A stretch of 64,000 nt of DNA, from assembly GCA_040753015.1 (NCBI GenBank), contig JBFMHM010000001.1:211157-275156 (forward strand). Reading direction: 5' to 3'. The number at the start of each line of letters is the position of its first letter. Positions within the stretch are counted from its first letter, which is position 1. The translations under genes and the position numbers were made by a program. The notes under the pieces are model-generated. The model was not told the DNA's origin and made no database searches. It saw only the letters and a program-made list of their open reading frames with translations. Below are positions 1 through 64,000 of the stretch, one piece after another. Source of the stretch: Candidatus Omnitrophota bacterium (GTDB lineage: Bacteria; Omnitrophota; Gorgyraeia; Gygaellales; JBFMHM01).

Positions 1-112
1 CCCTCGCCCCGATTATTTTAATTGAATTATTCATATCTGTTTATCCGCCACTAAACATTGGCGGATTATTTATCTTTTCTTTCGACAAATTATTGTAGAT
101 AAATAAAATTAT

Positions 113-154
113 ACCAAAAAATAAGCCCCTGCGCAGTGCAATTTACAGGGGCTT
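113..154 (-). terminator. Rho-independent terminator downstream of the 81-aa gene
   Basis: GC-rich stem aagcccctg...caggggctt (123-154). On the minus strand it is followed by a U-run (revcomp of accaaaaaata). Shown directly in sequence. Confidence 0.55.
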
Positions 155-169
155 AAATTTTTAAAATAA

Positions 170-415
170 CTATTTCTTTTTCTTTTTGCCTCTTTTCATT
201 GCTGCGCAAGAAACATCGCCTTGCTTATCAATGAAATAAAGAAAACCTGGTTTTCTTTGAACGCCTAATTTTACCAGCTTCTTTGGACTGCCACCTTTTT
301 TCCCGCCTCTTGCCATTTTTGCGCAAGAAACATCGCCTTGCTTATCTAAATAATATAGATAGCCTTTTTCTCTCTTAATACCAGCCTTAGCAACTTTTTG
401 AGCCATTTTTTTCAC
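170..415 (-). CDS. Hypothetical small basic protein with an internal tandem duplication
   Basis: 81 aa. Two ~35-aa repeats of K-x-K-G/P-Y/F-LY-Y/F-L/I-DKQGDVSCA-x-M-x-RG-KK. The DNA motif ttgcgcaagaaacatcgccttgcttatc occurs twice. Lys-rich tail. No family recognised. Confidence 0.5.
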   Translation of the reverse strand: MKKMAQKVAKAGIKREKGYLYYLDKQGDVSCAKMARGGKKGGSPKKLVKLGVQRKPGFLYFIDKQGDVSCAAMKRGKKKKK

Positions 416-432
416 CTCCTCCCATAATTTTA

Positions 433-1239
433 TTATGTTCCAATCTTTATCGGGTTAAATATTTCCTTTAATGTTGCAACTGCTGAAAGCATAGCCAAAT
501 AAGAAGTTTTAGGATTATCTGGGCTTGGGATATTTTGAGTTTCAGTGATTATTTTGCCTGATTCTGTCTCAAGTTCAATTTTATGAATATTTCTCTTTAT
601 CTTAGAAGATGCGATAATTTTCACTTGAGTTTTTTTTGAGCCAATGCCTGCTAACGCAAGCGTTGCCGCTACGTTTATATTTTGTGGAAATGCCTTTGCC
701 GCTCTCAGAGCATTGCCGGTGAAAATAACCTTGCTACCATTTATTTTATCCAAATTAATCTTTTGTTTAACTACGTAAGGAGCGCCTTTTAACCCTTCAA
801 TTGGCTTTGTAGTAGTAAGTATGGCTTTTTTTATTTTTTTAATATTAGATGCTTTTACTCCATCAATGCCACAAATTGCGCCTGATGGCACATAAATACG
901 CCTATTTTTCTTTTCGGCAAGCTTAAAAAGATCTGTATTAGAAAGTAATCCACCAACGCTCATTATCAAAACATCACACCCAGAAGTAATAGCATTTTTA
1001 GCAATTGATGCTGAAAATTTTGAGCTTGATGCTTCAACAACTAAATCGCTTTTTTTAAAAACTGTATCCTGGCTGCAAACTAACGGCTTTGTTTTTAAGC
1101 TTTTAGATAATCTTATTGCCTGATTCTTATCTATATCACAAAGAGCGCAAACCCTTGCTTTTTTAGAAAATGTTTTTTCAATTTCTTTTGCAATATACGA
1201 ACCAATTGCTCCACAACCAATGATGCCAATTTTTAGCAT
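433..1239 (-). CDS. nadX: L-aspartate dehydrogenase
   Basis: 268 aa. N-terminal Rossmann motif IGIIGCGAIGSYIA. Length and overall pattern match the NadX/DUF108 family. Confidence 0.7.
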   Translation of the reverse strand: MLKIGIIGCGAIGSYIAKEIEKTFSKKARVCALCDIDKNQAIRLSKSLKTKPLVCSQDTVFKKSDLVVEASSSKFSASIAKNAITSGCDVLIMSVGGLLSNTDLFKLAEKKNRRIYVPSGAICGIDGVKASNIKKIKKAILTTTKPIEGLKGAPYVVKQKINLDKINGSKVIFTGNALRAAKAFPQNINVAATLALAGIGSKKTQVKIIASSKIKRNIHKIELETESGKIITETQNIPSPDNPKTSYLAMLSAVATLKEIFNPIKIGT

Positions 1240-2069
1240 AAAATATTATCGATTAATCTTGTTTTACCAACCCATGCCGCAACTGCGATTAAAACCCTGC
1301 CGTTGATTTTACTTACTGGTTCTAAATTATTTGGATTAACTATTTCAATATAATCTAAATTTATCGACGGAACTTTATTTATTAGTTTACGCATTTTAGC
1401 TTTAACCGTCAATGAATTTTTTTCTACCGATGAAATTAATTTTTTTGCTAAAAGTAACGAGTTATATAAAACTGCCGCATCAGCCTTTTCTTGCGGAGTC
1501 AAATAGCTATTTCGCGAACTCATTGCAAGGTTATTTCTTTCCCTAACTATCGGCAAACCTTTAATTTTTATAGGAAAATTTAAATCACGGCACATCTTTT
1601 TAATAATTATGAGTTGCTGCGCGTCCTTTTGCCCAAAATAAGCAATATCTGGCTGGGCTATGTTGAATAATTTAGTTACTACTGTTGCAACACCCCTAAA
1701 ATGCCCTGGCCTTGTTCTACCACATAACACCTTTCCCAATTTATCCACCTCAACGAATGTCAACTGATTCTTATGCATTTGACGGGCACTCGGTAAAAAT
1801 AAAATATCTGCATCCTCATTTTCCAAAAACTTAATATCCCGAGATAAATTTTTTGGGTATTTCTTTAAATCTTCTTTTGGCCCAAATTGAATTGGGTTTA
1901 CGAATATACTCACAACTACAATATCAGTTTCTTTTTTTGCCGCACGCACCAATGATAAATGGCCATCATGAAGACAGCCCATCGTCGGTACAAAACCAAT
2001 AGTCTTGCCTTGTTTTTTTAATTTAAAAATATGGTTTCTTATCTGCGAAATGGTTTTAAAGATTATCAT
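1233..2069 (-). CDS. panC: Pantoate--beta-alanine ligase
   Basis: 278 aa. GFVPTMGCLHDGHLSLV HIGH-like motif typical of PanC. Confidence 0.9.
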   Translation of the reverse strand: MIIFKTISQIRNHIFKLKKQGKTIGFVPTMGCLHDGHLSLVRAAKKETDIVVVSIFVNPIQFGPKEDLKKYPKNLSRDIKFLENEDADILFLPSARQMHKNQLTFVEVDKLGKVLCGRTRPGHFRGVATVVTKLFNIAQPDIAYFGQKDAQQLIIIKKMCRDLNFPIKIKGLPIVRERNNLAMSSRNSYLTPQEKADAAVLYNSLLLAKKLISSVEKNSLTVKAKMRKLINKVPSINLDYIEIVNPNNLEPVSKINGRVLIAVAAWVGKTRLIDNILC

Positions 2070-2476
2070 TTTATAATCTGATAAAGAGGTTTTAACACAA
2101 AATCGCGTTCAAGCATTCTTGGATGTGGAACTATAAGCTTCTTTGTTTTTATAATTTTATCAGCAAAAATTAAAATATCTAAATCAATTGTCCGCGGGCC
2201 AAAACGAATTGTTTTTTTGCGTTTTAAATTTTTCTCAATTTTTTTTAATACTCTAAGGAGCGATAAAGGTAAAAGCGTGGTTTTTATTTTAATTGCCCCG
2301 TTTAAAAATTTACCTTGAGGAATCCCTCCCCAAGGCTTTGTCTCAATAATTTTTGAAATTTTTACTAACTTTATTGCTGGGTTACTTTTTAGTTCAAAAA
2401 TTGCTTTTTTAATGTTTAGTTTGCGGTCGCCACAATTTGCGCCAATACCTAAATAAACAGTTTGCCAATTCTTGAT
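2066..2476 (-). CDS. folK: 2-amino-4-hydroxy-6-hydroxymethyldihydropteridine pyrophosphokinase (HPPK), non-canonical start
   Basis: Not in the ORF track. Minus-strand translation gives ...VYLGIGANCGDRKLN...ETKPWGG...FGPRTIDLDILIFADKIIKTKKLIVPHPRMLERDFVLKPLYQIIK*. This matches the HPPK signatures WGPRTLDLDI and VPHxxMxxRxFVLxPL. There is no in-frame ATG/GTG/TTG. A perfect AAGGAGG lies 4 nt before an ATC codon (2474-2476). The stop TGA overlaps the panC ATG (ATGA). The start coordinate is uncertain; ATT at 2444-2446 is the alternative. Confidence 0.6.
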   Translation of the reverse strand: MKNWQTVYLGIGANCGDRKLNIKKAIFELKSNPAIKLVKISKIIETKPWGGIPQGKFLNGAIKIKTTLLPLSLLRVLKKIEKNLKRKKTIRFGPRTIDLDILIFADKIIKTKKLIVPHPRMLERDFVLKPLYQIIK

Positions 2477-3633
2477 ACTGCCTCCTTGATGCGGCTAACA
2501 CCCACAGTTAGAGCAAATCTAATATATCCTTCGCCAAATTCACCAAAACCAACACCCGGTGTTGCAATAACATCGCATTTATCTAATAATAGTTTTGCAA
2601 ACTCCATTGAAGATTTAAATTGTTTTGGAATTTTTGCCCAAATATAAAAAGTGGCTTTTGGTTTTGCAACCTGCCAACCTAAATCAACTAAACCATCAAT
2701 AAGCGCATCGCGCCTTTGGCAATAAACTTTGCGCATTTTTTCCGGATGTGCTTGATCGCTCTGTAATGCAGCAATTCCAGCAACTTGAATTGCCTGAAAA
2801 ATGCCAGAATCAACATTGCTTTTTACCTTAGCTAACGCAGCGATTAACTTTTCATTGCCACAAGCCCAACCAATACGCCAACCAGTCATATTGTAAGTCT
2901 TTGAAAGCGAATGAAACTCTATTGCAATATCTCGACTACCTTCGATTTCTAAAATACTTGGCGGTTTTTCATTGTCATAGTATATTTCCGAATATGCCGC
3001 ATCACTTGCAATAATAATTTCTTCATTTAAACAAATATCAACAAGCCTGCGATAGAAATCACGGCTGGCAACTGATGCTGTTGGATTATTTGGATAACAA
3101 ACAAAAATTAATTTTGCCTTCTTTCCGCCAAAGGCGGATCCGCCTCGGGCGGAAATTGCTTTTAAATCTGGCAAGAAGCCGTTTTTTTCTTCCAGTGGCA
3201 ATATCTTTACCTTTGCGCCAGCAAAAATAGAGCCCGAATAATAAGGAGGATAACGCGGATCAGGTACAAGTACAACATCTCCCGGATTAATCAATGCCAA
3301 TGGTAAATGCGCAATACCATCTTTTGAACCAATTAAAGGATGAATTTCTTTTTCTGTATCTAAAGTTACATTAAATCTAGCATTCATCCATTCTGCAATT
3401 GCCTTTCTTAAATCAAGCAAGCCATTATCTAAAGCATAACGGTGATTTGCTGGGTCTTTCGTAGCTTTATTCATTGCCTCAATAATAAAATCTGGTGTGG
3501 GAGTATCAGGGTCGCCAATACCTAAATCAATAATATCGCGGCCTTGAGCACGTGCCGCCCTCTTCGCCTTATCAATTTCAACAAATAAATAAGGAGGCAA
3601 TTTCTTTAACCTATCAGAAAATTCAATATTCAT
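2449..3633 (-). CDS. dapL: LL-diaminopimelate aminotransferase
   Basis: 394 aa. Class I aminotransferase with the DLGIGDPDTPTP motif typical of DapL. Sits in a dap gene cluster. Confidence 0.8.
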   Translation of the reverse strand: MNIEFSDRLKKLPPYLFVEIDKAKRAARAQGRDIIDLGIGDPDTPTPDFIIEAMNKATKDPANHRYALDNGLLDLRKAIAEWMNARFNVTLDTEKEIHPLIGSKDGIAHLPLALINPGDVVLVPDPRYPPYYSGSIFAGAKVKILPLEEKNGFLPDLKAISARGGSAFGGKKAKLIFVCYPNNPTASVASRDFYRRLVDICLNEEIIIASDAAYSEIYYDNEKPPSILEIEGSRDIAIEFHSLSKTYNMTGWRIGWACGNEKLIAALAKVKSNVDSGIFQAIQVAGIAALQSDQAHPEKMRKVYCQRRDALIDGLVDLGWQVAKPKATFYIWAKIPKQFKSSMEFAKLLLDKCDVIATPGVGFGEFGEGYIRFALTVGVSRIKEAVSRIGKLFI

Positions 3634-3652
3634 AATTTTTCGTTTTTACTTT

Positions 3653-4384
3653 TTAGTTTAATATATCCTGCATATCATAAAGGCCAGGTTTTTTGTTTAC
3701 TAACCATTTTGCTGCAGTAATTGCCCCACTTGCAAAAATATCCCGTGTCTTTGCAAAATGAGATAGCTCTATTGTATCAAACGGCCCTTCAAAAGTAACC
3801 TTATGGTCGCCGATTATTTCACCTTCTCTTTTCACATCAAAATCTGTTACTTCAATACCACTTGCAGCTTTTATTATCTGTGCCAATTTTTTTGCTGTAC
3901 CAGAAGGTGAATCTTTTTTATGAATATGATGTGCTTCATAAATCTTAATTTTGTAATCTTTTAACTTTGAGGCTGCTTCTTTCAACATTCTAAATAAAAC
4001 ATTTACACCAATTGACATATTTGGCGAAAATACAACGGGAATTTTTTTTGCTACTTCTTTGATAACTGAAATTTGCTCAGCAGAAAAACCAGTTGTGCCA
4101 ATAACAATCGGCTTTTTATTAGCAAGACAAAATTTTAAATGTTCCAAAGTTGCCTCTGGCAAAGTAAAGTCAATTAAAATATCGCTATTTTTAATTTCTT
4201 CTAAATTAGAAGTGATTTTTATTCCCGAAATTTCTTCGCTAATTTTAGGAGAAGACGAGTGCTCAAGTAAAACAGTCACTTTAAAATATTTATCTGCCTG
4301 TGCAAGGTTTAAAATCCTTGTGCCCATCTTCCCGCACGCGCCAGCAATCGCTAATTTAATCATATTGTTTTGATTGTAATGCAT
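3653..4384 (-). CDS. dapB: 4-hydroxy-tetrahydrodipicolinate reductase
   Basis: 243 aa. KLAIAGACGKMG NAD(P)-binding N-terminus and a DapB-like C-terminus. The true start may be the internal Met at 4361-4363 (MIKLAIAG); the first ATG lies inside an inverted-repeat arm. Confidence 0.85.
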   Translation of the reverse strand: MHYNQNNMIKLAIAGACGKMGTRILNLAQADKYFKVTVLLEHSSSPKISEEISGIKITSNLEEIKNSDILIDFTLPEATLEHLKFCLANKKPIVIGTTGFSAEQISVIKEVAKKIPVVFSPNMSIGVNVLFRMLKEAASKLKDYKIKIYEAHHIHKKDSPSGTAKKLAQIIKAASGIEVTDFDVKREGEIIGDHKVTFEGPFDTIELSHFAKTRDIFASGAITAAKWLVNKKPGLYDMQDILN

Positions 4385-4483
4385 ACCTGTAATTTTTGAA
4401 GAGAAATAGCCCCGAAATTTCGGGGCGTACTATCCCGCCTTGGCGGGACAGTGATTTCGATAAAAAAATTATAGGTATGCATT
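4379..4483. repeat. ~105-bp intergenic element bounded by 19/20-bp inverted repeats (atgcatacctgtaattttt) with two internal GC-rich hairpins
   Basis: Left arm 4379-4398 and the revcomp of 4462-4483 match 19 of 20. Internal perfect palindromes gccccgaaatttcggggc and cccgccttggcggg stand out in AT-rich DNA. Confidence 0.5.
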
Positions 4484-4485
4484 AG

Positions 4486-5385
4486 TTATTTAATTAATTT
4501 ATATTGTTTTAATGCTTTTTTTAGTTTAGCTAAATTTTCCTCTTCCATCTCACACATTGGAAGCCTTAAATTCGGCTCACACAAACCCATTAATCCCATT
4601 GCCGTTTTAACTGGAATTGGGTTTGTTTCAATAAACATTGCTTTAATTAAAGGCAATAATTTATAGTGAATTGTTTGCGCCTTTTTAATATCGCCTTTTT
4701 CAAATGCGCTAACCATATCTGCTACATCTTTTGGGACAATATTTGCTACAACAGAAATTATCCCCGTTCCGCCAATTGAAAGAACCGGTAGAGTCAAGCT
4801 GTCATCACCAGAGATTAAATCAAATTTATCTCCGCACAATGTTTTAATCTGTGCCATTTGCTCTAAAGATCCACTTGCCTCTTTGACGCCAACAATATTT
4901 GGGCAATCCTTAATAAGTTTTGCAAATGTTTCTGGTAAAATATTTACACCTGTGCGCGAGGCAATATTATAAAGGATCAAAGGAACATCTACATTGTCGG
5001 CAATTGCTTTAAAGTGAAGATACAAACCTTTTTGTGTTGGCCGGTTATAGTAGGGCGCAATCTGAAGCGAAGCATCTGCGCCAGCAGCTTTTGCATGTTT
5101 AGTTAACCTAATTGCCTCTTCAGTTGAATTTGAGCCAGTACCAGCAATAACCGGAACTCTCTTGTTTACTATATCAATTACAAGCTCAATTACTCTTTCA
5201 TGCTCTGCGGTTGATAAAGTTGCTGACTCACCAGTTGTACCACAAGGCACAATTGCAGATGTCTTATTTTTAATCTGAAATTCAACTAAATTTTTTAGCG
5301 CTTCTTCGTCAATCTTTCCGTTGGAAAATGGCGTAACTAAGGCGACCATTGAGCCTTTAAACATTGTATTCTCCTTTGTATACAA
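4486..5385 (-). CDS. dapA: 4-hydroxy-tetrahydrodipicolinate synthase
   Basis: 299 aa. GSMVALVTPF, CGTTGE and YNxP motifs of the DapA family. Confidence 0.9.
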   Translation of the reverse strand: MYTKENTMFKGSMVALVTPFSNGKIDEEALKNLVEFQIKNKTSAIVPCGTTGESATLSTAEHERVIELVIDIVNKRVPVIAGTGSNSTEEAIRLTKHAKAAGADASLQIAPYYNRPTQKGLYLHFKAIADNVDVPLILYNIASRTGVNILPETFAKLIKDCPNIVGVKEASGSLEQMAQIKTLCGDKFDLISGDDSLTLPVLSIGGTGIISVVANIVPKDVADMVSAFEKGDIKKAQTIHYKLLPLIKAMFIETNPIPVKTAMGLMGLCEPNLRLPMCEMEEENLAKLKKALKQYKLIK

Positions 5386-6136
5386 TTTTTACTTTTCCTT
5401 CTAACCAAACATCTTTAAAACTGCTGTTTTCGGATTTAAAATAAATTTTCAATATTTCGCCGGATCTTACTTTAACATTAATTTCTTTCTTATTAAGATT
5501 ATGGACTAAAGAAGCAACTAACGCCGAAGCAGCTGAGCCGGTGCCGCAGGCAAGCGTTTCACCTTCAACGCCACGTTCGTATGTCCTGGCTATTATATTT
5601 TTATCATCTACAACTTCCACAAAATTTATATTTGTTCCGCGAGGGCCAAAAGCCTTATGATACCTAATAAGCCTGCCAATCTCAAAAACATTAATTTTAT
5701 CCACGCCCTCCACAAAAATAACTACATGTGGCACGCCAGTATTAACAAAATTAACGCTTAGTTTCCTTTCATTAATTAATAAGGGAATATTTAATTTAAA
5801 ATCAACCGGATCGGTTAACTTAATCTTCACATTTTTGCCATGAATCTTTGATTCTATTATTCCAGCCAGAGTTTCGATTTTAACTTGCGGCTTATTCACC
5901 CAAAGAGCAGCACATCTTGCACCATTGCCACACATTTCTGCCTCACTACCATCAGCATTAAAAATGCGCATTTTTATATCTGCAATTTTTGATTTTTCTA
6001 TAACCAGTAACCCATCCGCACCAATACCATATTTCCTGTCACAGATATTATGCGCTAATTTACCTAAATTTTCACCCTCTGCAATGACAAAGTCATTACC
6101 AGATGCTACCATTTTTATGAAATTAAGCTTTTTCAT
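5357..6136 (-). CDS. dapF: Diaminopimelate epimerase
   Basis: 259 aa. FxKMxGxGNDF N-terminus plus CGNG and GTGS catalytic cysteine motifs. Confidence 0.9.
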   Translation of the reverse strand: MKKLNFIKMVASGNDFVIAEGENLGKLAHNICDRKYGIGADGLLVIEKSKIADIKMRIFNADGSEAEMCGNGARCAALWVNKPQVKIETLAGIIESKIHGKNVKIKLTDPVDFKLNIPLLINERKLSVNFVNTGVPHVVIFVEGVDKINVFEIGRLIRYHKAFGPRGTNINFVEVVDDKNIIARTYERGVEGETLACGTGSAASALVASLVHNLNKKEINVKVRSGEILKIYFKSENSSFKDVWLEGKVKIVYKGEYNV

Positions 6137-7382
6137 TTCTAATCAAATCTTCGTTAGTTTCTCTTATTCTAATTACGCGCACATTTTTATCATCGATCAT
6201 AACTTCACAGGCGCGTACCCGGGAATTGTAATTTGACGACATGCTAAATCCGTAAGCACCGCTGCTCATTATTGCCAGATAATCCCCTTCTTTTACGATA
6301 GGTAAAAACCTATCTTTTGCAAAACAATCAGCACTCTCGCATATCGGCCCCACTACATCATATTTTTGATTTTTAATTTTTGATTTTTGATTTTCAGATT
6401 TTGTCAAAGGCAAAATCTGGTGGTGCGCATCATATAAAGCTGGGCGAATTAAATCATTCATTCCAGCATCTACTATGATAAATTTTTTAAAGGGTGTCTT
6501 TTTTACATATAAAACTTTTGTTATCAAAATACCGGCATTGCCAACAATAAACCTGCCAGGCTCCATAATAATTTTTAAATTAGTCTTTTCTAAAATAGGC
6601 AATACTTTCTGGGCATACCTTAAAGCTGTCTGAGGTGTTTCATTATTATAAATTATCCCCAAGCCTCCCCCAATATTTAGGTATTCTAAGTTAATTTGAT
6701 TATCTTTTAGCATGTTTATAAATCTAACTACTTTATTTATTGCTGCAACAAAAGGCTCGCTTTCGGTAATTTGTGAACCAATATGAATATGGAGGCCGCA
6801 AATTTTTACGTTAGAAAAATTTTTCCGCAGAAACAATATTCTGTAGGCATTATCAAAATCAATGCCAAATTTATTAGTGATTTTTCCAGTTGTGATAAAT
6901 TTATGTGTTTTTGCTTCAACATCCGGGTTAATACGAATAGCAATATTTGGTATTTTATTTAATTTTTTTGCAATGCGATTAATATTGGAAAGCTCTGCCA
7001 AAGACTCAACATTGAAAAATAAAATACCTCGTCGTATTGCCTCTATAATCTCTTCATCTTTTTTCCCAACTGAGGCATAAACAATTTTGTTTGCCGGGCA
7101 TTTTACAGAAAGCGCTCTAAATAATTCACCACCAGAAACAATATCAAGCCCAGCACCACAAACAACAAGCGACTTTAAAATTGCAAGATTAGAATTTGCT
7201 TTAACAGAGTAACAAATTAAGGGATTAATCTTTTTAAAGGCAGTTTGTAATTTTTTGAAGTGGTCAATTAAAGTATGGTGGCTATACACATATAAAGGTG
7301 TGCCAAATTTTTTAACTAAACCACTTATTTTAACTCTCTCGCAATAAAACGCTTTATTTATATATTTAAAATCATGCATCAA
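6123..7382 (-). CDS. lysA: Diaminopimelate decarboxylase
   Basis: 419 aa. PLP-dependent Orn/DAP decarboxylase fold (GTPLYVY, HIGSQ, EPGR, CESxD). Contains an in-frame AAAAATC heptamer repeat encoding ENQKSKIKNQK. Confidence 0.9.
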   Translation of the reverse strand: MMHDFKYINKAFYCERVKISGLVKKFGTPLYVYSHHTLIDHFKKLQTAFKKINPLICYSVKANSNLAILKSLVVCGAGLDIVSGGELFRALSVKCPANKIVYASVGKKDEEIIEAIRRGILFFNVESLAELSNINRIAKKLNKIPNIAIRINPDVEAKTHKFITTGKITNKFGIDFDNAYRILFLRKNFSNVKICGLHIHIGSQITESEPFVAAINKVVRFINMLKDNQINLEYLNIGGGLGIIYNNETPQTALRYAQKVLPILEKTNLKIIMEPGRFIVGNAGILITKVLYVKKTPFKKFIIVDAGMNDLIRPALYDAHHQILPLTKSENQKSKIKNQKYDVVGPICESADCFAKDRFLPIVKEGDYLAIMSSGAYGFSMSSNYNSRVRACEVMIDDKNVRVIRIRETNEDLIRNEKA

Positions 7383-8591
7383 CTAACCTTCTAATTCCCT
7401 TATCTTTCTTCCTATAATATCATGTGCATCTCTAAATGATATGCCTTTCTTTATAACTAATTCTGCTGCCTCATCTACTGCTGATAAACCAACATCTTTT
7501 AATGCCGCGTTTATCTTAGCAAGATTTAATTCTACCTTTTTTATAAATTTTGATATAATCTTCAATTCCTGCTCTATAGTCTCTACAGAAGAGAATAATG
7601 GCTCTTTATCTAACTGCATATCTCTATTGTAAGTTAAGGGCATGCCTTTCATAATTGTCAAAATAGCCATAAGATTCCCATAAATTTTTCCTGTTGAACC
7701 TCTAACTAACTCTAGGAAATCAGGGTTTTTCTTATGAGGCATAAGCGAACTGCCAGTACAAAACTCTTCTGGTAGATCAATAAAATTAAATTCTTTTGTT
7801 GAAAAAATTATCAAATCTTCGGATAAGCGAGAAAGATGCATTTGTAAAATACTTAAATCACTTAAAAATTCTATAATAAAATCTCTGTCGCTTACGTCAT
7901 CTATAGAATTTTTCGAAACACTAAATAAGTTACTTTGCGCAACATCTTTTATCGCCTTATCATAACACTCTTTTTTAATGAGACTCCCTGCCAAAGCACC
8001 CGCACCAATATGAATTTCAATTCTAGTTAAAAAATCAAAAATTCTTTTTTTATCTCTTTCGAACATATTGCAAAAAGCCCCAATATACTCAGCAAAATAA
8101 ATTTTTTGAGCTCTTTGAGTATGGGTATAGCCTACTATTAATGTTTTTCTATATTTATTACCTAAAAATTTTAAGGAAGCACCTAAATCAGCTAAAAATT
8201 TAACCAATAGTCTCCCTTTTTCATAACAATAGCTCTTCTCATCAAAAACAATTTGATCATTTCTTGAGCGCAAAGTATGCAATTTAAGGGCTAGTTTTCC
8301 TATTTTTGCCTCGACTTTATTATGAATATCTGTATGAATATCTTCTGATTGCATATTATGTTTAAATTTACCGCGATTAATTGTTTCTTGAATTTCTTTT
8401 AATGCAGATAAAAGAAATTGTTTTTCTTTTACAGATAAAATATTGGCCCAATACAAAGCAATCACATGTATAAGTGAATGCATAATATCATATTTAGCTA
8501 ATTTATGGTCGTATTGTATAGATTTTTGAAACTCAAAAAAATCTTTATCGATATTTTTTTTAAATCTACCTCCCCATAATTTCTTCGCCAT
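7383..8591 (-). CDS. argH: Argininosuccinate lyase
   Basis: 402 aa. KKLWGGRF N-terminus and fumarase/aspartase family signature GSSLMPHKKNPD. Confidence 0.9.
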   Translation of the reverse strand: MAKKLWGGRFKKNIDKDFFEFQKSIQYDHKLAKYDIMHSLIHVIALYWANILSVKEKQFLLSALKEIQETINRGKFKHNMQSEDIHTDIHNKVEAKIGKLALKLHTLRSRNDQIVFDEKSYCYEKGRLLVKFLADLGASLKFLGNKYRKTLIVGYTHTQRAQKIYFAEYIGAFCNMFERDKKRIFDFLTRIEIHIGAGALAGSLIKKECYDKAIKDVAQSNLFSVSKNSIDDVSDRDFIIEFLSDLSILQMHLSRLSEDLIIFSTKEFNFIDLPEEFCTGSSLMPHKKNPDFLELVRGSTGKIYGNLMAILTIMKGMPLTYNRDMQLDKEPLFSSVETIEQELKIISKFIKKVELNLAKINAALKDVGLSAVDEAAELVIKKGISFRDAHDIIGRKIRELEG

Positions 8592-8603
8592 CTTTGCCTC
8601 GTT

Positions 8604-9815
8604 TTATTTTTGATTTTTGATATTTGATATTTGATTTTTGTATGGCATTGCCCAAATTTTAATAAACCCTTTTGCTAGGCTTTGATCGAACATATCTTCT
8701 TTGCCATAAGTCGCAAGCTCTTTTTTATAAAGCGCGTATGCAGAGCTTCTTGCGACAACAACACAACTGCCTTTAAATAATTTGAGTTTTGTTGAACCGG
8801 TAACTTTATCTTGCGTAGTTTCAATAAAACTATCTAAAGCATCTTTTAAAGGCGAATACCATAGCCCATAATATGCAAGCTCTGAATATTTTAAAGAAAT
8901 ATTTTCTTTAAAGTGTATTAGCTCTCTGTCTAATGTAAGTGATTCCAAATCACGATGCGCTGCATAAAGAATAGTTGCTGCTGGCGCTTCGTAAATTTCC
9001 CGTGACTTAATCCCTACTAATCTATTTTCAACTAAGTCTGTTCTGCCAATACCAAATGCTCCTCCAATTAAATTAAGCTCGGTGATTATTTTCTTTAAAC
9101 CTAACATCTTCCCATTCAATTTTCTTGGAATACCTTTTTCAAAATATATCTCAATGTATTTTGGCTTATCTGGTGTTTTAGAAACTGCTTTTGTAATTAT
9201 AAACGCATCCTCTGGCGGCTCATTTTTTAAATCTTCTAAAATTCCAGATTCAATACTAATACCCCAAATATTTCTATCAACGCTATAGGGCTTTTTCTTG
9301 GTAACATCAATAGGAATATTATTTTCTATGGCATAATCAATCTCTTCTTCCCGTGACTTGAATTCCCATTCCCGCACTGGAGCTAAAATTTCTAACTTTG
9401 GATCAAGAATATTGGCTGCAACCTCAATCCTTACTTGATCATTACCTTTGCCAGTACAACCATGAGCAATATAACTAGCATTTTCTTTATGCGCAATATC
9501 AACTAAATATTTTGCAATTAAAGGCCGCCCAAGCGCAGTTGCAAGTAGATATTTGCCCTCATAAATTGCATTTGCCTTTAAAGCTGGCACAATAAAATCA
9601 CTAATAAATTCATCTTGCAAATCTTTAATATAAACTTTTTTTGCGCCTGCCTTGAAAGCACGTTTTTCAATTGCCTCAATATTCTCTCCCCTGCCTAGGC
9701 CTTGGCCTAAATCTGCCATAAAACAAATAACTTCATAACCACGATTACTCAGCCATTTAACAATACAAGATGTATCTAATCCGCCTGAATATGCCAATAC
9801 AACTTTTTTTGACAT
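8604..9815 (-). CDS. argG: Argininosuccinate synthase
   Basis: 403 aa. VVLAYSGGLDTS PP-loop and conserved ArgG body. The C-terminal tail YKNQISNIKNQK is encoded by AAAWATC heptamer repeats. Confidence 0.9.
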   Translation of the reverse strand: MSKKVVLAYSGGLDTSCIVKWLSNRGYEVICFMADLGQGLGRGENIEAIEKRAFKAGAKKVYIKDLQDEFISDFIVPALKANAIYEGKYLLATALGRPLIAKYLVDIAHKENASYIAHGCTGKGNDQVRIEVAANILDPKLEILAPVREWEFKSREEEIDYAIENNIPIDVTKKKPYSVDRNIWGISIESGILEDLKNEPPEDAFIITKAVSKTPDKPKYIEIYFEKGIPRKLNGKMLGLKKIITELNLIGGAFGIGRTDLVENRLVGIKSREIYEAPAATILYAAHRDLESLTLDRELIHFKENISLKYSELAYYGLWYSPLKDALDSFIETTQDKVTGSTKLKLFKGSCVVVARSSAYALYKKELATYGKEDMFDQSLAKGFIKIWAMPYKNQISNIKNQK

Positions 9816-9828
9816 TTATTTACCCCCT

Positions 9829-10761
9829 TTAATCTCGCCGATTTTTGGCGGACAATAAACTTAGCAATATTGCCTTTTGTATATGCAGGCGGTTTTCTGC
9901 CTGATCAAAAACTACTGAATTTGAACTATCAATCACTTCATCAGTAATCTCTTCACCACGATGCGCCGGTAAACAATGCATTATTAAGCATTTCGGCTTA
10001 GCATAAGAAATTAGCTTAGAATTTACTTGAAAATCACGAAATGCAATTTTTCTTCTTTCAGTTTCTTCCTCTTGCCCCATGCTCGTCCATACATCAGTAT
10101 AAATTATATCGGCATCTTTTATAGCATCACGAGGATCATCTAATAAAACAACTTCGCATTTATTTTTTAACGCTTGGGCCTTTGCATCACGAAGAACAAG
10201 TTTATCGGGACAAAATCCTTCGGGACAAGCAATTCTTATGTTTAAACCAACCTTGCTGCATGCAAACATCAATGAATTACAAACATTATTACCATCTCCA
10301 ACATAACTTAAAGTAATGCCCTGAAATTTCTTAAACTTTTCCTTTACAGTAAAAATATCTGCTAATGCCTGACAAGGATGTGAAAAATCAGACAACCCAT
10401 TTATAACGGGAATCGTTGCAAACTTCGCTAATTCTTCAATGGTTGACTGGCTAAATGTTCTAACCACAATACCAGACAAATACCGCGAAAGGGTCAAAGC
10501 AATATCATGCGTTGTTTCACGCTTGCCGATTTGAATATGCTGTGAGTCTAAATAAATCGTTGTCCCGCCTAGCTGGAACATTCCCACCTCAAAAGATACA
10601 CGCGTCCTATTTGATGGCTTTTCAAAAATCAATCCAAGCGTTTTTCCAAAAAGCTTTGTTGAATATTTTTTTGGGTTTGATTTTATATTTTTCGCTAAAT
10701 CTAAAAACCCTTGGATATCTTTTGTGGTTAAATTTTTTATTGATGTCAAATCTTTTTGCAT
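9829..10761 (-). CDS. argF: Ornithine carbamoyltransferase
   Basis: 310 aa. STRTR carbamoyl-phosphate motif, HCLP and DxxxSMG motifs. Confidence 0.9.
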   Translation of the reverse strand: MQKDLTSIKNLTTKDIQGFLDLAKNIKSNPKKYSTKLFGKTLGLIFEKPSNRTRVSFEVGMFQLGGTTIYLDSQHIQIGKRETTHDIALTLSRYLSGIVVRTFSQSTIEELAKFATIPVINGLSDFSHPCQALADIFTVKEKFKKFQGITLSYVGDGNNVCNSLMFACSKVGLNIRIACPEGFCPDKLVLRDAKAQALKNKCEVVLLDDPRDAIKDADIIYTDVWTSMGQEEETERRKIAFRDFQVNSKLISYAKPKCLIMHCLPAHRGEEITDEVIDSSNSVVFDQAENRLHIQKAILLSLLSAKNRRD

Positions 10762-11939
10762 TCTAGCTCCTTAAAAACCTTTTCTAAAATATACGCTGCT
10801 TTATCAATTTGTTTTTTTGTAACATTCAAAGGCGGCATAAGCCGAATCACTTTATCTTGGGTACAATTAATCAAAAGCCCTAAACTCAAGGCTTTTTCAA
10901 CAAGAATCTTTCCGTCAATATTTAACTCCACCCCATACATCAAACCTAATCCCCTAACATCTATAATACAAGAATACTTTTCTTTTAGATTGATTAATTT
11001 TTCTTTTAAATAATCACCCATTTTTTGAGCATTTGTAATAAGTTTCTCTTTTTGGATTGCTCGAAATACAGCTAATGCTGCCTTACAAACTACCGGCCCT
11101 CCGCCAAAAGTTGAGCCATGCATTCCCGGCTGTAAACTATCAGCAATTTCTCTTTTAGCAACTAAAACTCCAAGCGGCAGTCCTCCTGCAATAGCTTTTG
11201 CAAGCACCATTAAATCTGGAATTACTCCATAATGCTCATAACAAAATAGTTTTGCTGTTCGGCCCATGCCAGTCTGAATCTCATCAAAAATTAATAGTAT
11301 ATTTTTTTCATCACAAATTTTTCGTAATTCTAAAACAAAATTCTTATCGGCAATATTCACTCCGCCTTCACCCTGCACTAATTCAAGCAATATTGCTACT
11401 GTTTTAGCCGTAATTGTCTGTTTCAACTGTTCTATATCGTTAAAAGTAACTGTTTTAAAACCCGGTACAAGCGGCTCAAAAGGTTTCTTATGTTTTTCTT
11501 GGCCAGTTGCTGAAAGCGCTCCGCAAGTTCTTCCATGGAAAGAATTTAAAAAAGTAATAATTTCGTAGCGCTCGCCCTTACCATAGGCGCGAGAAAATTT
11601 TATTGCACTTTCTATTGCCTCAGCTCCGCTATTACAAAAAAATACCTTTGAATCATACGCCCAAAAATTTATTTCTTTTGCCAGCTTTGCCTGTTGCACT
11701 GTTAAATAATTATTGGGCACAAAAATTAATTTGCTCACCTGATCTCTAATTGCACACATCACCTTAGAATGGCAGTGGCCCAAGTTATTTACACCCCACC
11801 CAGGGAAAAAATCTAAATATTCCTTGCCATCAATATCCCAAAGTTTTGTGCCTTTGCCTTTTACAAAAATAACATTTTGCCGCCTATAGGTAGGCATTAT
11901 ACATTCGCTATATGTTTTAAATATTTCTTCTTTTGTCAT
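10746..11939 (-). CDS. argD: Acetylornithine aminotransferase
   Basis: 397 aa. Class III aminotransferase motifs (GAEAIE, DEIQTGMGRTA). In arg operon context. Confidence 0.85.
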   Translation of the reverse strand: MTKEEIFKTYSECIMPTYRRQNVIFVKGKGTKLWDIDGKEYLDFFPGWGVNNLGHCHSKVMCAIRDQVSKLIFVPNNYLTVQQAKLAKEINFWAYDSKVFFCNSGAEAIESAIKFSRAYGKGERYEIITFLNSFHGRTCGALSATGQEKHKKPFEPLVPGFKTVTFNDIEQLKQTITAKTVAILLELVQGEGGVNIADKNFVLELRKICDEKNILLIFDEIQTGMGRTAKLFCYEHYGVIPDLMVLAKAIAGGLPLGVLVAKREIADSLQPGMHGSTFGGGPVVCKAALAVFRAIQKEKLITNAQKMGDYLKEKLINLKEKYSCIIDVRGLGLMYGVELNIDGKILVEKALSLGLLINCTQDKVIRLMPPLNVTKKQIDKAAYILEKVFKELECKKI

Positions 11940-12790
11940 TTTATAATTTCTGTTCCAATACCTGTATTCGTAAAAATTTCCAATAACAATGCATGTGGAA
12001 TACGCGCATCAATTACATGCGTCTTTTTTACACCCAGCTCAATTGCCCTAACACAAGAATTAACCTTTGGAATCATCCCCTCAGAGACAACCTTATCTTT
12101 AACTAATTTTTTTGCTTCGCTAATATTTAATGTAGAAATAAGAGATGCGTTATCTTGCACATCACGCATAATTCCTAAAACATTTGTTAATAAAACAAAT
12201 TTTTCTGCCTTTAACATTCCGGCAAGCTGGCTTGCGGCATCATCAGCATTAATATTATAAATTGTGCCTTTCTTATCCTTACCCATTGGTGAAATTACTA
12301 AAATATTTTCTTTCTCTAAAATCTTATGCAATTTTTCCACATTAATTTCACTAATTTCGCCAACAAGCCCAAGGTCCTTTTTAGCCTTCCTTTTTTCAGC
12401 AAATATTATATCATCCTTTTCACCGAGCAAGCCCTTAACCTTAACTCCGTGTGAGTAAATTTCAGAAACAAGCTTTTTATTTAACTTTGCTAATTCCTCG
12501 CTTACAATTTTTAAAGTTGTTTCATCAGTATAACGCATTCCCTCAATAAACTCTGTCTTAATAGAAGCGGCTTTCATTCGTTGGCTAATCTGAGGCCCAC
12601 CGCCATGGACAAGAATAGTTTTTATGCCGATAAAATTTAAAAATACGATATCTTCAATTACCCCTTGGCGAATTTTATCTTCATCTAAAATACTACCGCC
12701 ATATTTTATTACAATTGTCTTGCCATGAAATGCTTTTATATAAGGAAGCGCTTCGATTAAAACATCTGCTTTTTTAATTGCCTCTTGCAT
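11936..12790 (-). CDS. argB: Acetylglutamate kinase
   Basis: 284 aa. IVIKYGGS and VHGGGP motifs of the amino-acid kinase family. Confidence 0.9.
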   Translation of the reverse strand: MQEAIKKADVLIEALPYIKAFHGKTIVIKYGGSILDEDKIRQGVIEDIVFLNFIGIKTILVHGGGPQISQRMKAASIKTEFIEGMRYTDETTLKIVSEELAKLNKKLVSEIYSHGVKVKGLLGEKDDIIFAEKRKAKKDLGLVGEISEINVEKLHKILEKENILVISPMGKDKKGTIYNINADDAASQLAGMLKAEKFVLLTNVLGIMRDVQDNASLISTLNISEAKKLVKDKVVSEGMIPKVNSCVRAIELGVKKTHVIDARIPHALLLEIFTNTGIGTEIIK

Positions 12791-12801
12791 AAAATCCTTT
12801 C

Positions 12802-13941
12802 TTAATTATACGCGGCATTAATTGCAATATATTTTGGCGTTAAATCCGTAGAATAAATAATTGCTTTAGCCTTGCCCTGTTTAAAATTGACTTTTACTAA
12901 AACTTCGTCTTTTCCCTTAAAAGACATATTTATTTTAAAATCGCCTTCTTTTACCTTCAAATCAGCTGCCCCAATCGCCGCAGCAATTCTTCCCCAATTC
13001 GGATTATTCCCGAAACACGCGCATTTAAAAAGCATGGAATTTGCTATTGCAAGGCCTGCTTTTTTCGCTTGCTCAAAAGAGTGTAGCCCATTTATTTCTA
13101 TTGTAATAAATTTGGTCCTTCCTTCCCCATCCTTAATAATATCCTTTGAAAGCTCTAGGCATATTTCATTTAACGCGGTGCTGAATTTTTTAATATCATT
13201 TTTGCTTTGTATTTTGTAACCACTTACTCCATTTGCTAAAATACTTACGAAATCATTTGTGCTCATACAACCATCAACAGATATACAGTTAAAAGATCGA
13301 TCTATTGCCTGATTTAAGATTTTTTCTAATATTTTTTTATCAATCGCAGCATCGGTTGTAATAAATGCAAGCATTGTTGCCATATTTGGAGCAATCATAC
13401 CAGAACCCTTTGCCATTGCACCAATTGCAACTGATTTTTTTCCAAAATTAATCTTATAAGCTCTTTGTTTTATAAAAGTATCAGTTGTTAAAATTGCCTT
13501 GGCGGCATTTTTTCCGGCCTCATCTAAGCTCGATAAATTTTCAATTAAATCCGGAATGCCGTTTCTAACTTTATCTATCGCAAGCCGCTTGCCAATTATG
13601 CCAGTTGATGCAACTAAAACATCATTTTCTTTAATTCCAAGGTTAGATGCCACCATCTTGCACATTACTAATGCATCACTCACCCCAGCCTTACCTGTAA
13701 AACAATTCGCATTTCCACTATTTATAATTATTGCTTGTATAGTTTTATTTTTTAAATGATTAAAACTTACTGTCAAAGGCGCAGCCCAAACAGAATTTTT
13801 TGTAAATACCGCTGCAGCGGTTGCCGGATTTTTAGAATAAATTAAAGCTAAGTCTTTCTTAGCAGTATTTTTTAAGCCACAAGCTATACCGCTGGCTAAA
13901 AATCCTTTTGGAAAAGTTACACCAACATTATTAATTACCAA
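12802..13941 (-). CDS. argJ: Bifunctional ornithine acetyltransferase / N-acetylglutamate synthase
   Basis: 379 aa. ATMLAFITTDA autocatalytic cleavage-site region typical of ArgJ. Confidence 0.9.
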   Translation of the reverse strand: MVINNVGVTFPKGFLASGIACGLKNTAKKDLALIYSKNPATAAAVFTKNSVWAAPLTVSFNHLKNKTIQAIIINSGNANCFTGKAGVSDALVMCKMVASNLGIKENDVLVASTGIIGKRLAIDKVRNGIPDLIENLSSLDEAGKNAAKAILTTDTFIKQRAYKINFGKKSVAIGAMAKGSGMIAPNMATMLAFITTDAAIDKKILEKILNQAIDRSFNCISVDGCMSTNDFVSILANGVSGYKIQSKNDIKKFSTALNEICLELSKDIIKDGEGRTKFITIEINGLHSFEQAKKAGLAIANSMLFKCACFGNNPNWGRIAAAIGAADLKVKEGDFKINMSFKGKDEVLVKVNFKQGKAKAIIYSTDLTPKYIAINAAYN

Positions 13942-14963
13942 ACTAAACCCGCCCTTTCATCAAGACCACACATAATATTTAAATTCTGCACAGCCTGGCC
14001 CGATGCGCCTTTTAATAAATTATCAATCACGCATATAATAATTGCTATTTTTTTATCCAAATCAACACATATTCCTATATCGCAAAAATTTGTATTAATA
14101 ACATCTTTTAATTCGGGAAACTCACCCTCTTCTCTTATACGTATAAAAAAACTATCGGCGTAAAAATCTCTATACGTTTTGATTAGATCCTGAGCTAATA
14201 AACATTTTCCTAATTTTACATAAATAGTCGTAAGTATTCCTCTATTTATAGGAATAAGGTGCGGGACAAAATTTACGGATACTTTTTTTGCTGCTATCTC
14301 TGAAAGCTGGTCATTAATTTCAGGCATATGTTGATGGCAATTTATTTTATATGCCTTAAAATTCTCATTAACCTCGCAAAACATAAAATCTGCCAGCTTC
14401 TTCTTACCAGCTCCACTAACCCCGCTCTTTGCATCTATTATTATAGAATCAATATCAATAAAATTATTTTTCAATAATGGCGCACATGCTAAAATTGATG
14501 GAGTTGGATAACATCCAGGATTAGCAATAAGCCTTGCATCTTCTATTGCTTTCTTATTTATCTCGGAAAGACCATAGACTGCATTTTTTATATTATCTTT
14601 ATCGCTATGGGCTATCTTATAACAATTTTCATAAATAGCTGAATTTTTGAAACGATAGTCTGCACTTAAATCAACCACTTTAATATTTTGTGAAATTAAA
14701 CGCGGCGCAATCTGCATTGATACAGTATGCGGTAAAGCTAAGAATACGATTTCACAAAGTCTCTTAATTTCAACAATATCAATTGTATTTGAACATTCTA
14801 AATCGAGCACACCATTAAACTTAGGAAATATCTCTCCAATTTTTTTTGGTTTATCTAGTCGTGAAAAAAGATATGTAATTTTTACATCAGGATGCCCTAT
14901 TAAAATCTTCATTAATTCCTGACCCGTATAACCGGTTATGCCAATTATCCCTACTTTAATCAT
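13935..14963 (-). CDS. argC: N-acetyl-gamma-glutamyl-phosphate reductase
   Basis: 342 aa. GITGYTGQEL N-terminus and catalytic Cys region (PGCYPT). Confidence 0.9.
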   Translation of the reverse strand: MIKVGIIGITGYTGQELMKILIGHPDVKITYLFSRLDKPKKIGEIFPKFNGVLDLECSNTIDIVEIKRLCEIVFLALPHTVSMQIAPRLISQNIKVVDLSADYRFKNSAIYENCYKIAHSDKDNIKNAVYGLSEINKKAIEDARLIANPGCYPTPSILACAPLLKNNFIDIDSIIIDAKSGVSGAGKKKLADFMFCEVNENFKAYKINCHQHMPEINDQLSEIAAKKVSVNFVPHLIPINRGILTTIYVKLGKCLLAQDLIKTYRDFYADSFFIRIREEGEFPELKDVINTNFCDIGICVDLDKKIAIIICVIDNLLKGASGQAVQNLNIMCGLDERAGLVW

Positions 14964-15000
14964 AATCTTTTTCTCCTAATATAATATTAATGTATCATAA

Positions 15001-15040
15001 AATAAAAAACCTGTCTCGTCAATGATTTTCGAGACAGGTT
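15001..15040 (-). terminator. Rho-independent terminator after rpsI (bidirectional hairpin)
   Basis: Stem aacctgtctcg / cgagacaggtt flanked by A-run and T-run. On the minus strand the hairpin is followed by UUUUUUAUUU. Confidence 0.7.
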
Positions 15041-15079
15041 TTTATATCTTTAATTTTAAATTTTTCTAGTTTTTTTCTC

Positions 15080-15466
15080 CTATCTCTTAGTCCACTGGAA
15101 ACGTTTCCTTGCGCCTTTTTGCCCGTATTTCTTGCGTTCTTTCATGCGTGGATCACGAGTTAGAAAACCGTGTTCTTTAAGTATATCTCTTAATGCCTGA
15201 TCGGACAAAATTAATGCACGGGCAATTCCTAATGATAATGCTCCAGCCTGACCAGATAAACCACCACCTGTAACATTAGCGTGAACATCATATTTATTTA
15301 TTGTATTAGTAACCGCGAGCGGCTCTTGTGCTAATATTTTTTGCGTTGGACGATTAAAATAGTTATCAGGATTTTTCCCATTTACAAAAATCTTTCCAGA
15401 ACCATTGACTAATCTTACTCTTGCAATAGATTCTTTTCTTCTACCTGTAGCTAAAAATTCTGACAT
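15080..15466 (-). CDS. rpsI: 30S ribosomal protein S9
   Basis: 128 aa. GGGLSGQAGALSLGIARAL and a basic C-terminus ending KR. Confidence 0.95.
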   Translation of the reverse strand: MSEFLATGRRKESIARVRLVNGSGKIFVNGKNPDNYFNRPTQKILAQEPLAVTNTINKYDVHANVTGGGLSGQAGALSLGIARALILSDQALRDILKEHGFLTRDPRMKERKKYGQKGARKRFQWTKR

Positions 15467-15468
15467 TA

Positions 15469-15894
15469 TTATTTGATCTCCTCTAACTTTTGTGCACTCT
15501 GCATATGTTTATCTAATGCATAGACTCTTAATTTTTTGAGCATGGCGTAAGCCAATGGGCCACTTGGTAACATTCTTTGTACAGCAAGCCTTACTACCTT
15601 CGTAGGCTGTTTTGCAAGCATCGTTTTTAAAGGTATCTCTTTCTTACCACCTGGATAACCCGAATAGAAAGCATATATTTTGTTTTCAAGCTTCCTTCCG
15701 CTAACCCTAATTTTTGAAGCATTAATAATAACAACGCCATCGCCTGTATTAACATTCGGCGTATAAATAGCTTTGTGTTTGCCGCGTAATATTTTTGCAG
15801 TATTTACCGCAAGGCGGCCTAAAACTTTATTTTTGGCGTCAATTAAATACCATTTTTGCTCTAAATCTTGCTTTCTTGCTATATAAGTCTTCAC
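15469..15894 (-). CDS. rplM: 50S ribosomal protein L13
   Basis: 141 aa with a GTG start. KTYIARKQDLEQKWYLIDAKNKVLGRLA is an L13 signature. Confidence 0.95.
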   Translation of the reverse strand: MKTYIARKQDLEQKWYLIDAKNKVLGRLAVNTAKILRGKHKAIYTPNVNTGDGVVIINASKIRVSGRKLENKIYAFYSGYPGGKKEIPLKTMLAKQPTKVVRLAVQRMLPSGPLAYAMLKKLRVYALDKHMQSAQKLEEIK

Positions 15895-15936
15895 CTTAGT
15901 TCTCCCTCAAAATAGATTTTAACTAATAGACAATAA

Positions 15937-15965
15937 ATTATACACTAAAATATAAGAAAAGTCAA
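15937..15965 (-). promoter_or_regulatory. Sigma-70 type promoter for rplM-rpsI: TTGACT-17-TATAAT
   Basis: Minus strand reads TTGACTtttcttatattttagtgTATAAT. It is followed by GAGGGAG and the GTG start of rplM about 35 nt downstream. Confidence 0.6.
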
Positions 15966-16783
15966 ATACAATTTGCGCGGCGTAAAAGATAATTAATATC
16001 TGGCCAGATATTATTACTTCTAAGGAGCGCAAAAACTATCTCTTTATTTTTTAAAGTATCTTTACCAACAAAGCAATGCCCGGCTTTACGTGTAAAACCT
16101 GTTTTACCAATGGCGATGTTTGGATGTCTCCATAAAAGCTTATCATGATTCCGCAGTTTAATCAATATTCCATCATTACCTCTAAAAGAATAATATTGTC
16201 TCCTCATAATTTCCATTGCTATTTTATACTTTGTTAATCTTTTAATCATAATCGTTAAATCATGCACAGTAGTATATTGTTTCCCCCCAGACGAAGGCAA
16301 CCCGTTACAATTAATAAAATGGCTGTTACGGCACCCTAATTGCCTAGCCCGCGCATTCATCAATTTAACAAAATTATCTTCTGATCCGGCTATTGCTTCT
16401 GCAAGACATACCGCAGCATCATTTGAAGACGCCATTAATACAGCATACAACAAATCTCTAACCTTATAGCTTACATTAGGGCGTAAATTAGCTTTACTCG
16501 GTTGTTTATTACAAGCATTTCTACTTGCAACAATGCTCTTCTCTAAATTTAATTTTTCTAAAACCAAAATTGCTGTCATAACTTTTGCCGTACTAGCTGG
16601 CTCTAAACGTTTATGAATATTTCTAGCAAATAATACTTTATTTTTCTTTATATCAACAAGAATTGCAGCATTAGCGCTTAACGAATTTGGGATAGCTGTA
16701 TTTTTGGCAAAAACTTGGTTATTAAAAATAAGCGTGCTTATGCTAATATAAATAATTAAAAAAAATGTTTTACGGAAAGGCAT
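15962..16783 (-). CDS. D-alanyl-D-alanine carboxypeptidase (serine-type, PBP5/6 family)
   Basis: 273 aa. Signal peptide, SxxK motif PASTAKVMT and SSND (SxN) motif. Confidence 0.75.
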   Translation of the reverse strand: MPFRKTFFLIIYISISTLIFNNQVFAKNTAIPNSLSANAAILVDIKKNKVLFARNIHKRLEPASTAKVMTAILVLEKLNLEKSIVASRNACNKQPSKANLRPNVSYKVRDLLYAVLMASSNDAAVCLAEAIAGSEDNFVKLMNARARQLGCRNSHFINCNGLPSSGGKQYTTVHDLTIMIKRLTKYKIAMEIMRRQYYSFRGNDGILIKLRNHDKLLWRHPNIAIGKTGFTRKAGHCFVGKDTLKNKEIVFALLRSNNIWPDINYLLRRANCI

Positions 16784-16791
16784 GTGCTAAC

Positions 16792-17550
16792 CTAATACTC
16801 AACATTGATTAAATGCAGGCCTTTAGCTGGGAAAGTTTTACCGATTAAACATCGCCTGCCATTTTTTAATGCACTAGTTAAGCTATCAATACTCATTTTT
16901 TCTCTCGCAATTTCTGCTAGCGTACCAACAATTGAACGAACCATATTGTACAAAAACCCATCTGCTTCGATTTCAACACTAATAAGGCTATTGTTATCTT
17001 CGAATAAATCATGATTTATTATTTTTATTGAAATATTCTTAATCTCTCTTATGGTATCATGGCAGGATGCGCCGCTTGCACAAAAAGCCCTAAAATCATG
17101 CTTGCCTAAAAACATCTTTGCGGCCTTTTTCATTAAAGCGATATTTAATTTATAATGATAAAAATAACTAAACCTATCTAAAAAGGGATTCAAAGTTGAA
17201 GAATTAAATATTAGATAGCGGTAAGTTTTAGCTTTTGAGTCAAACCGTGAATGAAAACCTAATCTAACTTCTTCGATCTCCCTTATTTTTATATCATGCG
17301 GCAATAATCCATTTAATGCTTTTTTTATCCGGGCTGAAGAAATTTTAGAATTTGTTTTAAAATTCGCAACTTGCCCTTTTGCATGAACTCCACTATCCGT
17401 ACGTCCGGAACCAATAAGATTTATCTTCTCCTGCAGTATATTAGAAAGAACGCGTTCAATTGTTTCTTGTATTGAATTTTTGTTTTTTTGTGACTGCCAG
17501 CCGCAATATTTAGTTCCGTCGTATTGTATGGTTAATTTTATATTGCGCAT
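16792..17550 (-). CDS. truA: tRNA pseudouridine(38-40) synthase
   Basis: GSGRTDSGVHA catalytic Asp motif. The track start (17574, MQCV...) is a TTG inside the 28-bp palindrome; the ATG at 17548-17550 (MRNIKLTIQYDG) is more plausible. Confidence 0.85.
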   Translation of the reverse strand: MRNIKLTIQYDGTKYCGWQSQKNKNSIQETIERVLSNILQEKINLIGSGRTDSGVHAKGQVANFKTNSKISSARIKKALNGLLPHDIKIREIEEVRLGFHSRFDSKAKTYRYLIFNSSTLNPFLDRFSYFYHYKLNIALMKKAAKMFLGKHDFRAFCASGASCHDTIREIKNISIKIINHDLFEDNNSLISVEIEADGFLYNMVRSIVGTLAEIAREKMSIDSLTSALKNGRRCLIGKTFPAKGLHLINVEY

Positions 17551-17557
17551 GATAATT

Positions 17558-17585
17558 GTAGAGACGCATTGCAATGCGTCTCTAC
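17558..17585. repeat. 28-bp perfect palindrome GTAGAGACGCATTGCAATGCGTCTCTAC (copy 1, asd-truA junction)
   Basis: Perfect inverted repeat. Overlaps the asd stop codon. Identical to the copy at 32090-32117 and near-identical to 48496-48523. Confidence 0.9.
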
Positions 17586-18625
17586 TGTTTAATCAATAAT
17601 TCCGCAATCTGTACGGCATTTAATGCAGCGCCTTTAAGTAAATTATCACTTACAATCCAAAGCCAAAGGCCTTTATGCTCAAATGGATCCTTCCGAATCC
17701 TGCCGACAAATGTATCATCAAGTCCTGCGCAATCTACTGGCATGGGGTATTTTTGAGCTATAGGATCATCAACTAATTTTATGCCGGGAGCGTTTTCTAA
17801 CGCCTTATGAATTTCTTTTATAGTCAATTCTCGCTCTGTCTCAATATATACTGATTCGGAATGCCCTCTAGAAACAGGAACTCTCACACAAGTAGCAGAA
17901 ATTTTAATGTTCTCGTCGTGCATAATCTTATGCGACTCTCTGACAACTTTCCATTCTTCAGTGGTAAAAGAAAATTCTTTAAAACTACCGATTTGAGGAA
18001 AAACATTAAATGCTATTTGTTTTGGCAATGCGCTTGGCACTGTTTTAATATGCAGATGTTCATTAGCTATAGGATTATTATGAAGTTCTAATATCTCTTT
18101 GTTTTGATTCCAAAGCTCAATTACGGCTTCTTTGCCCGCCCCAGATGCTGCCTGCAGAGTCGTAATAATTACCCGCTTAATCTTTGATAATTTATATATT
18201 GGCCAAAGCGCCGCAACAAGCTGTATTGTCGAACAATTTGGGTTAGAAATTATACCTTTATGATGAAAAACATCGCTAGAATTCACTTCAGGAACAACTA
18301 AAGGTACGGTTTCCTCCATTCTAAAATCTGCGCCATTATCAATGACTACCGCGCCTGCTTTAATAGCTATTGGAGCGTAAATCACAGCTGCGCCTTTTTC
18401 ACCTTCAGTGCCGGCAAAAAGAGCTATATCTACACCTTCAAAACTCTTGTCAGAAATAGCTTCAACCTGATAATCTCTATTATCTACTCTAATAACACGG
18501 CTACTTCTTGCTAGCACTTTCAGCTTATCTACTGGAAATTTTCTGTGGCTAAGGCATCTAAGCATTTCCTCGCCAACAACACCCACTCCAATTACTGCAA
18601 CATTGTAACTTTTTTTCTTTTGCAT
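17582..18625 (-). CDS. asd: Aspartate-semialdehyde dehydrogenase
   Basis: 347 aa. VAVIGVGVVGEEM N-terminus and NPNCSTIQ active-site Cys motif. Confidence 0.9.
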   Translation of the reverse strand: MQKKKSYNVAVIGVGVVGEEMLRCLSHRKFPVDKLKVLARSSRVIRVDNRDYQVEAISDKSFEGVDIALFAGTEGEKGAAVIYAPIAIKAGAVVIDNGADFRMEETVPLVVPEVNSSDVFHHKGIISNPNCSTIQLVAALWPIYKLSKIKRVIITTLQAASGAGKEAVIELWNQNKEILELHNNPIANEHLHIKTVPSALPKQIAFNVFPQIGSFKEFSFTTEEWKVVRESHKIMHDENIKISATCVRVPVSRGHSESVYIETERELTIKEIHKALENAPGIKLVDDPIAQKYPMPVDCAGLDDTFVGRIRKDPFEHKGLWLWIVSDNLLKGAALNAVQIAELLIKQ

Positions 18626-18641
18626 CTTAATTTCCTCTTCA

Positions 18642-19691
18642 TTATAGGTTTTCTACAACCAGATCTCCGACTTCGGTTGTCGAATAACCCATTTTACCAG
18701 CTGCAAGTGATTTTAATTTTTCTGTCGTGACTTTTATGACTGCATTTTCTACTGCGCAAGCCGCTTTATCCTCTTTTAGAATCTCAAGCATCATCGACAC
18801 CGCACATATTGCAGCCAAAGGATTAATTACATTTTTACCAGTATATTTTGGCGCCGATCCGCCTATTGGTTCAAACATAGAAACTCCATTTGGATTAATA
18901 TTGCCTCCAGCAGCAATACCCATACCACCCTGAATCATCGCACCCAAATCTGTAATAATATCACCAAACATATTATCAGTAACAATCACATCAAACCATT
19001 CAGGGTTTTTAACAAACCACATAGTTGTTGCGTCAACATGTGCATAATCAGTCGAAATATCCGGGTATTCTTTGGCTACATCGTTAAATGTTCTTTCCCA
19101 GAGATTCCAAGCATACGTCAAAACATTAGTCTTCCCGCAAAGAGTTAATTTTTTACGCTTATTCCGCTTACGCGTATATTCAAAGGCATAGCGGATACAA
19201 CGCTCAACCCCTTTTTTTGTATTGTAAGAAATCTGAATAGCAACCTCATCCTTTGTACCTTTATCTTTAAACTCTCCCATACCTCTATAAAGGCCTTCGG
19301 AATTTTCACGAACAACTACAAAATCAATATCTTCTGGTTTTTTATCTTTCAAAGGGCAAAAATTTTCATTATAGAGTTTAACCGGCCGTAAATTTATATA
19401 TTGGTCTAGAGAAAATCTTAGCCTTAAGAGAACGTCAGTCTCTAATATCCCTGGCCTAACATCAGGATGCCCAACAGCACCTAAGTAGATAGCAGAATAT
19501 GTTTTTAGTTCCTCTATATCTTGAGCTTCAACGGTCTTACCGGTTTTTAAAAAACGTTCGCCGCTAAAATCAAAAGTTTTGGTTTCGTATTCAAATTTGA
19601 ATTTATTACTTACTGCTTTTAGAACTTTCAACCCTTCATTAACAACTTCTGGGCCAGTCCCGTCACCGGGTATTACTGCTATTTTGTACAT
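18642..19691 (-). CDS. leuB: 3-isopropylmalate dehydrogenase (short archaeal-type isocitrate/isopropylmalate dehydrogenase family)
   Basis: 349 aa. [17 protein letters not shown]-terminus. Assigned as leuB because leuC and leuD lie immediately upstream. Confidence 0.75.
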
Positions 19692-20157
19692 ACTTTATTA
19701 ATCCTCCTGCATTTATAATCTCTTGCATAAATTCTGGAAAATTACCGCTGTTAAAACTTTTATTATTACTAAGATCTTTTATAATACCCTTATCTAAAAT
19801 AATCTCTAAGATATCGCCATCTTTAATCTCCGAAGTATCTTTAATTTCTATAATCGCAAGCCCGATATTTATTGCATTGCGAAAAAATATCCTTGCAAAG
19901 CTTTCTGCGACTACACAAACTATGCCACTGCCTTTGATCGCAATAGGCGCATGTTCGCGCGAAGAACCACAGCCAAAGTTTTTCCCGGCAACAATAATAT
20001 CACCTTTTTTTACTTTTTTTACAAAATCCCTGGCAATTGTTTCCATACAATGACTACCTAATTCTTGGGCATCTGTACTGACTAAATATTTAGCAGCAAT
20101 AATATCGTCTGTGTTTATATCATCGCCAAATTTATGAACGTTGCCTCTGAATATCAT
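19663..20157 (-). CDS. leuD: 3-isopropylmalate dehydratase small subunit
   Basis: 164 aa. Archaeal-type LeuD (GDDINTDDIIAAKYL). Confidence 0.8.
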   Translation of the reverse strand: MIFRGNVHKFGDDINTDDIIAAKYLVSTDAQELGSHCMETIARDFVKKVKKGDIIVAGKNFGCGSSREHAPIAIKGSGIVCVVAESFARIFFRNAINIGLAIIEIKDTSEIKDGDILEIILDKGIIKDLSNNKSFNSGNFPEFMQEIINAGGLIKYVQNSSNTR

Positions 20158-21422
20158 TTTACAACCTCGTCTGGATGAGTAATTCGGCCTAATATGCTGG
20201 ATGCCGCCGCAACCGCAGGACTCGAGAGATACACAAAAGATTCTGGGCTACCCATCCTACCGATAAAATTACGGTTTGTTGTCGCAAGAGCGACTTCGCC
20301 TTTAGTAAGAATCCCTGAATGACCGCCAAGGCATGGCCCACAAGTAGGCGTAGAAATAACTGCACCTGCTTGAATAAAAATTTCGATTAACCCTTCCTTT
20401 ATTGCCTCTAAGTATATCTTTTGTGTTGCAGGAAAAATAATCAAACGTACTCTCGAATTTACTTTTCGGCCTTTTAAAATTTTAGCCGCGATGCGTAAAT
20501 CTGATATTCTACCGTTTGTACAAGAACCAATCACTACTTGATCCAAATTAATATCCTTCAAGTTTGAGACTGGTTTTACATTACTCGGAAGATGCGGACA
20601 GGAAACTTGCGGTTCAAGCGTAGAAACATCATATTCTTTTATTTTAACATACTTAGCATCTTTATCGCTCATAAGCTCTTTTATCTTAATATTAGCTTTT
20701 ACTTCTCTCAAATATTTAAAAGTAACAGCATCTGGTTCAATAATACCATTTTTTGCTCCCGCCTCAATAGCCATATTACACATACTAAATCTATCATCCA
20801 TTGATAACCCTTTAATAACTTCTCCACTAAACTCCATAGTTTTATATAATGCTCCATCCACTCCTATATCGCCAATTGTATAAAGGATTAAATCTTTTCC
20901 AGAAATCCATTTATCCAACCTTCCTTTATAAATAAACTTAATAGTTTCAGGCACTTTAAGCCACACCCATCCTGATGCCCAAGCACAAGCTAAATCTGTT
21001 GAACCTATGCCAATCGAAAAAGCACCAAGAGCTCCGTATGTACAAGTATGTGAATCTGCACCAATTATTAAATCACCAACACTGACTAATCCTAACTCTG
21101 GTAAAAGGGCATGCTCTATACCCATGCATCCTAACTCAAAAAAATGTTTTATATTATGTTTTTTTGAGAAAATATTTAGAATCTTCGCTTGATTGCTAGA
21201 AACGGCATCTTTAGCGGGAACAAAATGATCGGGAACAAGAGCAATTTTTTCATTATCAAATACTTTTTCAAAACCCGCTGCCTCAAATTCTTTAATTGCA
21301 ATAGGCGCAGTAATATCATTGCCTAGAGTAAGATCAACATTTGCTTTAATAAAATTACCCGGGGATATCTTATCTACGTTTATATGATTAAGCAGAATTT
21401 TTTCTGTGATTGTATAACCCAT
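20154..21422 (-). CDS. leuC: 3-isopropylmalate dehydratase large subunit
   Basis: 422 aa. Aconitase-family Fe-S ligand regions (CMGIEH, GSCTNGR, PTCGPCLG). Confidence 0.8.
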   Translation of the reverse strand: MGYTITEKILLNHINVDKISPGNFIKANVDLTLGNDITAPIAIKEFEAAGFEKVFDNEKIALVPDHFVPAKDAVSSNQAKILNIFSKKHNIKHFFELGCMGIEHALLPELGLVSVGDLIIGADSHTCTYGALGAFSIGIGSTDLACAWASGWVWLKVPETIKFIYKGRLDKWISGKDLILYTIGDIGVDGALYKTMEFSGEVIKGLSMDDRFSMCNMAIEAGAKNGIIEPDAVTFKYLREVKANIKIKELMSDKDAKYVKIKEYDVSTLEPQVSCPHLPSNVKPVSNLKDINLDQVVIGSCTNGRISDLRIAAKILKGRKVNSRVRLIIFPATQKIYLEAIKEGLIEIFIQAGAVISTPTCGPCLGGHSGILTKGEVALATTNRNFIGRMGSPESFVYLSSPAVAAASSILGRITHPDEVVK

Positions 21423-21430
21423 AATAGAAA

Positions 21431-22672
21431 CTAAAAATTAAATCTTTTTATTATTAATGTTGCGTTATGGCCGCCAAAACCTAGAGAATTAGACATACAG
21501 ACATCCACCTTAGCCTTTCTTGCAACATTGGGGACATAATCTAAGTCGCATTCGGGATCAGGATTATCGTAGTTAATTGTTGGAGGGATTACTTTATCTT
21601 TTATAGCTAAAATACAAGCAATAAATTCAACGCCGCCGGCTGCGCCTAAAAGATGGCCGGTTACTGATTTTGTTGAACTAACAGCTATCTTTTTTGCATA
21701 ATCACCAAATACTTTTTTGATTGCAAGGGTTTCAATCTTATCATTGAGCTCAGTAGAAGTCCCATGAGCATTTATATAATCTATATCCCTAGTTTCCAAT
21801 TTCGCATCCTCTAGCGCCAGTTTCATTGCATGGCTAGCGCCCTCTCCTGTTGGGTCTGGGGCGGTAATATGATAACCGTCTCCTGTCATTGCATATCCTA
21901 CAATCTCACCATATATATGGGCTTTTCTTTTTTTTGCATGCTCTAGCTCTTCTAAAACAACAATCCCACAGCCTTCAGCCATTATAAAACCATCGCGGTC
22001 CCTATCAAAAGGCCTAGATGCACGTTTTGGCTCATTATTTCTCTTAGAAAGAGCTTTGAGAGCGCAAAATCCACCAACACCAAGATGAGTAATACAACTT
22101 TCTGTGCCTCCAGTAATCATTATATCCGCAGCATTCCTTTGAATAACTTTAAATGCATCACCAATTGCATGAGATCCAGAAGCACAAGCAGTAGCAACGG
22201 CAGAATTAGGGCCTTTTAATTTAAAATGAATAGAAACATGCCCTGACGCCTCATTTATAATCAGCATAGGAATAAGAAACGGGGAAAGCCGTGATGGGCC
22301 TTTTGTAAGTAATTTCTTTGCTTCCTCTTCAACCGTGTGAAGACTACCAATACCAGAACCAATTAACACGCCAGCGCGAAAAGGATCTTCTTTAGAAAAA
22401 TCTAGGCCTGAATCGGATACCGCTTGAATACTAGAGGCAACAGCATAATGAACAAACTTATCGGCGCGCTTAACCTCTTTAATATTCATATATTTTAGAG
22501 GATCAAAATTTTTCACTTCCCCGGCAATCCTAGAATCAAAACTAGAAGCATCAAAACTCTTTAATAAATCTACGCCGCTAATTCCTTCTACTAAAGAATT
22601 CCAAAACACCGGAATATCGTTGCCAACCGGAGATATAACACCTAATCCTGTTATTACTACGCGTCTTTCCAT
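21431..22672 (-). CDS. fabF: 3-oxoacyl-ACP synthase II
   Basis: 413 aa. VVITGLGVISPVGN N-terminus, active-site ATACAS, and HGTST and GHLLGAAG motifs. Confidence 0.9.
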   Translation of the reverse strand: MERRVVITGLGVISPVGNDIPVFWNSLVEGISGVDLLKSFDASSFDSRIAGEVKNFDPLKYMNIKEVKRADKFVHYAVASSIQAVSDSGLDFSKEDPFRAGVLIGSGIGSLHTVEEEAKKLLTKGPSRLSPFLIPMLIINEASGHVSIHFKLKGPNSAVATACASGSHAIGDAFKVIQRNAADIMITGGTESCITHLGVGGFCALKALSKRNNEPKRASRPFDRDRDGFIMAEGCGIVVLEELEHAKKRKAHIYGEIVGYAMTGDGYHITAPDPTGEGASHAMKLALEDAKLETRDIDYINAHGTSTELNDKIETLAIKKVFGDYAKKIAVSSTKSVTGHLLGAAGGVEFIACILAIKDKVIPPTINYDNPDPECDLDYVPNVARKAKVDVCMSNSLGFGGHNATLIIKRFNF

Positions 22673-22679
22673 ATTAATT

Positions 22680-22730
22680 TACCCCGCATATTCTAAAAAT
22701 TCATTTTTTGAATAAAAAGATGATGCGGGG
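22680..22730 (-). promoter_or_regulatory. Hairpin between acpP and fabF (possible attenuator or partial terminator)
   Basis: Perfect 9-bp stem accccgcat / atgcggggt with an AT-rich loop. Analogous position to the E. coli acpP-fabF intergenic hairpin. No clean minus-strand U-run. Confidence 0.3.
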
Positions 22731-22777
22731 TATGTTATTTTTTCCACCGAAGCTAGATTGCCCTCGGGTAGAAATCA

Positions 22778-23017
22778 TTATTTATTTTGGGCTTTCTCTT
22801 CTATATATTTAATCGCTTCACCTACAGTAGTCATTTTTTCAGCATCTTCATCAGGAATTTCAATACCAAATTCTTCTTCTAATGCCATAACAAGTTCAAC
22901 TGTATCTAAAGAATCTGCACCTAAGTCATCAATGAAAGAAGCTTCCGGAGTAACTTCTTCGGGCTTTACGCCTAACTGTTCAGCAATTATACTTTTTATT
23001 TTATCCGCTACTGCCAT
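22778..23017 (-). CDS. acpP: Acyl carrier protein
   Basis: 79 aa. [20 protein letters not shown] phosphopantetheine attachment site. Confidence 0.95.
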
Positions 23018-23028
23018 TCGTTTCCTCC

Positions 23029-23775
23029 TTAGTTTATCATTACCATCCCACCATCAACAATAATTGTCTGCCCTGTAATATAATCTGAACTACTGCTTGC
23101 TAAAAACATGCAAACCTTAGCAACATCCTGAGGTTCGCCAAATCTATTTATCGGAATCATACTTAACATCTTTTGCTTAACATCTTCCGATAATTTATCT
23201 GTCATTGCCGTTCTTATAAAACCTGGGGCAACAGCATTTACGCAGATACCACGGCTGGCAACTTCTTTAGCTATACTTTTTGTAAGAGCAATAACACCTG
23301 CTTTTGATGCTGCATAATTTACTTGCCCAGCGTTTCCTATTATGCCGATAATAGAAGCTATATTTACAATCTTTCCGCTTCGTTGTTTTATCATATGCCG
23401 AGAAACCGCTTTTGTCACATTAAAAGTACCTTTTAAATTAATATTTAGTACTTTATCCCACTCATCTTCCTTCATACGTAGCATTAAATTGTCAGCGGTC
23501 ACGCCAGCATTGTTAATTAATATATCAATCTTGTTAAATTTGTCAAGGATTTTATCAGTAAATTCCTGCACTTGTGTATAATTTGTCACATCAATAACAG
23601 AGGTCAAACAACTAATCCCAAAAGCCTCTAAATCTTTCTGTGTTTCCAAAAGTGCATCTTGATTTACATCGCATATTGCCATATCCGAACCTTGTTTTGC
23701 GAAAGAATAAGCAATTTCTTTACCTATTCCGCGGGCTGCGCCTGTAACTATAGTAACTTTATCTTTAAATATCAT
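23029..23775 (-). CDS. fabG: 3-oxoacyl-ACP reductase
   Basis: 248 aa. SDR family ([17 protein letters not shown]). Confidence 0.9.
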
Positions 23776-23777
23776 AA

Positions 23778-24716
23778 TTAAACTCCTAATTTACTTATGT
23801 CTTCTTTCTTTTCTATATTTATAACATTTACTTCCGGGTCAATTTTTCTCATTAATCCTTTAAGCACTCTGCCCGGGCCAACTTCATAAAAATTCTTTAT
23901 ACCCTTGCCTATCATAAATCTAACAGAATCTTCCCAAAGAACAGAACCTGTCAATTGTTTTACCAAGTTCTGCCGTATCAAATCCGGAGAATCTTCTATT
24001 ACAGCAGTAAAATTACTAATAACAGGTACTACAGGATTATTAATTGTTATTCTATCCAGCAAGATCTTTAATTTATCGCTTGCTTCCTGCATAAAAGAAC
24101 TATGAAATGCCCCGCTTGTAGCTAACGCTATAACCTTTTTTGCACCAAGGGAAACAGCAATTTCCTTTAAATTATCAATTGCCTCTATAGACCCAGAAAC
24201 TACAATTTGATCTGGGCAATTTAAATTTGCTGGCTCAACATTTGCCTGTTTGCACAATAAAGAAACATTCTCTTTAGTTAATCCAATCACAGCTGCCATT
24301 CTACCCGGATTTTTAATTGAAGCCTCATCCATAAATTCACCTCTTTTATGGACTAAATAAACAGCATCTTCAAAGCTAATTGATCCTGCAGCCACCAATG
24401 CTGAATATTCCCCCAAACTTAATCCTACGGCATAATTGTAATCCGTAATTTGTAATCTAGAGCTTGTTTTTAATGCTTCCCATGCAGCGATACTAGCTGT
24501 AAGTATTGCGGGTTGGCATATTTTACTTTTGGTTAATTCTTCGATGGGGCCTTCAAAACAAATATCGGATAAATTAAATCCTAAAACTTGGTCTGCTTTG
24601 CTAAAAACATCTTTTGCCTGGGGAAAAGTTTCATATAAATCTTTTCCCATTTCAACATATTGAACACCTTGACCAGGAAATAATAAACCTACCATTTTAA
24701 TACTATTGCTCCCCAT
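23778..24716 (-). CDS. fabD: Malonyl CoA-ACP transacylase
   Basis: 312 aa. FPGQGVQY and GLSLGEYSAL active-site Ser. Confidence 0.9.
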   Translation of the reverse strand: MGSNSIKMVGLLFPGQGVQYVEMGKDLYETFPQAKDVFSKADQVLGFNLSDICFEGPIEELTKSKICQPAILTASIAAWEALKTSSRLQITDYNYAVGLSLGEYSALVAAGSISFEDAVYLVHKRGEFMDEASIKNPGRMAAVIGLTKENVSLLCKQANVEPANLNCPDQIVVSGSIEAIDNLKEIAVSLGAKKVIALATSGAFHSSFMQEASDKLKILLDRITINNPVVPVISNFTAVIEDSPDLIRQNLVKQLTGSVLWEDSVRFMIGKGIKNFYEVGPGRVLKGLMRKIDPEVNVINIEKKEDISKLGV

Positions 24717-25666
24717 ACAAGGCCTGAACCAAATACATCAATTAATACAATATCCCCTTTTTTAATATAGCCGTCTTCTATTGCTTCCACAAAAGCCGTT
24801 GCAGCAGAAGCAGAAGACATATTACCATACCGCTCAATATTAATATAAATTTTATCGCTTGAAAGCTTAAGCCGTTGGCCTACAGCATTAATTATTCTAA
24901 CATTAGCTTGGTGAGGAATGAAACAATCTATATCTTGCTCTTTAAGGCCTGCTTTATCAAGAACTTTAATAGCCGCGGAAGTCATAAGCCTCACGGCCAA
25001 TTTAAATAATTCGTTTCCCTGCATCTTTATATAATGCATCTTTTTCTCGATTGTTTCTAGACTTGCAGGGTGTCTTGATCCGCCGCCTGGAAGGTATAAT
25101 AGATCAATCGCACTTGCATCTGTGCCCAGATAACTTGCCATTATTTTACCTTGATTAGTTTGGCCCAGAATTACGGCACCCGCTCCATCACCGAAAAGAA
25201 CGCAGGTATTACGATCCTGCCAATCTGTAACAGAACTAAGTTTTTCAGCTCCAATCACAAGCGCGCGCTTATAAACATTACGGGCAATAAATTGCTCGGC
25301 AATACTAATTCCATAAACAAATCCTGCACAGGCGCTAGAAACATCAAAACAAACTGCGTTCTTTGCTCCGATGTTTTTTTGGACAAAACAAGCTGTCGAA
25401 GGAAATTGCATGTCAGGCGTAATGGTAGCGACAATAATTAAATCAATATCCAAAGCGTCAAGATTTGCGCTCTTTAACGCGGCATTAGCAGCGTTAGCGG
25501 CTAAATCGGATGCTGCTTCATTCTTTTGCGCTATTCTTCTTTCTTTTATTCCCGTGCGTGTAGTAATCCACTCATCAGAAGTATCAACTATTTTTTCAAG
25601 GTCATAATTTGTAAGGATTTTTTTAGGGAGGTATTTACCGAAGCCAATTATACCAACTGATTTCAT
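24689..25666 (-). CDS. fabH: 3-oxoacyl-ACP synthase III
   Basis: 325 aa. Cys-His-Asn family (CAGFVYG, HQAN, GNMSSAS). Confidence 0.9.
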   Translation of the reverse strand: MKSVGIIGFGKYLPKKILTNYDLEKIVDTSDEWITTRTGIKERRIAQKNEAASDLAANAANAALKSANLDALDIDLIIVATITPDMQFPSTACFVQKNIGAKNAVCFDVSSACAGFVYGISIAEQFIARNVYKRALVIGAEKLSSVTDWQDRNTCVLFGDGAGAVILGQTNQGKIMASYLGTDASAIDLLYLPGGGSRHPASLETIEKKMHYIKMQGNELFKLAVRLMTSAAIKVLDKAGLKEQDIDCFIPHQANVRIINAVGQRLKLSSDKIYINIERYGNMSSASAATAFVEAIEDGYIKKGDIVLIDVFGSGLVWGAIVLKW

Positions 25667-26658
25667 TTAGATATTGCCTCAATAATCTTTTCATTTACTT
25701 TTCTCTCAATCTCTTCTTTAGCAACACGAATAGCGTTACGAATTGCCTTTGCCTTAGAACGGCCGTGGCTTATTATTACAATACCGTCTACTCCTAAAAG
25801 AAGCGCGCCGCCATATTCAGAATAATCAAGATGTTTCTTGAATCTACGCAGGCTTTGTTTTATAAAAAATACTCCTAGTTTACTCGTCCAATCGCGCGAT
25901 AATTCACGTTTTAGAAATTTAGCAAGCACATCGGCTGTTCCTTCCATAACCTTAAGAACAACATTGCCAACAAATCCATCGCAGATTATCACATCAAAAT
26001 CACCGCTAAATATATCTTTACCCTCACAATTACCGGCAAAATTAATATTGGCCGCCTGGAGTAATTGATGTGTTTCTTTAACAAAATCTGTGCCTTTCGC
26101 TTCTTCTTCGCCAATATTTAGTAACCCAATAGCGGGATTATTCCTGCCAGAAACATAACGCATATAAGCATCTCCCATAATACCATATTGAAGAAGATGC
26201 AGCGGCTTTGGATTAATATTTGCGCCCACATCTAGGATTAAACAAGGATTCTTTAATGTAGGCACCATAAGCGCAATCCCTGGCCGTTCAATATTTGAGA
26301 GTAATCCAAGGCCTAAAACTCCTGCGCATGTTACTGCAGCTGTATTGCCCGCACTAACAAAAGCGTCGGCTTTTTTTTCTTTAATTAAATTCATACCTTT
26401 CACTATAGAAGATTCTTTCTTTTTGCGAGCGCTAACTGCGCCCGGTTCATCCATAGCAATAATATCATTGGCATGATGTATTTCGATGAGACTACGCTTA
26501 GAACTATCTAGCTTATGGCGGGAAAGCTCTTTCTCAATTATATCCCTTTGGCCAACTAAAATTATACCTATATCAAAATCATTAATAGCCCAAACTGCTC
26601 CATCTATTACCGCAGCTGGAGCATAATCTCCGCCCATCGCATCTAGGACGATTTTCAT
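25663..26658 (-). CDS. plsX: Phosphate acyltransferase
   Basis: 331 aa. MKIVLDAMGGDYAP N-terminus. Confidence 0.9.
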   Translation of the reverse strand: MKIVLDAMGGDYAPAAVIDGAVWAINDFDIGIILVGQRDIIEKELSRHKLDSSKRSLIEIHHANDIIAMDEPGAVSARKKKESSIVKGMNLIKEKKADAFVSAGNTAAVTCAGVLGLGLLSNIERPGIALMVPTLKNPCLILDVGANINPKPLHLLQYGIMGDAYMRYVSGRNNPAIGLLNIGEEEAKGTDFVKETHQLLQAANINFAGNCEGKDIFSGDFDVIICDGFVGNVVLKVMEGTADVLAKFLKRELSRDWTSKLGVFFIKQSLRRFKKHLDYSEYGGALLLGVDGIVIISHGRSKAKAIRNAIRVAKEEIERKVNEKIIEAISK

Positions 26659-26661
26659 TTA

Positions 26662-26868
26662 TTAACCTCTAGGTTTTTGTTTCTTTTCTTTCTTCTTAAT
26701 TTCAACTATTTTTTTACCTCTGAAATATCCGCAATAAGAACAAACTTTATTTGGTGAAATAAGATTATTGCATTGCGTACAATTAATAAGATGCACGCAA
26801 TCTTTTCTCCAATGCGTTCGTCTCTTCCTACCTCTTGACTTAGAATGTCTCCTCTTTGGTAATGGCAT
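26662..26868 (-). CDS. rpmF: 50S ribosomal protein L32
   Basis: 68 aa. PLPKRRHSKSRGRKRR plus a Cys4 zinc ribbon. Confidence 0.9.
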   Translation of the reverse strand: MPLPKRRHSKSRGRKRRTHWRKDCVHLINCTQCNNLISPNKVCSYCGYFRGKKIVEIKKKEKKQKPRG

Positions 26869-26882
26869 AACGTCTCCTTAAG

Positions 26883-27290
26883 TTACTTACAGTTGCATTT
26901 TTTTTCGTTTAAATCTTGTCCGCATTTCGGACATAATCCTAAACATCCGTCTTTACAGAGTGGTTTTAATGGATAACTTAGTATAATTTCCTGCCTTAAA
27001 TCATCTGTAATATCAATTGTACGCGTATTCCTGTCAATTGGCAAATTAAGCTCAAATCTATTCTCGTAGTACTTTTCAATTTCCTTCAGACAACAGCAGC
27101 AAACAAACAAAAAATATGAATCAACATCCACTCTAATATTTAATAAATTAATTGCTTTTGAAATATGCGCCCTAATATGAAAAGGCTTAATAAATTTGAT
27201 ATCAGCCGTATTAATATCGAACACATCCGAAGAGACCTCTTCCTCTATGGTAACCCCGCTTTGCGGTATGCTTGATATATCTATTGTCAT
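26883..27290 (-). CDS. yceD: YceD/DUF177 family protein (23S rRNA accumulation protein)
   Basis: 135 aa. C-terminal CxxC...CxxC. Conserved position upstream of rpmF-plsX. Confidence 0.7.
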   Translation of the reverse strand: MTIDISSIPQSGVTIEEEVSSDVFDINTADIKFIKPFHIRAHISKAINLLNIRVDVDSYFLFVCCCCLKEIEKYYENRFELNLPIDRNTRTIDITDDLRQEIILSYPLKPLCKDGCLGLCPKCGQDLNEKKCNCK

Positions 27291-27769
27291 TTATTATTCG
27301 ACTTATGAATGAGCATTTCTTTAACAAAATGCGGGGTAAAACCAGAGACATCTCCACCGAAAGAAAAAATTTCTTTAAGAAGTTTACTAGAAATATAGCT
27401 GTAAGATTCAGACGGCATAAGAAAAATTGTTTCTGTTTCTAAAGATAGCTTTCTATTCGTCAACGCCATTTGGAATTCATACTCAAAATCAGAAAACATC
27501 CTGATGCCGCGTATTATGACCTTTGCTTTAACTTTACGTGCAAAATCTACAGCTAAACAATCAAAATCCTGAATTGTTACATTTTTTAACCCTTTTATCG
27601 CCCGTGTTAACATTTGCACTCTTTCCTGGGCAGTAAAAAAGGGTTTCTTATCATAATTATGCGCAACACCCACAACTATCTGGTCAAAAAGTTTTGCTGC
27701 CCGTTTTATTATATCAATATGGCCAAAAGTAATCGGATCAAACGTCCCCGGATATAACGCTTTTCGCAT
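27287..27769 (-). CDS. coaD: Phosphopantetheine adenylyltransferase
   Basis: 160 aa. YPGTFDPITFGHIDII motif. Confidence 0.9.
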   Translation of the reverse strand: MRKALYPGTFDPITFGHIDIIKRAAKLFDQIVVGVAHNYDKKPFFTAQERVQMLTRAIKGLKNVTIQDFDCLAVDFARKVKAKVIIRGIRMFSDFEYEFQMALTNRKLSLETETIFLMPSESYSYISSKLLKEIFSFGGDVSGFTPHFVKEMLIHKSNNK

Positions 27770-28307
27770 AGGTATAAAATGTTAAAGCCGTATCACCGTA
27801 TATCTTTTGCCTGGCTTGAACTAACCGGCCAGAAGTTTGCGGTAATACGTCTTTTTTAAAATGCTGGCATACAACAACACCATTAGCCGTTAATATATCA
27901 TATTGCCCTAAGCTAATCAAGGTTTTTTTTACTAGGTCTTTATAATAAGGCGGGTCTAAAAATATAATATCAAACTTATAATCTTTTTTTGAAATATAAC
28001 CTAAAAATTTTAAGGTATCCATAAAAAATACCTGATAATTTTGATTTTTTATTATATTATTAATATTTATTTTTGTTGCTTTAATAGATTCTTTACTATT
28101 GTCTACAAATATTGCTTCTTTTGCACCCAAAGATAAAGCCTCTATGCCTATTATTCCAGACCCACAAAAAAGCTCTAAGAAGCGTGCATTATTTACACAT
28201 TCACCCAGAATACTAAATAGCGCTTTTCGAACCAGCTCTAGGCTGGGGCGGATATCCCTAGGTGCTTTAATATGCAAGCCTTTATATTTTCCAGAAGTTA
28301 TACGCAT
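27738..28307 (-). CDS. rsmD: 16S rRNA (guanine966-N2)-methyltransferase
   Basis: 189 aa. DLFCGSG and FLDPPY motifs. Confidence 0.85.
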   Translation of the reverse strand: MRITSGKYKGLHIKAPRDIRPSLELVRKALFSILGECVNNARFLELFCGSGIIGIEALSLGAKEAIFVDNSKESIKATKININNIIKNQNYQVFFMDTLKFLGYISKKDYKFDIIFLDPPYYKDLVKKTLISLGQYDILTANGVVVCQHFKKDVLPQTSGRLVQARQKIYGDTALTFYTYAKSVISGDV

Positions 28308-28308
28308 T

Positions 28309-30360
28309 TTATGTTAATTTATTAAACTCTTTGTAATTGGGCATCTTTTTTTCTAACGCTTGTTTCAATGCCTGATTTTGCCGTAACATCAAGTTGGGAT
28401 CTTTCTCAATTAAGCTTTTTGCTTCCTCGCGGGCAGCCTTTAAAAGATCTATCTGCCTTATTGGATCTGCAACTTTTAACTCAGAAAGGCCATGCTGTAA
28501 ACTACCCAAAAATTCACCCGGGCCGCGAATCTCTAAATCTTTTTGCGCAATCTCAAAACCATCACAAGTGTGACAAATAGCCGAAATTCGTAAAACAGAA
28601 TCTTCACTTTTTGGGTTTGCAATCAGGATAAAATAGCTATTATTTTGGCTTCTTGCAATACGGCCGCGCAGCTGATGCAGCTGCGACAAGCCAAAACGCT
28701 CTGCATGCTCAACTATCATACAAGTTGCATTTGGCACATCCACACCAATTTCTAATATTGAGGTAGCCACTAATACTTTGATTTTACCATCTCTAAATTC
28801 GTCCATTATCTTTTTTTGCTCAGTCTCTTTTAACCTACCATGAATTAAACCAACACTTAACCCTTTAAAAATTCCTGATTGTAAATATTCATACATTTTA
28901 ACTGCCGCCTTCAATTCTAGCTTTTCCGATTCATTAATTAAAGGATAAATTATATATGCCTGCCTCCCCAGTCTAACCTGCCCCAATACGAATTGAAACG
29001 CGCTATCGCTATTCTCTTTATTATACACTACGGTTTCTGGCCTCAGGCGTCCATCTGGTAATTGTCTTATTGTTGATATATCTAAATCTCCGTAAATTGT
29101 TAAAGCGAGCGTGCGGGGAATAGGCGTTGCTGTCATTATTAGGACATCAGGCCATACTTTTAGATTATAGAATGCCTTCTGTGAAAGCAAATTTCTTTGC
29201 ACCAGCCCAAATTTATGTTGTTCATCAATTATTATCAGCCCTAAATTATTAAACTTGACATTATCTTCTAAAAGCGCATGCGTGCCAATTATAATTTTTG
29301 CCTTTCCACTTGTAATATCTTTATAGATATTTTTCTTTGCCTTTATGCTACCAGATAAAAATAAAATCTCATAACCTGTATTTAAAAACCATCTTTTAAA
29401 ATTATTATAATGCTGGTAGGCAAGAATTTCTGTTGGGCACATAAGCGCAATCTGATAACCACCGGAAATACTAAAAGCAGAAGCCAAGCTAGATACAACA
29501 GTTTTACCCGAACCAACTTCGCCCTGTAATAATCGCTGCATCGGATAATCTTTTACCATATCATTCTTAATTTCTTCTAAAACTTGCTGTTGATCAAAAG
29601 TCAATTCAAAACCAAAATTATTACGCACTCTATTTACAAGCGAATCATCAATTATATGCCTGATACCTAATTTTTTCTTTGAAATTAACCGCTGTAAAAT
29701 AAAAGGTATAGAAATAAGAAAAAACTCTTCAAAGGCAATTCTCTTATAGGCCTGTTCTAATATTTTATGATCTTTTGGAAAATGGATATTATTTAAAGCA
29801 GCCGCGCTGTTAATCAAATCGTGCTTCTTCCTTATATTAAACGGTAAAATATCGCTAAGCTTTGAAATATTCTTTTCCAAAACATCCCTAATAATACGCC
29901 TAAAATAACGTTGAGTAAAAATTTCTTTTAATGGATATATCGGCAAAATACCCTGGCTAAAATTATTTTCTTCAAATTCAGGTGAATTCACCTGTAAAAT
30001 CCCATCATAGCGCATTACTTTGCCGTAAAATACGAATTCTTTGCCTTTATCGAAATAATTTGCCAGATATGGCTGATTAAACCAAATACATAAAATACTC
30101 GACGTATCATCGCTAATTAATACCTTTAGAACATTCTTTTGCCTAAAACCCTTAAATTCCGTCTTACTTAGAACCTTACCTTGAAATAAAAAATAAAATC
30201 CCGGCTCCAATTTGGATATCGTAGTAATTTCTAAACGATCTTGATAACGCCGGGGGAAAAAATATAACAGGTCTTCTTGGGCCTTTAAACTCAACTTTCT
30301 AAATAATCTTTCTCTTTTTTCACCAATACCTTTTAGATACCTAACAGGGGTATTTAGCAT
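28309..30360 (-). CDS. recG: ATP-dependent DNA helicase RecG
   Basis: 683 aa. Wedge domain N-terminus, Walker A GDVGSGKT, DEQH box, TATPIPRTL TRG motif. Confidence 0.9.
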   Translation of the reverse strand: MLNTPVRYLKGIGEKRERLFRKLSLKAQEDLLYFFPRRYQDRLEITTISKLEPGFYFLFQGKVLSKTEFKGFRQKNVLKVLISDDTSSILCIWFNQPYLANYFDKGKEFVFYGKVMRYDGILQVNSPEFEENNFSQGILPIYPLKEIFTQRYFRRIIRDVLEKNISKLSDILPFNIRKKHDLINSAAALNNIHFPKDHKILEQAYKRIAFEEFFLISIPFILQRLISKKKLGIRHIIDDSLVNRVRNNFGFELTFDQQQVLEEIKNDMVKDYPMQRLLQGEVGSGKTVVSSLASAFSISGGYQIALMCPTEILAYQHYNNFKRWFLNTGYEILFLSGSIKAKKNIYKDITSGKAKIIIGTHALLEDNVKFNNLGLIIIDEQHKFGLVQRNLLSQKAFYNLKVWPDVLIMTATPIPRTLALTIYGDLDISTIRQLPDGRLRPETVVYNKENSDSAFQFVLGQVRLGRQAYIIYPLINESEKLELKAAVKMYEYLQSGIFKGLSVGLIHGRLKETEQKKIMDEFRDGKIKVLVATSILEIGVDVPNATCMIVEHAERFGLSQLHQLRGRIARSQNNSYFILIANPKSEDSVLRISAICHTCDGFEIAQKDLEIRGPGEFLGSLQHGLSELKVADPIRQIDLLKAAREEAKSLIEKDPNLMLRQNQALKQALEKKMPNYKEFNKLT

Positions 30361-31582
30361 AGATATTTTCTTTCGTGACTTTGTTAATTTTTAAATTTAC
30401 TAATTCTCGCCTTAGATCATTTTTTGAATCTACCAATATCTTTATATAATTATCAGTATAACCGACCTGGAAGCCGTTTTTTTTATCACGAGCCGACTCA
30501 ACTAAAACCCTAACTTCTTTATTTAAGAATTTTTTATGGTATTGGTAAGCTAAATTATCACAAACTTTTTTCAATTCTAAGAAGCGTTTTTTCTTATCTT
30601 CATCAGAAACTTTTGGAAAAAACTCAACAGCCTTTGTACCAGCTCTATCACTGTAAGAAAAAATATGAGTCCTAGAAGGATTAATTTTTTTTATAAAATT
30701 TAGTGTGTTTAAAAAATTTTTATTAGTTTCATAAGGAAACCCTATTATAACATCAGTTGTAATTGCAATTTGCGGAATTTTTTTTCTTAGATTACTTACT
30801 AATCCTAAAAAATCTTTTGTCAAAAATTTACGGTTCATTTTTTTTAAAATTCTATCGTCTCCGGATTGCAAAGGTAGATGTAAATGTTTAGAGATAAATT
30901 TATAATTACAAATTGCTTTAATTAAATCTTTACTAACATCTTCTGCCTCGATCGAAGAAAGACGAATTCTAGCAATATTATTAATTTTTCCTAATCGCTC
31001 TAAAACATCGGCCAATGATAGCTTAGGCGACAAATCCCGGCCATAGGCACCTAAACAAATCCCAGTTAAAACTATCTCTTTAAACCCCCTCTCAGTTAAA
31101 CAATTTACTTCTTTGATAATTTCATCTAGCGGGCGGCTTTTTGATCTGCCGCGTACCAGAGGCACCTTACAATACGAACAAAAATTGTCACAGCCATCTT
31201 GAATTTTTACAAATGCCCGATCATGGCCTTTAAAATCGGAAATACCATAAGTTTTCTGACTATTTTTTATAATCTCAACCCTGCCGCCAAACCTATTTAA
31301 AATTTTATCCTTATCTTTTTCAACAAGACAACCCGTTACAATAATTTTGGCTTTTGGGTTTTCTTTGATAGCACGGTTGATTAAATAGAAAGATTCTCTG
31401 TCGGCTTTATCTGTTACTGTACAAGTATTAATTACATAAACATCAGCTATTACCCCAGAAGATACTTCCGATAAATTTTGAGGGGATAAATTTTCACGGA
31501 TAGCCTGCGACTCATACTGATTTACTTTACAACCAAGGGTTAGAATTTTAAATGTTTGCATGAAATAATTACGGGCGAACAC
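30341..31582 (-). CDS. MiaB-family radical SAM tRNA methylthiotransferase (MtaB-like)
   Basis: 413 aa. N-terminal MTTase Cys region (TLGCKVNQYES), radical SAM CxxxCxxC (CDNFCSYC), C-terminal TRAM-like region. Confidence 0.8.
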   Translation of the reverse strand: MFARNYFMQTFKILTLGCKVNQYESQAIRENLSPQNLSEVSSGVIADVYVINTCTVTDKADRESFYLINRAIKENPKAKIIVTGCLVEKDKDKILNRFGGRVEIIKNSQKTYGISDFKGHDRAFVKIQDGCDNFCSYCKVPLVRGRSKSRPLDEIIKEVNCLTERGFKEIVLTGICLGAYGRDLSPKLSLADVLERLGKINNIARIRLSSIEAEDVSKDLIKAICNYKFISKHLHLPLQSGDDRILKKMNRKFLTKDFLGLVSNLRKKIPQIAITTDVIIGFPYETNKNFLNTLNFIKKINPSRTHIFSYSDRAGTKAVEFFPKVSDEDKKKRFLELKKVCDNLAYQYHKKFLNKEVRVLVESARDKKNGFQVGYTDNYIKILVDSKNDLRRELVNLKINKVTKENIYAKYPC

Positions 31583-32312
31583 ATAGGTTCACCCCTACAG
31601 CTACAAAAATAGCTGCAGTATCTACTTTTAATATTCTCTTACCAAGTGTTACTGGTTTCGAACCATGTTTAATAGCGAATTCGACCTCTTCTTTTGTAAA
31701 ATCTCCCTCTGGGCCGATTAAAGCTAAAATTTTCGGACAGGCACATGGGCCTGTCCCTACAGAACAAATTGCATCCTTAAATGTAACTCGTTTACCCTCT
31801 AATGTCGGGATAATTATTAAATCATATTTTTCGTCAAAAATATCTTTAAAAAATTTAATTTCATCAATCTTAGTAATTATTGGATTGGAACTTTGTTTGG
31901 CAGCCTCTCTTGCAATTTTCCTAAAACGCTCGGCTTTTTGCCTTACTTTATCAACCGACAATCTTACAATTGTGCGTTCAGTAACTATTGGTATAATCCG
32001 AAAAACACCAAGCTCTGCCAGTTTTTCGACAATATATTCAAACTTTGCATTTTTAGGAAGCGCGCAGGCAATAGTCAGTTCGGACGTCTGTAGAGACGCA
32101 TTGCAATGCGTCTCTACAATTTTCACAACAATCTCATCTTCATTAATCTTATCAATTATGCCAGCATAACTATTTCTTTTTTCATCAAATAAATTTATCT
32201 TATCACCCAAATTATATCGGCGGGATTTTATAATATGCGCAATCTCTTTGGGGTCAGTAATTAAAATTAAATTACTATTAATGTTTTTTGATTCTGCGAA
32301 AAATTGACTCAT
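31569..32312 (-). CDS. rsmE: 16S rRNA (uracil1498-N3)-methyltransferase
   Basis: 247 aa. RsmE-like C-terminus (LGKRILKVDTAAI). Contains the 28-bp palindrome in-frame (VETHCNASLQ). Confidence 0.8.
   Translation of the reverse strand: MSQFFAESKNINSNLILITDPKEIAHIIKSRRYNLGDKINLFDEKRNSYAGIIDKINEDEIVVKIVETHCNASLQTSELTIACALPKNAKFEYIVEKLAELGVFRIIPIVTERTIVRLSVDKVRQKAERFRKIAREAAKQSSNPIITKIDEIKFFKDIFDEKYDLIIIPTLEGKRVTFKDAICSVGTGPCACPKILALIGPEGDFTKEEVEFAIKHGSKPVTLGKRILKVDTAAIFVAVGVNLCVRP
32090..32117. repeat. 28-bp perfect palindrome GTAGAGACGCATTGCAATGCGTCTCTAC (copy 2, inside the rsmE coding sequence)
   Basis: Identical to 17558-17585. Translated in-frame within rsmE. Confidence 0.9.
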
Positions 32313-32318
32313 AATAAA

Positions 32319-32394
<76 letters not shown>

Positions 32395-32398
32395 TAAG

Positions 32399-33046
32399 TT
32401 AACTAATTGATTGTTCGCGGCAGGCAACATTCGTGGTAAGACTAACTTCAGGATTATTTATTGGATGCGGGTTTGGATCATTTATGTTTTGCCGAGTACG
32501 AAGTGTAAGTTGATAAACTAATGGCGTATCATCATTGGTATTACCATTATTATTGTAATCAACAAGAACTGGCTCTACCTGCAATTCAACATCCCTCGCC
32601 AATACGGTATCTTCAATAACGCCTACTTGATTCGGACTAACTCTCATAAATCTTAATTGTTTATTATTATTGGTATATACATATCTACCTACCTCATCGG
32701 TATTAGTAAATTCACCAAATGGAGAAGCAACATCATGCTTAATCTCTAATATTATACCAACGCCAGGCTCAACCCTTAATGCAACTGTCGGATTATCCTT
32801 ATATCCAATCCCAGTATAGACATTTTTTACAATATGTTCCATAACCGGCGAGATACGGTTCAAAAGTTCGGCCTGCTTATCTTGTACTGTACCCATCCTA
32901 CGCGACCAGATTTCAACTGTTCCAGCAGTAAGCGCTACCATACCAACCAAAGTTATAGCAATAATTAATTCGATTAATGTTATACCTTTATCTTTACGCT
33001 TTTCGCTTTGCACTTTTCGCTTTCTCATCATCTCGGTGGCGTCCAT
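32399..33046 (-). CDS. Minor pseudopilin with prepilin-type N-terminal cleavage/methylation domain
   Basis: 215 aa. KGITLIELIIAITLVGM class III signal. The start may be an internal Met overlapping the upstream stop. Confidence 0.7.
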   Translation of the reverse strand: MDATEMMRKRKVQSEKRKDKGITLIELIIAITLVGMVALTAGTVEIWSRRMGTVQDKQAELLNRISPVMEHIVKNVYTGIGYKDNPTVALRVEPGVGIILEIKHDVASPFGEFTNTDEVGRYVYTNNNKQLRFMRVSPNQVGVIEDTVLARDVELQVEPVLVDYNNNGNTNDDTPLVYQLTLRTRQNINDPNPHPINNPEVSLTTNVACREQSIS

Positions 33047-33384
33047 CTAACAGTAACCGTGACTTTTCGACAGGTTGAGTTATCAACATTCTCAACTCTA
33101 TAACTTTTAGAATAATTAATTATACCTTCTCGCTCAGCCGGCAACACAACATCATCCATAACCCTAAGCCCGCCTGTATTCCAAGTATCAGCCCTAACCT
33201 GATCTTTTAAACTCTCTAAAACACCGCGCGCAATATTTATTGCCTGTAAACGGTATTTTGCATGAAGCGCAAAACGCTTACCAGCGGTAAATGTAGCAAG
33301 AAGCCCGGCAATAACACTTACTAAAATAACCATCGCCACAACCACTTCAACCAAAGTTAAACTTCTTTTACTAAATATTCGCAT
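33028..33384 (-). CDS. Minor pseudopilin (GspI/PilV-like) with atypical Ser at the -1 position
   Basis: 118 aa. MRIFSKRS-LTLVEVVVAMVIL hydrophobic segment with Glu+5. C-terminal TVTVRW resembles GspI. The 5-prime end is copy A of the repeated pilin leader segment. Confidence 0.6.
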   Translation of the reverse strand: MRIFSKRSLTLVEVVVAMVILVSVIAGLLATFTAGKRFALHAKYRLQAINIARGVLESLKDQVRADTWNTGGLRVMDDVVLPAEREGIINYSKSYRVENVDNSTCRKVTVTVRWTPPR

Positions 33385-33385
33385 A

Positions 33386-34012
33386 TTAAATTTTCTTTGC
33401 CATTTTTCTTACCTCTGCTTCAAAATATTTTTTAACTTCTTCCCAACTTATTTTCTTAAGCATCCTCGGCATAATACTTACATCTGCATCAATAAAATAA
33501 ACCAAACTTTTTTGAATATGAATTATATTCGAAGCGAGCGTTCCATATTTACGGTCATAAAAAAGCAGCATATCTTTTAAAGAAATGCCGCTTTGACAGA
33601 GAAAATAAAGATCAATAAAATCTCTTTTTATTCCACGTGTTGAAATAGCGTCTATTTTCATTGCGGCAATATCCCGTAAATCAAGAATATTTATATTAAA
33701 TAACGGATTAGAACCAAATAAAACAGGGTACTTATAATAAAAAATGCTGAATTTTGCTTCATTAATAGTTCCTAATAATGTTGCCCATCTTTGCTGCTCT
33801 AATTTAAAACCAACAGCTTTCCTTAAACCATCTGCTAAAACACTTGTATCAAATTCTTCCGGCGTAAAAAAATCCAAATCAACCGAAATTCTATGCCCCA
33901 ACTGTAACGCGCAAGCAGTTCCACCAGCTAAATAAGCTTTATCAAAAAACGCTGTTTTACCTAATAAAATTAGAGCGTCTTTAGTTTCTTTAGATAAGGT
34001 TTCTGTAAACAT
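33386..34012 (-). CDS. Nucleotidyltransferase AbiEii/AbiGii toxin family protein (DUF1814-like)
   Basis: 208 aa. AYLAGGTACALQLGHRISVDLDFF motif typical of AbiEii-type type IV TA toxins. Confidence 0.7.
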   Translation of the reverse strand: MFTETLSKETKDALILLGKTAFFDKAYLAGGTACALQLGHRISVDLDFFTPEEFDTSVLADGLRKAVGFKLEQQRWATLLGTINEAKFSIFYYKYPVLFGSNPLFNINILDLRDIAAMKIDAISTRGIKRDFIDLYFLCQSGISLKDMLLFYDRKYGTLASNIIHIQKSLVYFIDADVSIMPRMLKKISWEEVKKYFEAEVRKMAKKI

Positions 34013-34263
34013 AAAATTTTTTTCTTGTCAATACCGAAAACAACTGCCCAAAAATTCGCACTCATTGGTGAAACCATACGAAAATGCGTTAACGCATAGG
34101 CAATTTGATGTTTAGTAAAATGCTTACTCATCCAATTAACAGCCGTCTTATCGCCATATTCAAGCATCCTGCATAAAACATCTTGCCGGCCGTGCTCTAA
34201 TCTTAGTTTGTCAAACTCTACATCCCAGAAATACTTTTTTAAAAATTTTGGCAGTTTTGTCAT
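33970..34263 (-). CDS. Small partner protein of the AbiEii-like gene (putative antitoxin)
   Basis: 97 aa. YFWDVEFDKL...VLCRMLEYGDKTAVNWM motif, commonly found upstream of AbiEii-like nucleotidyltransferases. The antitoxin role is inferred from position only. Overlaps the downstream gene by 43 nt. Confidence 0.5.
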   Translation of the reverse strand: MTKLPKFLKKYFWDVEFDKLRLEHGRQDVLCRMLEYGDKTAVNWMSKHFTKHQIAYALTHFRMVSPMSANFWAVVFGIDKKKILCLQKPYLKKLKTL

Positions 34264-34264
34264 T

Positions 34265-34333
34265 TTACTTCTCTAAAATCATCGCCACAACCACTTCAAC
34301 TAAAGTTAGGGATTTATTTTGACTTATCCTCAT
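34265..34333 (-). pseudogene. Pilin 5-prime remnant (copy B): 22-codon ORF MRISQNKSLTLVEVVVAMILEK
   Basis: Same conserved segment catcgccacaaccacttcaacYaaagtta as the intact pseudopilin start. Its ATG overlaps the hepT stop (ATGA). It stops 1 nt before the partner-gene ATG. Confidence 0.6.
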
Positions 34334-34662
34334 TTAATCTTCTCAATTTGAATTTTTAGTTTTGGTAATTTATCTTCAATTACATCCCAAACAATCTCCC
34401 AATTTACACCAAAATAATAGTGAATAATTTTATCGCGTAGGCCCGATATTTTCTTCCACTCAATTTCTTTATATCTTAATCTAATATTCGCAGGGATATG
34501 CTTAGCTGCTTCGCCAATAATTTCTAAATTACGCACAACAGCATCACGTGTTTTCAAATCTTTCAAAAATTTTTCATACCTTAAATTACCAACATAAGAA
34601 TCAATTCTTTCGATACTTTCTAATATATCTTTTAAAAACTCTATATTTTCTCTTTTAACCAT
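34330..34662 (-). CDS. hepT: HepT-like HEPN RNase toxin (DUF86)
   Basis: 110 aa. RDAVVRNLEIIGEAAKHIP and Rx4HxY motif (LRDKIIHYY). Overlaps the upstream mntA by 8 nt. Confidence 0.85.
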   Translation of the reverse strand: MVKRENIEFLKDILESIERIDSYVGNLRYEKFLKDLKTRDAVVRNLEIIGEAAKHIPANIRLRYKEIEWKKISGLRDKIIHYYFGVNWEIVWDVIEDKLPKLKIQIEKIK

Positions 34663-34960
34663 AAATTACACTTTTTTTAATATCATCTTTAATGGTTTTT
34701 ATAGATATACTTTTTACGCCCATTGGCGTCAAAACATCTACTTTCTTACCAAAGACTTTTTCAAGAAAAAATACTAAATCCATAAAATTATCAAAACTAG
34801 GTTTTTTAAATTCAACCAAAAAATCAATATCACTTTTTTTTGTTTGTTCTTGGCGAGCATAAGAACCAAACAAACCAATTTTTTTTACCTGATATTTTTC
34901 TAATTCAGTATTGTGTTTTTTTAATTCTTCAAAAATATTTTTTTTAGTTAAATTCTTCAT
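34655..34960 (-). CDS. mntA: MntA-like minimal nucleotidyltransferase antitoxin
   Basis: GLFGSYARQEQTKKSDIDFLVEF (GS...DxD). The ATG at 34958-34960 (MKNLTKK) is preferred. The track extension to 34987 is a TTG inside the pilin repeat. Confidence 0.85.
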   Translation of the reverse strand: MKNLTKKNIFEELKKHNTELEKYQVKKIGLFGSYARQEQTKKSDIDFLVEFKKPSFDNFMDLVFFLEKVFGKKVDVLTPMGVKSISIKTIKDDIKKSVIYG

Positions 34961-35021
34961 ATTTATCCATCGCCACAACCACTTCAACCAAAGTTAAACT
35001 TTTTTTATTAATAATTTGCAT
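34944..35021 (-). pseudogene. Pilin 5-prime remnant (copy C): 25-codon ORF MQIINKKSLTLVEVVVAMDKYEEFN
   Basis: 35 nt identical to the intact pseudopilin start (33028..33384). It terminates inside the first codons of mntA. Confidence 0.6.
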
Positions 35022-35034
35022 AGTTATTTTTATC

Positions 35035-35084
35035 TAAAAAAGAGAACCCTGCCGGCAGGCAGGCCTGACTACCGTTAGGTAGTC
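35035..35084 (-). terminator. Rho-independent terminator at the end of the tandem pilin genes
   Basis: Hairpins cctgccggcagg and gactaccgttaggtagtc. On the minus strand they are followed by UUCUCUUUUUU. Confidence 0.55.
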
Positions 35085-35118
35085 GTCCCCTTTTCTCTTA
35101 TAAATAAATTTATTTTAC

Positions 35119-35565
35119 CTACGGATTTGGACAACCTTCGCCACTACATACTATCTCATTATCATCAATACTTAATGACCAAGTTCGCGCATTAGCCTCA
35201 GCGACATTCTGTCTTACAGAATGTATCGCAATGCTTCCAGCACCCCATCTAACATTATTAACTCCATACGCCCAATTTGAATTATTAACAGGTAAATCTA
35301 GATTAAGTTCTTGATTAAGTTCGGCAGTACACGGAAAGGCGTTTCCGCAAACATAATAAACATTATTATGCTTTAACGCATAAATTTTTTCTGCGGCTGC
35401 AATTAGCTTTAAAACGGTTTTTGCTTCTTCATCTCTTGCCCGCTCTGCCTTGCCTAAATAATTCGGAGCAGCTAAACTTACCAAGATACCAATCAACACA
35501 ACTACAATAATAAGTTCAATTAAAGTAAAACCTTTTATTTTCATTTTATCCTTTACTCGAATCAT
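35119..35565 (-). CDS. Type IV pilin-like protein
   Basis: 148 aa. KIKGFTLIELIIVVVLIGILVSLAAPNY class III signal plus hydrophobic helix. C-terminal Cys pair. Confidence 0.8.
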   Translation of the reverse strand: MIRVKDKMKIKGFTLIELIIVVVLIGILVSLAAPNYLGKAERARDEEAKTVLKLIAAAEKIYALKHNNVYYVCGNAFPCTAELNQELNLDLPVNNSNWAYGVNNVRWGAGSIAIHSVRQNVAEANARTWSLSIDDNEIVCSGEGCPNP

Positions 35566-35581
35566 TGTTTATAACTAATCA

Positions 35582-36022
35582 TTACGGACCACCTGGCGCC
35601 TCGCCCCAAGGATCAGGAGGGCCGCCTCTACCCTCTACAGACATATCATGTATTTGGCAATCTTTATTAAGCCACAAAACATCCTGCCCCGAAGACGATC
35701 TTTGAGCTACAGCGAAAAAATTGTCGGCATTCGCGTTTTCAACACGAAAATTCCAATTTCGATTAACACTATAAGGAATGCTTAACCCAAGTTCAGTATT
35801 GCATGCCTCTGTCGTAGCACAACTCCTGTAAATCTTGGTAGATTCAAAAATATCTTTCTCTGCAGCACAAATTAATTGTAAAATTGCCGCTGCTTCATTA
35901 TTAATTGCCTTTTCTCTACGGCCAAAATAATTGACCATGCCAATACCTGCTAAAATCCCAATTAAAAGAATTGTAATTACAAGTTCAATAAGGGTAAAAG
36001 CAATTTTTTTATTTTTTATCAT
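35582..36022 (-). CDS. Type IV pilin-like protein (Ala at -1)
   Basis: Likely start MIKNKKIAFTLIELVITILLIGILAGIG. The track start at 36052 is probably an upstream extension. Confidence 0.7.
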   Translation of the reverse strand: MIKNKKIAFTLIELVITILLIGILAGIGMVNYFGRREKAINNEAAAILQLICAAEKDIFESTKIYRSCATTEACNTELGLSIPYSVNRNWNFRVENANADNFFAVAQRSSSGQDVLWLNKDCQIHDMSVEGRGGPPDPWGEAPGGP

Positions 36023-36029
36023 TATAATC

Positions 36030-36398
36030 TTAAATTCGCAATACATCGTCATTAATATTGCCGCTGATTAAATTAATCGTAATAATATATCTGTTTGCTG
36101 TGCAGCGTTCGGCGACAGCTTCATTACCAGATGAATAATAACTAAAAAATCTTTCTGGAGAACATCCTCCTAAACCTCCAAAACCTAAATCTGCTAAATT
36201 TTCAGTATATGCCCCATGCTCATTCTTCCAGATTTCTTGAGCAGTGCGAATTTCAGCCAACATTCTATATGCTTCAGCTGCCCTGCCTCGTTCAAGCTGT
36301 TTTTGAAATCTGGGTATTGCAAGGGTAGCAAGAAGGCCCAATACTATAATTACAACTACCAGCTCGATTAGGGTGAATGCTCTACCTTGCTTCTGCAT
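36030..36398 (-). CDS. Type IV pilin-like protein (Ala at -1)
   Basis: 122 aa. QGRAFTLIELVVVIIVLGLLATLAIPRF. Confidence 0.75.
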   Translation of the reverse strand: MQKQGRAFTLIELVVVIIVLGLLATLAIPRFQKQLERGRAAEAYRMLAEIRTAQEIWKNEHGAYTENLADLGFGGLGGCSPERFFSYYSSGNEAVAERCTANRYIITINLISGNINDDVLRI

Positions 36399-37086
36399 TC
36401 GCTATGACCCCCAACCCCCAAGCCTGGTCACAAACTAAATCACCATCAGTATCAACACAAAATTCTCGATTACCAGTCACCAGATCCGTATATTCAAAAA
36501 GTATGCCGGGATTACCATCATTATCAAGAATAGGATCAGCATCAGCTGGCCAAGCCACTATAACAGCATCATCTCCTGCACTTCCTGACGCTCCATCTAC
36601 TCGATCACCTACTTGCGGATGACCACCGCCAGCATTTCCACCGCCGCCTGCGCCAAGACCACCGTCGGCACCACCTGCGCCGCCTGGGATATTTAGAGGC
36701 GATAACGCGCCCGTAGCTAAATCAATGTTTATTTTATATTCTTCTGGCCAATTAGGCTGCTTACCACTAGCATTTCTGCTGCATCTATAAGCAACAGCTA
36801 AATTCTGCCCAGCACGATTTGCGACTATCCGATAAAAAAAATAATGACCAGAATTACACTGTTTTAGCTCTGCCTCAACATCAAACCCTGTTAAATTACC
36901 GTGCTTAACCAAATAAACTTGCGCGTCATCACGAATTGATCCAAGCATTTGATAGGCCTCAGCTGCGCGGCCCTTTTCAAGTTGTATTTGATAGCGCGGC
37001 AAAGCAATTGTAACTAAAAGCCCGATTACAATTATCACAACCACAAGCTCAATTAAGGTAAATCCAAATTTTTTATTCATAATCAC
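36382..37086 (-). CDS. Type IV pilin-like protein with a Gly-rich C-terminal extension
   Basis: 234 aa. KKFGFTLIELVVVIIVIGLLVTIALPRYQ. C-terminal GGAGGADGGLGAGGGGNAGGG low-complexity tract. Confidence 0.75.
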   Translation of the reverse strand: MIMNKKFGFTLIELVVVIIVIGLLVTIALPRYQIQLEKGRAAEAYQMLGSIRDDAQVYLVKHGNLTGFDVEAELKQCNSGHYFFYRIVANRAGQNLAVAYRCSRNASGKQPNWPEEYKINIDLATGALSPLNIPGGAGGADGGLGAGGGGNAGGGHPQVGDRVDGASGSAGDDAVIVAWPADADPILDNDGNPGILFEYTDLVTGNREFCVDTDGDLVCDQAWGLGVIANAEAR

Positions 37087-37096
37087 CGCCTACAAA

Positions 37097-37134
37097 GTAG
37101 AGACGTCTCGCCGCAATTAGGCGGACGTCTCTAC
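37097..37134 (-). terminator. Stem-loop immediately downstream of the first pilin gene (attenuator or partial terminator)
   Basis: gtagagacgtc...gacgtctctac arms (11 bp) with a nested ccgc/gcgg hairpin. The arms match those of the 28-bp palindrome family. Only a weak U-run follows. Confidence 0.45.
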
Positions 37135-37176
37135 GAATACATCAAAAACAGAAGCGTCCCCTTTTACCCTTTTTAC

Positions 37177-37617
37177 TTATTGTTGAATCATGTTGGCACA
37201 ACGACCAGCTGCAAAAACATTTTCCGGCGTAATCTGACCATTATGATTAAGTAAAATTCTACCTCCATCACAATATCCCCCATCTCTTTCAGCTACAGCA
37301 GTAAATTCAGTGGCATCTACATCCTCTATTGAAAAGTCCCAGCCATTTAAAGCATCTATCGCGGGTCGTAATGCACCATCAAGTTCATTATCCAAATCTC
37401 CGTTTGCAGCTAAATTACCCGAATAAGTATTAGTTGAAGCATGGACAATACTCTGAGCCTTCCTTATCATATCTAGAACTGCTAATGCACGAGCAACTTG
37501 CCCTCTTTCAAGCATCTTTCGATATTGCGGCAAACCTAATGTAATCAATAAACCAATAATTATAATTACAATTATAAGTTCTACCATCGTAAAACCTTTT
37601 CCCCTAAACATTCTCAT
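37177..37617 (-). CDS. Type IV pilin (candidate major pilin)
   Basis: 146 aa. RGKGFTMVELIIVIIIIGLLITLGLPQY. First gene after the long leader with a strong SD (AAAGGAGGAG). Followed by a hairpin. Confidence 0.8.
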   Translation of the reverse strand: MRMFRGKGFTMVELIIVIIIIGLLITLGLPQYRKMLERGQVARALAVLDMIRKAQSIVHASTNTYSGNLAANGDLDNELDGALRPAIDALNGWDFSIEDVDATEFTAVAERDGGYCDGGRILLNHNGQITPENVFAAGRCANMIQQ

Positions 37618-38013
37618 TTTCTCCTCCTTTGTAACCGCAAAGACGCTAAATTCGCTAAAACGCGAAATTGTTTTTTTCTGCGTTTTCGCGGTTGTATTTT
37701 GTGTTTTTTATTCTTTTTTGTTGGTATTTTTCTTTTTTTGCGTTTTGGCGGTTGCACCTCCTATCTAAAGAATAACACAAATTTATAATAAAAACAAGTT
37801 TAGAAGCGTAAAACGTAAAGCGAAAAATGTAAAATTAAAACTTAAAATTTAAAGTTTCTTGCCCCTTAAAGTCAAAATACTTGAACCTAAAATATTAGCA
37901 AGTTCGCCTGCTTCTTATAATATTCAATACAAATTTATATGCTCTTGTTTTTGAATCCATTTTAAATTTTAAACTATCACTTTGCGTTTTTAGCTTTACA
38001 CTTTACGTTTTCT
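37618..38013 (-). promoter_or_regulatory. 396-bp AT-rich non-coding leader/promoter region upstream of the pilin genes, with repeated motifs
   Basis: No ORF of 60 aa or more. Minus-strand direct repeats CAACCGC(C/G)AAAACGCA about 60 nt apart and an inverted copy GCGTCTTTGCGGTTAC next to the SD. Also AAAACG(T/C)AAAGTG repeats. I found no convincing -35/-10 pair. Confidence 0.4.
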
Positions 38014-39267
38014 TTACCTGCCGCCGCCGATATTCACCATACTAAATATAGGCAGATACATTGAAACAACCAACACGCCAACAATTCCGCCCATAAACAC
38101 AATCATCAGCGGCTCAAACATTGCCGTAAAACGAGTAAGCTGTGTTTCTACTGCCTCACGGTAATATGCAGCAACTTTTTTAAGCATTGCTCCTAGTTCA
38201 CCGATCTCTTCTCCTACGCGTACCATTTGAACCAACATCGGCGCGAAAAAATTACTTTTTTCTAAAGGCCCTGCTAGAGACTTACCATCACGCACATCAG
38301 CCTTAACTTGCCTAATAATATCCTGCATAATTACATTGCCGCTTGAACGCTCAACAATATCCAAGGCATAAAGTATAGGTACACCGCTTTCAACTAATGT
38401 AGAAATTTCGGATGTAAAACGTTCAACTGCCACAGTTTTAAAAAAATCTCTAAGCATAGGAAGATTAAATAACAAAGTATCAAATTGACGCTTGCCTGAA
38501 TCAGTTTTTACATAGGCCTTAAATGCATAAACACCACCGGCAATAAGTAGAAAAATTAAAAAGAAGTAATGGCGCATAAAATTGCTAAAACCAATAACAA
38601 ATTGTGTCAAGGCCGGCATTTGGCCGCCGAGATTTTGGAAAATATCGGCAAAAGTAGGAATAATTTTAAATGTAAAGAAAAATATCGCAATGATACAAAC
38701 ACCGAAAAGTATTGCCGGATAAATTAATGCTGAAATCATTTTTCTTCTAAACGCTGCTTGTTCTTCTAGATATGCGGCAAGCCTGTCCAAAATAAGAGGC
38801 AAATTACCGCTTGCCTCTCCTGTCTCAACTAGATTCGCCCACATACTTGAAAAAATTTTGGGATGCCGTGCTAGCGCCTCATGAAAAGATACCCCGCCTT
38901 TAACATCTTCGACTATCTTTAGAGTCGCGTCTAATAAAATCTTGCTTTCAACTTGTTTTACAATAATTTCCAAGCTCTTTAATAAACTAATCCCTGCGCC
39001 AAGCATAGTCGCAAGCTGCCTTGAAAACATAACTAAATCATTTAGTCTTACACCACGGTGCATTTTTGTATGGACAATTGGAATATTTAATGATGCAGGT
39101 GATACAGCAGATTTCTCGTTTATAATCTCTGGAATTTCTGTTATATTTGTTACAATAAGCCCGCGATTCTGCAGGCGCGATAATAATTCATCAGAGCTAG
39201 CTGCGTCTTCAAGACCTTTTACCTTTTTGCCCGAAATATCCCTTGCCTCAAAATTAAATTTTGCCAC
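38014..39267 (-). CDS. pilC: Type IV pilus inner-membrane platform protein
   Basis: 417 aa. GspF/PilC family with two repeated T2SS_F domains and three TM regions. Confidence 0.85.
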   Translation of the reverse strand: MAKFNFEARDISGKKVKGLEDAASSDELLSRLQNRGLIVTNITEIPEIINEKSAVSPASLNIPIVHTKMHRGVRLNDLVMFSRQLATMLGAGISLLKSLEIIVKQVESKILLDATLKIVEDVKGGVSFHEALARHPKIFSSMWANLVETGEASGNLPLILDRLAAYLEEQAAFRRKMISALIYPAILFGVCIIAIFFFTFKIIPTFADIFQNLGGQMPALTQFVIGFSNFMRHYFFLIFLLIAGGVYAFKAYVKTDSGKRQFDTLLFNLPMLRDFFKTVAVERFTSEISTLVESGVPILYALDIVERSSGNVIMQDIIRQVKADVRDGKSLAGPLEKSNFFAPMLVQMVRVGEEIGELGAMLKKVAAYYREAVETQLTRFTAMFEPLMIVFMGGIVGVLVVSMYLPIFSMVNIGGGR

Positions 39268-40980
39268 TTATTCTCCTCCGATTGTTACTGCTAAAACTTC
39301 TTCCAGCGAAGAAATACCTTGCTCTACTTTTTCTAAACCGCTTTCATAGAGCGTCTGCATTCCGCATTCTTTTGCAACATCCCTAATCTTCATAAACGAA
39401 GCGCGCTGGCTAATTAGATCACGGATACGATCGTTAACCACTAAAACTTCTGCTACAACTGAACGCCCTTTATAGCCTAACTGATTGCATTCTGCGCAGC
39501 CTTTTGCGCGGTAAATTAAAGATGTTTTTAATTTTATGCCGCCTAACTGTTCTTTTGTAGGTTCATATGCCTCTTTGCACTTCGAACAAAGCTTACGAAT
39601 CAGGCGCTGAGCAACAATACAAATCAATGATGGCGTGATTAAATATGGCTCTATACCAATATCCATAAGCCTATTAATTGCTGAAGGCGCATCGTTAGTA
39701 TGGAGTGTACTTAAAACAAGGTGGCCTGTTAATGCTGAACGAATACAAATTTCTGCGGTCTCTAAATCCCTAATTTCACCAACCAGCATAATATCAGGAT
39801 CTTGCCTTAAAAAAGCACGAAGTGCGCTTGCAAAAGTAAGCCCGATCTCCGGCTTTACTTGCAATTGATTTATCCCGTCGAGCTTATATTCAACAGGGTC
39901 TTCAACAGTAACAATATTAGTCTGCGGGTCTTTTAATTCGTTTAATGCCGCATATAAAGTAGTGGTTTTTCCTGAACCGGTAGGCCCGGTTAATAACACA
40001 ACTCCGTAAGGCGTATCAATTGATTTTCGAAAATCTTCAAGTTGTTTTTGATTAAACCCAAGTTTGCCTAAATCAAGCACTGCCTGTGCCCGGTCTAAAA
40101 TTCTCATTACAACTTTTTCGCCGTAAATTAAAGGAATAAACGAAATTCTTAGATCTATCGCACGGTCTTCAAGGCGCACAGTGAATGCACCGTCTTGAGG
40201 AAGCCGTTTTTCAGCAATATCAAGATGAGATAAAATCTTAATACGCGAAATTATGGGAAGATGCAAATGTTTTGCCGGAGGTGGAATTTCTACTAATTTT
40301 CCATCAATTCTATAGCGTAAACTAATTCTGTCCCTTAAAGGCTCGATATGTATATCCGATGCCCGCTCATCAATTGCCTGCCTAATAATTAAATCAACAA
40401 GTTTTACAACCGGCGCTTCTTCTGCGCGGGCAACCAGCTTATCTAAGCTAAGCGTCTCCTCTAGGCCCTCGACAACAATCCCCTCTTCACCTGTTCCATA
40501 AGACTCTTTAACAGCTTCTTTTAGAAGTTCTGATTTTCCGTAAAACTCTTCGATTGCCCGAATTATATCTGAACGCGCAGCAACCACAGGACTTATTTCA
40601 CAGCTAGTCATCTTTTTAAGATTATCAATTAATACTAAATCAAGCGGATCAAAAAATGCACAAGTAAGCGAATTCATATGGCGCGAAAGCGGTAAAACTA
40701 AATTTTTTAAAGTAAAATTTTTTGGGATTAATTTTTCTAGGCCCTGGTCAGCTGCCGGACGCAATAAACCCGTGCCAAGCGATGCATAGGGAAGATTTAA
40801 TTGTTTAGCGAGCGACACAACTACATCTTGTTCGGTAAGAAGCCCCATTCGGACAAGAATTTCGCCCAGCCTGCCGCCTTCTTTTTGTTGAAGTAAAATT
40901 GCTTTATCTAATTGGTCTTGAGAAACCAGGCCTTCTTTGAGGAAAATCTGGCCAATTTTTTGGTAAGTAGTTTGTGGCAT
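39268..40980 (-). CDS. pilB: Type IV pilus assembly ATPase
   Basis: 570 aa. GspE N-terminal domain, Walker A GPTGSGKTTT, Asp box, His box, tetracysteine CSKC...CAEC. Confidence 0.9.
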   Translation of the reverse strand: MPQTTYQKIGQIFLKEGLVSQDQLDKAILLQQKEGGRLGEILVRMGLLTEQDVVVSLAKQLNLPYASLGTGLLRPAADQGLEKLIPKNFTLKNLVLPLSRHMNSLTCAFFDPLDLVLIDNLKKMTSCEISPVVAARSDIIRAIEEFYGKSELLKEAVKESYGTGEEGIVVEGLEETLSLDKLVARAEEAPVVKLVDLIIRQAIDERASDIHIEPLRDRISLRYRIDGKLVEIPPPAKHLHLPIISRIKILSHLDIAEKRLPQDGAFTVRLEDRAIDLRISFIPLIYGEKVVMRILDRAQAVLDLGKLGFNQKQLEDFRKSIDTPYGVVLLTGPTGSGKTTTLYAALNELKDPQTNIVTVEDPVEYKLDGINQLQVKPEIGLTFASALRAFLRQDPDIMLVGEIRDLETAEICIRSALTGHLVLSTLHTNDAPSAINRLMDIGIEPYLITPSLICIVAQRLIRKLCSKCKEAYEPTKEQLGGIKLKTSLIYRAKGCAECNQLGYKGRSVVAEVLVVNDRIRDLISQRASFMKIRDVAKECGMQTLYESGLEKVEQGISSLEEVLAVTIGGE

Positions 40981-41016
40981 TAAATCTTTTTAAATTGTAG
41001 GGACTACAAAAATAAT

Positions 41017-42645
41017 TTATTCAAAATTCTTTAATGTCTCGTTTATTGCTTTCTGGCGCGTTGTCAAAGGCGCTTGTTCGCGCACCGGTATTGTAATCGG
41101 CATTTGGGGTTGAGGAAAATCAGAACCCGCTGCCTTGCTAGATGCAAGCTGCATCATTGACTCATCTTTTACAATATGCGGCGTAATAAAAACAAGTAAT
41201 TCACGCTGATCATTAACACCCGGGCCTGTCTGTGTACCATAGTTTGTATTTCCTGTATATTTCTGGCTAAATAAAAACTGTCCTAAAATAGGAATTTTTG
41301 AAAGCCAGGGAATGCCTTGCACTCTTTCAGCTTTCCTATCGCGTAATAAACCGCCGATTACAATTGTCTCGCCATCTTTTACCCTAAGTGTAGATTTTGT
41401 CGTACGCTCTGAAGGATCTCTAAAAGTAAAATTACCTGCTCCACCAGCATTTATTTGAGTGCCTGCGGCTGCATCTCTTACTATGGGTTCGACATACATT
41501 GTAACATCGCCAGTCTCGATATTAATTTGGGGCGCTACTCTTAACATAACGCCGGTTTGAACACGCTCGGGCGCGGTTATTTGAGTTACAGCGCCTGCAC
41601 CAGATTGTTGCGTTAAGCTACCCGTTGTAACTCCGACAGACTCATCAGTTGTAATTTTAATTTCCGCTACCTCATTATTCATACAAAGAATCCTTGGCCG
41701 AGCAAGATATTTTGTATCAGTTTTTGTTTCAATAAAATCTAAAACTGCTGTTAAAGCTGTTGCTGAAAGTGTTCCCATCGTAAATGTCTTAAATAAGTTA
41801 CCTGCAACCGCGCCGGCAACAACACCTGTGCGAGATTCCATAGAATGATGGTCAAAAGGAAACCTTGTTGACATAGGGCCCGCCCCTGCCAAATTCATCC
41901 AAATACCTGACCAGTTTACGCCAATAGCATCTGATGTTGCCTTACTAACATCAAGCATTTCAACTTCAATTAAAACCTGTGGTGTTGGCACATCCAGCTG
42001 AGCAAGTACTGACTCAATACGAGAAAAATTCATTGGTACATCGGTAATAATTAAACTATTTGTACGCCTATCTTCAATAACCTTGCCATTTTCAGTTAGA
42101 ATCCTTTTGATTACCTTAGTTATACCAAATTCTTCTTTTTCTTGTTCATTGGTTGAAGAAGACGAAGAAGACGAAGTAGCTGAAGAAGTTGCGCCTTCAT
42201 CAAATTGATCAGCCTTTAATCTTTCATCCACATCAGAAGTAATCCATGAATTTTCAACTCGTGCAAATTTCAATTTATAGACTCTGGTAATTGTTTCTAG
42301 AGTTGGCCCGCCCATATCTTTCACAATATAAATATTCGAATCTGACACAAATTCATAGCTTAAATTATTTGCCTTAAATATTTGATTTATCGCATCTTCA
42401 ATAGCGACATTATTCAAATAGAGAGTAAGAATTCTATCCTGTAAAGCACTTGAGGCGATAAAATTTGCTCCGGACTGTACAGAAAAAACCTTTAAGACGT
42501 CTTTAATATTCGCGTCTTTAAAATCCATAGTTATCTTTGCTGTTGGGTCAAAGAAAAACTCCTGGGATTGCAAAATCCCCGGCCTCAAACTAAAAAATAT
42601 GGCACAGAATAAAACTATCATAAATAATATTTTTTTGTTTTTCAT
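41017..42645 (-). CDS. pilQ: Type IV pilus secretin
   Basis: 542 aa. Signal peptide, Ser/Thr-rich linker, C-terminal secretin domain (GETIVIGGLLRDRK...GIPWLSKIPILGQFLF). Confidence 0.85.
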   Translation of the reverse strand: MKNKKILFMIVLFCAIFFSLRPGILQSQEFFFDPTAKITMDFKDANIKDVLKVFSVQSGANFIASSALQDRILTLYLNNVAIEDAINQIFKANNLSYEFVSDSNIYIVKDMGGPTLETITRVYKLKFARVENSWITSDVDERLKADQFDEGATSSATSSSSSSSTNEQEKEEFGITKVIKRILTENGKVIEDRRTNSLIITDVPMNFSRIESVLAQLDVPTPQVLIEVEMLDVSKATSDAIGVNWSGIWMNLAGAGPMSTRFPFDHHSMESRTGVVAGAVAGNLFKTFTMGTLSATALTAVLDFIETKTDTKYLARPRILCMNNEVAEIKITTDESVGVTTGSLTQQSGAGAVTQITAPERVQTGVMLRVAPQINIETGDVTMYVEPIVRDAAAGTQINAGGAGNFTFRDPSERTTKSTLRVKDGETIVIGGLLRDRKAERVQGIPWLSKIPILGQFLFSQKYTGNTNYGTQTGPGVNDQRELLVFITPHIVKDESMMQLASSKAAGSDFPQPQMPITIPVREQAPLTTRQKAINETLKNFE

Positions 42646-43085
42646 TTTCGACCCCCTTTAATTTGCTCCCTAATTAAACTACTGGGAGCAGGAATAATAA
42701 ATATATTTCCTTTATGAATAATGCCAACGCCGTCTTTATTAATTTCTATTACCTTTGCTGCACCAACTACATCTCCAACTTTAACTACTTGATTATTAAT
42801 TATAGCTGCTGGTTTTGTAGGATGTAAAATAATACCCTGGACTTTAAACTCTGATAATTGAATTTCGCCGTTAACCACTTCTCCTTCTGTAGCAAGCTTT
42901 GCTTCTTGAGAAAACCAAGGCTCAAAAGGATCTCTAAGCGAACCGGCAGTATATTGTATTTCTTCTATTGGCTCAGATGGCTCAGAATCGCCTTCTAGCT
43001 GCCCAAATGAAAAAAAAGTAAAACCAAGAATTATTGTAACAAGCATTATACCATAAATCTTAAATTTTACTATTTTTCTTATCAT
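42642..43085 (-). CDS. pilP: Pilus assembly protein PilP-like
   Basis: 147 aa. N-terminal TM/lipobox region and the RDPF motif characteristic of PilP. Position between pilO and pilQ. Confidence 0.65.
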   Translation of the reverse strand: MIRKIVKFKIYGIMLVTIILGFTFFSFGQLEGDSEPSEPIEEIQYTAGSLRDPFEPWFSQEAKLATEGEVVNGEIQLSEFKVQGIILHPTKPAAIINNQVVKVGDVVGAAKVIEINKDGVGIIHKGNIFIIPAPSSLIREQIKGGRK

Positions 43086-43086
43086 A

Positions 43087-43623
43087 TTATTCTAAATATA
43101 TACTCTCCAAAACTAAAGAACATGATAAAGACTGCAACTTACTTTCTTTTTTTTCAAGGCCAAATTCACCAACACCTCTACTAGATGTCAAATTAAAATC
43201 TTTTATTCTAAAAAATTGCTCCTTGGCTTCCAGTAAACTAATAAATCTACCTATATTATGATAGGTTCCGTTAATATTTAAATTAATCGGCAAAATTTTA
43301 TATACACCATCTTTGAATTCTTCTCTTTGCGGCTGAATAGAAATAATTTCAATCCCTGTCGAACTTGCAAAATTATTAATCTTCGTAATCATAGACGCCA
43401 CATCTTCTTTTTTTAATACTTTTGCATAAGAATCTATTTTTTGATTTAAAGACTGAATACTTGTTAACACCTCTATCTTCGTTTCTTCTTCTGAAATCAT
43501 ATTTTTTAAAGAATTCACCTTTTCAACCTGTATCTGCCAGACTTTATAGGCAAAAAATAAACTTACAACAATTACAACAAGCAATATTAATTTACTTTTA
43601 TCAATATTTATGTTAGTTTTCAT
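43087..43623 (-). CDS. pilO: Pilus assembly protein PilO-like
   Basis: 178 aa. Single N-terminal TM, coiled coil, then a ferredoxin-like periplasmic domain. Position after pilMN. Confidence 0.6.
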   Translation of the reverse strand: MKTNINIDKSKLILLVVIVVSLFFAYKVWQIQVEKVNSLKNMISEEETKIEVLTSIQSLNQKIDSYAKVLKKEDVASMITKINNFASSTGIEIISIQPQREEFKDGVYKILPINLNINGTYHNIGRFISLLEAKEQFFRIKDFNLTSSRGVGEFGLEKKESKLQSLSCSLVLESIYLE

Positions 43624-43624
43624 T

Positions 43625-45118
43625 TTATTTACACTCTATATTAAAATTACGAATATTAATTTTCCCGATCGAAGACCGTTCTGTTGAAAAATCCACATTG
43701 TTTAAGTTTAACAATAACTTTTTATCTTTTTTTATACTAGCAATAAACTCATTGATAAGATTAATTTCTTGCGTATCATCGCCTAAATACACTGAACCCT
43801 TAATAGATACATTATCTTTATTTATCGACAGATTAGTTAACCACATACCTTGCGGCAGAATTCTTACTATCTTGTCTAACCGCGGTGTCAGATAAAGGCG
43901 TGTTTTATACAAATCATTTAACTTTAAAATAGTATTTTTATATTTAGCTTCTACGCTCTTTAGCTCATCTAAACTCATTGCATTTAATCTCGCGCTCAAC
44001 TTGGGCTGTTTGCTTACTGCCATACTAAGAGTATCCTTTAAATGTTTTTGCTCGGGAATTTTCACAAGATAAGCCAAAAGAATAATTAGCGCACCAATAA
44101 ACAAGTAAGAAACTATTTGTGAATTAGATACTGGCTTTACTACGAAAGGCCTTCTTTCAGTGCTTATTACTGGTACCTTACCACTAAGAAGGTTAATTTT
44201 AAAATAAGATAAGGGGATTTGATCTTTTTGCGACAACCCAAAAGCTATAGCAAGGCCAAGATCAGATATATAAATCGAACCGGCAACATCTTGAATTTTT
44301 ATGGCCTTGATATGAACGTCCAACTCTTTATCTAATTCAACTATACCAGACGGTAAGTCTTTATCAGATAAAATAATCAAATTATCAACATGCTTACCAG
44401 ATGACTGCCTGCGGTAATAATCTAATGTAAGCCGGATCTCATTAGCTAATTTTAATAATAATACTGAATCGCCATCTACATCTTGTTCCTTCGTATCAAG
44501 CGAAACCTTTAATTCGTGAGCAAAACATGCCCATCCACGATCAATGATTACCAAACCTCTTTCCTGATTCAATTCTACGATAGCAGTCGCTGTCTTTAAA
44601 TCAATTGTTTTCTGCATACTTAAAAGTCTTGTAATACCTAAAATCGCCGGTTCAACAGCACTGACTTTTAAGCCCACTTCCTTAATAATAGCTAAATATT
44701 TATCAATATGCTCCTTTTTTGTGGCACAAAATAGCACTTCTGCACGTTTCTTAGCTTTATTCACCCTGGCCTGAAAATCAAATACAAGTTCTTCAATCTT
44801 AAAGGGCAGATATCTTTTAACCTCGAACAATAAAGCATTTATGAATTCTTTTTTGGGCATTATTGGCAATTCAAAAAATCTAACAATTATATCTTTTAAA
44901 GAAATACCAATTACCGCCTCTTTTGCCTCAATTTTATTATCACGGAGTGTTTTTTGAAGAAGAGCAACCACTCTTATTTGTTCATTAACATCGCTAGATT
45001 CTAAATTAACATTCTCCTGAGATGGTGAAATTACGACAGTTTTTAATACTCTGCGCCCTAGAGACTCGACGATATTAATTTTATCTATACCAAAATATAT
45101 GCCGACTATTCTTCTCAC
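43625..45118 (-). CDS. pilM: PilM-PilN fusion protein
   Basis: 497 aa. N-terminal actin-like PilM region (VGIYFGIDKINIVE). A TM segment near residue 330 is followed by a PilN-like C-terminus. Confidence 0.7.
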   Translation of the reverse strand: MRRIVGIYFGIDKINIVESLGRRVLKTVVISPSQENVNLESSDVNEQIRVVALLQKTLRDNKIEAKEAVIGISLKDIIVRFFELPIMPKKEFINALLFEVKRYLPFKIEELVFDFQARVNKAKKRAEVLFCATKKEHIDKYLAIIKEVGLKVSAVEPAILGITRLLSMQKTIDLKTATAIVELNQERGLVIIDRGWACFAHELKVSLDTKEQDVDGDSVLLLKLANEIRLTLDYYRRQSSGKHVDNLIILSDKDLPSGIVELDKELDVHIKAIKIQDVAGSIYISDLGLAIAFGLSQKDQIPLSYFKINLLSGKVPVISTERRPFVVKPVSNSQIVSYLFIGALIILLAYLVKIPEQKHLKDTLSMAVSKQPKLSARLNAMSLDELKSVEAKYKNTILKLNDLYKTRLYLTPRLDKIVRILPQGMWLTNLSINKDNVSIKGSVYLGDDTQEINLINEFIASIKKDKKLLLNLNNVDFSTERSSIGKINIRNFNIECK

Positions 45119-45122
45119 TCCG

Positions 45123-45323
45123 CTACATCTCCTCTTTTATTTCTTTAGGTATGGCTTTCCTACGTTGGCTTCTTAACCATATGTCTACTTCTTTTTTATC
45201 AAACCGCCAAACACCACCTACCTTTATACCAGAAATCTTTCCTTCATGCAACCAATTATAAATAGTCTGCTTACGCAGCCTTAAATAATCCGCCAATTCA
45301 TCTATATTTAATAATTTTATCAT
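45123..45323 (-). CDS. Excisionase-family helix-turn-helix DNA-binding protein (HTH_17-like)
   Basis: 66 aa. LNIDELADYLRLRKQTIYNWLHEGKISGIKVGGVWRF. First gene of the pilus operon. Confidence 0.7.
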   Translation of the reverse strand: MIKLLNIDELADYLRLRKQTIYNWLHEGKISGIKVGGVWRFDKKEVDIWLRSQRRKAIPKEIKEEM

Positions 45324-45347
45324 TTTACTTTCCCTTTTGCAGATTTA

Positions 45348-45376
45348 ATTAAATCATAATAAACTTACTTTGTCAA
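45348..45376 (-). promoter_or_regulatory. Candidate sigma-70 promoter for the HTH-pilMNOPQ-pilBC operon: TTGACA-17-TTTAAT
   Basis: Minus strand reads TTGACAaagtaagtttattatgaTTTAAT about 25 nt upstream of the HTH gene ATG. Confidence 0.4.
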
Positions 45377-45441
45377 GAAAAATCTATATCTAATAGGTAT
45401 TTTTTGGTCCTCTAATATAGCTCAGAATCAAGGAATGCCTA

Positions 45442-47178
45442 TCAGCTAGAAATAGGTATTTCTTGGCAGACTTTATTGCGGCCTTCATTTTTAGCCTGAT
45501 AGAGCGCATCATCAGCACGTTTAATCAAAGATTCAACTGTGTCGCTATCCCTAAATACAGAAACTCCTAAACTTATGGTAATTTGGTAGGTATCTTGGCC
45601 GCTTTTGAATTTATGTTCTTCGATATTTTTTCGAATTCTTTGAGCAATTTGATAAGCCATCCCGAGATCCGTATCCTTCAACATCACAATCATCTCTTCT
45701 CCGCCAAAACGGCCAATAACGTCTTGGGGGCGACAGCTTTCCTTAAAGATATCGGCAACGCTCTTAAGAATAAAATCTCCTATTTGATGGCCATATGTAT
45801 CATTTATTGATTTAAAATGATCTATATCAGCCATAATCACAGCTAATTTTTTTCTTTTATGTAAATGCATCGAAGAAAATTCAGTCTGAAGTAAGAATGT
45901 AAAATAAGTCTTATTAAAAAGGGCTGTTAGGCCATCAATCGTTGAGACTTTAAAAAGCTTCATCCTCTCCCTTGCTAATATTATTTCATTATAAAGTGTA
46001 ACAATAACATAACCGGCAAATACTGTAAATGCAGGATATACAAAGTTGAGCCAGATATTTTTTTGTTCAAAAAGAATAAATGCTAAATACCACCAGCCAA
46101 TAATAAACAGAAGTATAATAAGAACCCCTCTTAAAATTTGAACCCTCGAAATCAAAAATGACACAGCCATGGCAAATATAAATATTATAATTACATTAAG
46201 CTTATCGCTTGTTTTTTTGACAAAATCTTTATTTAAAATGTTATTAATTATAACCGCGTGTACCCCTAAACCGGGATACAAAGGCTCAATAGGTACATTT
46301 TTTATATCCCCAAGGCCAGTAGCAGTTACACCGATTAAACAAATTTTATTTTTAAATTTATTTAGGTCGATAAATGGTGTTTCTCCATTATTTATTGCGG
46401 CATAGGAATTTAATATATCGATAAACGAATAGTGGTTAAAAGTTTCTGTCCAAAGGCCCGGCCAATTAATAATCATCTTTCCTTGATGATCAACAGGAAT
46501 CAAAATAGGTTCATCTTTAAGAGGAACCTCTATAAAACCATCTTTAATGCTTACATTATTTAAATCTGTTCCTAAATATCGCATTGCAATTTTAAAAGCG
46601 AAATTATAATCTATGCCGGATTTTTGTAAAATAAATAGATCGGCATATCTTATAAATCCGTGAGCATCAGGATCAATATTAATAAAACCGTCAAACTTAC
46701 CAGCATCAGCAAATATTTCTAAAGGAAAAATCCCACTGGATATATCAAACGCCCCATCTATCTTATTGTAAGAAAAAGCAAGGTAGACATTATCTGCATT
46801 CTTAATTGCCTGCTCTAGTAAACTATCATTTATTTTATCGCTTGGTTCACTAAAAATAATATCGAACCCAATTATTTTCGCGCCATATTTACGCAATATC
46901 TCTATCATTGCGGCATGATAACGTCTTGGCCATGGCCAATGGCCAAGTGCCTGTATGCTATCATCGGAAATTTCAATCAAAGCAATATCATTGTTAGTTT
47001 TATGAGGGGTTCTTAATTTGAAACGGAAATCTAATGTTAACAATTCGAGCCTTTCGAAAGAATTATTTAGGTAGAAAATTAAAACAAAAATACCAATAAA
47101 AATCCCCAAGAAAAACCTAATAAAGAAATTTTTACAACTTAGGGCTTCTTGGGGTTTTCGTTTATCAGAAAACCACAT
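45442..47178 (-). CDS. CHASE2 sensor domain-containing diguanylate cyclase (GGDEF)
   Basis: 578 aa. N-terminal TM, periplasmic CHASE2-like region, multi-TM block, C-terminal GGDEF domain with RFGGEEM. Confidence 0.8.
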   Translation of the reverse strand: MWFSDKRKPQEALSCKNFFIRFFLGIFIGIFVLIFYLNNSFERLELLTLDFRFKLRTPHKTNNDIALIEISDDSIQALGHWPWPRRYHAAMIEILRKYGAKIIGFDIIFSEPSDKINDSLLEQAIKNADNVYLAFSYNKIDGAFDISSGIFPLEIFADAGKFDGFINIDPDAHGFIRYADLFILQKSGIDYNFAFKIAMRYLGTDLNNVSIKDGFIEVPLKDEPILIPVDHQGKMIINWPGLWTETFNHYSFIDILNSYAAINNGETPFIDLNKFKNKICLIGVTATGLGDIKNVPIEPLYPGLGVHAVIINNILNKDFVKKTSDKLNVIIIFIFAMAVSFLISRVQILRGVLIILLFIIGWWYLAFILFEQKNIWLNFVYPAFTVFAGYVIVTLYNEIILARERMKLFKVSTIDGLTALFNKTYFTFLLQTEFSSMHLHKRKKLAVIMADIDHFKSINDTYGHQIGDFILKSVADIFKESCRPQDVIGRFGGEEMIVMLKDTDLGMAYQIAQRIRKNIEEHKFKSGQDTYQITISLGVSVFRDSDTVESLIKRADDALYQAKNEGRNKVCQEIPISS

Positions 47179-47179
47179 T

Positions 47180-47656
47180 TTATATTATTTCGATTACATT
47201 AACAGAAAATACCGTTCCCCTAACGCCTACGATTGATGTAGGAGTCTTCACCTCAAACGAAGAGGGTTTAAGCGGGCGTTTTGCTTTTATGAGCACCTCC
47301 CCAATTGCTAAATCTAATTCTGTTCTTACTTTTTGGCTACGTTTATCAAAATACAAAAGACTAATCTTAACCTCTGCTTTTTCTTTTACCTTCATTACTG
47401 AAACAGCCCCTGCAGAAATTATTTTTATCTGGGCGGTGGCGCCAACCCCAGTTTTTATAACATCTCCTTCGTTAAGTTGCATATCCTTAACTACAGCAAC
47501 CCAATCTTTAGAATCAGATTTTCTAATTAAAACATCACCAAGAAATGATTCAACTTGTGCAAAATAGGCATCTTTGTCTATCTTCTTCTCTTCACCCGCA
47601 AAAATAAAATTTGTAATCAAAAATAATCCGATTAATATTAAAAATAATTTCTTCAT
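47180..47656 (-). CDS. FecR-domain protein (periplasmic, partner of the CHASE2 sensor)
   Basis: 158 aa. Signal peptide and a beta-rich FecR-like domain. The FecR-CHASE2 gene pair is a recurrent arrangement. Confidence 0.55.
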   Translation of the reverse strand: MKKLFLILIGLFLITNFIFAGEEKKIDKDAYFAQVESFLGDVLIRKSDSKDWVAVVKDMQLNEGDVIKTGVGATAQIKIISAGAVSVMKVKEKAEVKISLLYFDKRSQKVRTELDLAIGEVLIKAKRPLKPSSFEVKTPTSIVGVRGTVFSVNVIEII

Positions 47657-47705
47657 CTTTGCCTCCCATTATTTAAATGTAGCATAACAATAATGCAGTA
47701 GAAAA

Positions 47706-48488
47706 TCAATATTTTTTATAAATTTGGGTTAATTTAATAAAATCCTTTTGACCAAGGGCTTGGGGCCGGAGATTAAAATTGAATTCCTTATCTGTTAATA
47801 AAATTTCCTTTGGGAAAAATTCTTTTAAGCTATTGCGAAGCGTTTTTCTTCTTTGTTGAAAAGATCGGCGTATAATCTTAAAAAATATCTCTTCATCGTC
47901 TTTTTTTAAAACTGATTCTTTTATCGCCAGCATTATAAAAGAAGAATCTACTTTAGGTATCGGACGAAAACAAGTTCTGGAAATATCAAAGATAAGTTTA
48001 GGATTAGAATGATATTGGACAAAAAAACTAAATGCGCCTTTTAAGCTTGAATTATCATTATAAATTATCCGGCGGATAAATTCTTTTTGTAATGTTAAAA
48101 ATATATAATCAATGTATTTTTTATTTTCTAATAAATGCGCAATTATTGGGCTAGAAATATAATATGGAAGGTTGCCGACAACTTTAATTTTTTGGCTTAA
48201 ATTAGGAAAAACTCTTGGTATATCTAATTTCAAAAAATCCAGATTAATAATTTCAATATTACCGAAACTGGATAATTCTTTTTCAAGTTCTAAAACAAGC
48301 TTTTTATCAATTTCACAGGCAATCAGCTTTTTAACATTCTTTACTATTCTTTTTGTAAGCTCGCCGTGCCCAGGGCCAATTTCTAAAACTATATCGTCTT
48401 TAGTTAAACTAAGCGTGTTTATAATATTATTAATAATATTTTTATCTATTAAAAAATTTTGACCTAGCCTTTTTTTTGCAAAAATCAT
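47706..48488 (-). CDS. rsmA: 16S rRNA (adenine1518/1519-N6)-dimethyltransferase
   Basis: LGQNFLIDKNII and EIGPGHG motifs. The ATG at 48486-48488 is preferred and forms an ATGA overlap with the pdxA stop. The track start at 48512 is a TTG inside the palindrome. Confidence 0.9.
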   Translation of the reverse strand: MIFAKKRLGQNFLIDKNIINNIINTLSLTKDDIVLEIGPGHGELTKRIVKNVKKLIACEIDKKLVLELEKELSSFGNIEIINLDFLKLDIPRVFPNLSQKIKVVGNLPYYISSPIIAHLLENKKYIDYIFLTLQKEFIRRIIYNDNSSLKGAFSFFVQYHSNPKLIFDISRTCFRPIPKVDSSFIMLAIKESVLKKDDEEIFFKIIRRSFQQRRKTLRNSLKEFFPKEILLTDKEFNFNLRPQALGQKDFIKLTQIYKKY

Positions 48489-49492
48489 TGCTTTTGTAAA
48501 GACGCATTGCAATATGTCTCTACCGCTAACTTAATCGCTTCAATTATTGAACCAGGATTAGCTTTATTTTTGCCAGCAATATCAAAAGCGGTGCCGTGTA
48601 ACGGAGTAGTCCTGATAAATGGTAGGCCGCAGGTAAAATTAACCCCCTGCTCATATCCTAATATTTTAAGCGGTATCAATGCCTGGTCATGATACATTGC
48701 AACAAGCACATCATATTTCTTCTCTCTAACTAATTCCTTAACGGCTGAATCAGCCGGTATTGGCCCATAAACAAGGCAGCCTTTATTCTTTGCTTGTATA
48801 ATTGCCGGTGTAATAACTTTCTTTTCTTCATCGCCAAAAATACCTCCGTCTGACGCATGAGGATTTAAACCACAAACACATATACGCGGTTTTTTTATAT
48901 TAAAAATTTTTTTTAGAGATTGATTTGTAATTATTATAGTCTTGAAAATATTGCTTTGAGTCAATTGCTTGCTAACATCCTTGAGAGCAACATGGCGAGT
49001 AACTAGAGTAAAATAATATTTGCCGACAATCAACATCATCAAAAAATCTTTTATATTAAATTTACCTGCTAGATATTCTGTATGGCCGTTAAATTTTATA
49101 CCGGCTTTATTTACCGCTTCTTTATCAACAGGCGCTGTAACTAAACAATCGGCCTTTTTTTCTTTAATTAATTTTACCGCTAACTCTAAATATTCAAATG
49201 ATGCCCTGCCATACCTTGCATCAACCTTGCCAAATTTAAAATTATTTCTTGGCACATTATTTAAATCTATGAATTTAAAGTTTTTCGCTTTTCGCTTTTC
49301 GCTTTTCGCTTTGTTAAACGCCCATCTATCTCCAATAACCGCAAACTCGGCCAACTTTGCTATCCCTGGATTGTTTAATCCCTTAAAGATAACCTCCGGC
49401 CCAATACCAGAAGGATCCCCCATAGTTATAATAATTCTTGGTTTAATCATTTTATTTGTATATATGCTTTTTTCTTTAACCCATCGAGCCAC
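48485..49492 (-). CDS. pdxA: 4-hydroxythreonine-4-phosphate dehydrogenase
   Basis: 335 aa. ITMGDPSGIGPEV N-terminus. The last 11 codons (VETYCNASLQKQ) are encoded by palindrome copy 3. Confidence 0.9.
   Translation of the reverse strand: MARWVKEKSIYTNKMIKPRIIITMGDPSGIGPEVIFKGLNNPGIAKLAEFAVIGDRWAFNKAKSEKRKAKNFKFIDLNNVPRNNFKFGKVDARYGRASFEYLELAVKLIKEKKADCLVTAPVDKEAVNKAGIKFNGHTEYLAGKFNIKDFLMMLIVGKYYFTLVTRHVALKDVSKQLTQSNIFKTIIITNQSLKKIFNIKKPRICVCGLNPHASDGGIFGDEEKKVITPAIIQAKNKGCLVYGPIPADSAVKELVREKKYDVLVAMYHDQALIPLKILGYEQGVNFTCGLPFIRTTPLHGTAFDIAGKNKANPGSIIEAIKLAVETYCNASLQKQ
48496..48523. repeat. 28-bp palindrome copy 3 (GTAAAGACGCATTGCAATATGTCTCTAC, 2 mismatches) at the pdxA 3-prime end
   Basis: Near-identical to copies 1 and 2. 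Confidence 0.85.
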
Positions 49493-50358
49493 ACTTTTAT
49501 CCGTTCGTTAAATTTCTGATTATATAAAATTTCATAAACATACCCTTTTGCTTCATTTAAGCTCATTGTATGAGGATAAATAATTTCATCAACCTTGAAC
49601 AAATAAAAACCATTATCAGTTTTTGTTAAGTTGGTAAAATCCCCTTTTCTTGTTTTAAAAATTATATCTTCTATTTCTGGTTTCAAACGCCCCCGCTCAA
49701 CATTCCATTTCTCTAACCTATCCTTATAAGTTTCTAGCAAAAGTGGATAATTGCTCCGTTTGTAGAGCATTTCCTTCACTCTATAATATTCATCCTGCTT
49801 AAAAAATATTGCTGTTACCTTCCTCGCTTCATTCTGAAAAAAATCTTTTGAGTGTGCCTGATAATAATTAGTTATCTCCAGCGGCGAAACGTTGATCCGC
49901 GACCTGATTTCATAATCAACAAGCCTATATCTTAAGAATTCATCCTTAATATTCTTTTTAATATCCTCTAAGGTCAACCCTTGGTCTTTTAATGCCTTTA
50001 TTAATTTCTCTTCCGAACCAAAATCACCAGCTATTTCATTAACCTTTTTCTCAATATCATTTTTGTCTACCTCTATCCTTTTTTTTAGAGCCTCCTGATA
50101 AATAAGCCTGTCTTCAATCAGTTTATTTAATATATTTTTTTTAATTTCCTCTTTTTTAACCTCTAGGTCTTCTTTACTATATCTTTGTGCTAACTGAACA
50201 ACGGCAATCTTGAAAGCATTATCAATATCGCTTTGAGTTATCGCCTCATTATTCACTACTGCAACAATTTTATCTACCTGGGCAAAAACAACACCCCTAA
50301 ACAACAAAAAAACTACTATCATTAAAAAAGTTTTTTGATTGATTATTTTATTTTTCAC
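49447..50358 (-). CDS. surA: SurA-like periplasmic chaperone / parvulin-type peptidyl-prolyl isomerase
   Basis: 303 aa. Signal peptide, SurA N-terminal domain, one parvulin domain. Conserved surA-pdxA-ksgA synteny. Confidence 0.7.
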   Translation of the reverse strand: MKNKIINQKTFLMIVVFLLFRGVVFAQVDKIVAVVNNEAITQSDIDNAFKIAVVQLAQRYSKEDLEVKKEEIKKNILNKLIEDRLIYQEALKKRIEVDKNDIEKKVNEIAGDFGSEEKLIKALKDQGLTLEDIKKNIKDEFLRYRLVDYEIRSRINVSPLEITNYYQAHSKDFFQNEARKVTAIFFKQDEYYRVKEMLYKRSNYPLLLETYKDRLEKWNVERGRLKPEIEDIIFKTRKGDFTNLTKTDNGFYLFKVDEIIYPHTMSLNEAKGYVYEILYNQKFNERIKVWLDGLKKKAYIQIK

Positions 50359-52231
50359 GTAAACCCTCCTTTAATTCCTCGCTTATTTCTCTAAGCATCC
50401 GGCAATATAGATCAAAACCAACTGTACTGATAAATCCATGCTGTTCTAGCCCCAAAATATTACCTGCACCCCTGATTTCTAAATCCTGAAAGGCGATTTT
50501 AAAACCTGATCCTAATTCTGAAAATTCTAACATTGCTTCAAGGCGTCTTTTTGCATCCCGGGATATTGCCTTATTCTCTCCAAATAAAAAATAGGCGTAT
50601 GCCTGATTTACAAACCTGCCTACCCGCCCACGTAGTTGATGCAAATCAGAAAGCCCGAACTGATCCGCGTTATTGACAATCAAAGTGTTTGCCCTTGGAA
50701 TATCAATACCGCTTGAAACAATCATCGTTGAAACTAAAACATCAATTTTACCTTTGAAAAAATCGGATATTATTTTCTCGAGTTCTGACGAAGGCATTTG
50801 TCCATGAGCATATACTATTTTAACATAGGAAGGCAGAATCCTCTCTATTTTTTTCTTTTGCCTTTCTATTGTCAAGACGCGGTTATGAATAAAAAATACC
50901 TGCCCCTTACGTTTAACCTCTTTCATAATAGCGCTTCTGATTAGATCATCATCATATCCCGATACGAAAGTTTTAATTGCTTGCCTATTCTCTGGAGGGC
51001 TATTAATTATAGAGATATCTTTTATATTCATTAGAGACTGATAAAGCGTACGGGGAATCGGCGTTGCTGTAAGCGTTAAAATATCAATATTAATTTTTAA
51101 GTGTTTTAATTTTTCTTTTGCCCTTACGCCAAAACGCTGCTCTTCATCAATAATTAAAAGACCTAAATCCTTAAAACCTATATCATCACAAAGCAATTTG
51201 TGCGTACCGATGATAATATCAATAGAACCTGCCATCAATTCTCTCATTATTGCCTTCTGTTCGGCAACAGTCCTGAACCGGCATAATAGCTCTACATTAA
51301 CAGGAAAATTTTTAAGCCTTTCTTTAAAATTTAAATAATGCTGCTGGGCTAAAATTGTCGTTGGCACTAAAATTGCAACCTGCTTATTGTCCATCACTGC
51401 CTTAAAACTAGCGCGCATAGCTACTTCTGTCTTACCATAACCAACATCACCGCATAAAAGCCTATCCATAGGATAGACACTTTCCATATCGGCTTTCACT
51501 TGGGTAAGTGAGTTTATTTGATCTGGTGTTTCTTGAAATGAAAACGTTTTTTCAAAATCTTCCTGCCATTCGGTATCAGAAGAATATTTAAAACCAGTGA
51601 GAGTTTTTCTCTTCGCTGCAAACTCAAGCAGCTCTCTGGCAAACTTTAAAATACCCTTTTTTACTTTTTGCTTAGCTTTAAGCCAATTCTTTGTGCCAAG
51701 CTTATAAAGCCTTGGACGAATACCCCCAAATCCAATGTATTTTTGAATAAGGTTTATTTTATTCTGGGGTAAGTAAATTTTTTCTTTATTATCATACTCT
51801 AAGACTAAAACTTCTTTATATTCATCACCTACCTTGATTTTTTGCCTGCCTAGATATTTACCTATGCCATAGTCTACATGGACAATGTAATCACCAATAT
51901 TCAAATCAATAAAATTATTAATTGGAACATCAAGGCCTAGTTTTTTTTCTTTAAGCCTGCGCGGTAGGATAATAACAACATCGTGTTCAAAATTAATATC
52001 GTGATTTTTTATAGAAAAACTGGATATCCGCTTTACGCTATCTAAGTCTAGCTCTAACCGGATTGGATTTTCGAAGGTTATAGGAAAAACATCGATTATC
52101 TGGCCACGGATAGCAAATTCGCCTTCCGTAAAAACCTTATCTTTTTTTTCATAGCCAAATTCAAACAGTGTTCTTAAAAAGCTATCAAAATCTAAGCGCG
52201 AGTTTTTATAGATTTTAAGTATTCGAAACAT
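50348..52231 (-). CDS. mfd: Transcription-repair coupling factor, short form lacking the N-terminal UvrB-homology module
   Basis: 627 aa. RNAP-interacting CarD/TRCF domain (GDYIVHVDYGIGKYLG), Walker A CGDVGYGKTEVA, DEEQ, TATPIPRTL TRG motif. About half the length of canonical Mfd. Confidence 0.8.
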   Translation of the reverse strand: MFRILKIYKNSRLDFDSFLRTLFEFGYEKKDKVFTEGEFAIRGQIIDVFPITFENPIRLELDLDSVKRISSFSIKNHDINFEHDVVIILPRRLKEKKLGLDVPINNFIDLNIGDYIVHVDYGIGKYLGRQKIKVGDEYKEVLVLEYDNKEKIYLPQNKINLIQKYIGFGGIRPRLYKLGTKNWLKAKQKVKKGILKFARELLEFAAKRKTLTGFKYSSDTEWQEDFEKTFSFQETPDQINSLTQVKADMESVYPMDRLLCGDVGYGKTEVAMRASFKAVMDNKQVAILVPTTILAQQHYLNFKERLKNFPVNVELLCRFRTVAEQKAIMRELMAGSIDIIIGTHKLLCDDIGFKDLGLLIIDEEQRFGVRAKEKLKHLKINIDILTLTATPIPRTLYQSLMNIKDISIINSPPENRQAIKTFVSGYDDDLIRSAIMKEVKRKGQVFFIHNRVLTIERQKKKIERILPSYVKIVYAHGQMPSSELEKIISDFFKGKIDVLVSTMIVSSGIDIPRANTLIVNNADQFGLSDLHQLRGRVGRFVNQAYAYFLFGENKAISRDAKRRLEAMLEFSELGSGFKIAFQDLEIRGAGNILGLEQHGFISTVGFDLYCRMLREISEELKEGLREK

Positions 52232-52295
52232 GAAAGTGAAAAGTTTAAAACGAAAAATGCAAAGTTTTAAACCTTAGATTTTAACTTTACGCTTT

Positions 52296-54467
52296 TCACT
52301 TTGCGCTTTTCGCTTTCTTCTGCCAGGCTAAAACAAGCGGTGAAGCAATATAAACTGTCGAATAAATACCTGATATAAAACCAACCAATAAACAGAATGC
52401 AAATGTGTTTAGCGCACTACCTCCGTAAAAGAATAATACTAAGACTACCATAATCACGGTAAAAGAAGTAAGGATAGTTCTGCCTAATGTTTGATTTAAT
52501 GCTAGATTAATTATCTGGGCTAATGGTAATTTTGACCCACGCGATAATTCACGGATTCTGTCATAAATAACAATGGTATCGTTTATCGAATAACCAGCAA
52601 TAGTTAAAAATGCGGTAACAACTAAAAGATCAATCTGCCTGCCAAACAAACTGACTGCGCCTAATGTAATCAAAACATCATGAAAAAGTGCAATAACACC
52701 GGCTATACCAAAATCCCAATGTTTGAATCTAAACCCTACGTATGCAAGTATTCCTATTAGAGCCCAAATAAGAGCAAGGTTTGCCTTTTTTTGTAGCGCC
52801 TTACCGACAACCGGACCAACCTCTTCAATCCTTAAAATTTGGAATGAATTATCAGGAAAATCTTTTTTAAACATTGCCTGTATCGGCTCGGATGTATCGG
52901 TTGTAGTCCTAATTATAATTTGTTTTGGATTATTTTCAACGCTCTGAAGCGAAGCATCTGATAAACCAATACTTTTCAAATTGCTTCTAATCTTATCAAG
53001 CGGTATTTCTTTATCAAAAACATACTCCTGAATTTCTCCACCAGAAAAATCCAAGCCATAGATATCTTTTTGTCTATGCATAAAACTTACTAACCCTAAA
53101 ATAATAATAATCGCTGAAAGCGCATAAAAGAATTTCCTTTTTGAAACAAAATCAACATTTGTCTTTGGAAAAAATTGAATCATTGGAAGGCTTTTTAAAA
53201 TTTTCGCGTCAATTAAAAATTCCATTATAGCTCTCGTAACGAATACTGCTGTAAAAATACTCGCTATAAGGCCAATAGTCAATGTTACAGCAAAACCCCT
53301 TATTGCGCCTGTTCCGAATTGAAATAATAGAAAAGCTGCAATTAAAGTAGTAACATTAGAATCAATAATTGCACTCAACGCCTTATTATATCCGGCAGTC
53401 AAAGCCGAACGTATCGGACGGCCGAGTTTCAGCTCTTCTCTAATTCTTTCATTAATAAGAACATTGGCATCAACTGCCATACCTAGTGTTAAAATAATAC
53501 CGGCAATACCAGGCAGGGTTAAAGTAGCATGAAAGAAACCCATACCTCCTAATATAATTAGTATATTTAACATAAGAGCAATATTAGCAACAAAACCGGC
53601 AAATAAATAATAAATTGCCATAAAAATAACGACTAAAATACCGCCGATTAAAGCAGCGGTTACACCATTTTTTATAGAGTCTTTGCCTAACCCAGGACCA
53701 ACGGTTCTTTCTTCAAGAACCTCTAAAGGCGCAGGGAGAGCGCCAATTCGTAAAACAATAGCAAGGTCTGATGCATCTTCGTTTGTAAAACGCCCGCTTA
53801 TTTGGGCGCGCCCAGAAGGAATCGGCTCATTTATCCGCGGAGCAGAATGCACCTTACCATCGAGAATAATTGCAAGCTGCCTGTTCACATTCTGTGTAGT
53901 GATATCAGCAAATGTCTTAGTACCGTCCGGCGTAAATCCTATGCCGACATAGGGCTGTCCATATTGATCGAATTCTACCTTTGCTTCACTTAACGCCTCG
54001 CCTGTTAAAACCGGCTTTGCTTCAAGTAGAATCGGGTTATTATCCACATATTTTAATTCATAATTTTGCGGTACATTTCCTGAGATAGCATCCTTAAGCC
54101 GAACAGGGTCGGTATCAACTAACTTAAACTCTAAAAAACCTGTTCTCTTTACAAGCTCAAGCGCCCTCTGGCGATCCACCATACCAGGTAATTGAATAAC
54201 AATCTGGTCTTCGCCTTGTGGCTGAATTAACGGCTCAGCTACGCCAAATTCATCTATACGATTGCGTAATTTTTCAAGCGCCCTCTCCCTGGCATCTTTT
54301 TTCGCTTCGGGAGCTAGATTGCTTACATCAACTTGCAATACTAAATGCATTCCACCCTGCAAATCAAGCCCTAGATTAATCTTTTTCTTTAAAGGCAATG
54401 CGTAATACAACGATAAAAGAATAACGCCAATAATTACTAGTACTTTAAAAAATAGCTTTTTAGACAT
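52296..54467 (-). CDS. secDF: Protein translocase subunit SecDF (fusion)
   Basis: 723 aa. SecD N-terminus (LGLDLQGGMHLVLQVD) and two 6-TM RND-like blocks. Confidence 0.9.
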   Translation of the reverse strand: MSKKLFFKVLVIIGVILLSLYYALPLKKKINLGLDLQGGMHLVLQVDVSNLAPEAKKDARERALEKLRNRIDEFGVAEPLIQPQGEDQIVIQLPGMVDRQRALELVKRTGFLEFKLVDTDPVRLKDAISGNVPQNYELKYVDNNPILLEAKPVLTGEALSEAKVEFDQYGQPYVGIGFTPDGTKTFADITTQNVNRQLAIILDGKVHSAPRINEPIPSGRAQISGRFTNEDASDLAIVLRIGALPAPLEVLEERTVGPGLGKDSIKNGVTAALIGGILVVIFMAIYYLFAGFVANIALMLNILIILGGMGFFHATLTLPGIAGIILTLGMAVDANVLINERIREELKLGRPIRSALTAGYNKALSAIIDSNVTTLIAAFLLFQFGTGAIRGFAVTLTIGLIASIFTAVFVTRAIMEFLIDAKILKSLPMIQFFPKTNVDFVSKRKFFYALSAIIIILGLVSFMHRQKDIYGLDFSGGEIQEYVFDKEIPLDKIRSNLKSIGLSDASLQSVENNPKQIIIRTTTDTSEPIQAMFKKDFPDNSFQILRIEEVGPVVGKALQKKANLALIWALIGILAYVGFRFKHWDFGIAGVIALFHDVLITLGAVSLFGRQIDLLVVTAFLTIAGYSINDTIVIYDRIRELSRGSKLPLAQIINLALNQTLGRTILTSFTVIMVVLVLFFYGGSALNTFAFCLLVGFISGIYSTVYIASPLVLAWQKKAKSAK

Positions 54468-54473
54468 TTTTAG

Positions 54474-54764
54474 TTATTCTCCTTGTACCTGTACTTTTTT
54501 TACCCTGGCAATTGCCAGTTTATCTACCTCAACTTTGACATTATCATCAATTCTAACTATATAAGTATTTTCTTTAATATTAACAATTGTACCATGCAAC
54601 CCACCAATAGTTACGACTTCATCATTTTTTTTCAAATTCGTAACATTCTTTTTATGCTCGGCCTCTTTCTTCTGTTGTGGGCGAATAATCATAAAATAAA
54701 AAATTGCAAAAATTAAAATTATCGGCAATAAATTCATTATCCCAGCTGCTTGGCCTGACCCCAT
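54474..54764 (-). CDS. yajC: Preprotein translocase subunit YajC
   Basis: 96 aa. Single TM plus IRPQQKK motif. Confidence 0.85.
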   Translation of the reverse strand: MGSGQAAGIMNLLPIILIFAIFYFMIIRPQQKKEAEHKKNVTNLKKNDEVVTIGGLHGTIVNIKENTYIVRIDDNVKVEVDKLAIARVKKVQVQGE

Positions 54765-54777
54765 AATTACCTCCTAT

Positions 54778-55035
54778 TTATTTTCCGCCAGAGGCAGAAA
54801 TTTTTTTCGTTAATGTCCTGACTGTATTAGAAATAACTGCTCCATTTTTCATCCATTTCAGATATTTTTCTTTATTAATCTTAAAATTATCCGATTTTAG
54901 AGAAGGAATGTATGTGCCAATTTCTTCAATAACTCTGCCATCCCTGGCTCTATATTTATCAATTACAACAATACGATAACATAACCTATTCTTTACATTC
55001 TTACCAATTCTTCTCAAACGAATTGCTGCTGCCAT
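54778..55035 (-). CDS. rpsP: 30S ribosomal protein S16
   Basis: 85 aa. IRLRRIGKNVKNRLCYRIVVIDKYRARDGRVIEEIGTY. Confidence 0.9.
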   Translation of the reverse strand: MAAAIRLRRIGKNVKNRLCYRIVVIDKYRARDGRVIEEIGTYIPSLKSDNFKINKEKYLKWMKNGAVISNTVRTLTKKISASGGK

Positions 55036-55050
55036 TTTACTACCTCCATT

Positions 55051-56550
55051 TTAATTAACTATTGCTTCTAATTGTGCCTTAGCTTTATTTACTGTCTCTT
55101 GGTATTCTTTTTTTGGGTCGGAATCGGCTACGATTCCCGCACCCGCCTGAATATAAGCAAAATTTTTATTTATAACAATTGTTCTAATCGTAATACATGT
55201 ATCCACATTGCCTGAAAAACTAAAATAGCCTATTGCCCCAGCATACGGCCCGCGCACTTGTTTTTCGAGTTCGTTGATGATTTCCATTGCCCTAACTTTA
55301 GGCGCGCCGCTTACAGTACCGGCAGGAAATACTGCACGCATAACATCAAAATTATCTTTATCTTTCTTTAGCCTTCCTTTTACTTCACTAACTATATGCA
55401 TCACATGAGAATATCTCTCAATTATCATAAATTCATTCATCTTTACTGTCCCAAAATCACAAATTCTACCCAAATCGTTCCTACCCAAATCAACAAGCAT
55501 CAGATGTTCAGCTCTTTCTTTTTTATCATTAAGCAATTCTTTTGCAAACGCTGAATCTTGTTGTTCATCCTTACCGCGCGGCCTTGTTCCTGCAATTGGC
55601 CTGGTTACCACAACATTATCTTCTTGCCTCACTAAGAGCTCTGGCGATGAGCCAATAATCTCTAAATCCTTTAGTTTTAAATAATACATATAGGGGCTTG
55701 GATTGAGCATGCGCAGATTGCGATAGATTAAAAAAGGATTCTTATTAATTTTTATTTTGAAGCGCTGCGATAAAACTACTTGTATTATATCACCTTTTCT
55801 AATATATTCTTTTGCTTTATTCACAGCTTTAATAAAATTATTTTGCGTGAAATTTGAAGTAAGAGCACAATATTTTGTACCCCTACTTTTTTCTTTATAA
55901 ATATTTTCGCAAAGAGGTTGTTTAATTTTCTTAATTAATTCTTCAATTTTTCTTACCGCCTGTTTATAAAATTTTTTAACACCTTTGCCATAAATATGAG
56001 CACAATAGATTATTTTAATTTTATGCCGTAAATGATCAAATATTAAAATCGCATCGGTTAATAAAAACAGGCTGTCTGGTAATTTGAGATCGTCTTCTTG
56101 AATATTAAGCTCATTTAATTTTGGCTCAAAGAATTTTACTATGTCATAACCAATAAAACCTACTAGGCCGCCACAAAAACGCGGTAAATCCCCTGTATCA
56201 ACAAAATTATATCTTTGCATTATCTTTTTAAGTTCTTCTAGAGGATCTCGACCTATTTTAAATTTATTTGTATGACCGTTTTCAATTATCTCAACTGTAT
56301 TCGCCTTTGTTCTAAATACAATCCTGGGAGATGAACTTATAAAAGAAAACCGAGCGGTTTTTTCTTGGCCTTCTACAGATTCAAGTAAAAAACTATATTC
56401 ACCATCTGCCTGCCTAGCGGCAAGACCGCCGGCTATCTTTAAATAACAAGATACTGGTGTATCTAAATCAGCATCTATTTCCTTATAGATTGGAATTAGA
56501 TTACCTTTTTTAGATAATTTGATAAATTGTTGTTCAGTTAAAGAATACAT
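55051..56550 (-). CDS. Anthranilate synthase component I family (TrpE/PabB-like chorismate-utilising enzyme)
   Basis: 499 aa. PIAGTRPRG, GAIGY and GAGIVADS motifs. No adjacent trpG or trpD, so TrpE versus PabB is unresolved. Confidence 0.7.
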   Translation of the reverse strand: MYSLTEQQFIKLSKKGNLIPIYKEIDADLDTPVSCYLKIAGGLAARQADGEYSFLLESVEGQEKTARFSFISSSPRIVFRTKANTVEIIENGHTNKFKIGRDPLEELKKIMQRYNFVDTGDLPRFCGGLVGFIGYDIVKFFEPKLNELNIQEDDLKLPDSLFLLTDAILIFDHLRHKIKIIYCAHIYGKGVKKFYKQAVRKIEELIKKIKQPLCENIYKEKSRGTKYCALTSNFTQNNFIKAVNKAKEYIRKGDIIQVVLSQRFKIKINKNPFLIYRNLRMLNPSPYMYYLKLKDLEIIGSSPELLVRQEDNVVVTRPIAGTRPRGKDEQQDSAFAKELLNDKKERAEHLMLVDLGRNDLGRICDFGTVKMNEFMIIERYSHVMHIVSEVKGRLKKDKDNFDVMRAVFPAGTVSGAPKVRAMEIINELEKQVRGPYAGAIGYFSFSGNVDTCITIRTIVINKNFAYIQAGAGIVADSDPKKEYQETVNKAKAQLEAIVN

Positions 56551-56552
56551 TA

Positions 56553-56861
56553 TTATTTTATCTTCCTATAAAAACAGCTCTTATTATTAGTATGACAGGC
56601 AGCGCCAATCTGTTTAACTAAAATTAATAAAGCATCTCTATCGCAATCATAATAAATATTTTTTATGAATTGAAAATGTCCTGATGTCTCACCTTTGACC
56701 CAATATTCTTTGCGCGAACGCGACCAAAAACAAGTCTTACCTAATTTTAAAGTCTTTTTTACAGACTCTTTATTCATATAGGCAAGCATTAACACTTTTT
56801 TTGTTTTATAATCCTGAATTATCGCTGGGATTAAACCATTTGCATCATATTTTAATATCAT
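56553..56861 (-). CDS. hisI: Phosphoribosyl-AMP cyclohydrolase
   Basis: 102 aa. [26 protein letters not shown] motifs. Confidence 0.9.
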
Positions 56862-57625
56862 ATCCTCACCAATATATTATTTTTATTTAAATAATCCTTA
56901 ACTTGCTTTACCGAAAACTCTCCGTAATGAAAAATACCAGCAGCTAAGGCGGCTGAAGTATCTGTTTTGTTAAATACGTCTTTAAAATGATTTAGTTTAC
57001 CCGCGCCACCCGAAGCAATAACAGGTATATTTACGGCTTTATTTACAGCCTTAGTCAGCTCAATATCAAACCCATCTTTTGTACCATCATAATCCATGCT
57101 TGTCAATAGAATCTCACCAGCGCCAAACGCTTGGCATTTTTTTACCCATTTAACAACATCGAGACCGGTCGCAGTCCTGCCACCGTGAATATATACTTCA
57201 CCTTGGCGAGCGTCAATTGCAACTACAATGCATTGGCTACCGAATTTTTTTGCGCCTTCGGTGATCAATTTTGGGTTTTTTACTGCTGCAGTATTAATTG
57301 AAACCTTGTCTGCCCCGGCATTAAGCAAAGCACGAATATCTCCGATATTACGCACGCCCCCGCCAACAGTTAATGGCATAAACACACTTTCTGCTGTACG
57401 TTTAACTACATCTAAAATTATATTTCTTTTCTCGTGGCTTGCAGTTATATCTAAAAAAACTAATTCATCCGCGCCCTGTTTATCATATAAAGAAGCTAAC
57501 TCAACAGGGTCTCCTGCGTCTTTTAATTTTAAAAATTTAACGCCCTTAACAACCCTGCCCTTATCAACATCCAAACAAACAATTATTCGTTTTGAAAGCA
57601 TTTTATTATTTAATCTAGGTAGCAA
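56858..57625 (-). CDS. hisF: Imidazole glycerol phosphate synthase cyclase subunit
   Basis: 255 aa. [29 protein letters not shown] motifs. Confidence 0.9.
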
Positions 57626-57637
57626 AATAGCATTTGG

Positions 57638-57976
57638 TTAACTAGCTTTTTTATAAACTATTCTGCCGGTTGAAATTATTTCTGAAAGAAAAGATAAAGC
57701 ATTTGGCCTTCTAATTTCTTTCGGGGTATAGCCTAATGCTTCTATAGGCTCTTTAAGTGGGAATATTGCCTCGCCTAAAATTTCTTGACGCTTTAATAAA
57801 TTTTTACCATTAAAACTTGAAGATACAACAGCTATATCTATGTCGCTATAAGGCTTTTGTTTACCCTGCGCATAAGAACCAAACAGAATCAATTTATCTA
57901 CACTAATTCCGCGAGCCTGAAGAGAAGTCTTCAGTTTGTTAACTATCTGATTTATTTTATTTGACTTTTTAACCAT
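57638..57976 (-). CDS. Nucleotidyltransferase-domain protein (MNT partner of the HEPN protein)
   Basis: 112 aa. LILFGSYAQGKQKPYSDIDIAVV (GS...DxD). Overlaps the upstream HEPN gene by 25 nt. Confidence 0.8.
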   Translation of the reverse strand: MVKKSNKINQIVNKLKTSLQARGISVDKLILFGSYAQGKQKPYSDIDIAVVSSSFNGKNLLKRQEILGEAIFPLKEPIEALGYTPKEIRRPNALSFLSEIISTGRIVYKKAS

Positions 57977-58335
57977 TTTAATAAATTTTGCGTATCGTTT
58001 AAATATCTCTGAGCTGTTTCTTTAGTATATTGTTTAGCTATTTTCGATATATCTTCTGGGTATCTAGTTGGTATGCTTGTTTGATTCAAATGTGCAATAA
58101 TTTTTTGATGCCCCATAGGTATTTCGATATTAGCTAACTTTATTAAATAAAGTAAATCATGAGTTTTTGGGGGAACTTTTTTAATTACTTTGGCAACTAT
58201 CGCTTTAAGCAGTTTTTCCGTAGATAAATGGCACATAAATATGACATAAATATACCGCTTACCGTTAAACATTACCAAAGCAGTCTTTATATCATAATCG
58301 CTGCTTTTTATCCAATTATTAATCGCATCATTCAT
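57952..58335 (-). CDS. HEPN domain protein
   Basis: 127 aa. HEPN-like helical region with a KTHDL motif. Paired with the downstream nucleotidyltransferase. Confidence 0.7.
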   Translation of the reverse strand: MNDAINNWIKSSDYDIKTALVMFNGKRYIYVIFMCHLSTEKLLKAIVAKVIKKVPPKTHDLLYLIKLANIEIPMGHQKIIAHLNQTSIPTRYPEDISKIAKQYTKETAQRYLNDTQNLLKWLKSQIK

Positions 58336-58341
58336 AGAGCA

Positions 58342-58369
58342 ATTATAACATCTGTTTTGGATTTTTCAA
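58342..58369 (-). promoter_or_regulatory. Candidate promoter TTGAAA-16-TATAAT for the HEPN/MNT pair, predicting a leaderless transcript
   Basis: Minus strand reads TTGAAAaatccaaaacagatgtTATAAT. The -10 ends 6 nt before the HEPN ATG. Confidence 0.45.
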
Positions 58370-58429
58370 TGTTATTTATCAAAGATGTCGGCGTTTTACT
58401 CTCAACATACGGAATGTAAATGGGACTAT

Positions 58430-58448
58430 GCATTTAGTAATACTAAAT
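58430..58448. promoter_or_regulatory. Palindromic putative operator catttagtaatactaaatg upstream of the HEPN/MNT pair
   Basis: Perfect 8-bp arms with a 3-bp spacer. A second half-site copy catttagtaat lies at 58473-58483. Confidence 0.35.
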
Positions 58449-58496
58449 GTCAATTAAAATTATCATTTAGTAATTAGAGGGAATTTTAATAAGACA

Positions 58497-59207
58497 TTAA
58501 GAAGCTGAATCTATCGCGGCTTTTAACGTAAACTTTTGTTCATACAAGGCCTTGCCAACAATTACGCCAAAAAGCCCTTTTATTTTGTTTAAATTTTTGA
58601 TGTCTTCCAAGCTAGACACACCACCCGAGGCAATCACTGACATCTTGGTTGCCTTAACTAGGTTATCAATTGCCTCAATATTTGGTCCAGAAAGCATACC
58701 ATCGCGAGAAATATCAGTATAAATAATTGTTTTAACTCCGACATTCTCTAGCTCTTTAATAAAACTATTAATTGTGATATCCGTGTCTTTAAGCCATCCA
58801 TTTATTTTTAGCTTATCGAAATCTGCATCAAGGCCAACAACAATTCTTTCTTTAAATTCTAAGACTACATCTTTTAGGAAATTTTTATCAATTGCTTTTG
58901 TACCTAAAATTACACGAGAAATTCCCGCGTCCATTACTTTCTTAATTGCTTCTTTTGTCCTAAGGCCTCCGCCAAACTCAACTGGTATATTTAAATTTTT
59001 AGCAATCTCAATTACCAAAGCTAAATTTTTTGGTTCACCGGTAAATGCTCCATCTAAATCAACAATATGAATTAACTTTGCGCCTTGCGCCTGCCAATCT
59101 AAAGCTACGTTAAGAGGGCTATCAGAGTAAATCTTCTTATCAAACTGTCCTTTTGCGTATCTAACTACAACACCGTCTTTTAAATCAATTGCGGGAATAA
59201 TAATCAT
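58497..59207 (-). CDS. hisA: 1-(5-phosphoribosyl)-5-[(5-phosphoribosylamino)methylideneamino]imidazole-4-carboxamide isomerase
   Basis: 236 aa. IIPAIDLKDG, VDLDGA, SGGVSS motifs. Confidence 0.9.
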   Translation of the reverse strand: MIIIPAIDLKDGVVVRYAKGQFDKKIYSDSPLNVALDWQAQGAKLIHIVDLDGAFTGEPKNLALVIEIAKNLNIPVEFGGGLRTKEAIKKVMDAGISRVILGTKAIDKNFLKDVVLEFKERIVVGLDADFDKLKINGWLKDTDITINSFIKELENVGVKTIIYTDISRDGMLSGPNIEAIDNLVKATKMSVIASGGVSSLEDIKNLNKIKGLFGVIVGKALYEQKFTLKAAIDSAS

Positions 59208-59806
59208 AATTCAATAAAATTCTTTAGTATTTTTAATCCTAATGCTTGGCTCTTTTCCGGATGGAATTGAATACCAAATAGGTTATCTTTTATAATAACC
59301 GCGGGAAAATTAATACCATAATTTGATCTAGCAAAAACTAATTTTTTGTCTTTAGGTGCTACGTAGTAAGAATGACAAAAATAAAAAAAACTAGTATTGG
59401 TAATACCATTAAAAAGAGGGTGCATTTTTGTTATTGCAATTTGATTCCAACCAATATGGGGAATTTTAACATTAGAAGGGAATTTTTTAACTTGGCCATG
59501 AAGTACGCCTAGCCCCTTCACGCCTTTTGCCTCTTGGCTTTTTTCGAATAGAACTTGCAGCCCTAAACAAAGACCTAAAAATGGTTTATTATTGTTTATC
59601 TGGTCTTTAATTACTGGAATAAGACGAAGTTTTTTTAAATTATTAATTGCAGCACCAAATGCGCCTACGCCGGGAAAAACTAATTTTTTAGCGCATTCAA
59701 TATCTTTGATTTTATCTGTAATTATGATCTTTTCGTTTGTAATATGCTCAAGGGCTTTTGACACAGATCTTAAATTGCCCATACCATAATCAATAACTAC
59801 AATCAT
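59204..59806 (-). CDS. hisH: Imidazole glycerol phosphate synthase glutamine amidotransferase subunit
   Basis: 200 aa. Class I GATase (GLCLGLQ, HIGWN, FHPE). Confidence 0.9.
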   Translation of the reverse strand: MIVVIDYGMGNLRSVSKALEHITNEKIIITDKIKDIECAKKLVFPGVGAFGAAINNLKKLRLIPVIKDQINNNKPFLGLCLGLQVLFEKSQEAKGVKGLGVLHGQVKKFPSNVKIPHIGWNQIAITKMHPLFNGITNTSFFYFCHSYYVAPKDKKLVFARSNYGINFPAVIIKDNLFGIQFHPEKSQALGLKILKNFIEL

Positions 59807-60396
59807 AAATCAAGAACACCTTTTGTCGAAGGAACTTCTTTTCTGCGGCTGTCGATAGATATTGCCATAGACAAACTTAAAGCAAGCGACTTAAAAACTG
59901 CTTCGATGAAATGATGCGTATCACTCGAACCAAGGTCTTCAGCATAGGTTATATGCAAAGCAAGTTTGTTATGTGAAACAAACGATTCTAAAAATGTTTT
60001 AAAATCATGTGCTTTTAAATCTAAATTTTCGCTTATTGCAGGGATATTAAATTTTAAAAAAGGCCTGCCGCTTAAATCAATTGCTGTACTTACTAAAATT
60101 TCATCCATTGGCATTGTACTATAACCAAACCGTTTAATCCCTTTTGCCTCACCTATTGCTTTTTTAAATGCTTCGCCTAAAGTGATTCCAATATCTTCAA
60201 CAATATGATGCTGCAAATCTCCTTTTGCAGAAAGCTTCAAATCGAAAAACCCGTGAAAGCAAAAAAGTGTCAGCATGTGGTCTAATGATTTAAAACCAGT
60301 ATCAATTTCTGACTTCCCTGTACCATCAATGTTTAATTTTACAGAGATATCTACTTCGTTAGTCTTTCTCTTTATTATTGCAATTCGTTTCTTCAT
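59803..60396 (-). CDS. hisB: Imidazoleglycerol-phosphate dehydratase
   Basis: 197 aa. HHIVEDIGI and histidine-rich metal-binding motifs. Confidence 0.9.
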   Translation of the reverse strand: MKKRIAIIKRKTNEVDISVKLNIDGTGKSEIDTGFKSLDHMLTLFCFHGFFDLKLSAKGDLQHHIVEDIGITLGEAFKKAIGEAKGIKRFGYSTMPMDEILVSTAIDLSGRPFLKFNIPAISENLDLKAHDFKTFLESFVSHNKLALHITYAEDLGSSDTHHFIEAVFKSLALSLSMAISIDSRRKEVPSTKGVLDL

Positions 60397-61616
60397 AAAA
60401 ACCTCTCTTTTACTGATTGAAGATGCTTAGGTAACCCTTCAATACAAGCTAACTTTTCTAATGGCTCTCTTATTTTCTCCAGTGCCTTTTTTGAATAAGA
60501 AATTATATGCGATGATTTCATAAAATCTTGGATATTTAATGCAGAAAAAAACCTTGCTGTTCCACCTGTCGGTAAAACATGGCTAGGCCCTGCGATATAA
60601 TCTCCGATACAAACTGGGCTGTAGGGGCCCAAAAATATTGCTCCGGCATTTTTAACTTTTTTGATTAACGATGAAGGTATCGTTTTAATTAAAATTTGCA
60701 AATGCTCAGGGGCGATATCATTTGCAATTTTTATTGCCTCATCCAAATTTTTAGCAAAAATTGCATAACCAGAATCAATCTTACCTTTTAAATGTTTAAT
60801 TAAACTTTTCGATGTCGTAATTAAAACAGCTAATCCTCCGGCATGCTCCGCCTGCGAAAAAAGATCTGCCAAAACAAAGTTTTGTGGACTAAAGTTATTC
60901 GCAATTACTACAACCTCTGATGGCCCGGCAAGCATATCAATATCACAATAGCCAAAAAGCTGCCTCTTTGCTTCTGTTACAAAACGATTGCCTGGCCCAA
61001 AGATTTTATCTACTTTAGGAATAGTTTTGGTACCAAAAGCGAGCGCGGCAATACTTTGAGCCCCTCCAACTTTATATATTTCATTAACTTTAAGTAAATC
61101 ACTGACTACTAAAATATACGGATTTACAAACCCATCTTTTCCTGGAGGCGTAGTCAAAATAATCCTTTTAACACCGGCAATCTGAGCAGGTAAAACTGTC
61201 ATATAAACTGTAGAAAAAAGTGGCGCTGTTCCACTTGGTATATAAATACCAACTTTGTCTAGCGGGTTAAATATCTCCCCCAAAACAATACCGTCGCTAT
61301 CTTTCATCTTCCAAGGATGCTTAATTTGTTTTCTATAGAATTTTGTTACATTCTCAATAATTATTTTTAAAGTTGAAACAAAGTTTGGATCAATAGAATT
61401 ATAGGCAGCGCTTATTTCATTTTGCGAAACCTTCAAATTCTTAGATAATATTTTCACCTTATCAAATTTTTTTGTATATTTAGTTATCGCGTCATCGCCA
61501 TAAATCCTAACATCGCCGATAATTTTTTTAACACGCTCCCTGAGATGATCGCTCGTCACAAGGTTTCGATTAATAATTTTATTCCATTCCTGGCTTGAAG
61601 TTTTAATTACTTTCAT
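60393..61616 (-). CDS. hisD: Histidinol dehydrogenase
   Basis: 407 aa. SQAEHAGG region and AGPSEV motifs. In his operon context. Confidence 0.85.
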   Translation of the reverse strand: MKVIKTSSQEWNKIINRNLVTSDHLRERVKKIIGDVRIYGDDAITKYTKKFDKVKILSKNLKVSQNEISAAYNSIDPNFVSTLKIIIENVTKFYRKQIKHPWKMKDSDGIVLGEIFNPLDKVGIYIPSGTAPLFSTVYMTVLPAQIAGVKRIILTTPPGKDGFVNPYILVVSDLLKVNEIYKVGGAQSIAALAFGTKTIPKVDKIFGPGNRFVTEAKRQLFGYCDIDMLAGPSEVVVIANNFSPQNFVLADLFSQAEHAGGLAVLITTSKSLIKHLKGKIDSGYAIFAKNLDEAIKIANDIAPEHLQILIKTIPSSLIKKVKNAGAIFLGPYSPVCIGDYIAGPSHVLPTGGTARFFSALNIQDFMKSSHIISYSKKALEKIREPLEKLACIEGLPKHLQSVKERFL

Positions 61617-64000
61617 TGCTTACTCAATTTTTTTTCTATCGATTTTTGTATCGAATCTAAAGCTGCGTTTAGATTTTTTATTTCTTTGCCTCCGGCTTGA
61701 GCAAAATCATCCCTACCGCCGCCTGAACCGTTAATAAGGCTAGATACTTCTTTAATTAGACTAACAGCGCTTATCCCTTTATCTACTAGATCTTTCGTTA
61801 TAGCAATAACTAAAAATAAACCATCCATTTTTTTAGAGCTAAAAATAACTGCTCCCGAAGATACCTTCATTCTTGTTAAATCTACCAACCTACGCAACAT
61901 ATTAATATCTAAATCTTCAAAATTTTCTTTTATTATCCTGCTAGAATTTACCAATACTGCTTTATCCACATAGCTACCTACTTCTTTCTCATAAAATTTT
62001 AAATGAATAGAGTTTTTATTCTGTTCGATATTCTTAATTTTTATATTTAGGTCATTTATTACCTGGAGCAGTTCTCTTTCTCTTCTATCCTGCATTTCAA
62101 AACTCTTTCTGCCGGTCACAGCTTCAATCCTACGTATGCCTTTCGCCGAAGAACCTTCGCTAATGATTCTAAAACTACCAATAGATCCAGTACTATCTAA
62201 ATGCGTTCCACCGCAAAGTTCCTTTGAAAAATTAGAGATACTAACTACACGGACTTTCTCGCCATATTTTTCTTCAAAGAAAGCAAGCGCACCCTGTTTT
62301 TGCGCCTGCTTCAAAGATAAGTTCTTAGTAGCAACTTTATCATTATTCATAATTTTATCGTTAACTATCTCTTCAACACGTTTTGTTTCTTCTTCCGTTA
62401 ACGCCTTGAAATGAGTAAAATCAAAACGTAGATAATCGGAATCTACGAAAGAACCGGCTTGACGTACATGCTGACCTAACACTTTACGCAAGGCAAATTG
62501 CAATATATGGGTTGCTGTATGCGCGCGCCTACGGCTGGACCTTAAAACAACATCGATCTCTAAATTAACCGAGGTAGACCTCTTAAGGCTACCTTTTTCT
62601 AATTTACCTATATGTAAAATTATATCTGCAATTTTTTTTGTATCTAAAACTTTGAATTCGCAATTTTTATTATAAATTTTGCCCTGATCTCCCAGCTGTC
62701 CGCCGCTTTCAGGATAAAAACAGGTTTTATCTAAAATAAGGCTAACTTCTTCGCCGATATTAACTTCATTAATCAATTTATCACCTTTTAAAATACCTAA
62801 TAATTTAGAAGAAGACAACGCTTCATAATTATAACCTAGAAAGATGGTCGGTTTTATGCTAATAATTTTTTTATTTCCAAAGATATCTCCGGAAAATTTT
62901 GCTTTTTTCTTTGAACGCTCTTTCTGCTCATCTAAATAAATCTTAAATTCCGCCTCATCTAATATTATATTTTTATTTTTTAACCAGTCTTTTGTGATTT
63001 CAACTGGAATGCCATAAGTATCATATAAATTAAAAGCAATTAGGCCCGTGCCTTGTTGTCTAGTTACCCCTAAAAAACTCTCCTCTAGTAATCTCGCGGC
63101 TGTTTTAAGCGTATGATAAAAACTCTTTTCTTCGTGCTGTAGCAGCTGGCTTATATCTTCTTTCCTTTTGTCAATTTCCGGGTATGCGCCTTTCATCACA
63201 AGCCCTATAGTCGGAACAATCTTATATAGAAATGGCTTGTCAATTTTAATTTTTTTTGCCTCAAGAATTGCCTTACGAATTAACTTTCTAATTACATACC
63301 CCCTGTCTTCGCTCGAAGGAATCACGCCGTCACTAACAGCGAAAACGATCGCCCTTAAATGATCAGCGATTATGTTAAAGGATTCTCTTTTATCAATATA
63401 TTTAATCTTCGATTGTCTTTCCAATTCTTTAATCAACGGCTCAAAGATATCAATTTCAAAATTAGTAAATTTACCTTGCATTACAGATGCAATCCGCTCA
63501 AGGCCCATTCCAGTATCAATATTTTTGTTTGGTAACGGCTCTAATATTCCACCGTCTCTTCTATTAAACTGAGTAAATACTAAATTCCAAACTTCAACAA
63601 ACCTCTTGCTTGATTTTCCACAATTACATCCGGGCTTACAGCCTTTACCACAGCCAAAAGATTCTCCCCAATCAAAAAATATCTCTGAACATGGACCACA
63701 AGGACCATTTGGCCCATTTTTTATCGCATCTTGTGGCCAAAAATTATCGCTTGCGCCAAGCTTTACGATTTTTTCTTCGGGAATCTTTATAACGCTGTGC
63801 CAAATTTTATAAGCTTCGTCGTCCTCTAAATAAACCGAAACCCAAATATTATTAGGATTTATTTTTAATTCTTGTGTAAGAAATTCCCACGCCCAAGATA
63901 TCGCCTCTTTTTTAAAATAATCTCCAAAAGAAAAATTCCCCAACATTTCAAAAAATGTATGATGGGAAGGAGTCTTCCCCACTTTATCCAAATCATCAGT
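61613..64000 (-). CDS. alaS: Alanine--tRNA ligase (N-terminus lies beyond the window edge)
   Basis: FEMLGNFSFGDYFK, C-terminal editing domain HxxxH, DHHA1-like tail. The ORF runs to the window edge, so the gene is partial. Confidence 0.9.
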   Translation of the reverse strand, partial: TDDLDKVGKTPSHHTFFEMLGNFSFGDYFKKEAISWAWEFLTQELKINPNNIWVSVYLEDDEAYKIWHSVIKIPEEKIVKLGASDNFWPQDAIKNGPNGPCGPCSEIFFDWGESFGCGKGCKPGCNCGKSSKRFVEVWNLVFTQFNRRDGGILEPLPNKNIDTGMGLERIASVMQGKFTNFEIDIFEPLIKELERQSKIKYIDKRESFNIIADHLRAIVFAVSDGVIPSSEDRGYVIRKLIRKAILEAKKIKIDKPFLYKIVPTIGLVMKGAYPEIDKRKEDISQLLQHEEKSFYHTLKTAARLLEESFLGVTRQQGTGLIAFNLYDTYGIPVEITKDWLKNKNIILDEAEFKIYLDEQKERSKKKAKFSGDIFGNKKIISIKPTIFLGYNYEALSSSKLLGILKGDKLINEVNIGEEVSLILDKTCFYPESGGQLGDQGKIYNKNCEFKVLDTKKIADIILHIGKLEKGSLKRSTSVNLEIDVVLRSSRRRAHTATHILQFALRKVLGQHVRQAGSFVDSDYLRFDFTHFKALTEEETKRVEEIVNDKIMNNDKVATKNLSLKQAQKQGALAFFEEKYGEKVRVVSISNFSKELCGGTHLDSTGSIGSFRIISEGSSAKGIRRIEAVTGRKSFEMQDRRERELLQVINDLNIKIKNIEQNKNSIHLKFYEKEVGSYVDKAVLVNSSRIIKENFEDLDINMLRRLVDLTRMKVSSGAVIFSSKKMDGLFLVIAITKDLVDKGISAVSLIKEVSSLINGSGGGRDDFAQAGGKEIKNLNAALDSIQKSIEKKLSKQ

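Follow-up and report, generated by a model that had tools for sequence, protein, structure and literature searches.

REP sequences are palindromic stem-loops of 20-40 nt that are linked to transposases of the TnpA_REP, or RAYT, type. One class of these enzymes, TnpA_REP subclass 2.4, is the same as group 4 in the scheme of Bertels (Quentin, Siguier, Chandler and Fichant 2018, PMC6006769; Bertels et al. 2017, PMC5581495). Its members have a median length of 194 aa, carry the HuH motif NH[IFV]H together with WQ and YIxNNP, and are abundant in Cyanobacteria and Bacteroidetes while being scattered in other phyla; the associated REPs are either "canonical long" or "double foot", the latter having 5' GT[AG]G mirrored by 3' C[TC]AC (PMC6006769). 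Group 4 is rare in Proteobacteria and spread over 17 classes (Bertels et al. 2017, PMC5581495). Published biochemical assays of RAYTs cover groups 2 and 3 only.

Hairpins with a GTAG foot are also known from the classical REP/BIME system of E. coli and from the group 3 systems of Pseudomonas, Stenotrophomonas and Marinomonas, where REPs flank a single-copy Y1/HuH gene; for E. coli and group 3, single-stranded cleavage beside the hairpin has been shown in vitro. Classical REPs are lineage-specific, strictly extragenic, often bulged, usually arranged in REPIN/BIME pairs and active on one strand only. A further set, the GTAG REP superfamily, includes the cyanobacterial families GTAG-12, GTAG-15 and GTAG-16 (Di Nocera, De Gregorio and Rocco 2013, PMC3733652). 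Its members are described there as short GTAG-tagged stem-loops found for the most part after genes, where the neighbouring ORFs are tandem or convergent, with some copies inside genes and the frame unbroken.

Here we describe a palindrome family in a 64,000-nucleotide stretch (hereafter the window) of the genome of an uncultured Candidatus Omnitrophota bacterium. Sequence matching located the 28-mer GTAGAGACGCATTGCAATGCGTCTCTAC, without any mismatch, at 17558-17585 and 32090-32117, just where a sequence-only reading of the same DNA had reported identical perfect palindromes; 100 dinucleotide-preserving shuffles gave 0 matches, in agreement with its view that chance is an unlikely source. That reading had also placed a copy with two mismatches at 48496-48523; the position is correct, but the sequence found there, GTAAAGACGCATTGCAATATGTCTCTAC, differs from the 28-mer at three positions. 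The related element with 11-bp arms that it had described at 37097-37134 is likewise present, as a 38-bp form with arms GTAGAGACGTC/GACGTCTCTAC. A relaxed scan of the 64-kb window detected no further copies. All four copies end in GTAG...CTAC, and each arm of the palindrome contains GAGACG. The elements and the genes that they overlap are listed below, the elements being named in line with the reading that we favour.

17558..17585, no strand assigned: REP copy 1, at the asd/truA junction, a perfect 28-bp double-foot palindrome whose 12-bp stem encloses a 4-nt loop
17582..18625, minus strand: asd (aspartate-semialdehyde dehydrogenase), stop codon within REP copy 1
31569..32312, minus strand: rsmE (16S rRNA U1498 methyltransferase), containing two in-frame REPs
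31735..31760, minus strand: second REP type in rsmE, a single-foot hairpin GTAG-GGACAGGC-CCATGT-GCCTGTCC
32089..32118, no strand assigned: REP copy 2, the 28-mer at 32090-32117 plus T/A flanks, forming a 30-bp perfect palindrome inside rsmE
37097..37134, no strand assigned: REP copy 4, a 38-bp long-stem double-foot variant, intergenic, with prepilin-type genes on either side
48485..49492, minus strand: pdxA, C-terminal tail encoded by REP copy 3
48496..48523, no strand assigned: REP copy 3, decayed, with three mismatches and a weakened hairpin, at the end of pdxA

Single-strand folding of copies 1, 2 and 4 gave energies of -13 to -15.6 kcal/mol as DNA and -19.8 to -27.1 kcal/mol as RNA, with z about -7 relative to shuffled sequences in both cases; the 28-bp form reached -13 to -14 kcal/mol as DNA and about -20 kcal/mol as RNA. 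Copy 4 has a slightly different architecture, in which the 11-bp arms are followed by a one-base bulge, a 4-bp inner stem and a 7-nt loop. In copy 3 most of the stem has disappeared and the DNA hairpin is lost (-2.1 kcal/mol, z 0.18). At 28 bp, with one 38-bp variant, the elements fall within the size range of REPs, and their ends have the mirrored feet of the double-foot form.

The agreement with published double-foot REPs extends to the sequence itself. Among the 28-mers in Table S1 of the subclass 2.4 survey that share these arms are GTAGAGACGCACGGCCGTGCGTCTCTAC, a Chloroflexus aggregans sequence, and GTAGAGACGTTGCATGCAACGTCTCTAC, whose source, CyspE01, is apparently a Cyanothece sp. (PMC6006769). 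The published and the present elements have in common a length of 28 nt, GTAG/CTAC feet, a 12-bp stem, a 4-nt loop, identical arms GTAGAGACG/CGTCTCTAC and a patchy distribution over many phyla. They differ in that the inner CATTGCAATG of the window is not found in Table S1, and in that Omnitrophota, candidate-phyla-radiation bacteria and phage contigs lie outside the published sample. Compared with the GTAG superfamily, which is defined above all by an unpaired tag at one end, the tag in the window is mirrored and base-paired. Compared with classical REPs, the double-foot family has a foot that is identical across phyla, occurs as single copies, is a perfect palindrome and includes REPs inside the transposase gene.

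The genes around all four copies lie on the minus strand, and NCBIfam profiles confirmed the asd, truA, rsmE, pdxA, ksgA and prepilin-type annotations. The window (1-64000) is one long co-directional gene array, with 68 of its 69 ORFs of at least 90 aa on the minus strand and a GC skew that is negative throughout. As the sequence-only reading had proposed, copy 1 supplies the TAG stop of asd (17582-17584) from its GTAG, copy 2 lies inside rsmE, and copy 3 encodes the last residues of PdxA (VETYCNASLQ; tail ..AVETYCNASLQKQ / VETYCNASLQKQ, up to the stop) immediately before ksgA. Copy 2 is translated in frame, as VETHCNASLQ. The truA ATG (17550-17548) follows 7 nt past copy 1 and the ksgA ATG 7 nt past copy 3, where the pdxA stop and the ksgA start overlap as ATGA; in these 7-nt gaps (17551-17557 and 48489-48495) there is no space for a ribosome-binding site outside the stem. 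Such spacing is not a general rule, as 467 REP sides in other loci had no peak at that distance.

Several other features of the window were recorded. A tRNA-Ala(CGC) gene lies at 32319-32394 on the minus strand, immediately upstream of rsmE, and was the sole above-threshold match in an Rfam scan of the window. The Rfam family RF02938 (COG2827 RNA) scored 15.7-16.5 bits against a gathering threshold of 49.1 (E about 1), with a likeness confined to the hairpin and loop, and was dismissed as a chance resemblance. Directly left of copy 2, at 32078-32089, the sequence GTTCGGACG-TCT is like a degraded left arm with three mismatches to GTAGAGACG, for which chance is a possible source. Positions 35582-39267 hold a gene cluster for a type IV pilus or type II secretion, with several prepilin-type genes and, after them, a PilC/GspF homologue; copy 4 sits between two of these pilin genes. 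At 15005-15043 a hairpin with a 14-bp stem between A- and T-runs (AAAAACCTGTCTCG...CGAGACAGGTTTTT) resembles an intrinsic terminator that works in both directions, and has no relation to the GTAG family.

Had the palindromes in rsmE and pdxA been conserved coding sequence, the peptides that they encode should recur in orthologs. The RsmE of the window and NCBI MEW5758103.1, a protein of a Candidatus Omnitrophota MAG, have the same sequence, and the nearest other homologues are at most 46% identical; because of this distance there is no close relative in which the site can be compared with and without the element. The REP peptide was found in 0 of 119 other RsmE homologues. In a 16-sequence alignment it fills the variable linker between the PUA-like and methyltransferase domains, where it accounts for 10 of 13 linker residues without a net gain in length. 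For PdxA, the family profile and the solved structures stop just short of the REP peptide. Since none of the 119 RsmE homologues contains the peptide and the PdxA profile ends before it, the palindrome has been acquired rather than conserved as coding sequence, and both peptides are, judged from these comparisons, lineage-specific. Elsewhere, copies inside ORFs are net insertions of 4-13 aa; replacement in place of insertion was considered on the basis of RsmE, which has no length gain, yet these other copies do gain residues and no rule emerged.

The second REP in rsmE is of a different type. It is the only copy of its kind in the window and is also read in frame (..VGTGPCACP..), adding about 5 aa that are absent from 15 homologues. 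Its shape is that of the "canonical long" REPs of subclass 2.4 (Table S1, PMC6006769).

In-frame palindromic insertion is a property that the window copies have in common with the Rickettsia palindromic elements. The latter are reportedly inserted in frame in coding genes and tolerated in loops, and are said to be about 100-150 bp long, confined to Rickettsia and without a GTAG foot, and they are not known to have a Y1 transposase partner.

To place the window copies in a wider context, we turned to other genomes and viral contigs. The pattern GTAGAGACG-N10-CGTCTCTAC occurs at a minimum of about 120 loci each in viral contigs and in species-representative genomes, covering at least 10 phyla, and with a relaxed spacing (GTAGAGACG-N(4-30)-CGTCTCTAC) at least 120 viral-contig loci were found, 127 of the 152 matches listed being exactly 28 bp. 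The exact 28-mer of the window is present at no fewer than 119 loci in species-representative genomes. Among the hosts listed are Patescibacteria, Planctomycetota (Kuenenia, Brocadia), Bacteroidota, Ignavibacteria, Dadabacteria, Beggiatoa-like Gammaproteobacteria, Chloroflexia, Cyanobacteriota/Sericytochromatia, Nitrospirae, Acidobacteriota and a Pelobacter MAG. A literature search with the sequence string returned only primers and unrelated work.

Across these loci the inner 10 nt vary (CGATTAATCG, CAAAATTTTG, CACGGCCGTG and others) while self-complementarity is kept. In a set of 49 distinct variants, base pairing at the three stem positions that vary holds in 90-100% of cases, each position using 3-5 pair types including G-U. 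The covariation score was 0.26, whereas shuffles gave 0.07 and none of 500 came as high; all slid controls were lower. Double-change cells numbered 57 compared with 15 (again 0 of 500 as high); the arms, being fixed by the search pattern, are uninformative in this test. The structure of the family is a 12-bp stem with a 4-nt loop. Metagenome contigs also hold a long-stem subfamily, with 30-36-bp forms that have the 11-bp arms of copy 4, near-identical 34-bp forms among them; one form, GTAGAGACGTCTCGCCGAAGGCGGACGTCTCTAC, differs from copy 4 in the loop alone, and the 38-bp variant is absent from the viral contigs. A RAYT homologue lies at the REP in 2 of 53 long-variant loci. Half or nested copies were seen at two positions (L024:1034 and L083:3757) and at one genome locus, for example the first 18 nt followed by a full copy (GTAGAGACGCATTGCAAT+GTAGAGACGCATTGCAATGCGTCTCTAC), and may be footprints of copying.

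In other loci, 244 distinct copies were placed relative to genes. Sixty-nine lie inside long ORFs and are restricted to the two stop-free frames (VET..ASL in 43, RD..VST in 26), 18 provide the upstream ORF with its TAG stop and 10 are at or near other ORF ends. The remaining 147 (about 60%) are intergenic or unassigned; by gene layout, intergenic copies lie in 76 tandem, 32 convergent and 13 divergent settings, typically about 20 nt past the upstream stop. At tandem junctions, GTAG provides the TAG stop in 9 cases, or in 18 when counted more loosely. Both positions of GTAG-tagged REPs, downstream of genes and inside them, had been described by Di Nocera et al. 2013 (PMC3733652), with which the placement between tandem and convergent genes agrees. 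In the viral loci (L001-L120), double-foot REPs with other inner sequences are often about 20 nt or less away from genes for head protease, major head and tail proteins. These genes were considered as partners of the element and set aside, because their recurrence as neighbours is explained by related phage contigs.

When all ORFs within 3 kb of the palindromes were clustered, one family stood out, comprising 16 proteins (about 190-230 aa), each encoded at a different genome locus. The Y1/HuH gene itself contains the exact 28-mer in 15 of the 119 genome loci listed, all of which were fetched solely by the exact 28-mer, and the sixteenth gene contains two copies with one mismatch each. About half of the 16 genes have additional flanking copies, a REPtron-like layout. 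The proteins carry the motifs MPNHxH, FGPQxxNLxSIIRGFK, WQ and YIxxNP, with NH[IFV]H as part of the signature. In NCBIfam they match NF047646 best, the model named "REP-associated tyrosine transposase", with E-values of 1e-16 to 1e-17 and 58-61 bits, which is below the curated cut-off of 80 bits; Pfam Y1_Tnp gave a weak match. In motifs, in length and in having a REP inserted between HuH and Y, these linked proteins of other genomes correspond to subclass 2.4.

Within the transposase gene the palindrome is always located in the loop directly after the HuH strand, in either of two frames, and this indifference to frame speaks for the nucleic-acid hairpin, and not the peptide, as the thing that is kept. 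With a profile search, no fewer than 7,996 homologues were obtained (E <= 1e-10). Among the best 120 of them 114 have a REP-derived peptide in this loop, read in frame 0 in 82 proteins, in frame 2 in 29 and in both frames in 3, a list biased toward the peptide since the search profile itself contained it; five of the other six have a degraded REP peptide. The linked RAYT proteins are about 47-54% identical to each other, compared with a 9-nt foot that is identical across phyla, a comparison biased by exact-match sampling. No RAYT gene was found in the viral loci or in the 64-kb window. At one locus (L230:4694-5708), nine REPs form three triplets with a period of 54 bp, which lie before, within and after a single RAYT gene, with inner sequences alternating between CATTGCAATG and CAATGCATTG types.

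Taken together, the results make it very probable that all four elements represent one double-foot GTAG REP, belonging to the type that goes with TnpA_REP subclass 2.4 / RAYT group 4. What supports this assignment is the covarying hairpin, its dispersal over genomes and phage contigs, its linkage to a RAYT in other genomes, its tolerance within coding sequence and the presence of one decayed copy. It is also the outcome that the sequence-only reading had listed as a REP-type mobile element, and the GTAG foot, the covarying stems, the copies embedded in and flanking RAYT genes elsewhere and the occurrence of the arms in published REPtron tables all favour that candidate. Several points weigh on the other side. 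The 64-kb window contains no RAYT gene; with only 4 copies in 64 kb, half of which run into coding sequence, the set is unusual for repeats termed "extragenic"; the GTAG of the double-foot form is base-paired, in contrast to the unpaired guide of classical REPs; the perfect dyad would suit a dimeric double-stranded-DNA-binding protein equally well; and the RsmE element, having no net length gain, is not what simple insertion predicts.

We infer that the window copies were spread by a RAYT, and a mechanism can be proposed by analogy with IS200/IS605 and with the RAYTs of E. coli, Stenotrophomonas and Marinomonas. The hairpin would extrude when the DNA is single-stranded at the replication fork, and a Y1/HuH transposase encoded elsewhere in the genome would recognise the GTAG foot and the stem. 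The enzyme could then cleave and rejoin single-stranded DNA beside the hairpin, with GTAG used in choosing the cleavage site, such that the hairpin is copied or moved to new sites. From the geometry of the element, we further infer that a perfect palindrome with a foot at both ends would present the same substrate on both strands. Copies would persist where they do little harm, between co-directional genes and at gene ends, where GTAG can act as a TAG stop, and also in frame in variable loops (as VET..ASLQ or RDA..VST); they would subsequently decay by point mutation, as copy 3 has.

An alternative is that the copies are RNA hairpins selected by the host, acting as terminators, attenuators or barriers to 3'-to-5' decay, with the repetition of the sequence being incidental. 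We consider this unlikely as an origin. In its favour, the predicted RNA hairpins are very stable (the -19.8 to -27.1 kcal/mol given above), every copy is on the strand that is transcribed, in operons whose genes run in one direction, and most intergenic copies in other loci come shortly past gene ends. E. coli REPs are said to make upstream mRNA more stable, and where they lie within about 15 nt of a stop codon they reportedly lower translation. Against it, no T-run follows any of the copies on the coding strand, all of which were checked, and so they are not intrinsic terminators, as the sequence-only reading had suggested they might be. Moreover, two copies are within coding sequence, and regulation leaves unexplained why an identical 9-nt foot recurs in at least 10 phyla, in phage contigs and in RAYT genes. 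Side effects on mRNA are nevertheless plausible, with a stable hairpin at the asd stop and a hairpin that would cover the ribosome-binding regions of truA and ksgA. RNA regulation is best seen as a possible secondary effect of a REP, not its origin.

Much less probable is that the palindrome is a MITE-like element, with 9-bp terminal inverted repeats around a 10-bp core, mobilised by a classical DDE transposase. The constant outer arms and variable core, the dispersed copies and the nested and half copies would all be in keeping with such an element. The sequence-only reading had raised this possibility together with target-site duplication, and inspection of the flanks does not bear it out: no target-site duplication was seen at the window copies or in 238 copies elsewhere, where the only regularity was a weak preference for a pyrimidine before the foot (TT and CC 2.2-fold enriched). 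At 28 bp the element is also far below the typical 70-300 bp, the covariation of the inner stem argues for a hairpin rather than two protein-binding ends, and the sole recurrently linked gene encodes a Y1/HuH transposase.

The perfect dyad symmetry and the GAGACG in each arm could instead point to a restriction-modification site, or to an operator for a dimeric regulator that binds double-stranded DNA; inverted GAGACG/CGTCTC is the BsmBI/Esp3I type IIS sequence. The protein-binding site that the sequence-only reading had offered sits poorly with the positions of the element, which lies inside ORFs and at gene 3' ends, unlike operators. Conservation spans the full 9-nt foot including GTAG, beyond the hexamer, and the element is present in phyla with unrelated restriction-modification repertoires. 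As the RAYT link accounts for the data without either idea, we regard both as more remote still. Least credible of all is an artefact of assembly or library preparation common to metagenome-assembled genomes: nearly all matches are indeed MAGs or metagenomic viral contigs, with no real BLAST matches to the palindrome in cultured-phage and plasmid collections, but in rsmE, pdxA and more than 100 RAYT genes the element leaves the reading frame open, the inner sequences vary with covariation, the same REPs have been published from sequenced genomes such as Chloroflexus aggregans, and the isolate Alkaliflexus imshenetskii has the RAYT.

In summary, the type of repeat and transposase was already known, and what is added here is an Omnitrophota host, together with two copies and a single-foot REP that are translated within rsmE and pdxA. 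An odd palindrome of an uncultured Omnitrophota bacterium can thus be assigned, with the confidence expressed above for the REP reading, to a described repeat/transposase system, which is extended to phyla and phage contigs beyond published surveys. For genome annotation, it would follow that VET..ASLQ and RDA..VST peptides, and TAG stops located in GTAG feet, are signs of REP insertion and not of protein function.

Looking forward, a broader proposal can be made, although we hold it only tentatively and think it improbable as a whole: the GTAGAGACG double-foot REP and the subclass 2.4 RAYT may constitute a single system spreading horizontally across bacteria, in which the hairpin embedded in the transposase gene functions in cis, as a master copy or autoregulatory site kept at the DNA or RNA level, while phages spread or exploit the REP. 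If true, this would differ from the vertically inherited, lineage-specific model of REPIN-RAYT systems. Room for a more mobile, horizontal lifestyle is left by the identity of the foot set against the divergence of the proteins, by the RsmE element without a length gain and by phage REPs without a RAYT. With one and the same foot in different phyla and a hairpin retained within the transposase gene in two frames, the wider data raise the question of whether subclass 2.4 is domesticated and vertically inherited, or mobile and horizontally transmitted.

Follow-up and report, generated by a model that had tools for sequence, protein, structure and literature searches.

How two toxin-antitoxin cassettes came to lie in a pilus operon, each bounded by copies of the first nucleotides of one pilin gene, is the question raised by a locus in a metagenome-assembled genome (MAG) of Candidatus Omnitrophota. 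The stretch analyzed here, called the window (64 kb; GCA_040753015.1, JBFMHM010000001.1, positions 211,157–275,156 of the forward strand), carries a type IV pilus/T2SS-like operon, in which pilM/N, pilO, secretin, pilB, and pilC are followed by five pilin genes and then by two more, one GspI/PilV-like and one GspJ-sized. The slot occupied by the cassettes precedes the GspI/PilV-like gene. Its features and flanks are listed below in the order of the minus strand.

35119–35565, minus strand: 148-aa pilin gene (GspG/PilA-like), the last gene ahead of the slot (Pfam N_methyl, 3.4e-7)
35036–35096, minus strand: branched hairpin followed by a U-tract, intrinsic-terminator-like, located between the 148-aa pilin gene and stub C, close to the latter (terminator scan, RNA fold)
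34967–35021, minus strand: copy C, pilin 5ʹ segment from the ATG to ...GCGATGG, opening the 25-codon stub ORF 35021–34944 (repeat alignment)
34655–34960, minus strand: mntA, MNT nucleotidyltransferase, antitoxin of a type VII HepT/MntA-like pair (Pfam NTP_transf_2, 4.8e-16)
34330–34662, minus strand: hepT, HEPN RNase toxin (Pfam HepT-like, 1e-30)
34280–34333, minus strand: copy B, mosaic pilin 5ʹ segment, opening the 22-codon stub ORF 34333–34265 (repeat alignment; homology may reach 34270)
33970–34263, minus strand: DUF6922 gene, 97 aa, presumed antitoxin partner of AbiEii (Pfam DUF6922, 1.8e-9)
33386–34012, minus strand: short AbiEii-family nucleotidyltransferase, 208 aa (Pfam AbiEii, 6.5e-17, 62.7 bits against a cut-off of 22.5)
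33028–33384, minus strand: pilin A, intact 118-aa GspI/PilV-like minor (pseudo)pilin (ORF and operon context)
32399–33046, minus strand: 215-aa pilin in the GspJ position, the final gene of the pilin cluster (Pfam N_methyl, 8.5e-7)
32319–32394, minus strand: tRNA-Ala(CGC), which closes the locus and also follows the pilin cluster of the related locus L082

The flanking 148-aa and 215-aa pilin genes are orthologues of the 137-aa (55% identity) and 206-aa genes of L082, respectively, the GspG/PilA matches of the former being sub-threshold in NCBIfam. Pilin A matched Pfam N_methyl weakly (18.7 bits against a cut-off of 21.2), and its NCBIfam matches to PilV, XpsI, and ComGE were also sub-threshold. 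Its N-terminus reads K-S|LTLVEVVVAM, with Glu at +5 and Ser instead of Gly at position −1. The assignment as a pilin is supported by the operon context (pilB, pilC, secretin, pilM/N/O, and six other pilin genes), and its place ahead of the GspJ-sized pilin agrees with the G-H-I-J order in L083.

Type VII toxin-antitoxin systems, in which MntA neutralizes the HepT toxin by adenylylation, are marked by the motifs R-x4-6-H in HepT and GS-x10-DxD in MntA. The translations of the window pair contain R-x4-H (RDKIIH) and GS-x10-DxD (GSYARQEQTKKSDID), respectively, while the NCBIfam scores for HepT_toxin (51.2 bits) and MntA_antitoxin (41.5 bits) were both below the cut-off of 60. The pair are thus family-level members, not equivalogs, of the type VII HepT/MntA system described in PMC7641770. 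The GC content of mntA is 24%–29%, compared to 36%–42% in the flanks, and a homologue search for hepT found no donor, the closest homologues being only 64%–66% identical. In the other cassette, the AbiEii protein was also matched by the PADLOC AbiEii models and has a GG-x13-DxD motif in its translation. It belongs to a family of 3231 members (E ≤ 1e-15), the closest relatives, from unrelated loci, being 73% identical. The DUF6922 gene precedes and overlaps the AbiEii gene in all eight loci inspected, and its 97-aa product gave no match to an AbiEi-type winged-helix antitoxin in Pfam, NCBIfam, or PADLOC, indicating an AbiEii-containing pair of a distinct type and not AbiEi plus AbiEii. Across both cassettes, GC content is 24%–35% against the 36%–42% of the flanks, which we counted as a sign of foreign origin.

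The original prediction held that the pilin 5ʹ segment occurs three times, with copy A heading an intact 118-aa gene and copies B and C reduced to stubs of 22 and 25 codons; the ORFs agree with this, and the three occurrences were borne out. The core 30-mer TTAACTTTGGTTGAAGTGGTTGTGGCGATG was found on the minus strand exactly at 33331–33360 and 34968–34997 and with two mismatches at 34280–34309, compared to 0 of 100 shuffled sequences (chance expectation 0). Copy A (33384–33330) opens the ORF 33384–33028, and the array on the minus strand runs stub C, mntA-hepT, stub B, DUF6922-AbiEii, pilin A. The repeat starts at the ATG, and upstream of the core copy B differs strongly from the other two copies.

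It had also been proposed that the cassettes replaced the bodies of pilin genes. The L082 locus, which is colinear with the window over six pilin genes and the tRNA-Ala, does not agree with this: it has a single GspI-like gene (124 aa) located 1 nt from the upstream 137-aa pilin gene, with no stub and no cassette. As the GspI-like gene of this empty site abuts the upstream pilin, the stubs are to be read as duplications made on insertion, not as decapitated paralogues. In a closer relative, L081 (Logan ERR15087771, an independent assembly), the order is hairpin, stub, DUF6922-AbiEii, pilin, with a direct repeat of 52 nt at 96% identity (50 of 52 nt shared between the 5ʹ part of the stub and its own pilin), which indicates that the architecture is not an artefact of the window MAG. 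The flanks of the window and L081 are 81%–93% identical at the DNA level and the pilins 78% identical at the protein level, whereas the AbiE cassettes are only 66%–70% identical in DNA, and AbiEii and DUF6922 only 58.5% and 49% identical in protein. Ranked by similarity to the window copy, the L081 AbiEii came last among 122 family members, more than 119 members from unrelated loci being closer, and the median identity of the members from unrelated loci was 67%. Judged by these identities, the L081 cassette is not the orthologue of the window cassette, and the content has turned over while the flanks stayed. The slot is therefore a cassette-swapping hotspot, holding two cassettes in the window, a different one in L081, and none in L082. 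These two were the only related loci in the databases searched, so that the polarity and order of events rest on few genomes.

At the junctions, copy C passes into mntA as GCGATGG|ATAAATATG. Counted from GCGATG, the next start codon follows after 7 nt in copy C and after 16 nt in copy B, so that the predicted spacing of 1–10 nt holds for the former and fails for the latter. A single shared breakpoint nucleotide, also predicted, did not survive careful alignment: copy C shares one further base (G) with copy A, the pilin homology of copy B may run 7 nt further (ATTTTAG) given a 3-nt gap, and the L081 stub ends 3 nt earlier, after GCG. The three stub-cassette junctions (B, C, and L081) thus cluster within 3–13 nt and are not identical. 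The cassette ends coincide with start and stop codons, and each cassette is bounded by a repeat copy. As expected from the original prediction, the hepT stop overlaps the start of copy B (ATGA) and the mntA ATG (34960) lies inside the copy-C ORF; in addition, mntA and hepT overlap by 8 nt and the AbiEii stop lies 1 nt before the pilin A ATG. The cassettes, 0.7–0.95 kb in size, have essentially no non-coding DNA, and an inverted-repeat search at their boundaries found no terminal inverted repeats.

In copy B, 23 nt (AAATCCCTAACTTTAGTTGAAGT) are identical to the L082 allele, after which GGTTGTGGCGATG agrees exactly with copies A and C. Compared to copy A, codon-family switches occur at Ser (AGT to TCC) and Arg (CGA to AGG), implying that the 5ʹ part of stub B evolved within a functional pilin gene elsewhere. 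As read from these alignments, stub B is a mosaic, its 5ʹ part matching a foreign pilin allele and its 3ʹ part the resident type. The 5ʹ part of stub C, together with its native upstream flank, is orthologous to the L081 stub (92.6% identity). A stub C that keeps the native flank is what a crossover within the core predicts.

Similar duplications were found at other loci of the DUF6922-AbiEii family. Duplicated host-gene termini of 21–100 nt flank these units in five of the eight loci examined: the window, L081, L089 (3ʹ end of a PilZ gene), L092 (3ʹ end of a purQ-like gene), and L093, where a GGDEF gene and an smc-like gene have duplicated 3ʹ ends in an array of at least three cassettes. The duplicated sequence differs at each locus, and in L092 several synonymous changes set the orphan purQ copy apart. 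In a control with random window segments, the pilin repeat itself and a single low-complexity pair were the only such repeats to appear. Flanking duplication was not found at the remaining three of the eight AbiE loci, nor at any of three other HEPN/MNT loci, indicating that duplication is not obligatory for the insertion of such cassettes.

The reading that we favor, at somewhat better than even odds, is that promoterless toxin-antitoxin cassettes integrated by homology-driven (Campbell-type) recombination and built up in tandem at a hotspot before the GspI/PilV-like gene. Each cassette would carry a copy of the first ~51–64 nt of the pilin gene, and a single crossover in the conserved core (21–35 nt of identity), by Campbell-type insertion of a putative circular intermediate or an equivalent unequal exchange, would place a complete but hybrid pilin gene downstream of the cassette, with an orphan 5ʹ stub left on its upstream side. 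Were another cassette then to integrate into such a stub, the tandem array of the window would result. Recombination between the direct repeats could excise a cassette as a circle with one repeat, and the repeats would make cassettes exchangeable among related genomes without a dedicated recombinase. This reading builds on what was observed: the architecture of the repeats, a site that is empty in one relative and holds a single cassette in another, cassettes that are not orthologous, a mosaic stub, and a window without a recombinase gene. No integrase, transposase, or resolvase domain was found in minus-strand ORFs of at least 90 aa in the 64 kb, and none on the cassettes. Of the two modes of exchange offered by the original prediction, site-specific or homology-guided, the latter gains from the empty L082, the non-orthologous L081 cassette, and the recombinant stub B, while the former loses from the lack of a recombinase in the 64 kb and from the unrelated sequences duplicated elsewhere. 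Some points count against homology. The exchange would depend on RecA or on short homology, and an identical core of 21–35 nt is at the lower limit for RecA-dependent exchange. The clustering of junctions within 3–13 nt is not obviously expected from independent illegitimate capture and could reflect a sequence-specific step or selection for short harmless stubs. Moreover, the ~95-nt hairpin region upstream of stub C, which is absent from the empty L082, is not explained by the homology model.

The same clustering is the first thing to recommend a site-specific recombinase, encoded elsewhere or by a helper element, that would use the pilin core as an attachment site and mobilize non-autonomous cassettes in trans, in the manner of integron cassettes or cis-mobilizable elements, each successive integration leaving an attL-type stub. 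Across five copies from two genomes, the core also shows no differences at synonymous sites, although the adjacent pilin differs by ~13%; it contains two TGGTTG hexamers ~10 nt apart and the small palindrome AAGTT-T-AACTT, and the cassettes, promoterless and ORF-precise, form a tandem array. Gene conversion among the repeats would, however, equally conserve the core, the junctions are not at a single nucleotide, and no recombinase domain lies in the 64-kb window. The same cassette family is accompanied elsewhere by unrelated duplications (purQ-like, PilZ-gene, GGDEF, and smc-like 3ʹ ends), and a shared 7-mer, TGCAGAT, is absent from the L089 and window copies; we consider such a recombinase unlikely. 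These variable duplications could instead be long target-site duplications made in situ, with the DUF6922-AbiEii unit inserting by a transposition-like or break-repair process. Direct repeats at five of eight AbiE loci fit this, and a repeat copy 0–11 nt after the AbiEii stop in four of the five suggests a defined right end. Yet the repeats range in length between 21 and 100 nt, terminal inverted repeats and a transposase are both missing, and the codon-family switches of stub B and the synonymous changes in the L092 purQ copy are unlike a fresh in situ duplication. Furthermore, mntA-hepT is repeat-bounded in the window but not at three other HEPN/MNT loci, and this origin seems quite improbable to us.

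We give just as little credence to an array of decayed tandem GspI-like paralogues in which toxin-antitoxin modules landed independently and deletions removed the pilin bodies. Pilin genes are often tandem duplicates, five others lie just upstream, and stub B does resemble a different allele; but the syntenic L082 has one GspI-like gene, and decay would require three random deletions with endpoints no more than 13 nt apart, each leaving a cassette start codon 7–16 nt away. The near identity of the L081 stub to its own pilin (50/52 nt in the 5ʹ part) also speaks against decay. The last alternative, an assembly chimera in which two co-existing strains, their slots occupied by mntA-hepT and by DUF6922-AbiEii, respectively, were fused at the core they share, is marginally less probable still. 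The sequence does come from a metagenome-assembled genome, the mntA-hepT cassette was seen only in the window assembly, and stub B changes from one allele type to the other precisely within the shared core, a place where an assembler could jump between paths. However, B-type and C-type copies share an exact stretch of only ~21–29 nt, shorter than the k-mers with which current assemblers finish; the contig extends over 417 kb, and the single-cassette architecture was independently confirmed in L081. Even if the window were chimeric, alternative repeat-bounded cassettes at one slot would remain.

Compared to known systems, homology-driven cassette integration at the pilin slot is a new variation on themes of cassette exchange that are already known. 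Transposons and insertion sequences differ from it in that the window cassettes have no transposase and no terminal inverted repeats and that the repeats are 51–64 nt long (21–100 nt at other loci). In IS26 translocatable units, one repeat copy and its cargo form a circle that integrates beside an existing copy. Both cases give cargo arrays separated by direct repeats; the IS26 repeat, however, is an insertion sequence with its own transposase, whereas here it is 51–64 nt of host coding sequence with no enzyme. Integrative islands duplicate gene-end att sites in tRNA or protein genes and can accrete in tandem with integrase-less cis-mobilizable elements. They share with the slot the direct repeats of a target-gene terminus, the intact hybrid gene on one side and the orphan stub on the other, and arrays formed by successive integration. 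In contrast, the cassettes here are 0.7–0.95 kb, near-wholly coding, and integrase-free, and the duplicated sequence varies by locus within one cassette family.

Integron arrays are built from IntI, attI, and attC, and chromosomal integrons include toxin-antitoxin cassettes. The likeness is considerable: tandem promoterless ORF-trimmed cassettes with a repeated recombination site between them, toxin-antitoxin cargo, upstream-dependent expression, and varied occupancy in related genomes. The window, however, has no IntI/Phage_integrase (minus-strand ORFs of at least 90 aa, 64 kb) and only two cassettes; its repeat, the same throughout the locus, is taken from the 5ʹ coding sequence of a host gene and is not a cassette-specific attC hairpin; its junctions are not at a fixed GTT core; and its cassette 3ʹ ends abut a pilin ATG (1 nt or overlap) with no inverted repeats at the boundaries. 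Toxin-antitoxin cassettes of chromosomal integrons are treated in, e.g., PMC3856429. In Neisseria, minimal mobile elements (Saunders and Snyder 2002, cited in PMC1797815) are likewise small cassettes without mobility genes that are alternative or absent at a syntenic site, with exchange thought to proceed by homologous recombination in conserved flanks. As described there, they lie between two different conserved genes without duplication, whereas both flanks here are the same short gene terminus, so that a cassette can enter by a single crossover, accumulate in tandem, and be excised. A further parallel lies downstream of tpsA, cdiA, and rhs genes, where orphan toxin-immunity cassettes (e.g., PMC3848433) also have gene fragments with conserved segments beside them, on which homologous recombination acts to swap modules. 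Those fragments are alternative 3ʹ ends of the toxin gene itself; the fragment repeated here comes from the 5ʹ end of a structural gene unrelated to the cassettes, which are self-contained toxin-antitoxin pairs.

How chromosomal toxin-antitoxin modules spread outside recognizable mobile elements is a long-standing question. The locus offers empty, one-cassette, and two-cassette states side by side, plus a preserved recombinant junction. Together with the similar gene-end duplications at unrelated loci, these states point to short conserved gene termini as portable homology arms, a simple and testable mechanism. If this mechanism holds, it would also explain how modules settle in essential operons without breaking them and give a search rule for hotspots in uncultured lineages, namely orphan gene-end stubs beside small defence or addiction modules. 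A broader and distinctly more tentative proposal is an “integron without an integrase”, in which toxin-antitoxin modules of Omnitrophota, and perhaps of other compact uncultured genomes, might travel as minimal circles of a cassette and a short, highly conserved host-gene terminus, such as the pilin 5ʹ end or the purQ-like, PilZ-gene, GGDEF, and smc-like 3ʹ ends, integrate by a single crossover, restore the host gene, leave a stub, and form exchangeable arrays. If true, this would be a general recombinase-independent route for the movement of chromosomal toxin-antitoxin modules. Should the homology-arm mechanism not be general, the locus would remain a clear case of toxin-antitoxin modules accumulating by recombination within a pilus operon.

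As for expression, the cassettes had been thought to keep the promoter, ribosome-binding site, and leader of the pilin gene. This was contradicted by the L082 gene, which has no intergenic region, and by stub C, which lies ~15 nt past the terminator-like hairpin; no promoter-like site was predicted and no Shine-Dalgarno sequence was evident ahead of stub C. The terminator scan matched 35063–35048, and the fold (−36.3 kcal/mol, z = −5.1) was equalled in 0 of 200 shuffles. A simpler hairpin with the same T-tract occurs at the same place in L081. Read-through transcription from the pilin operon probably accounts for cassette expression, with translation probably coupled to that of the neighboring ORFs, since the stop of one ORF overlaps the start of the next or lies 1 nt from it. 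The peptides encoded by the stubs are in all likelihood by-products.

Every gene of the 64-kb window lies on the minus strand, and a run of pilin genes interrupted by two small cassettes follows a type IV pilus/T2SS-like operon. ORF and domain checks showed that the stub lengths, coordinates, ATGA overlap and gene identities originally assigned to this region were all correct. The window belongs to a 417-kb contig of a Candidatus Omnitrophota MAG, whose record includes proteins such as MEW5758105.1 and MEW5758108.1, with the stubs left unannotated.

Features of the pilin locus (tRNA gene called by ARAGORN)
45118-43625, minus strand, pilM/N of the type IV pilus/T2SS-like operon
43623-43087, minus strand, pilO of the same operon
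42645-41017, minus strand, secretin gene of the same operon
40980-39268, minus strand, pilB of the same operon
39267-38014, minus strand, pilC of the same operon
37617 to 35119, minus strand, five pilin genes after pilC
35096-35036, minus strand, terminator-like hairpin between the five-pilin set and stub C
35021-34944, minus strand, stub C
34960-34655, minus strand, mntA
34662-34330, minus strand, hepT
34333-34265, minus strand, stub B
34263-33970, minus strand, DUF6922 gene
34012-33386, minus strand, AbiEii-family gene
33384-33028, minus strand, pilin A, intact, 118 aa
33046-32399, minus strand, 215-aa pilin gene
32394-32319, minus strand, tRNA-Ala(CGC)

The threefold occurrence of the pilin 5ʹ segment is real: the 30-mer TTAACTTTGGTTGAAGTGGTTGTGGCGATG was exact in copies A and C, carried two mismatches in copy B, and was found 0 times in 100 shuffles. 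We aligned six copies, namely A, B, C, the stub and pilin gene of the related locus L081, and the pilin gene of the related locus L082. The repeat begins at the ATG. Copies A and C share 35 identical nt (AAGTTTAAC...GCGATGG) with 5 differences in the first 24 nt, and copy B is strongly divergent over the first 30 nt. Past GCGATG, the mntA leader takes over in copy C, with the ATG 7 nt on, and the DUF6922 leader in copy B, with the ATG 16 nt on; 7 of these 16 nt (ATTTTAG) match pilin A, given a 3-nt gap. The L081 stub terminates after GCG. Thus, the proposal that all copies break at one nucleotide did not hold, since the junctions of copies B and C and of the L081 stub spread over a cluster of 3-13 nt. 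The exact core had no match in viral contigs. Pilin A itself had no match among sequences of solved structures.

A search for the locus in related genomes, as the original prediction had proposed, found the slot empty in L082 and filled by one DUF6922-AbiEii cassette in L081. Pilin A has only three relatives among 5.8 billion proteins, and the reading of the slot rests on these two loci, for which genomic context was available. The L082 pilin is 56% identical to pilin A, and the locus is colinear with the window across six pilin genes and the tRNA-Ala gene; the orthologues of the 148-aa and 118-aa genes lie 1 nt apart, and stub, cassette and intergenic hairpin are all absent from the site. In L081, whose pilin is 78% identical to pilin A, a T-tract hairpin is followed by a single stub, a single DUF6922-AbiEii cassette and then the pilin gene, with the cassette flanked by a 52-nt direct repeat of 96% identity. 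The empty site and the one-cassette site indicate that the cassettes are insertions and the stubs duplications acquired with them, rather than decapitated paralogues, which speaks against the idea that cassettes had replaced pilin gene bodies. Looser searches were discarded or unproductive. The degenerate TLVEVVVAM pattern, scanned over the genome collection, gave 80 loci with unrelated pilins from many phyla; 'short ORF' matches at L015, L016 and L077 were due to chance, that of L077 being antisense within an 1840-aa gene. The metagenome scan with K-S-L-T-L-V-E-V-V-V-A returned only two unrelated GspI-like genes, one of them (L083) in a G-H-I-J gene order.

The slot and its contents have different degrees of similarity. 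At the DNA level, the window and L081 were 92.6% identical over the T-tract plus stub, 88.5% over the first 200 nt of the pilin gene, 81% over the whole pilin gene and 66-70% over the AbiE cassette; at the protein level, AbiEii and DUF6922 were 58.5% and 49% identical, respectively. The AbiEii family is large and well conserved (3231 matches at E<=1e-15), and more than 119 members in unrelated contexts were 62-73% identical to the window protein, with that of L081 ranking last of 122. As whole cassettes, the window copy is no nearer to L081 than to copies beside trpE, purF, a GGDEF gene or an M50 peptidase gene. The AbiE cassettes that occupy this slot in the window and in L081 are therefore not orthologues by vertical descent; they reflect either two separate fillings of the slot or a swap of the interior by recombination with another allele. 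Common features of the two cassettes (window 33386-34263, L081 131-1008) are confined to the extreme ends, with the start ATGACAAAA, in which Thr is codon 2, and one extra C-terminal codon at the end (...AAGAAAwTTTAA). These ends hint at shared ancestry and at a possible allelic replacement of the interior via crossovers in the conserved gene ends. For mntA-hepT, the donor search gave a best HepT homologue just 66% identical. Cassette GC is 24-35%, compared to 36-42% in the flanks, which agrees with a foreign origin.

Stub B is a mosaic. It carries 23 nt, AAATCCCTAACTTTAGTTGAAGT, that are identical to the L082-type allele, followed by GGTTGTGGCGATG as in copies A and C. Compared with copy A, it has TCC in place of AGT for Ser and AGG in place of CGA for Arg. 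Codon-family switches of this kind arise under protein-level selection, so the 5ʹ part of stub B evolved in a different lineage, within a pilin gene that was functional there. Stub C retains the native upstream flank, in common with the L081 stub. We propose that an incoming foreign pilin 5ʹ segment with mntA-hepT crossed over with the resident stub in GTTGAAGTGGTTGTGGCGATG, where the two are identical over 21 nt. The left product would join the resident 5ʹ part to the incoming 3ʹ junction and mntA, giving stub C, and the right product would join the incoming 5ʹ part to the resident 3ʹ junction and DUF6922, giving stub B. The mosaic together with the native flank of stub C is the pattern that would be expected from a crossover inside this stretch.

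Significant direct flanking repeats were found for DUF6922-AbiEii units at five of eight loci, with no flanking repeat at L090, L094 and L098. In a control of 150 random window segments, the only repeats with E<1e-6 were the pilin repeats and one low-complexity pair.

Direct repeats flanking DUF6922-AbiEii units
Window: 41-64 nt, pilin 5ʹ end
L081: 52 nt, pilin 5ʹ end
L092: 48 nt, 85% identity, 3ʹ end of a purQ-like gene; the orphan copy reads GEDGGLQIFRSGVEYAR versus EEGDGLQIFRNGVEYAR
L089: 100 nt, 91% identity, 3ʹ end of a PilZ-domain gene and downstream; the second copy begins 11 nt past the AbiEii stop
L093: 21-51 nt, 3ʹ ends of convergent smc-like and GGDEF genes

At L093 (1-4236), at least three small cassettes are arrayed between the convergent genes and separated by copies of both 3ʹ ends: a 153-aa ORF, DUF6922-AbiEii, and a truncated MNT gene with a 105-aa ORF. 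The unrelated 153-aa ORF is preceded by a promoter and a 17-codon DUF6922 5ʹ stub. At L098 (2251-2427), and likewise in L099, a cluster of HTH, DUF6922, AbiEii, a 71-aa ORF and DUF6036 comes directly after a 58-aa 5ʹ fragment of uppP (BacA); no full uppP gene was found within 3 kb, and the fragment represents a gene that was disrupted or else a stub with its partner beyond the DNA examined. Flanking duplication was rejected as a property of HEPN/MNT cassettes, as none occurs at two other such loci (L085 and L088) or at a second pair in the window. This pair of HEPN (127 aa) and MNT (112 aa) genes (57638-58335, minus strand) lies in the his operon between hisA (58497-59207) and hisF (56858-57625) and carries TTGACA and TATAAT-like boxes of its own, as well as a palindrome at 58441-58472; direct repeats sought in its flanks were not found.

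The original prediction had suggested looking for a recombinase acting on the core, and none was apparent: minus-strand ORFs of at least 90 aa in the 64-kb window contained no integrase, transposase or resolvase domain, and the other genes are housekeeping ones (arg, lys, leu, fab, his, sec, recG, mfd, alaS). Terminal inverted repeats at the cassette ends amounted to AT-rich, imperfect pairs at chance level, and Rfam over 31000-38500 detected the tRNA alone. Because of these three results, we somewhat favor a homology-driven, Campbell-type integration of a putative circular intermediate, whose repetition would cause tandem build-up, with the caveat that the homology tract available for crossover is short. 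A site-specific enzyme acting in trans and encoded beyond the 64 kb is the less likely reading; it would suit the junctions, whose tight clustering homology does not explain, and the core, which is perfectly conserved at synonymous sites across five copies. The duplicated sequence differs at every DUF6922-AbiEii locus, which argues for homology rather than a single sequence-specific enzyme. Two candidate recombination motifs were set aside. TGCAGAT, which the L081, L092 and L093 repeats share, is absent from L089 and all three window copies and was treated as chance; the integron core site GTTRRRY occurs as GTTAAAC on the plus strand of copies A and C, not B, and is not significant with ~0.1 matches expected per segment.

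The pilin slot works like several known systems yet misses defining features of each. It resembles an integron array in having promoterless cassettes with toxin-antitoxin cargo between repeated sites, but lacks attC and, within the window, IntI. Neisseria minimal mobile elements are alternative cassettes at a syntenic site without mobility genes (PMC1797815); the slot shares these traits and differs in lacking two distinct flanking genes. Integrative elements that duplicate a gene end likewise build up in tandem, but no integrase was found in the 64 kb around the slot. Literature searches turned up no account of toxin-antitoxin cassettes with duplicated ends of host genes on either side, nor of cassettes occupying a slot at a pilin leader.

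The suggestion that the cassettes had gained a ready-made pilin promoter, RBS and leader was not supported. The L082 gene has no upstream non-coding DNA, and upstream of stub C lies a branched hairpin that ends in a U-tract (-36.3 kcal/mol, z = -5.1), leaving ~15 nt before the ATG; in this interval, neither a predicted promoter nor an obvious Shine-Dalgarno sequence was found. AbiE cassettes elsewhere (L093, L094) carry TATAAT-like boxes, and unlike these and the his-operon pair, the slot cassettes keep only 7-16 nt ahead of their start codons. We infer that transcription of the pilin operon would read through into them and that their translation would be coupled, because ATGA holds both the hepT stop and the stub B start, and 1 nt separates the stub B stop from the DUF6922 start and the AbiEii stop from the pilin A start. 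Coupling of the stub ORFs was dropped as a sign of selection; the nearness of their stop codons counts little, because stops are expected within ~10 codons in DNA this AT-rich.

Several minor features were also observed. Gly is the canonical residue at -1 of the prepilin cleavage motif; Ser is found there (K-S↓LTLVE) in pilin A (33384-33330), stubs B (34333-34280) and C (35021-34967), and the L081 and L082 orthologues. The tRNA-Ala gene (32319-32394) gave a sub-threshold Rfam tmRNA match (43.5 bits, cut-off 47), which reflects tRNA-like similarity and not a tmRNA gene. The 29-nt perfect palindrome TGTAGAGACGCATTGCAATGCGTCTCTAC occurs at three window sites (17557-17600, 32089-32132 and 48495-48538); the copy at 32089 lies in frame in an rsmE-like gene (VETHCNASLQ), between the PUA and methyltransferase domains, resembling palindromic elements that occur in frame in Rickettsia. 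In L092 (399-420), the stop of the purQ-like gene is followed by a similar hairpin, GGGGCATATTGCAATGTGCCCC. Repeats of the AAAGCGAAAAGCG type were present at 32959-33016, 49255-49312 and 52252-52309, one of them encoding the Lys/Arg-rich N-terminus of the 215-aa pilin, and those of the TTTTTGATTTTTGAT type at 6361-6394 and 8605-8638 in the window, near gene ends.
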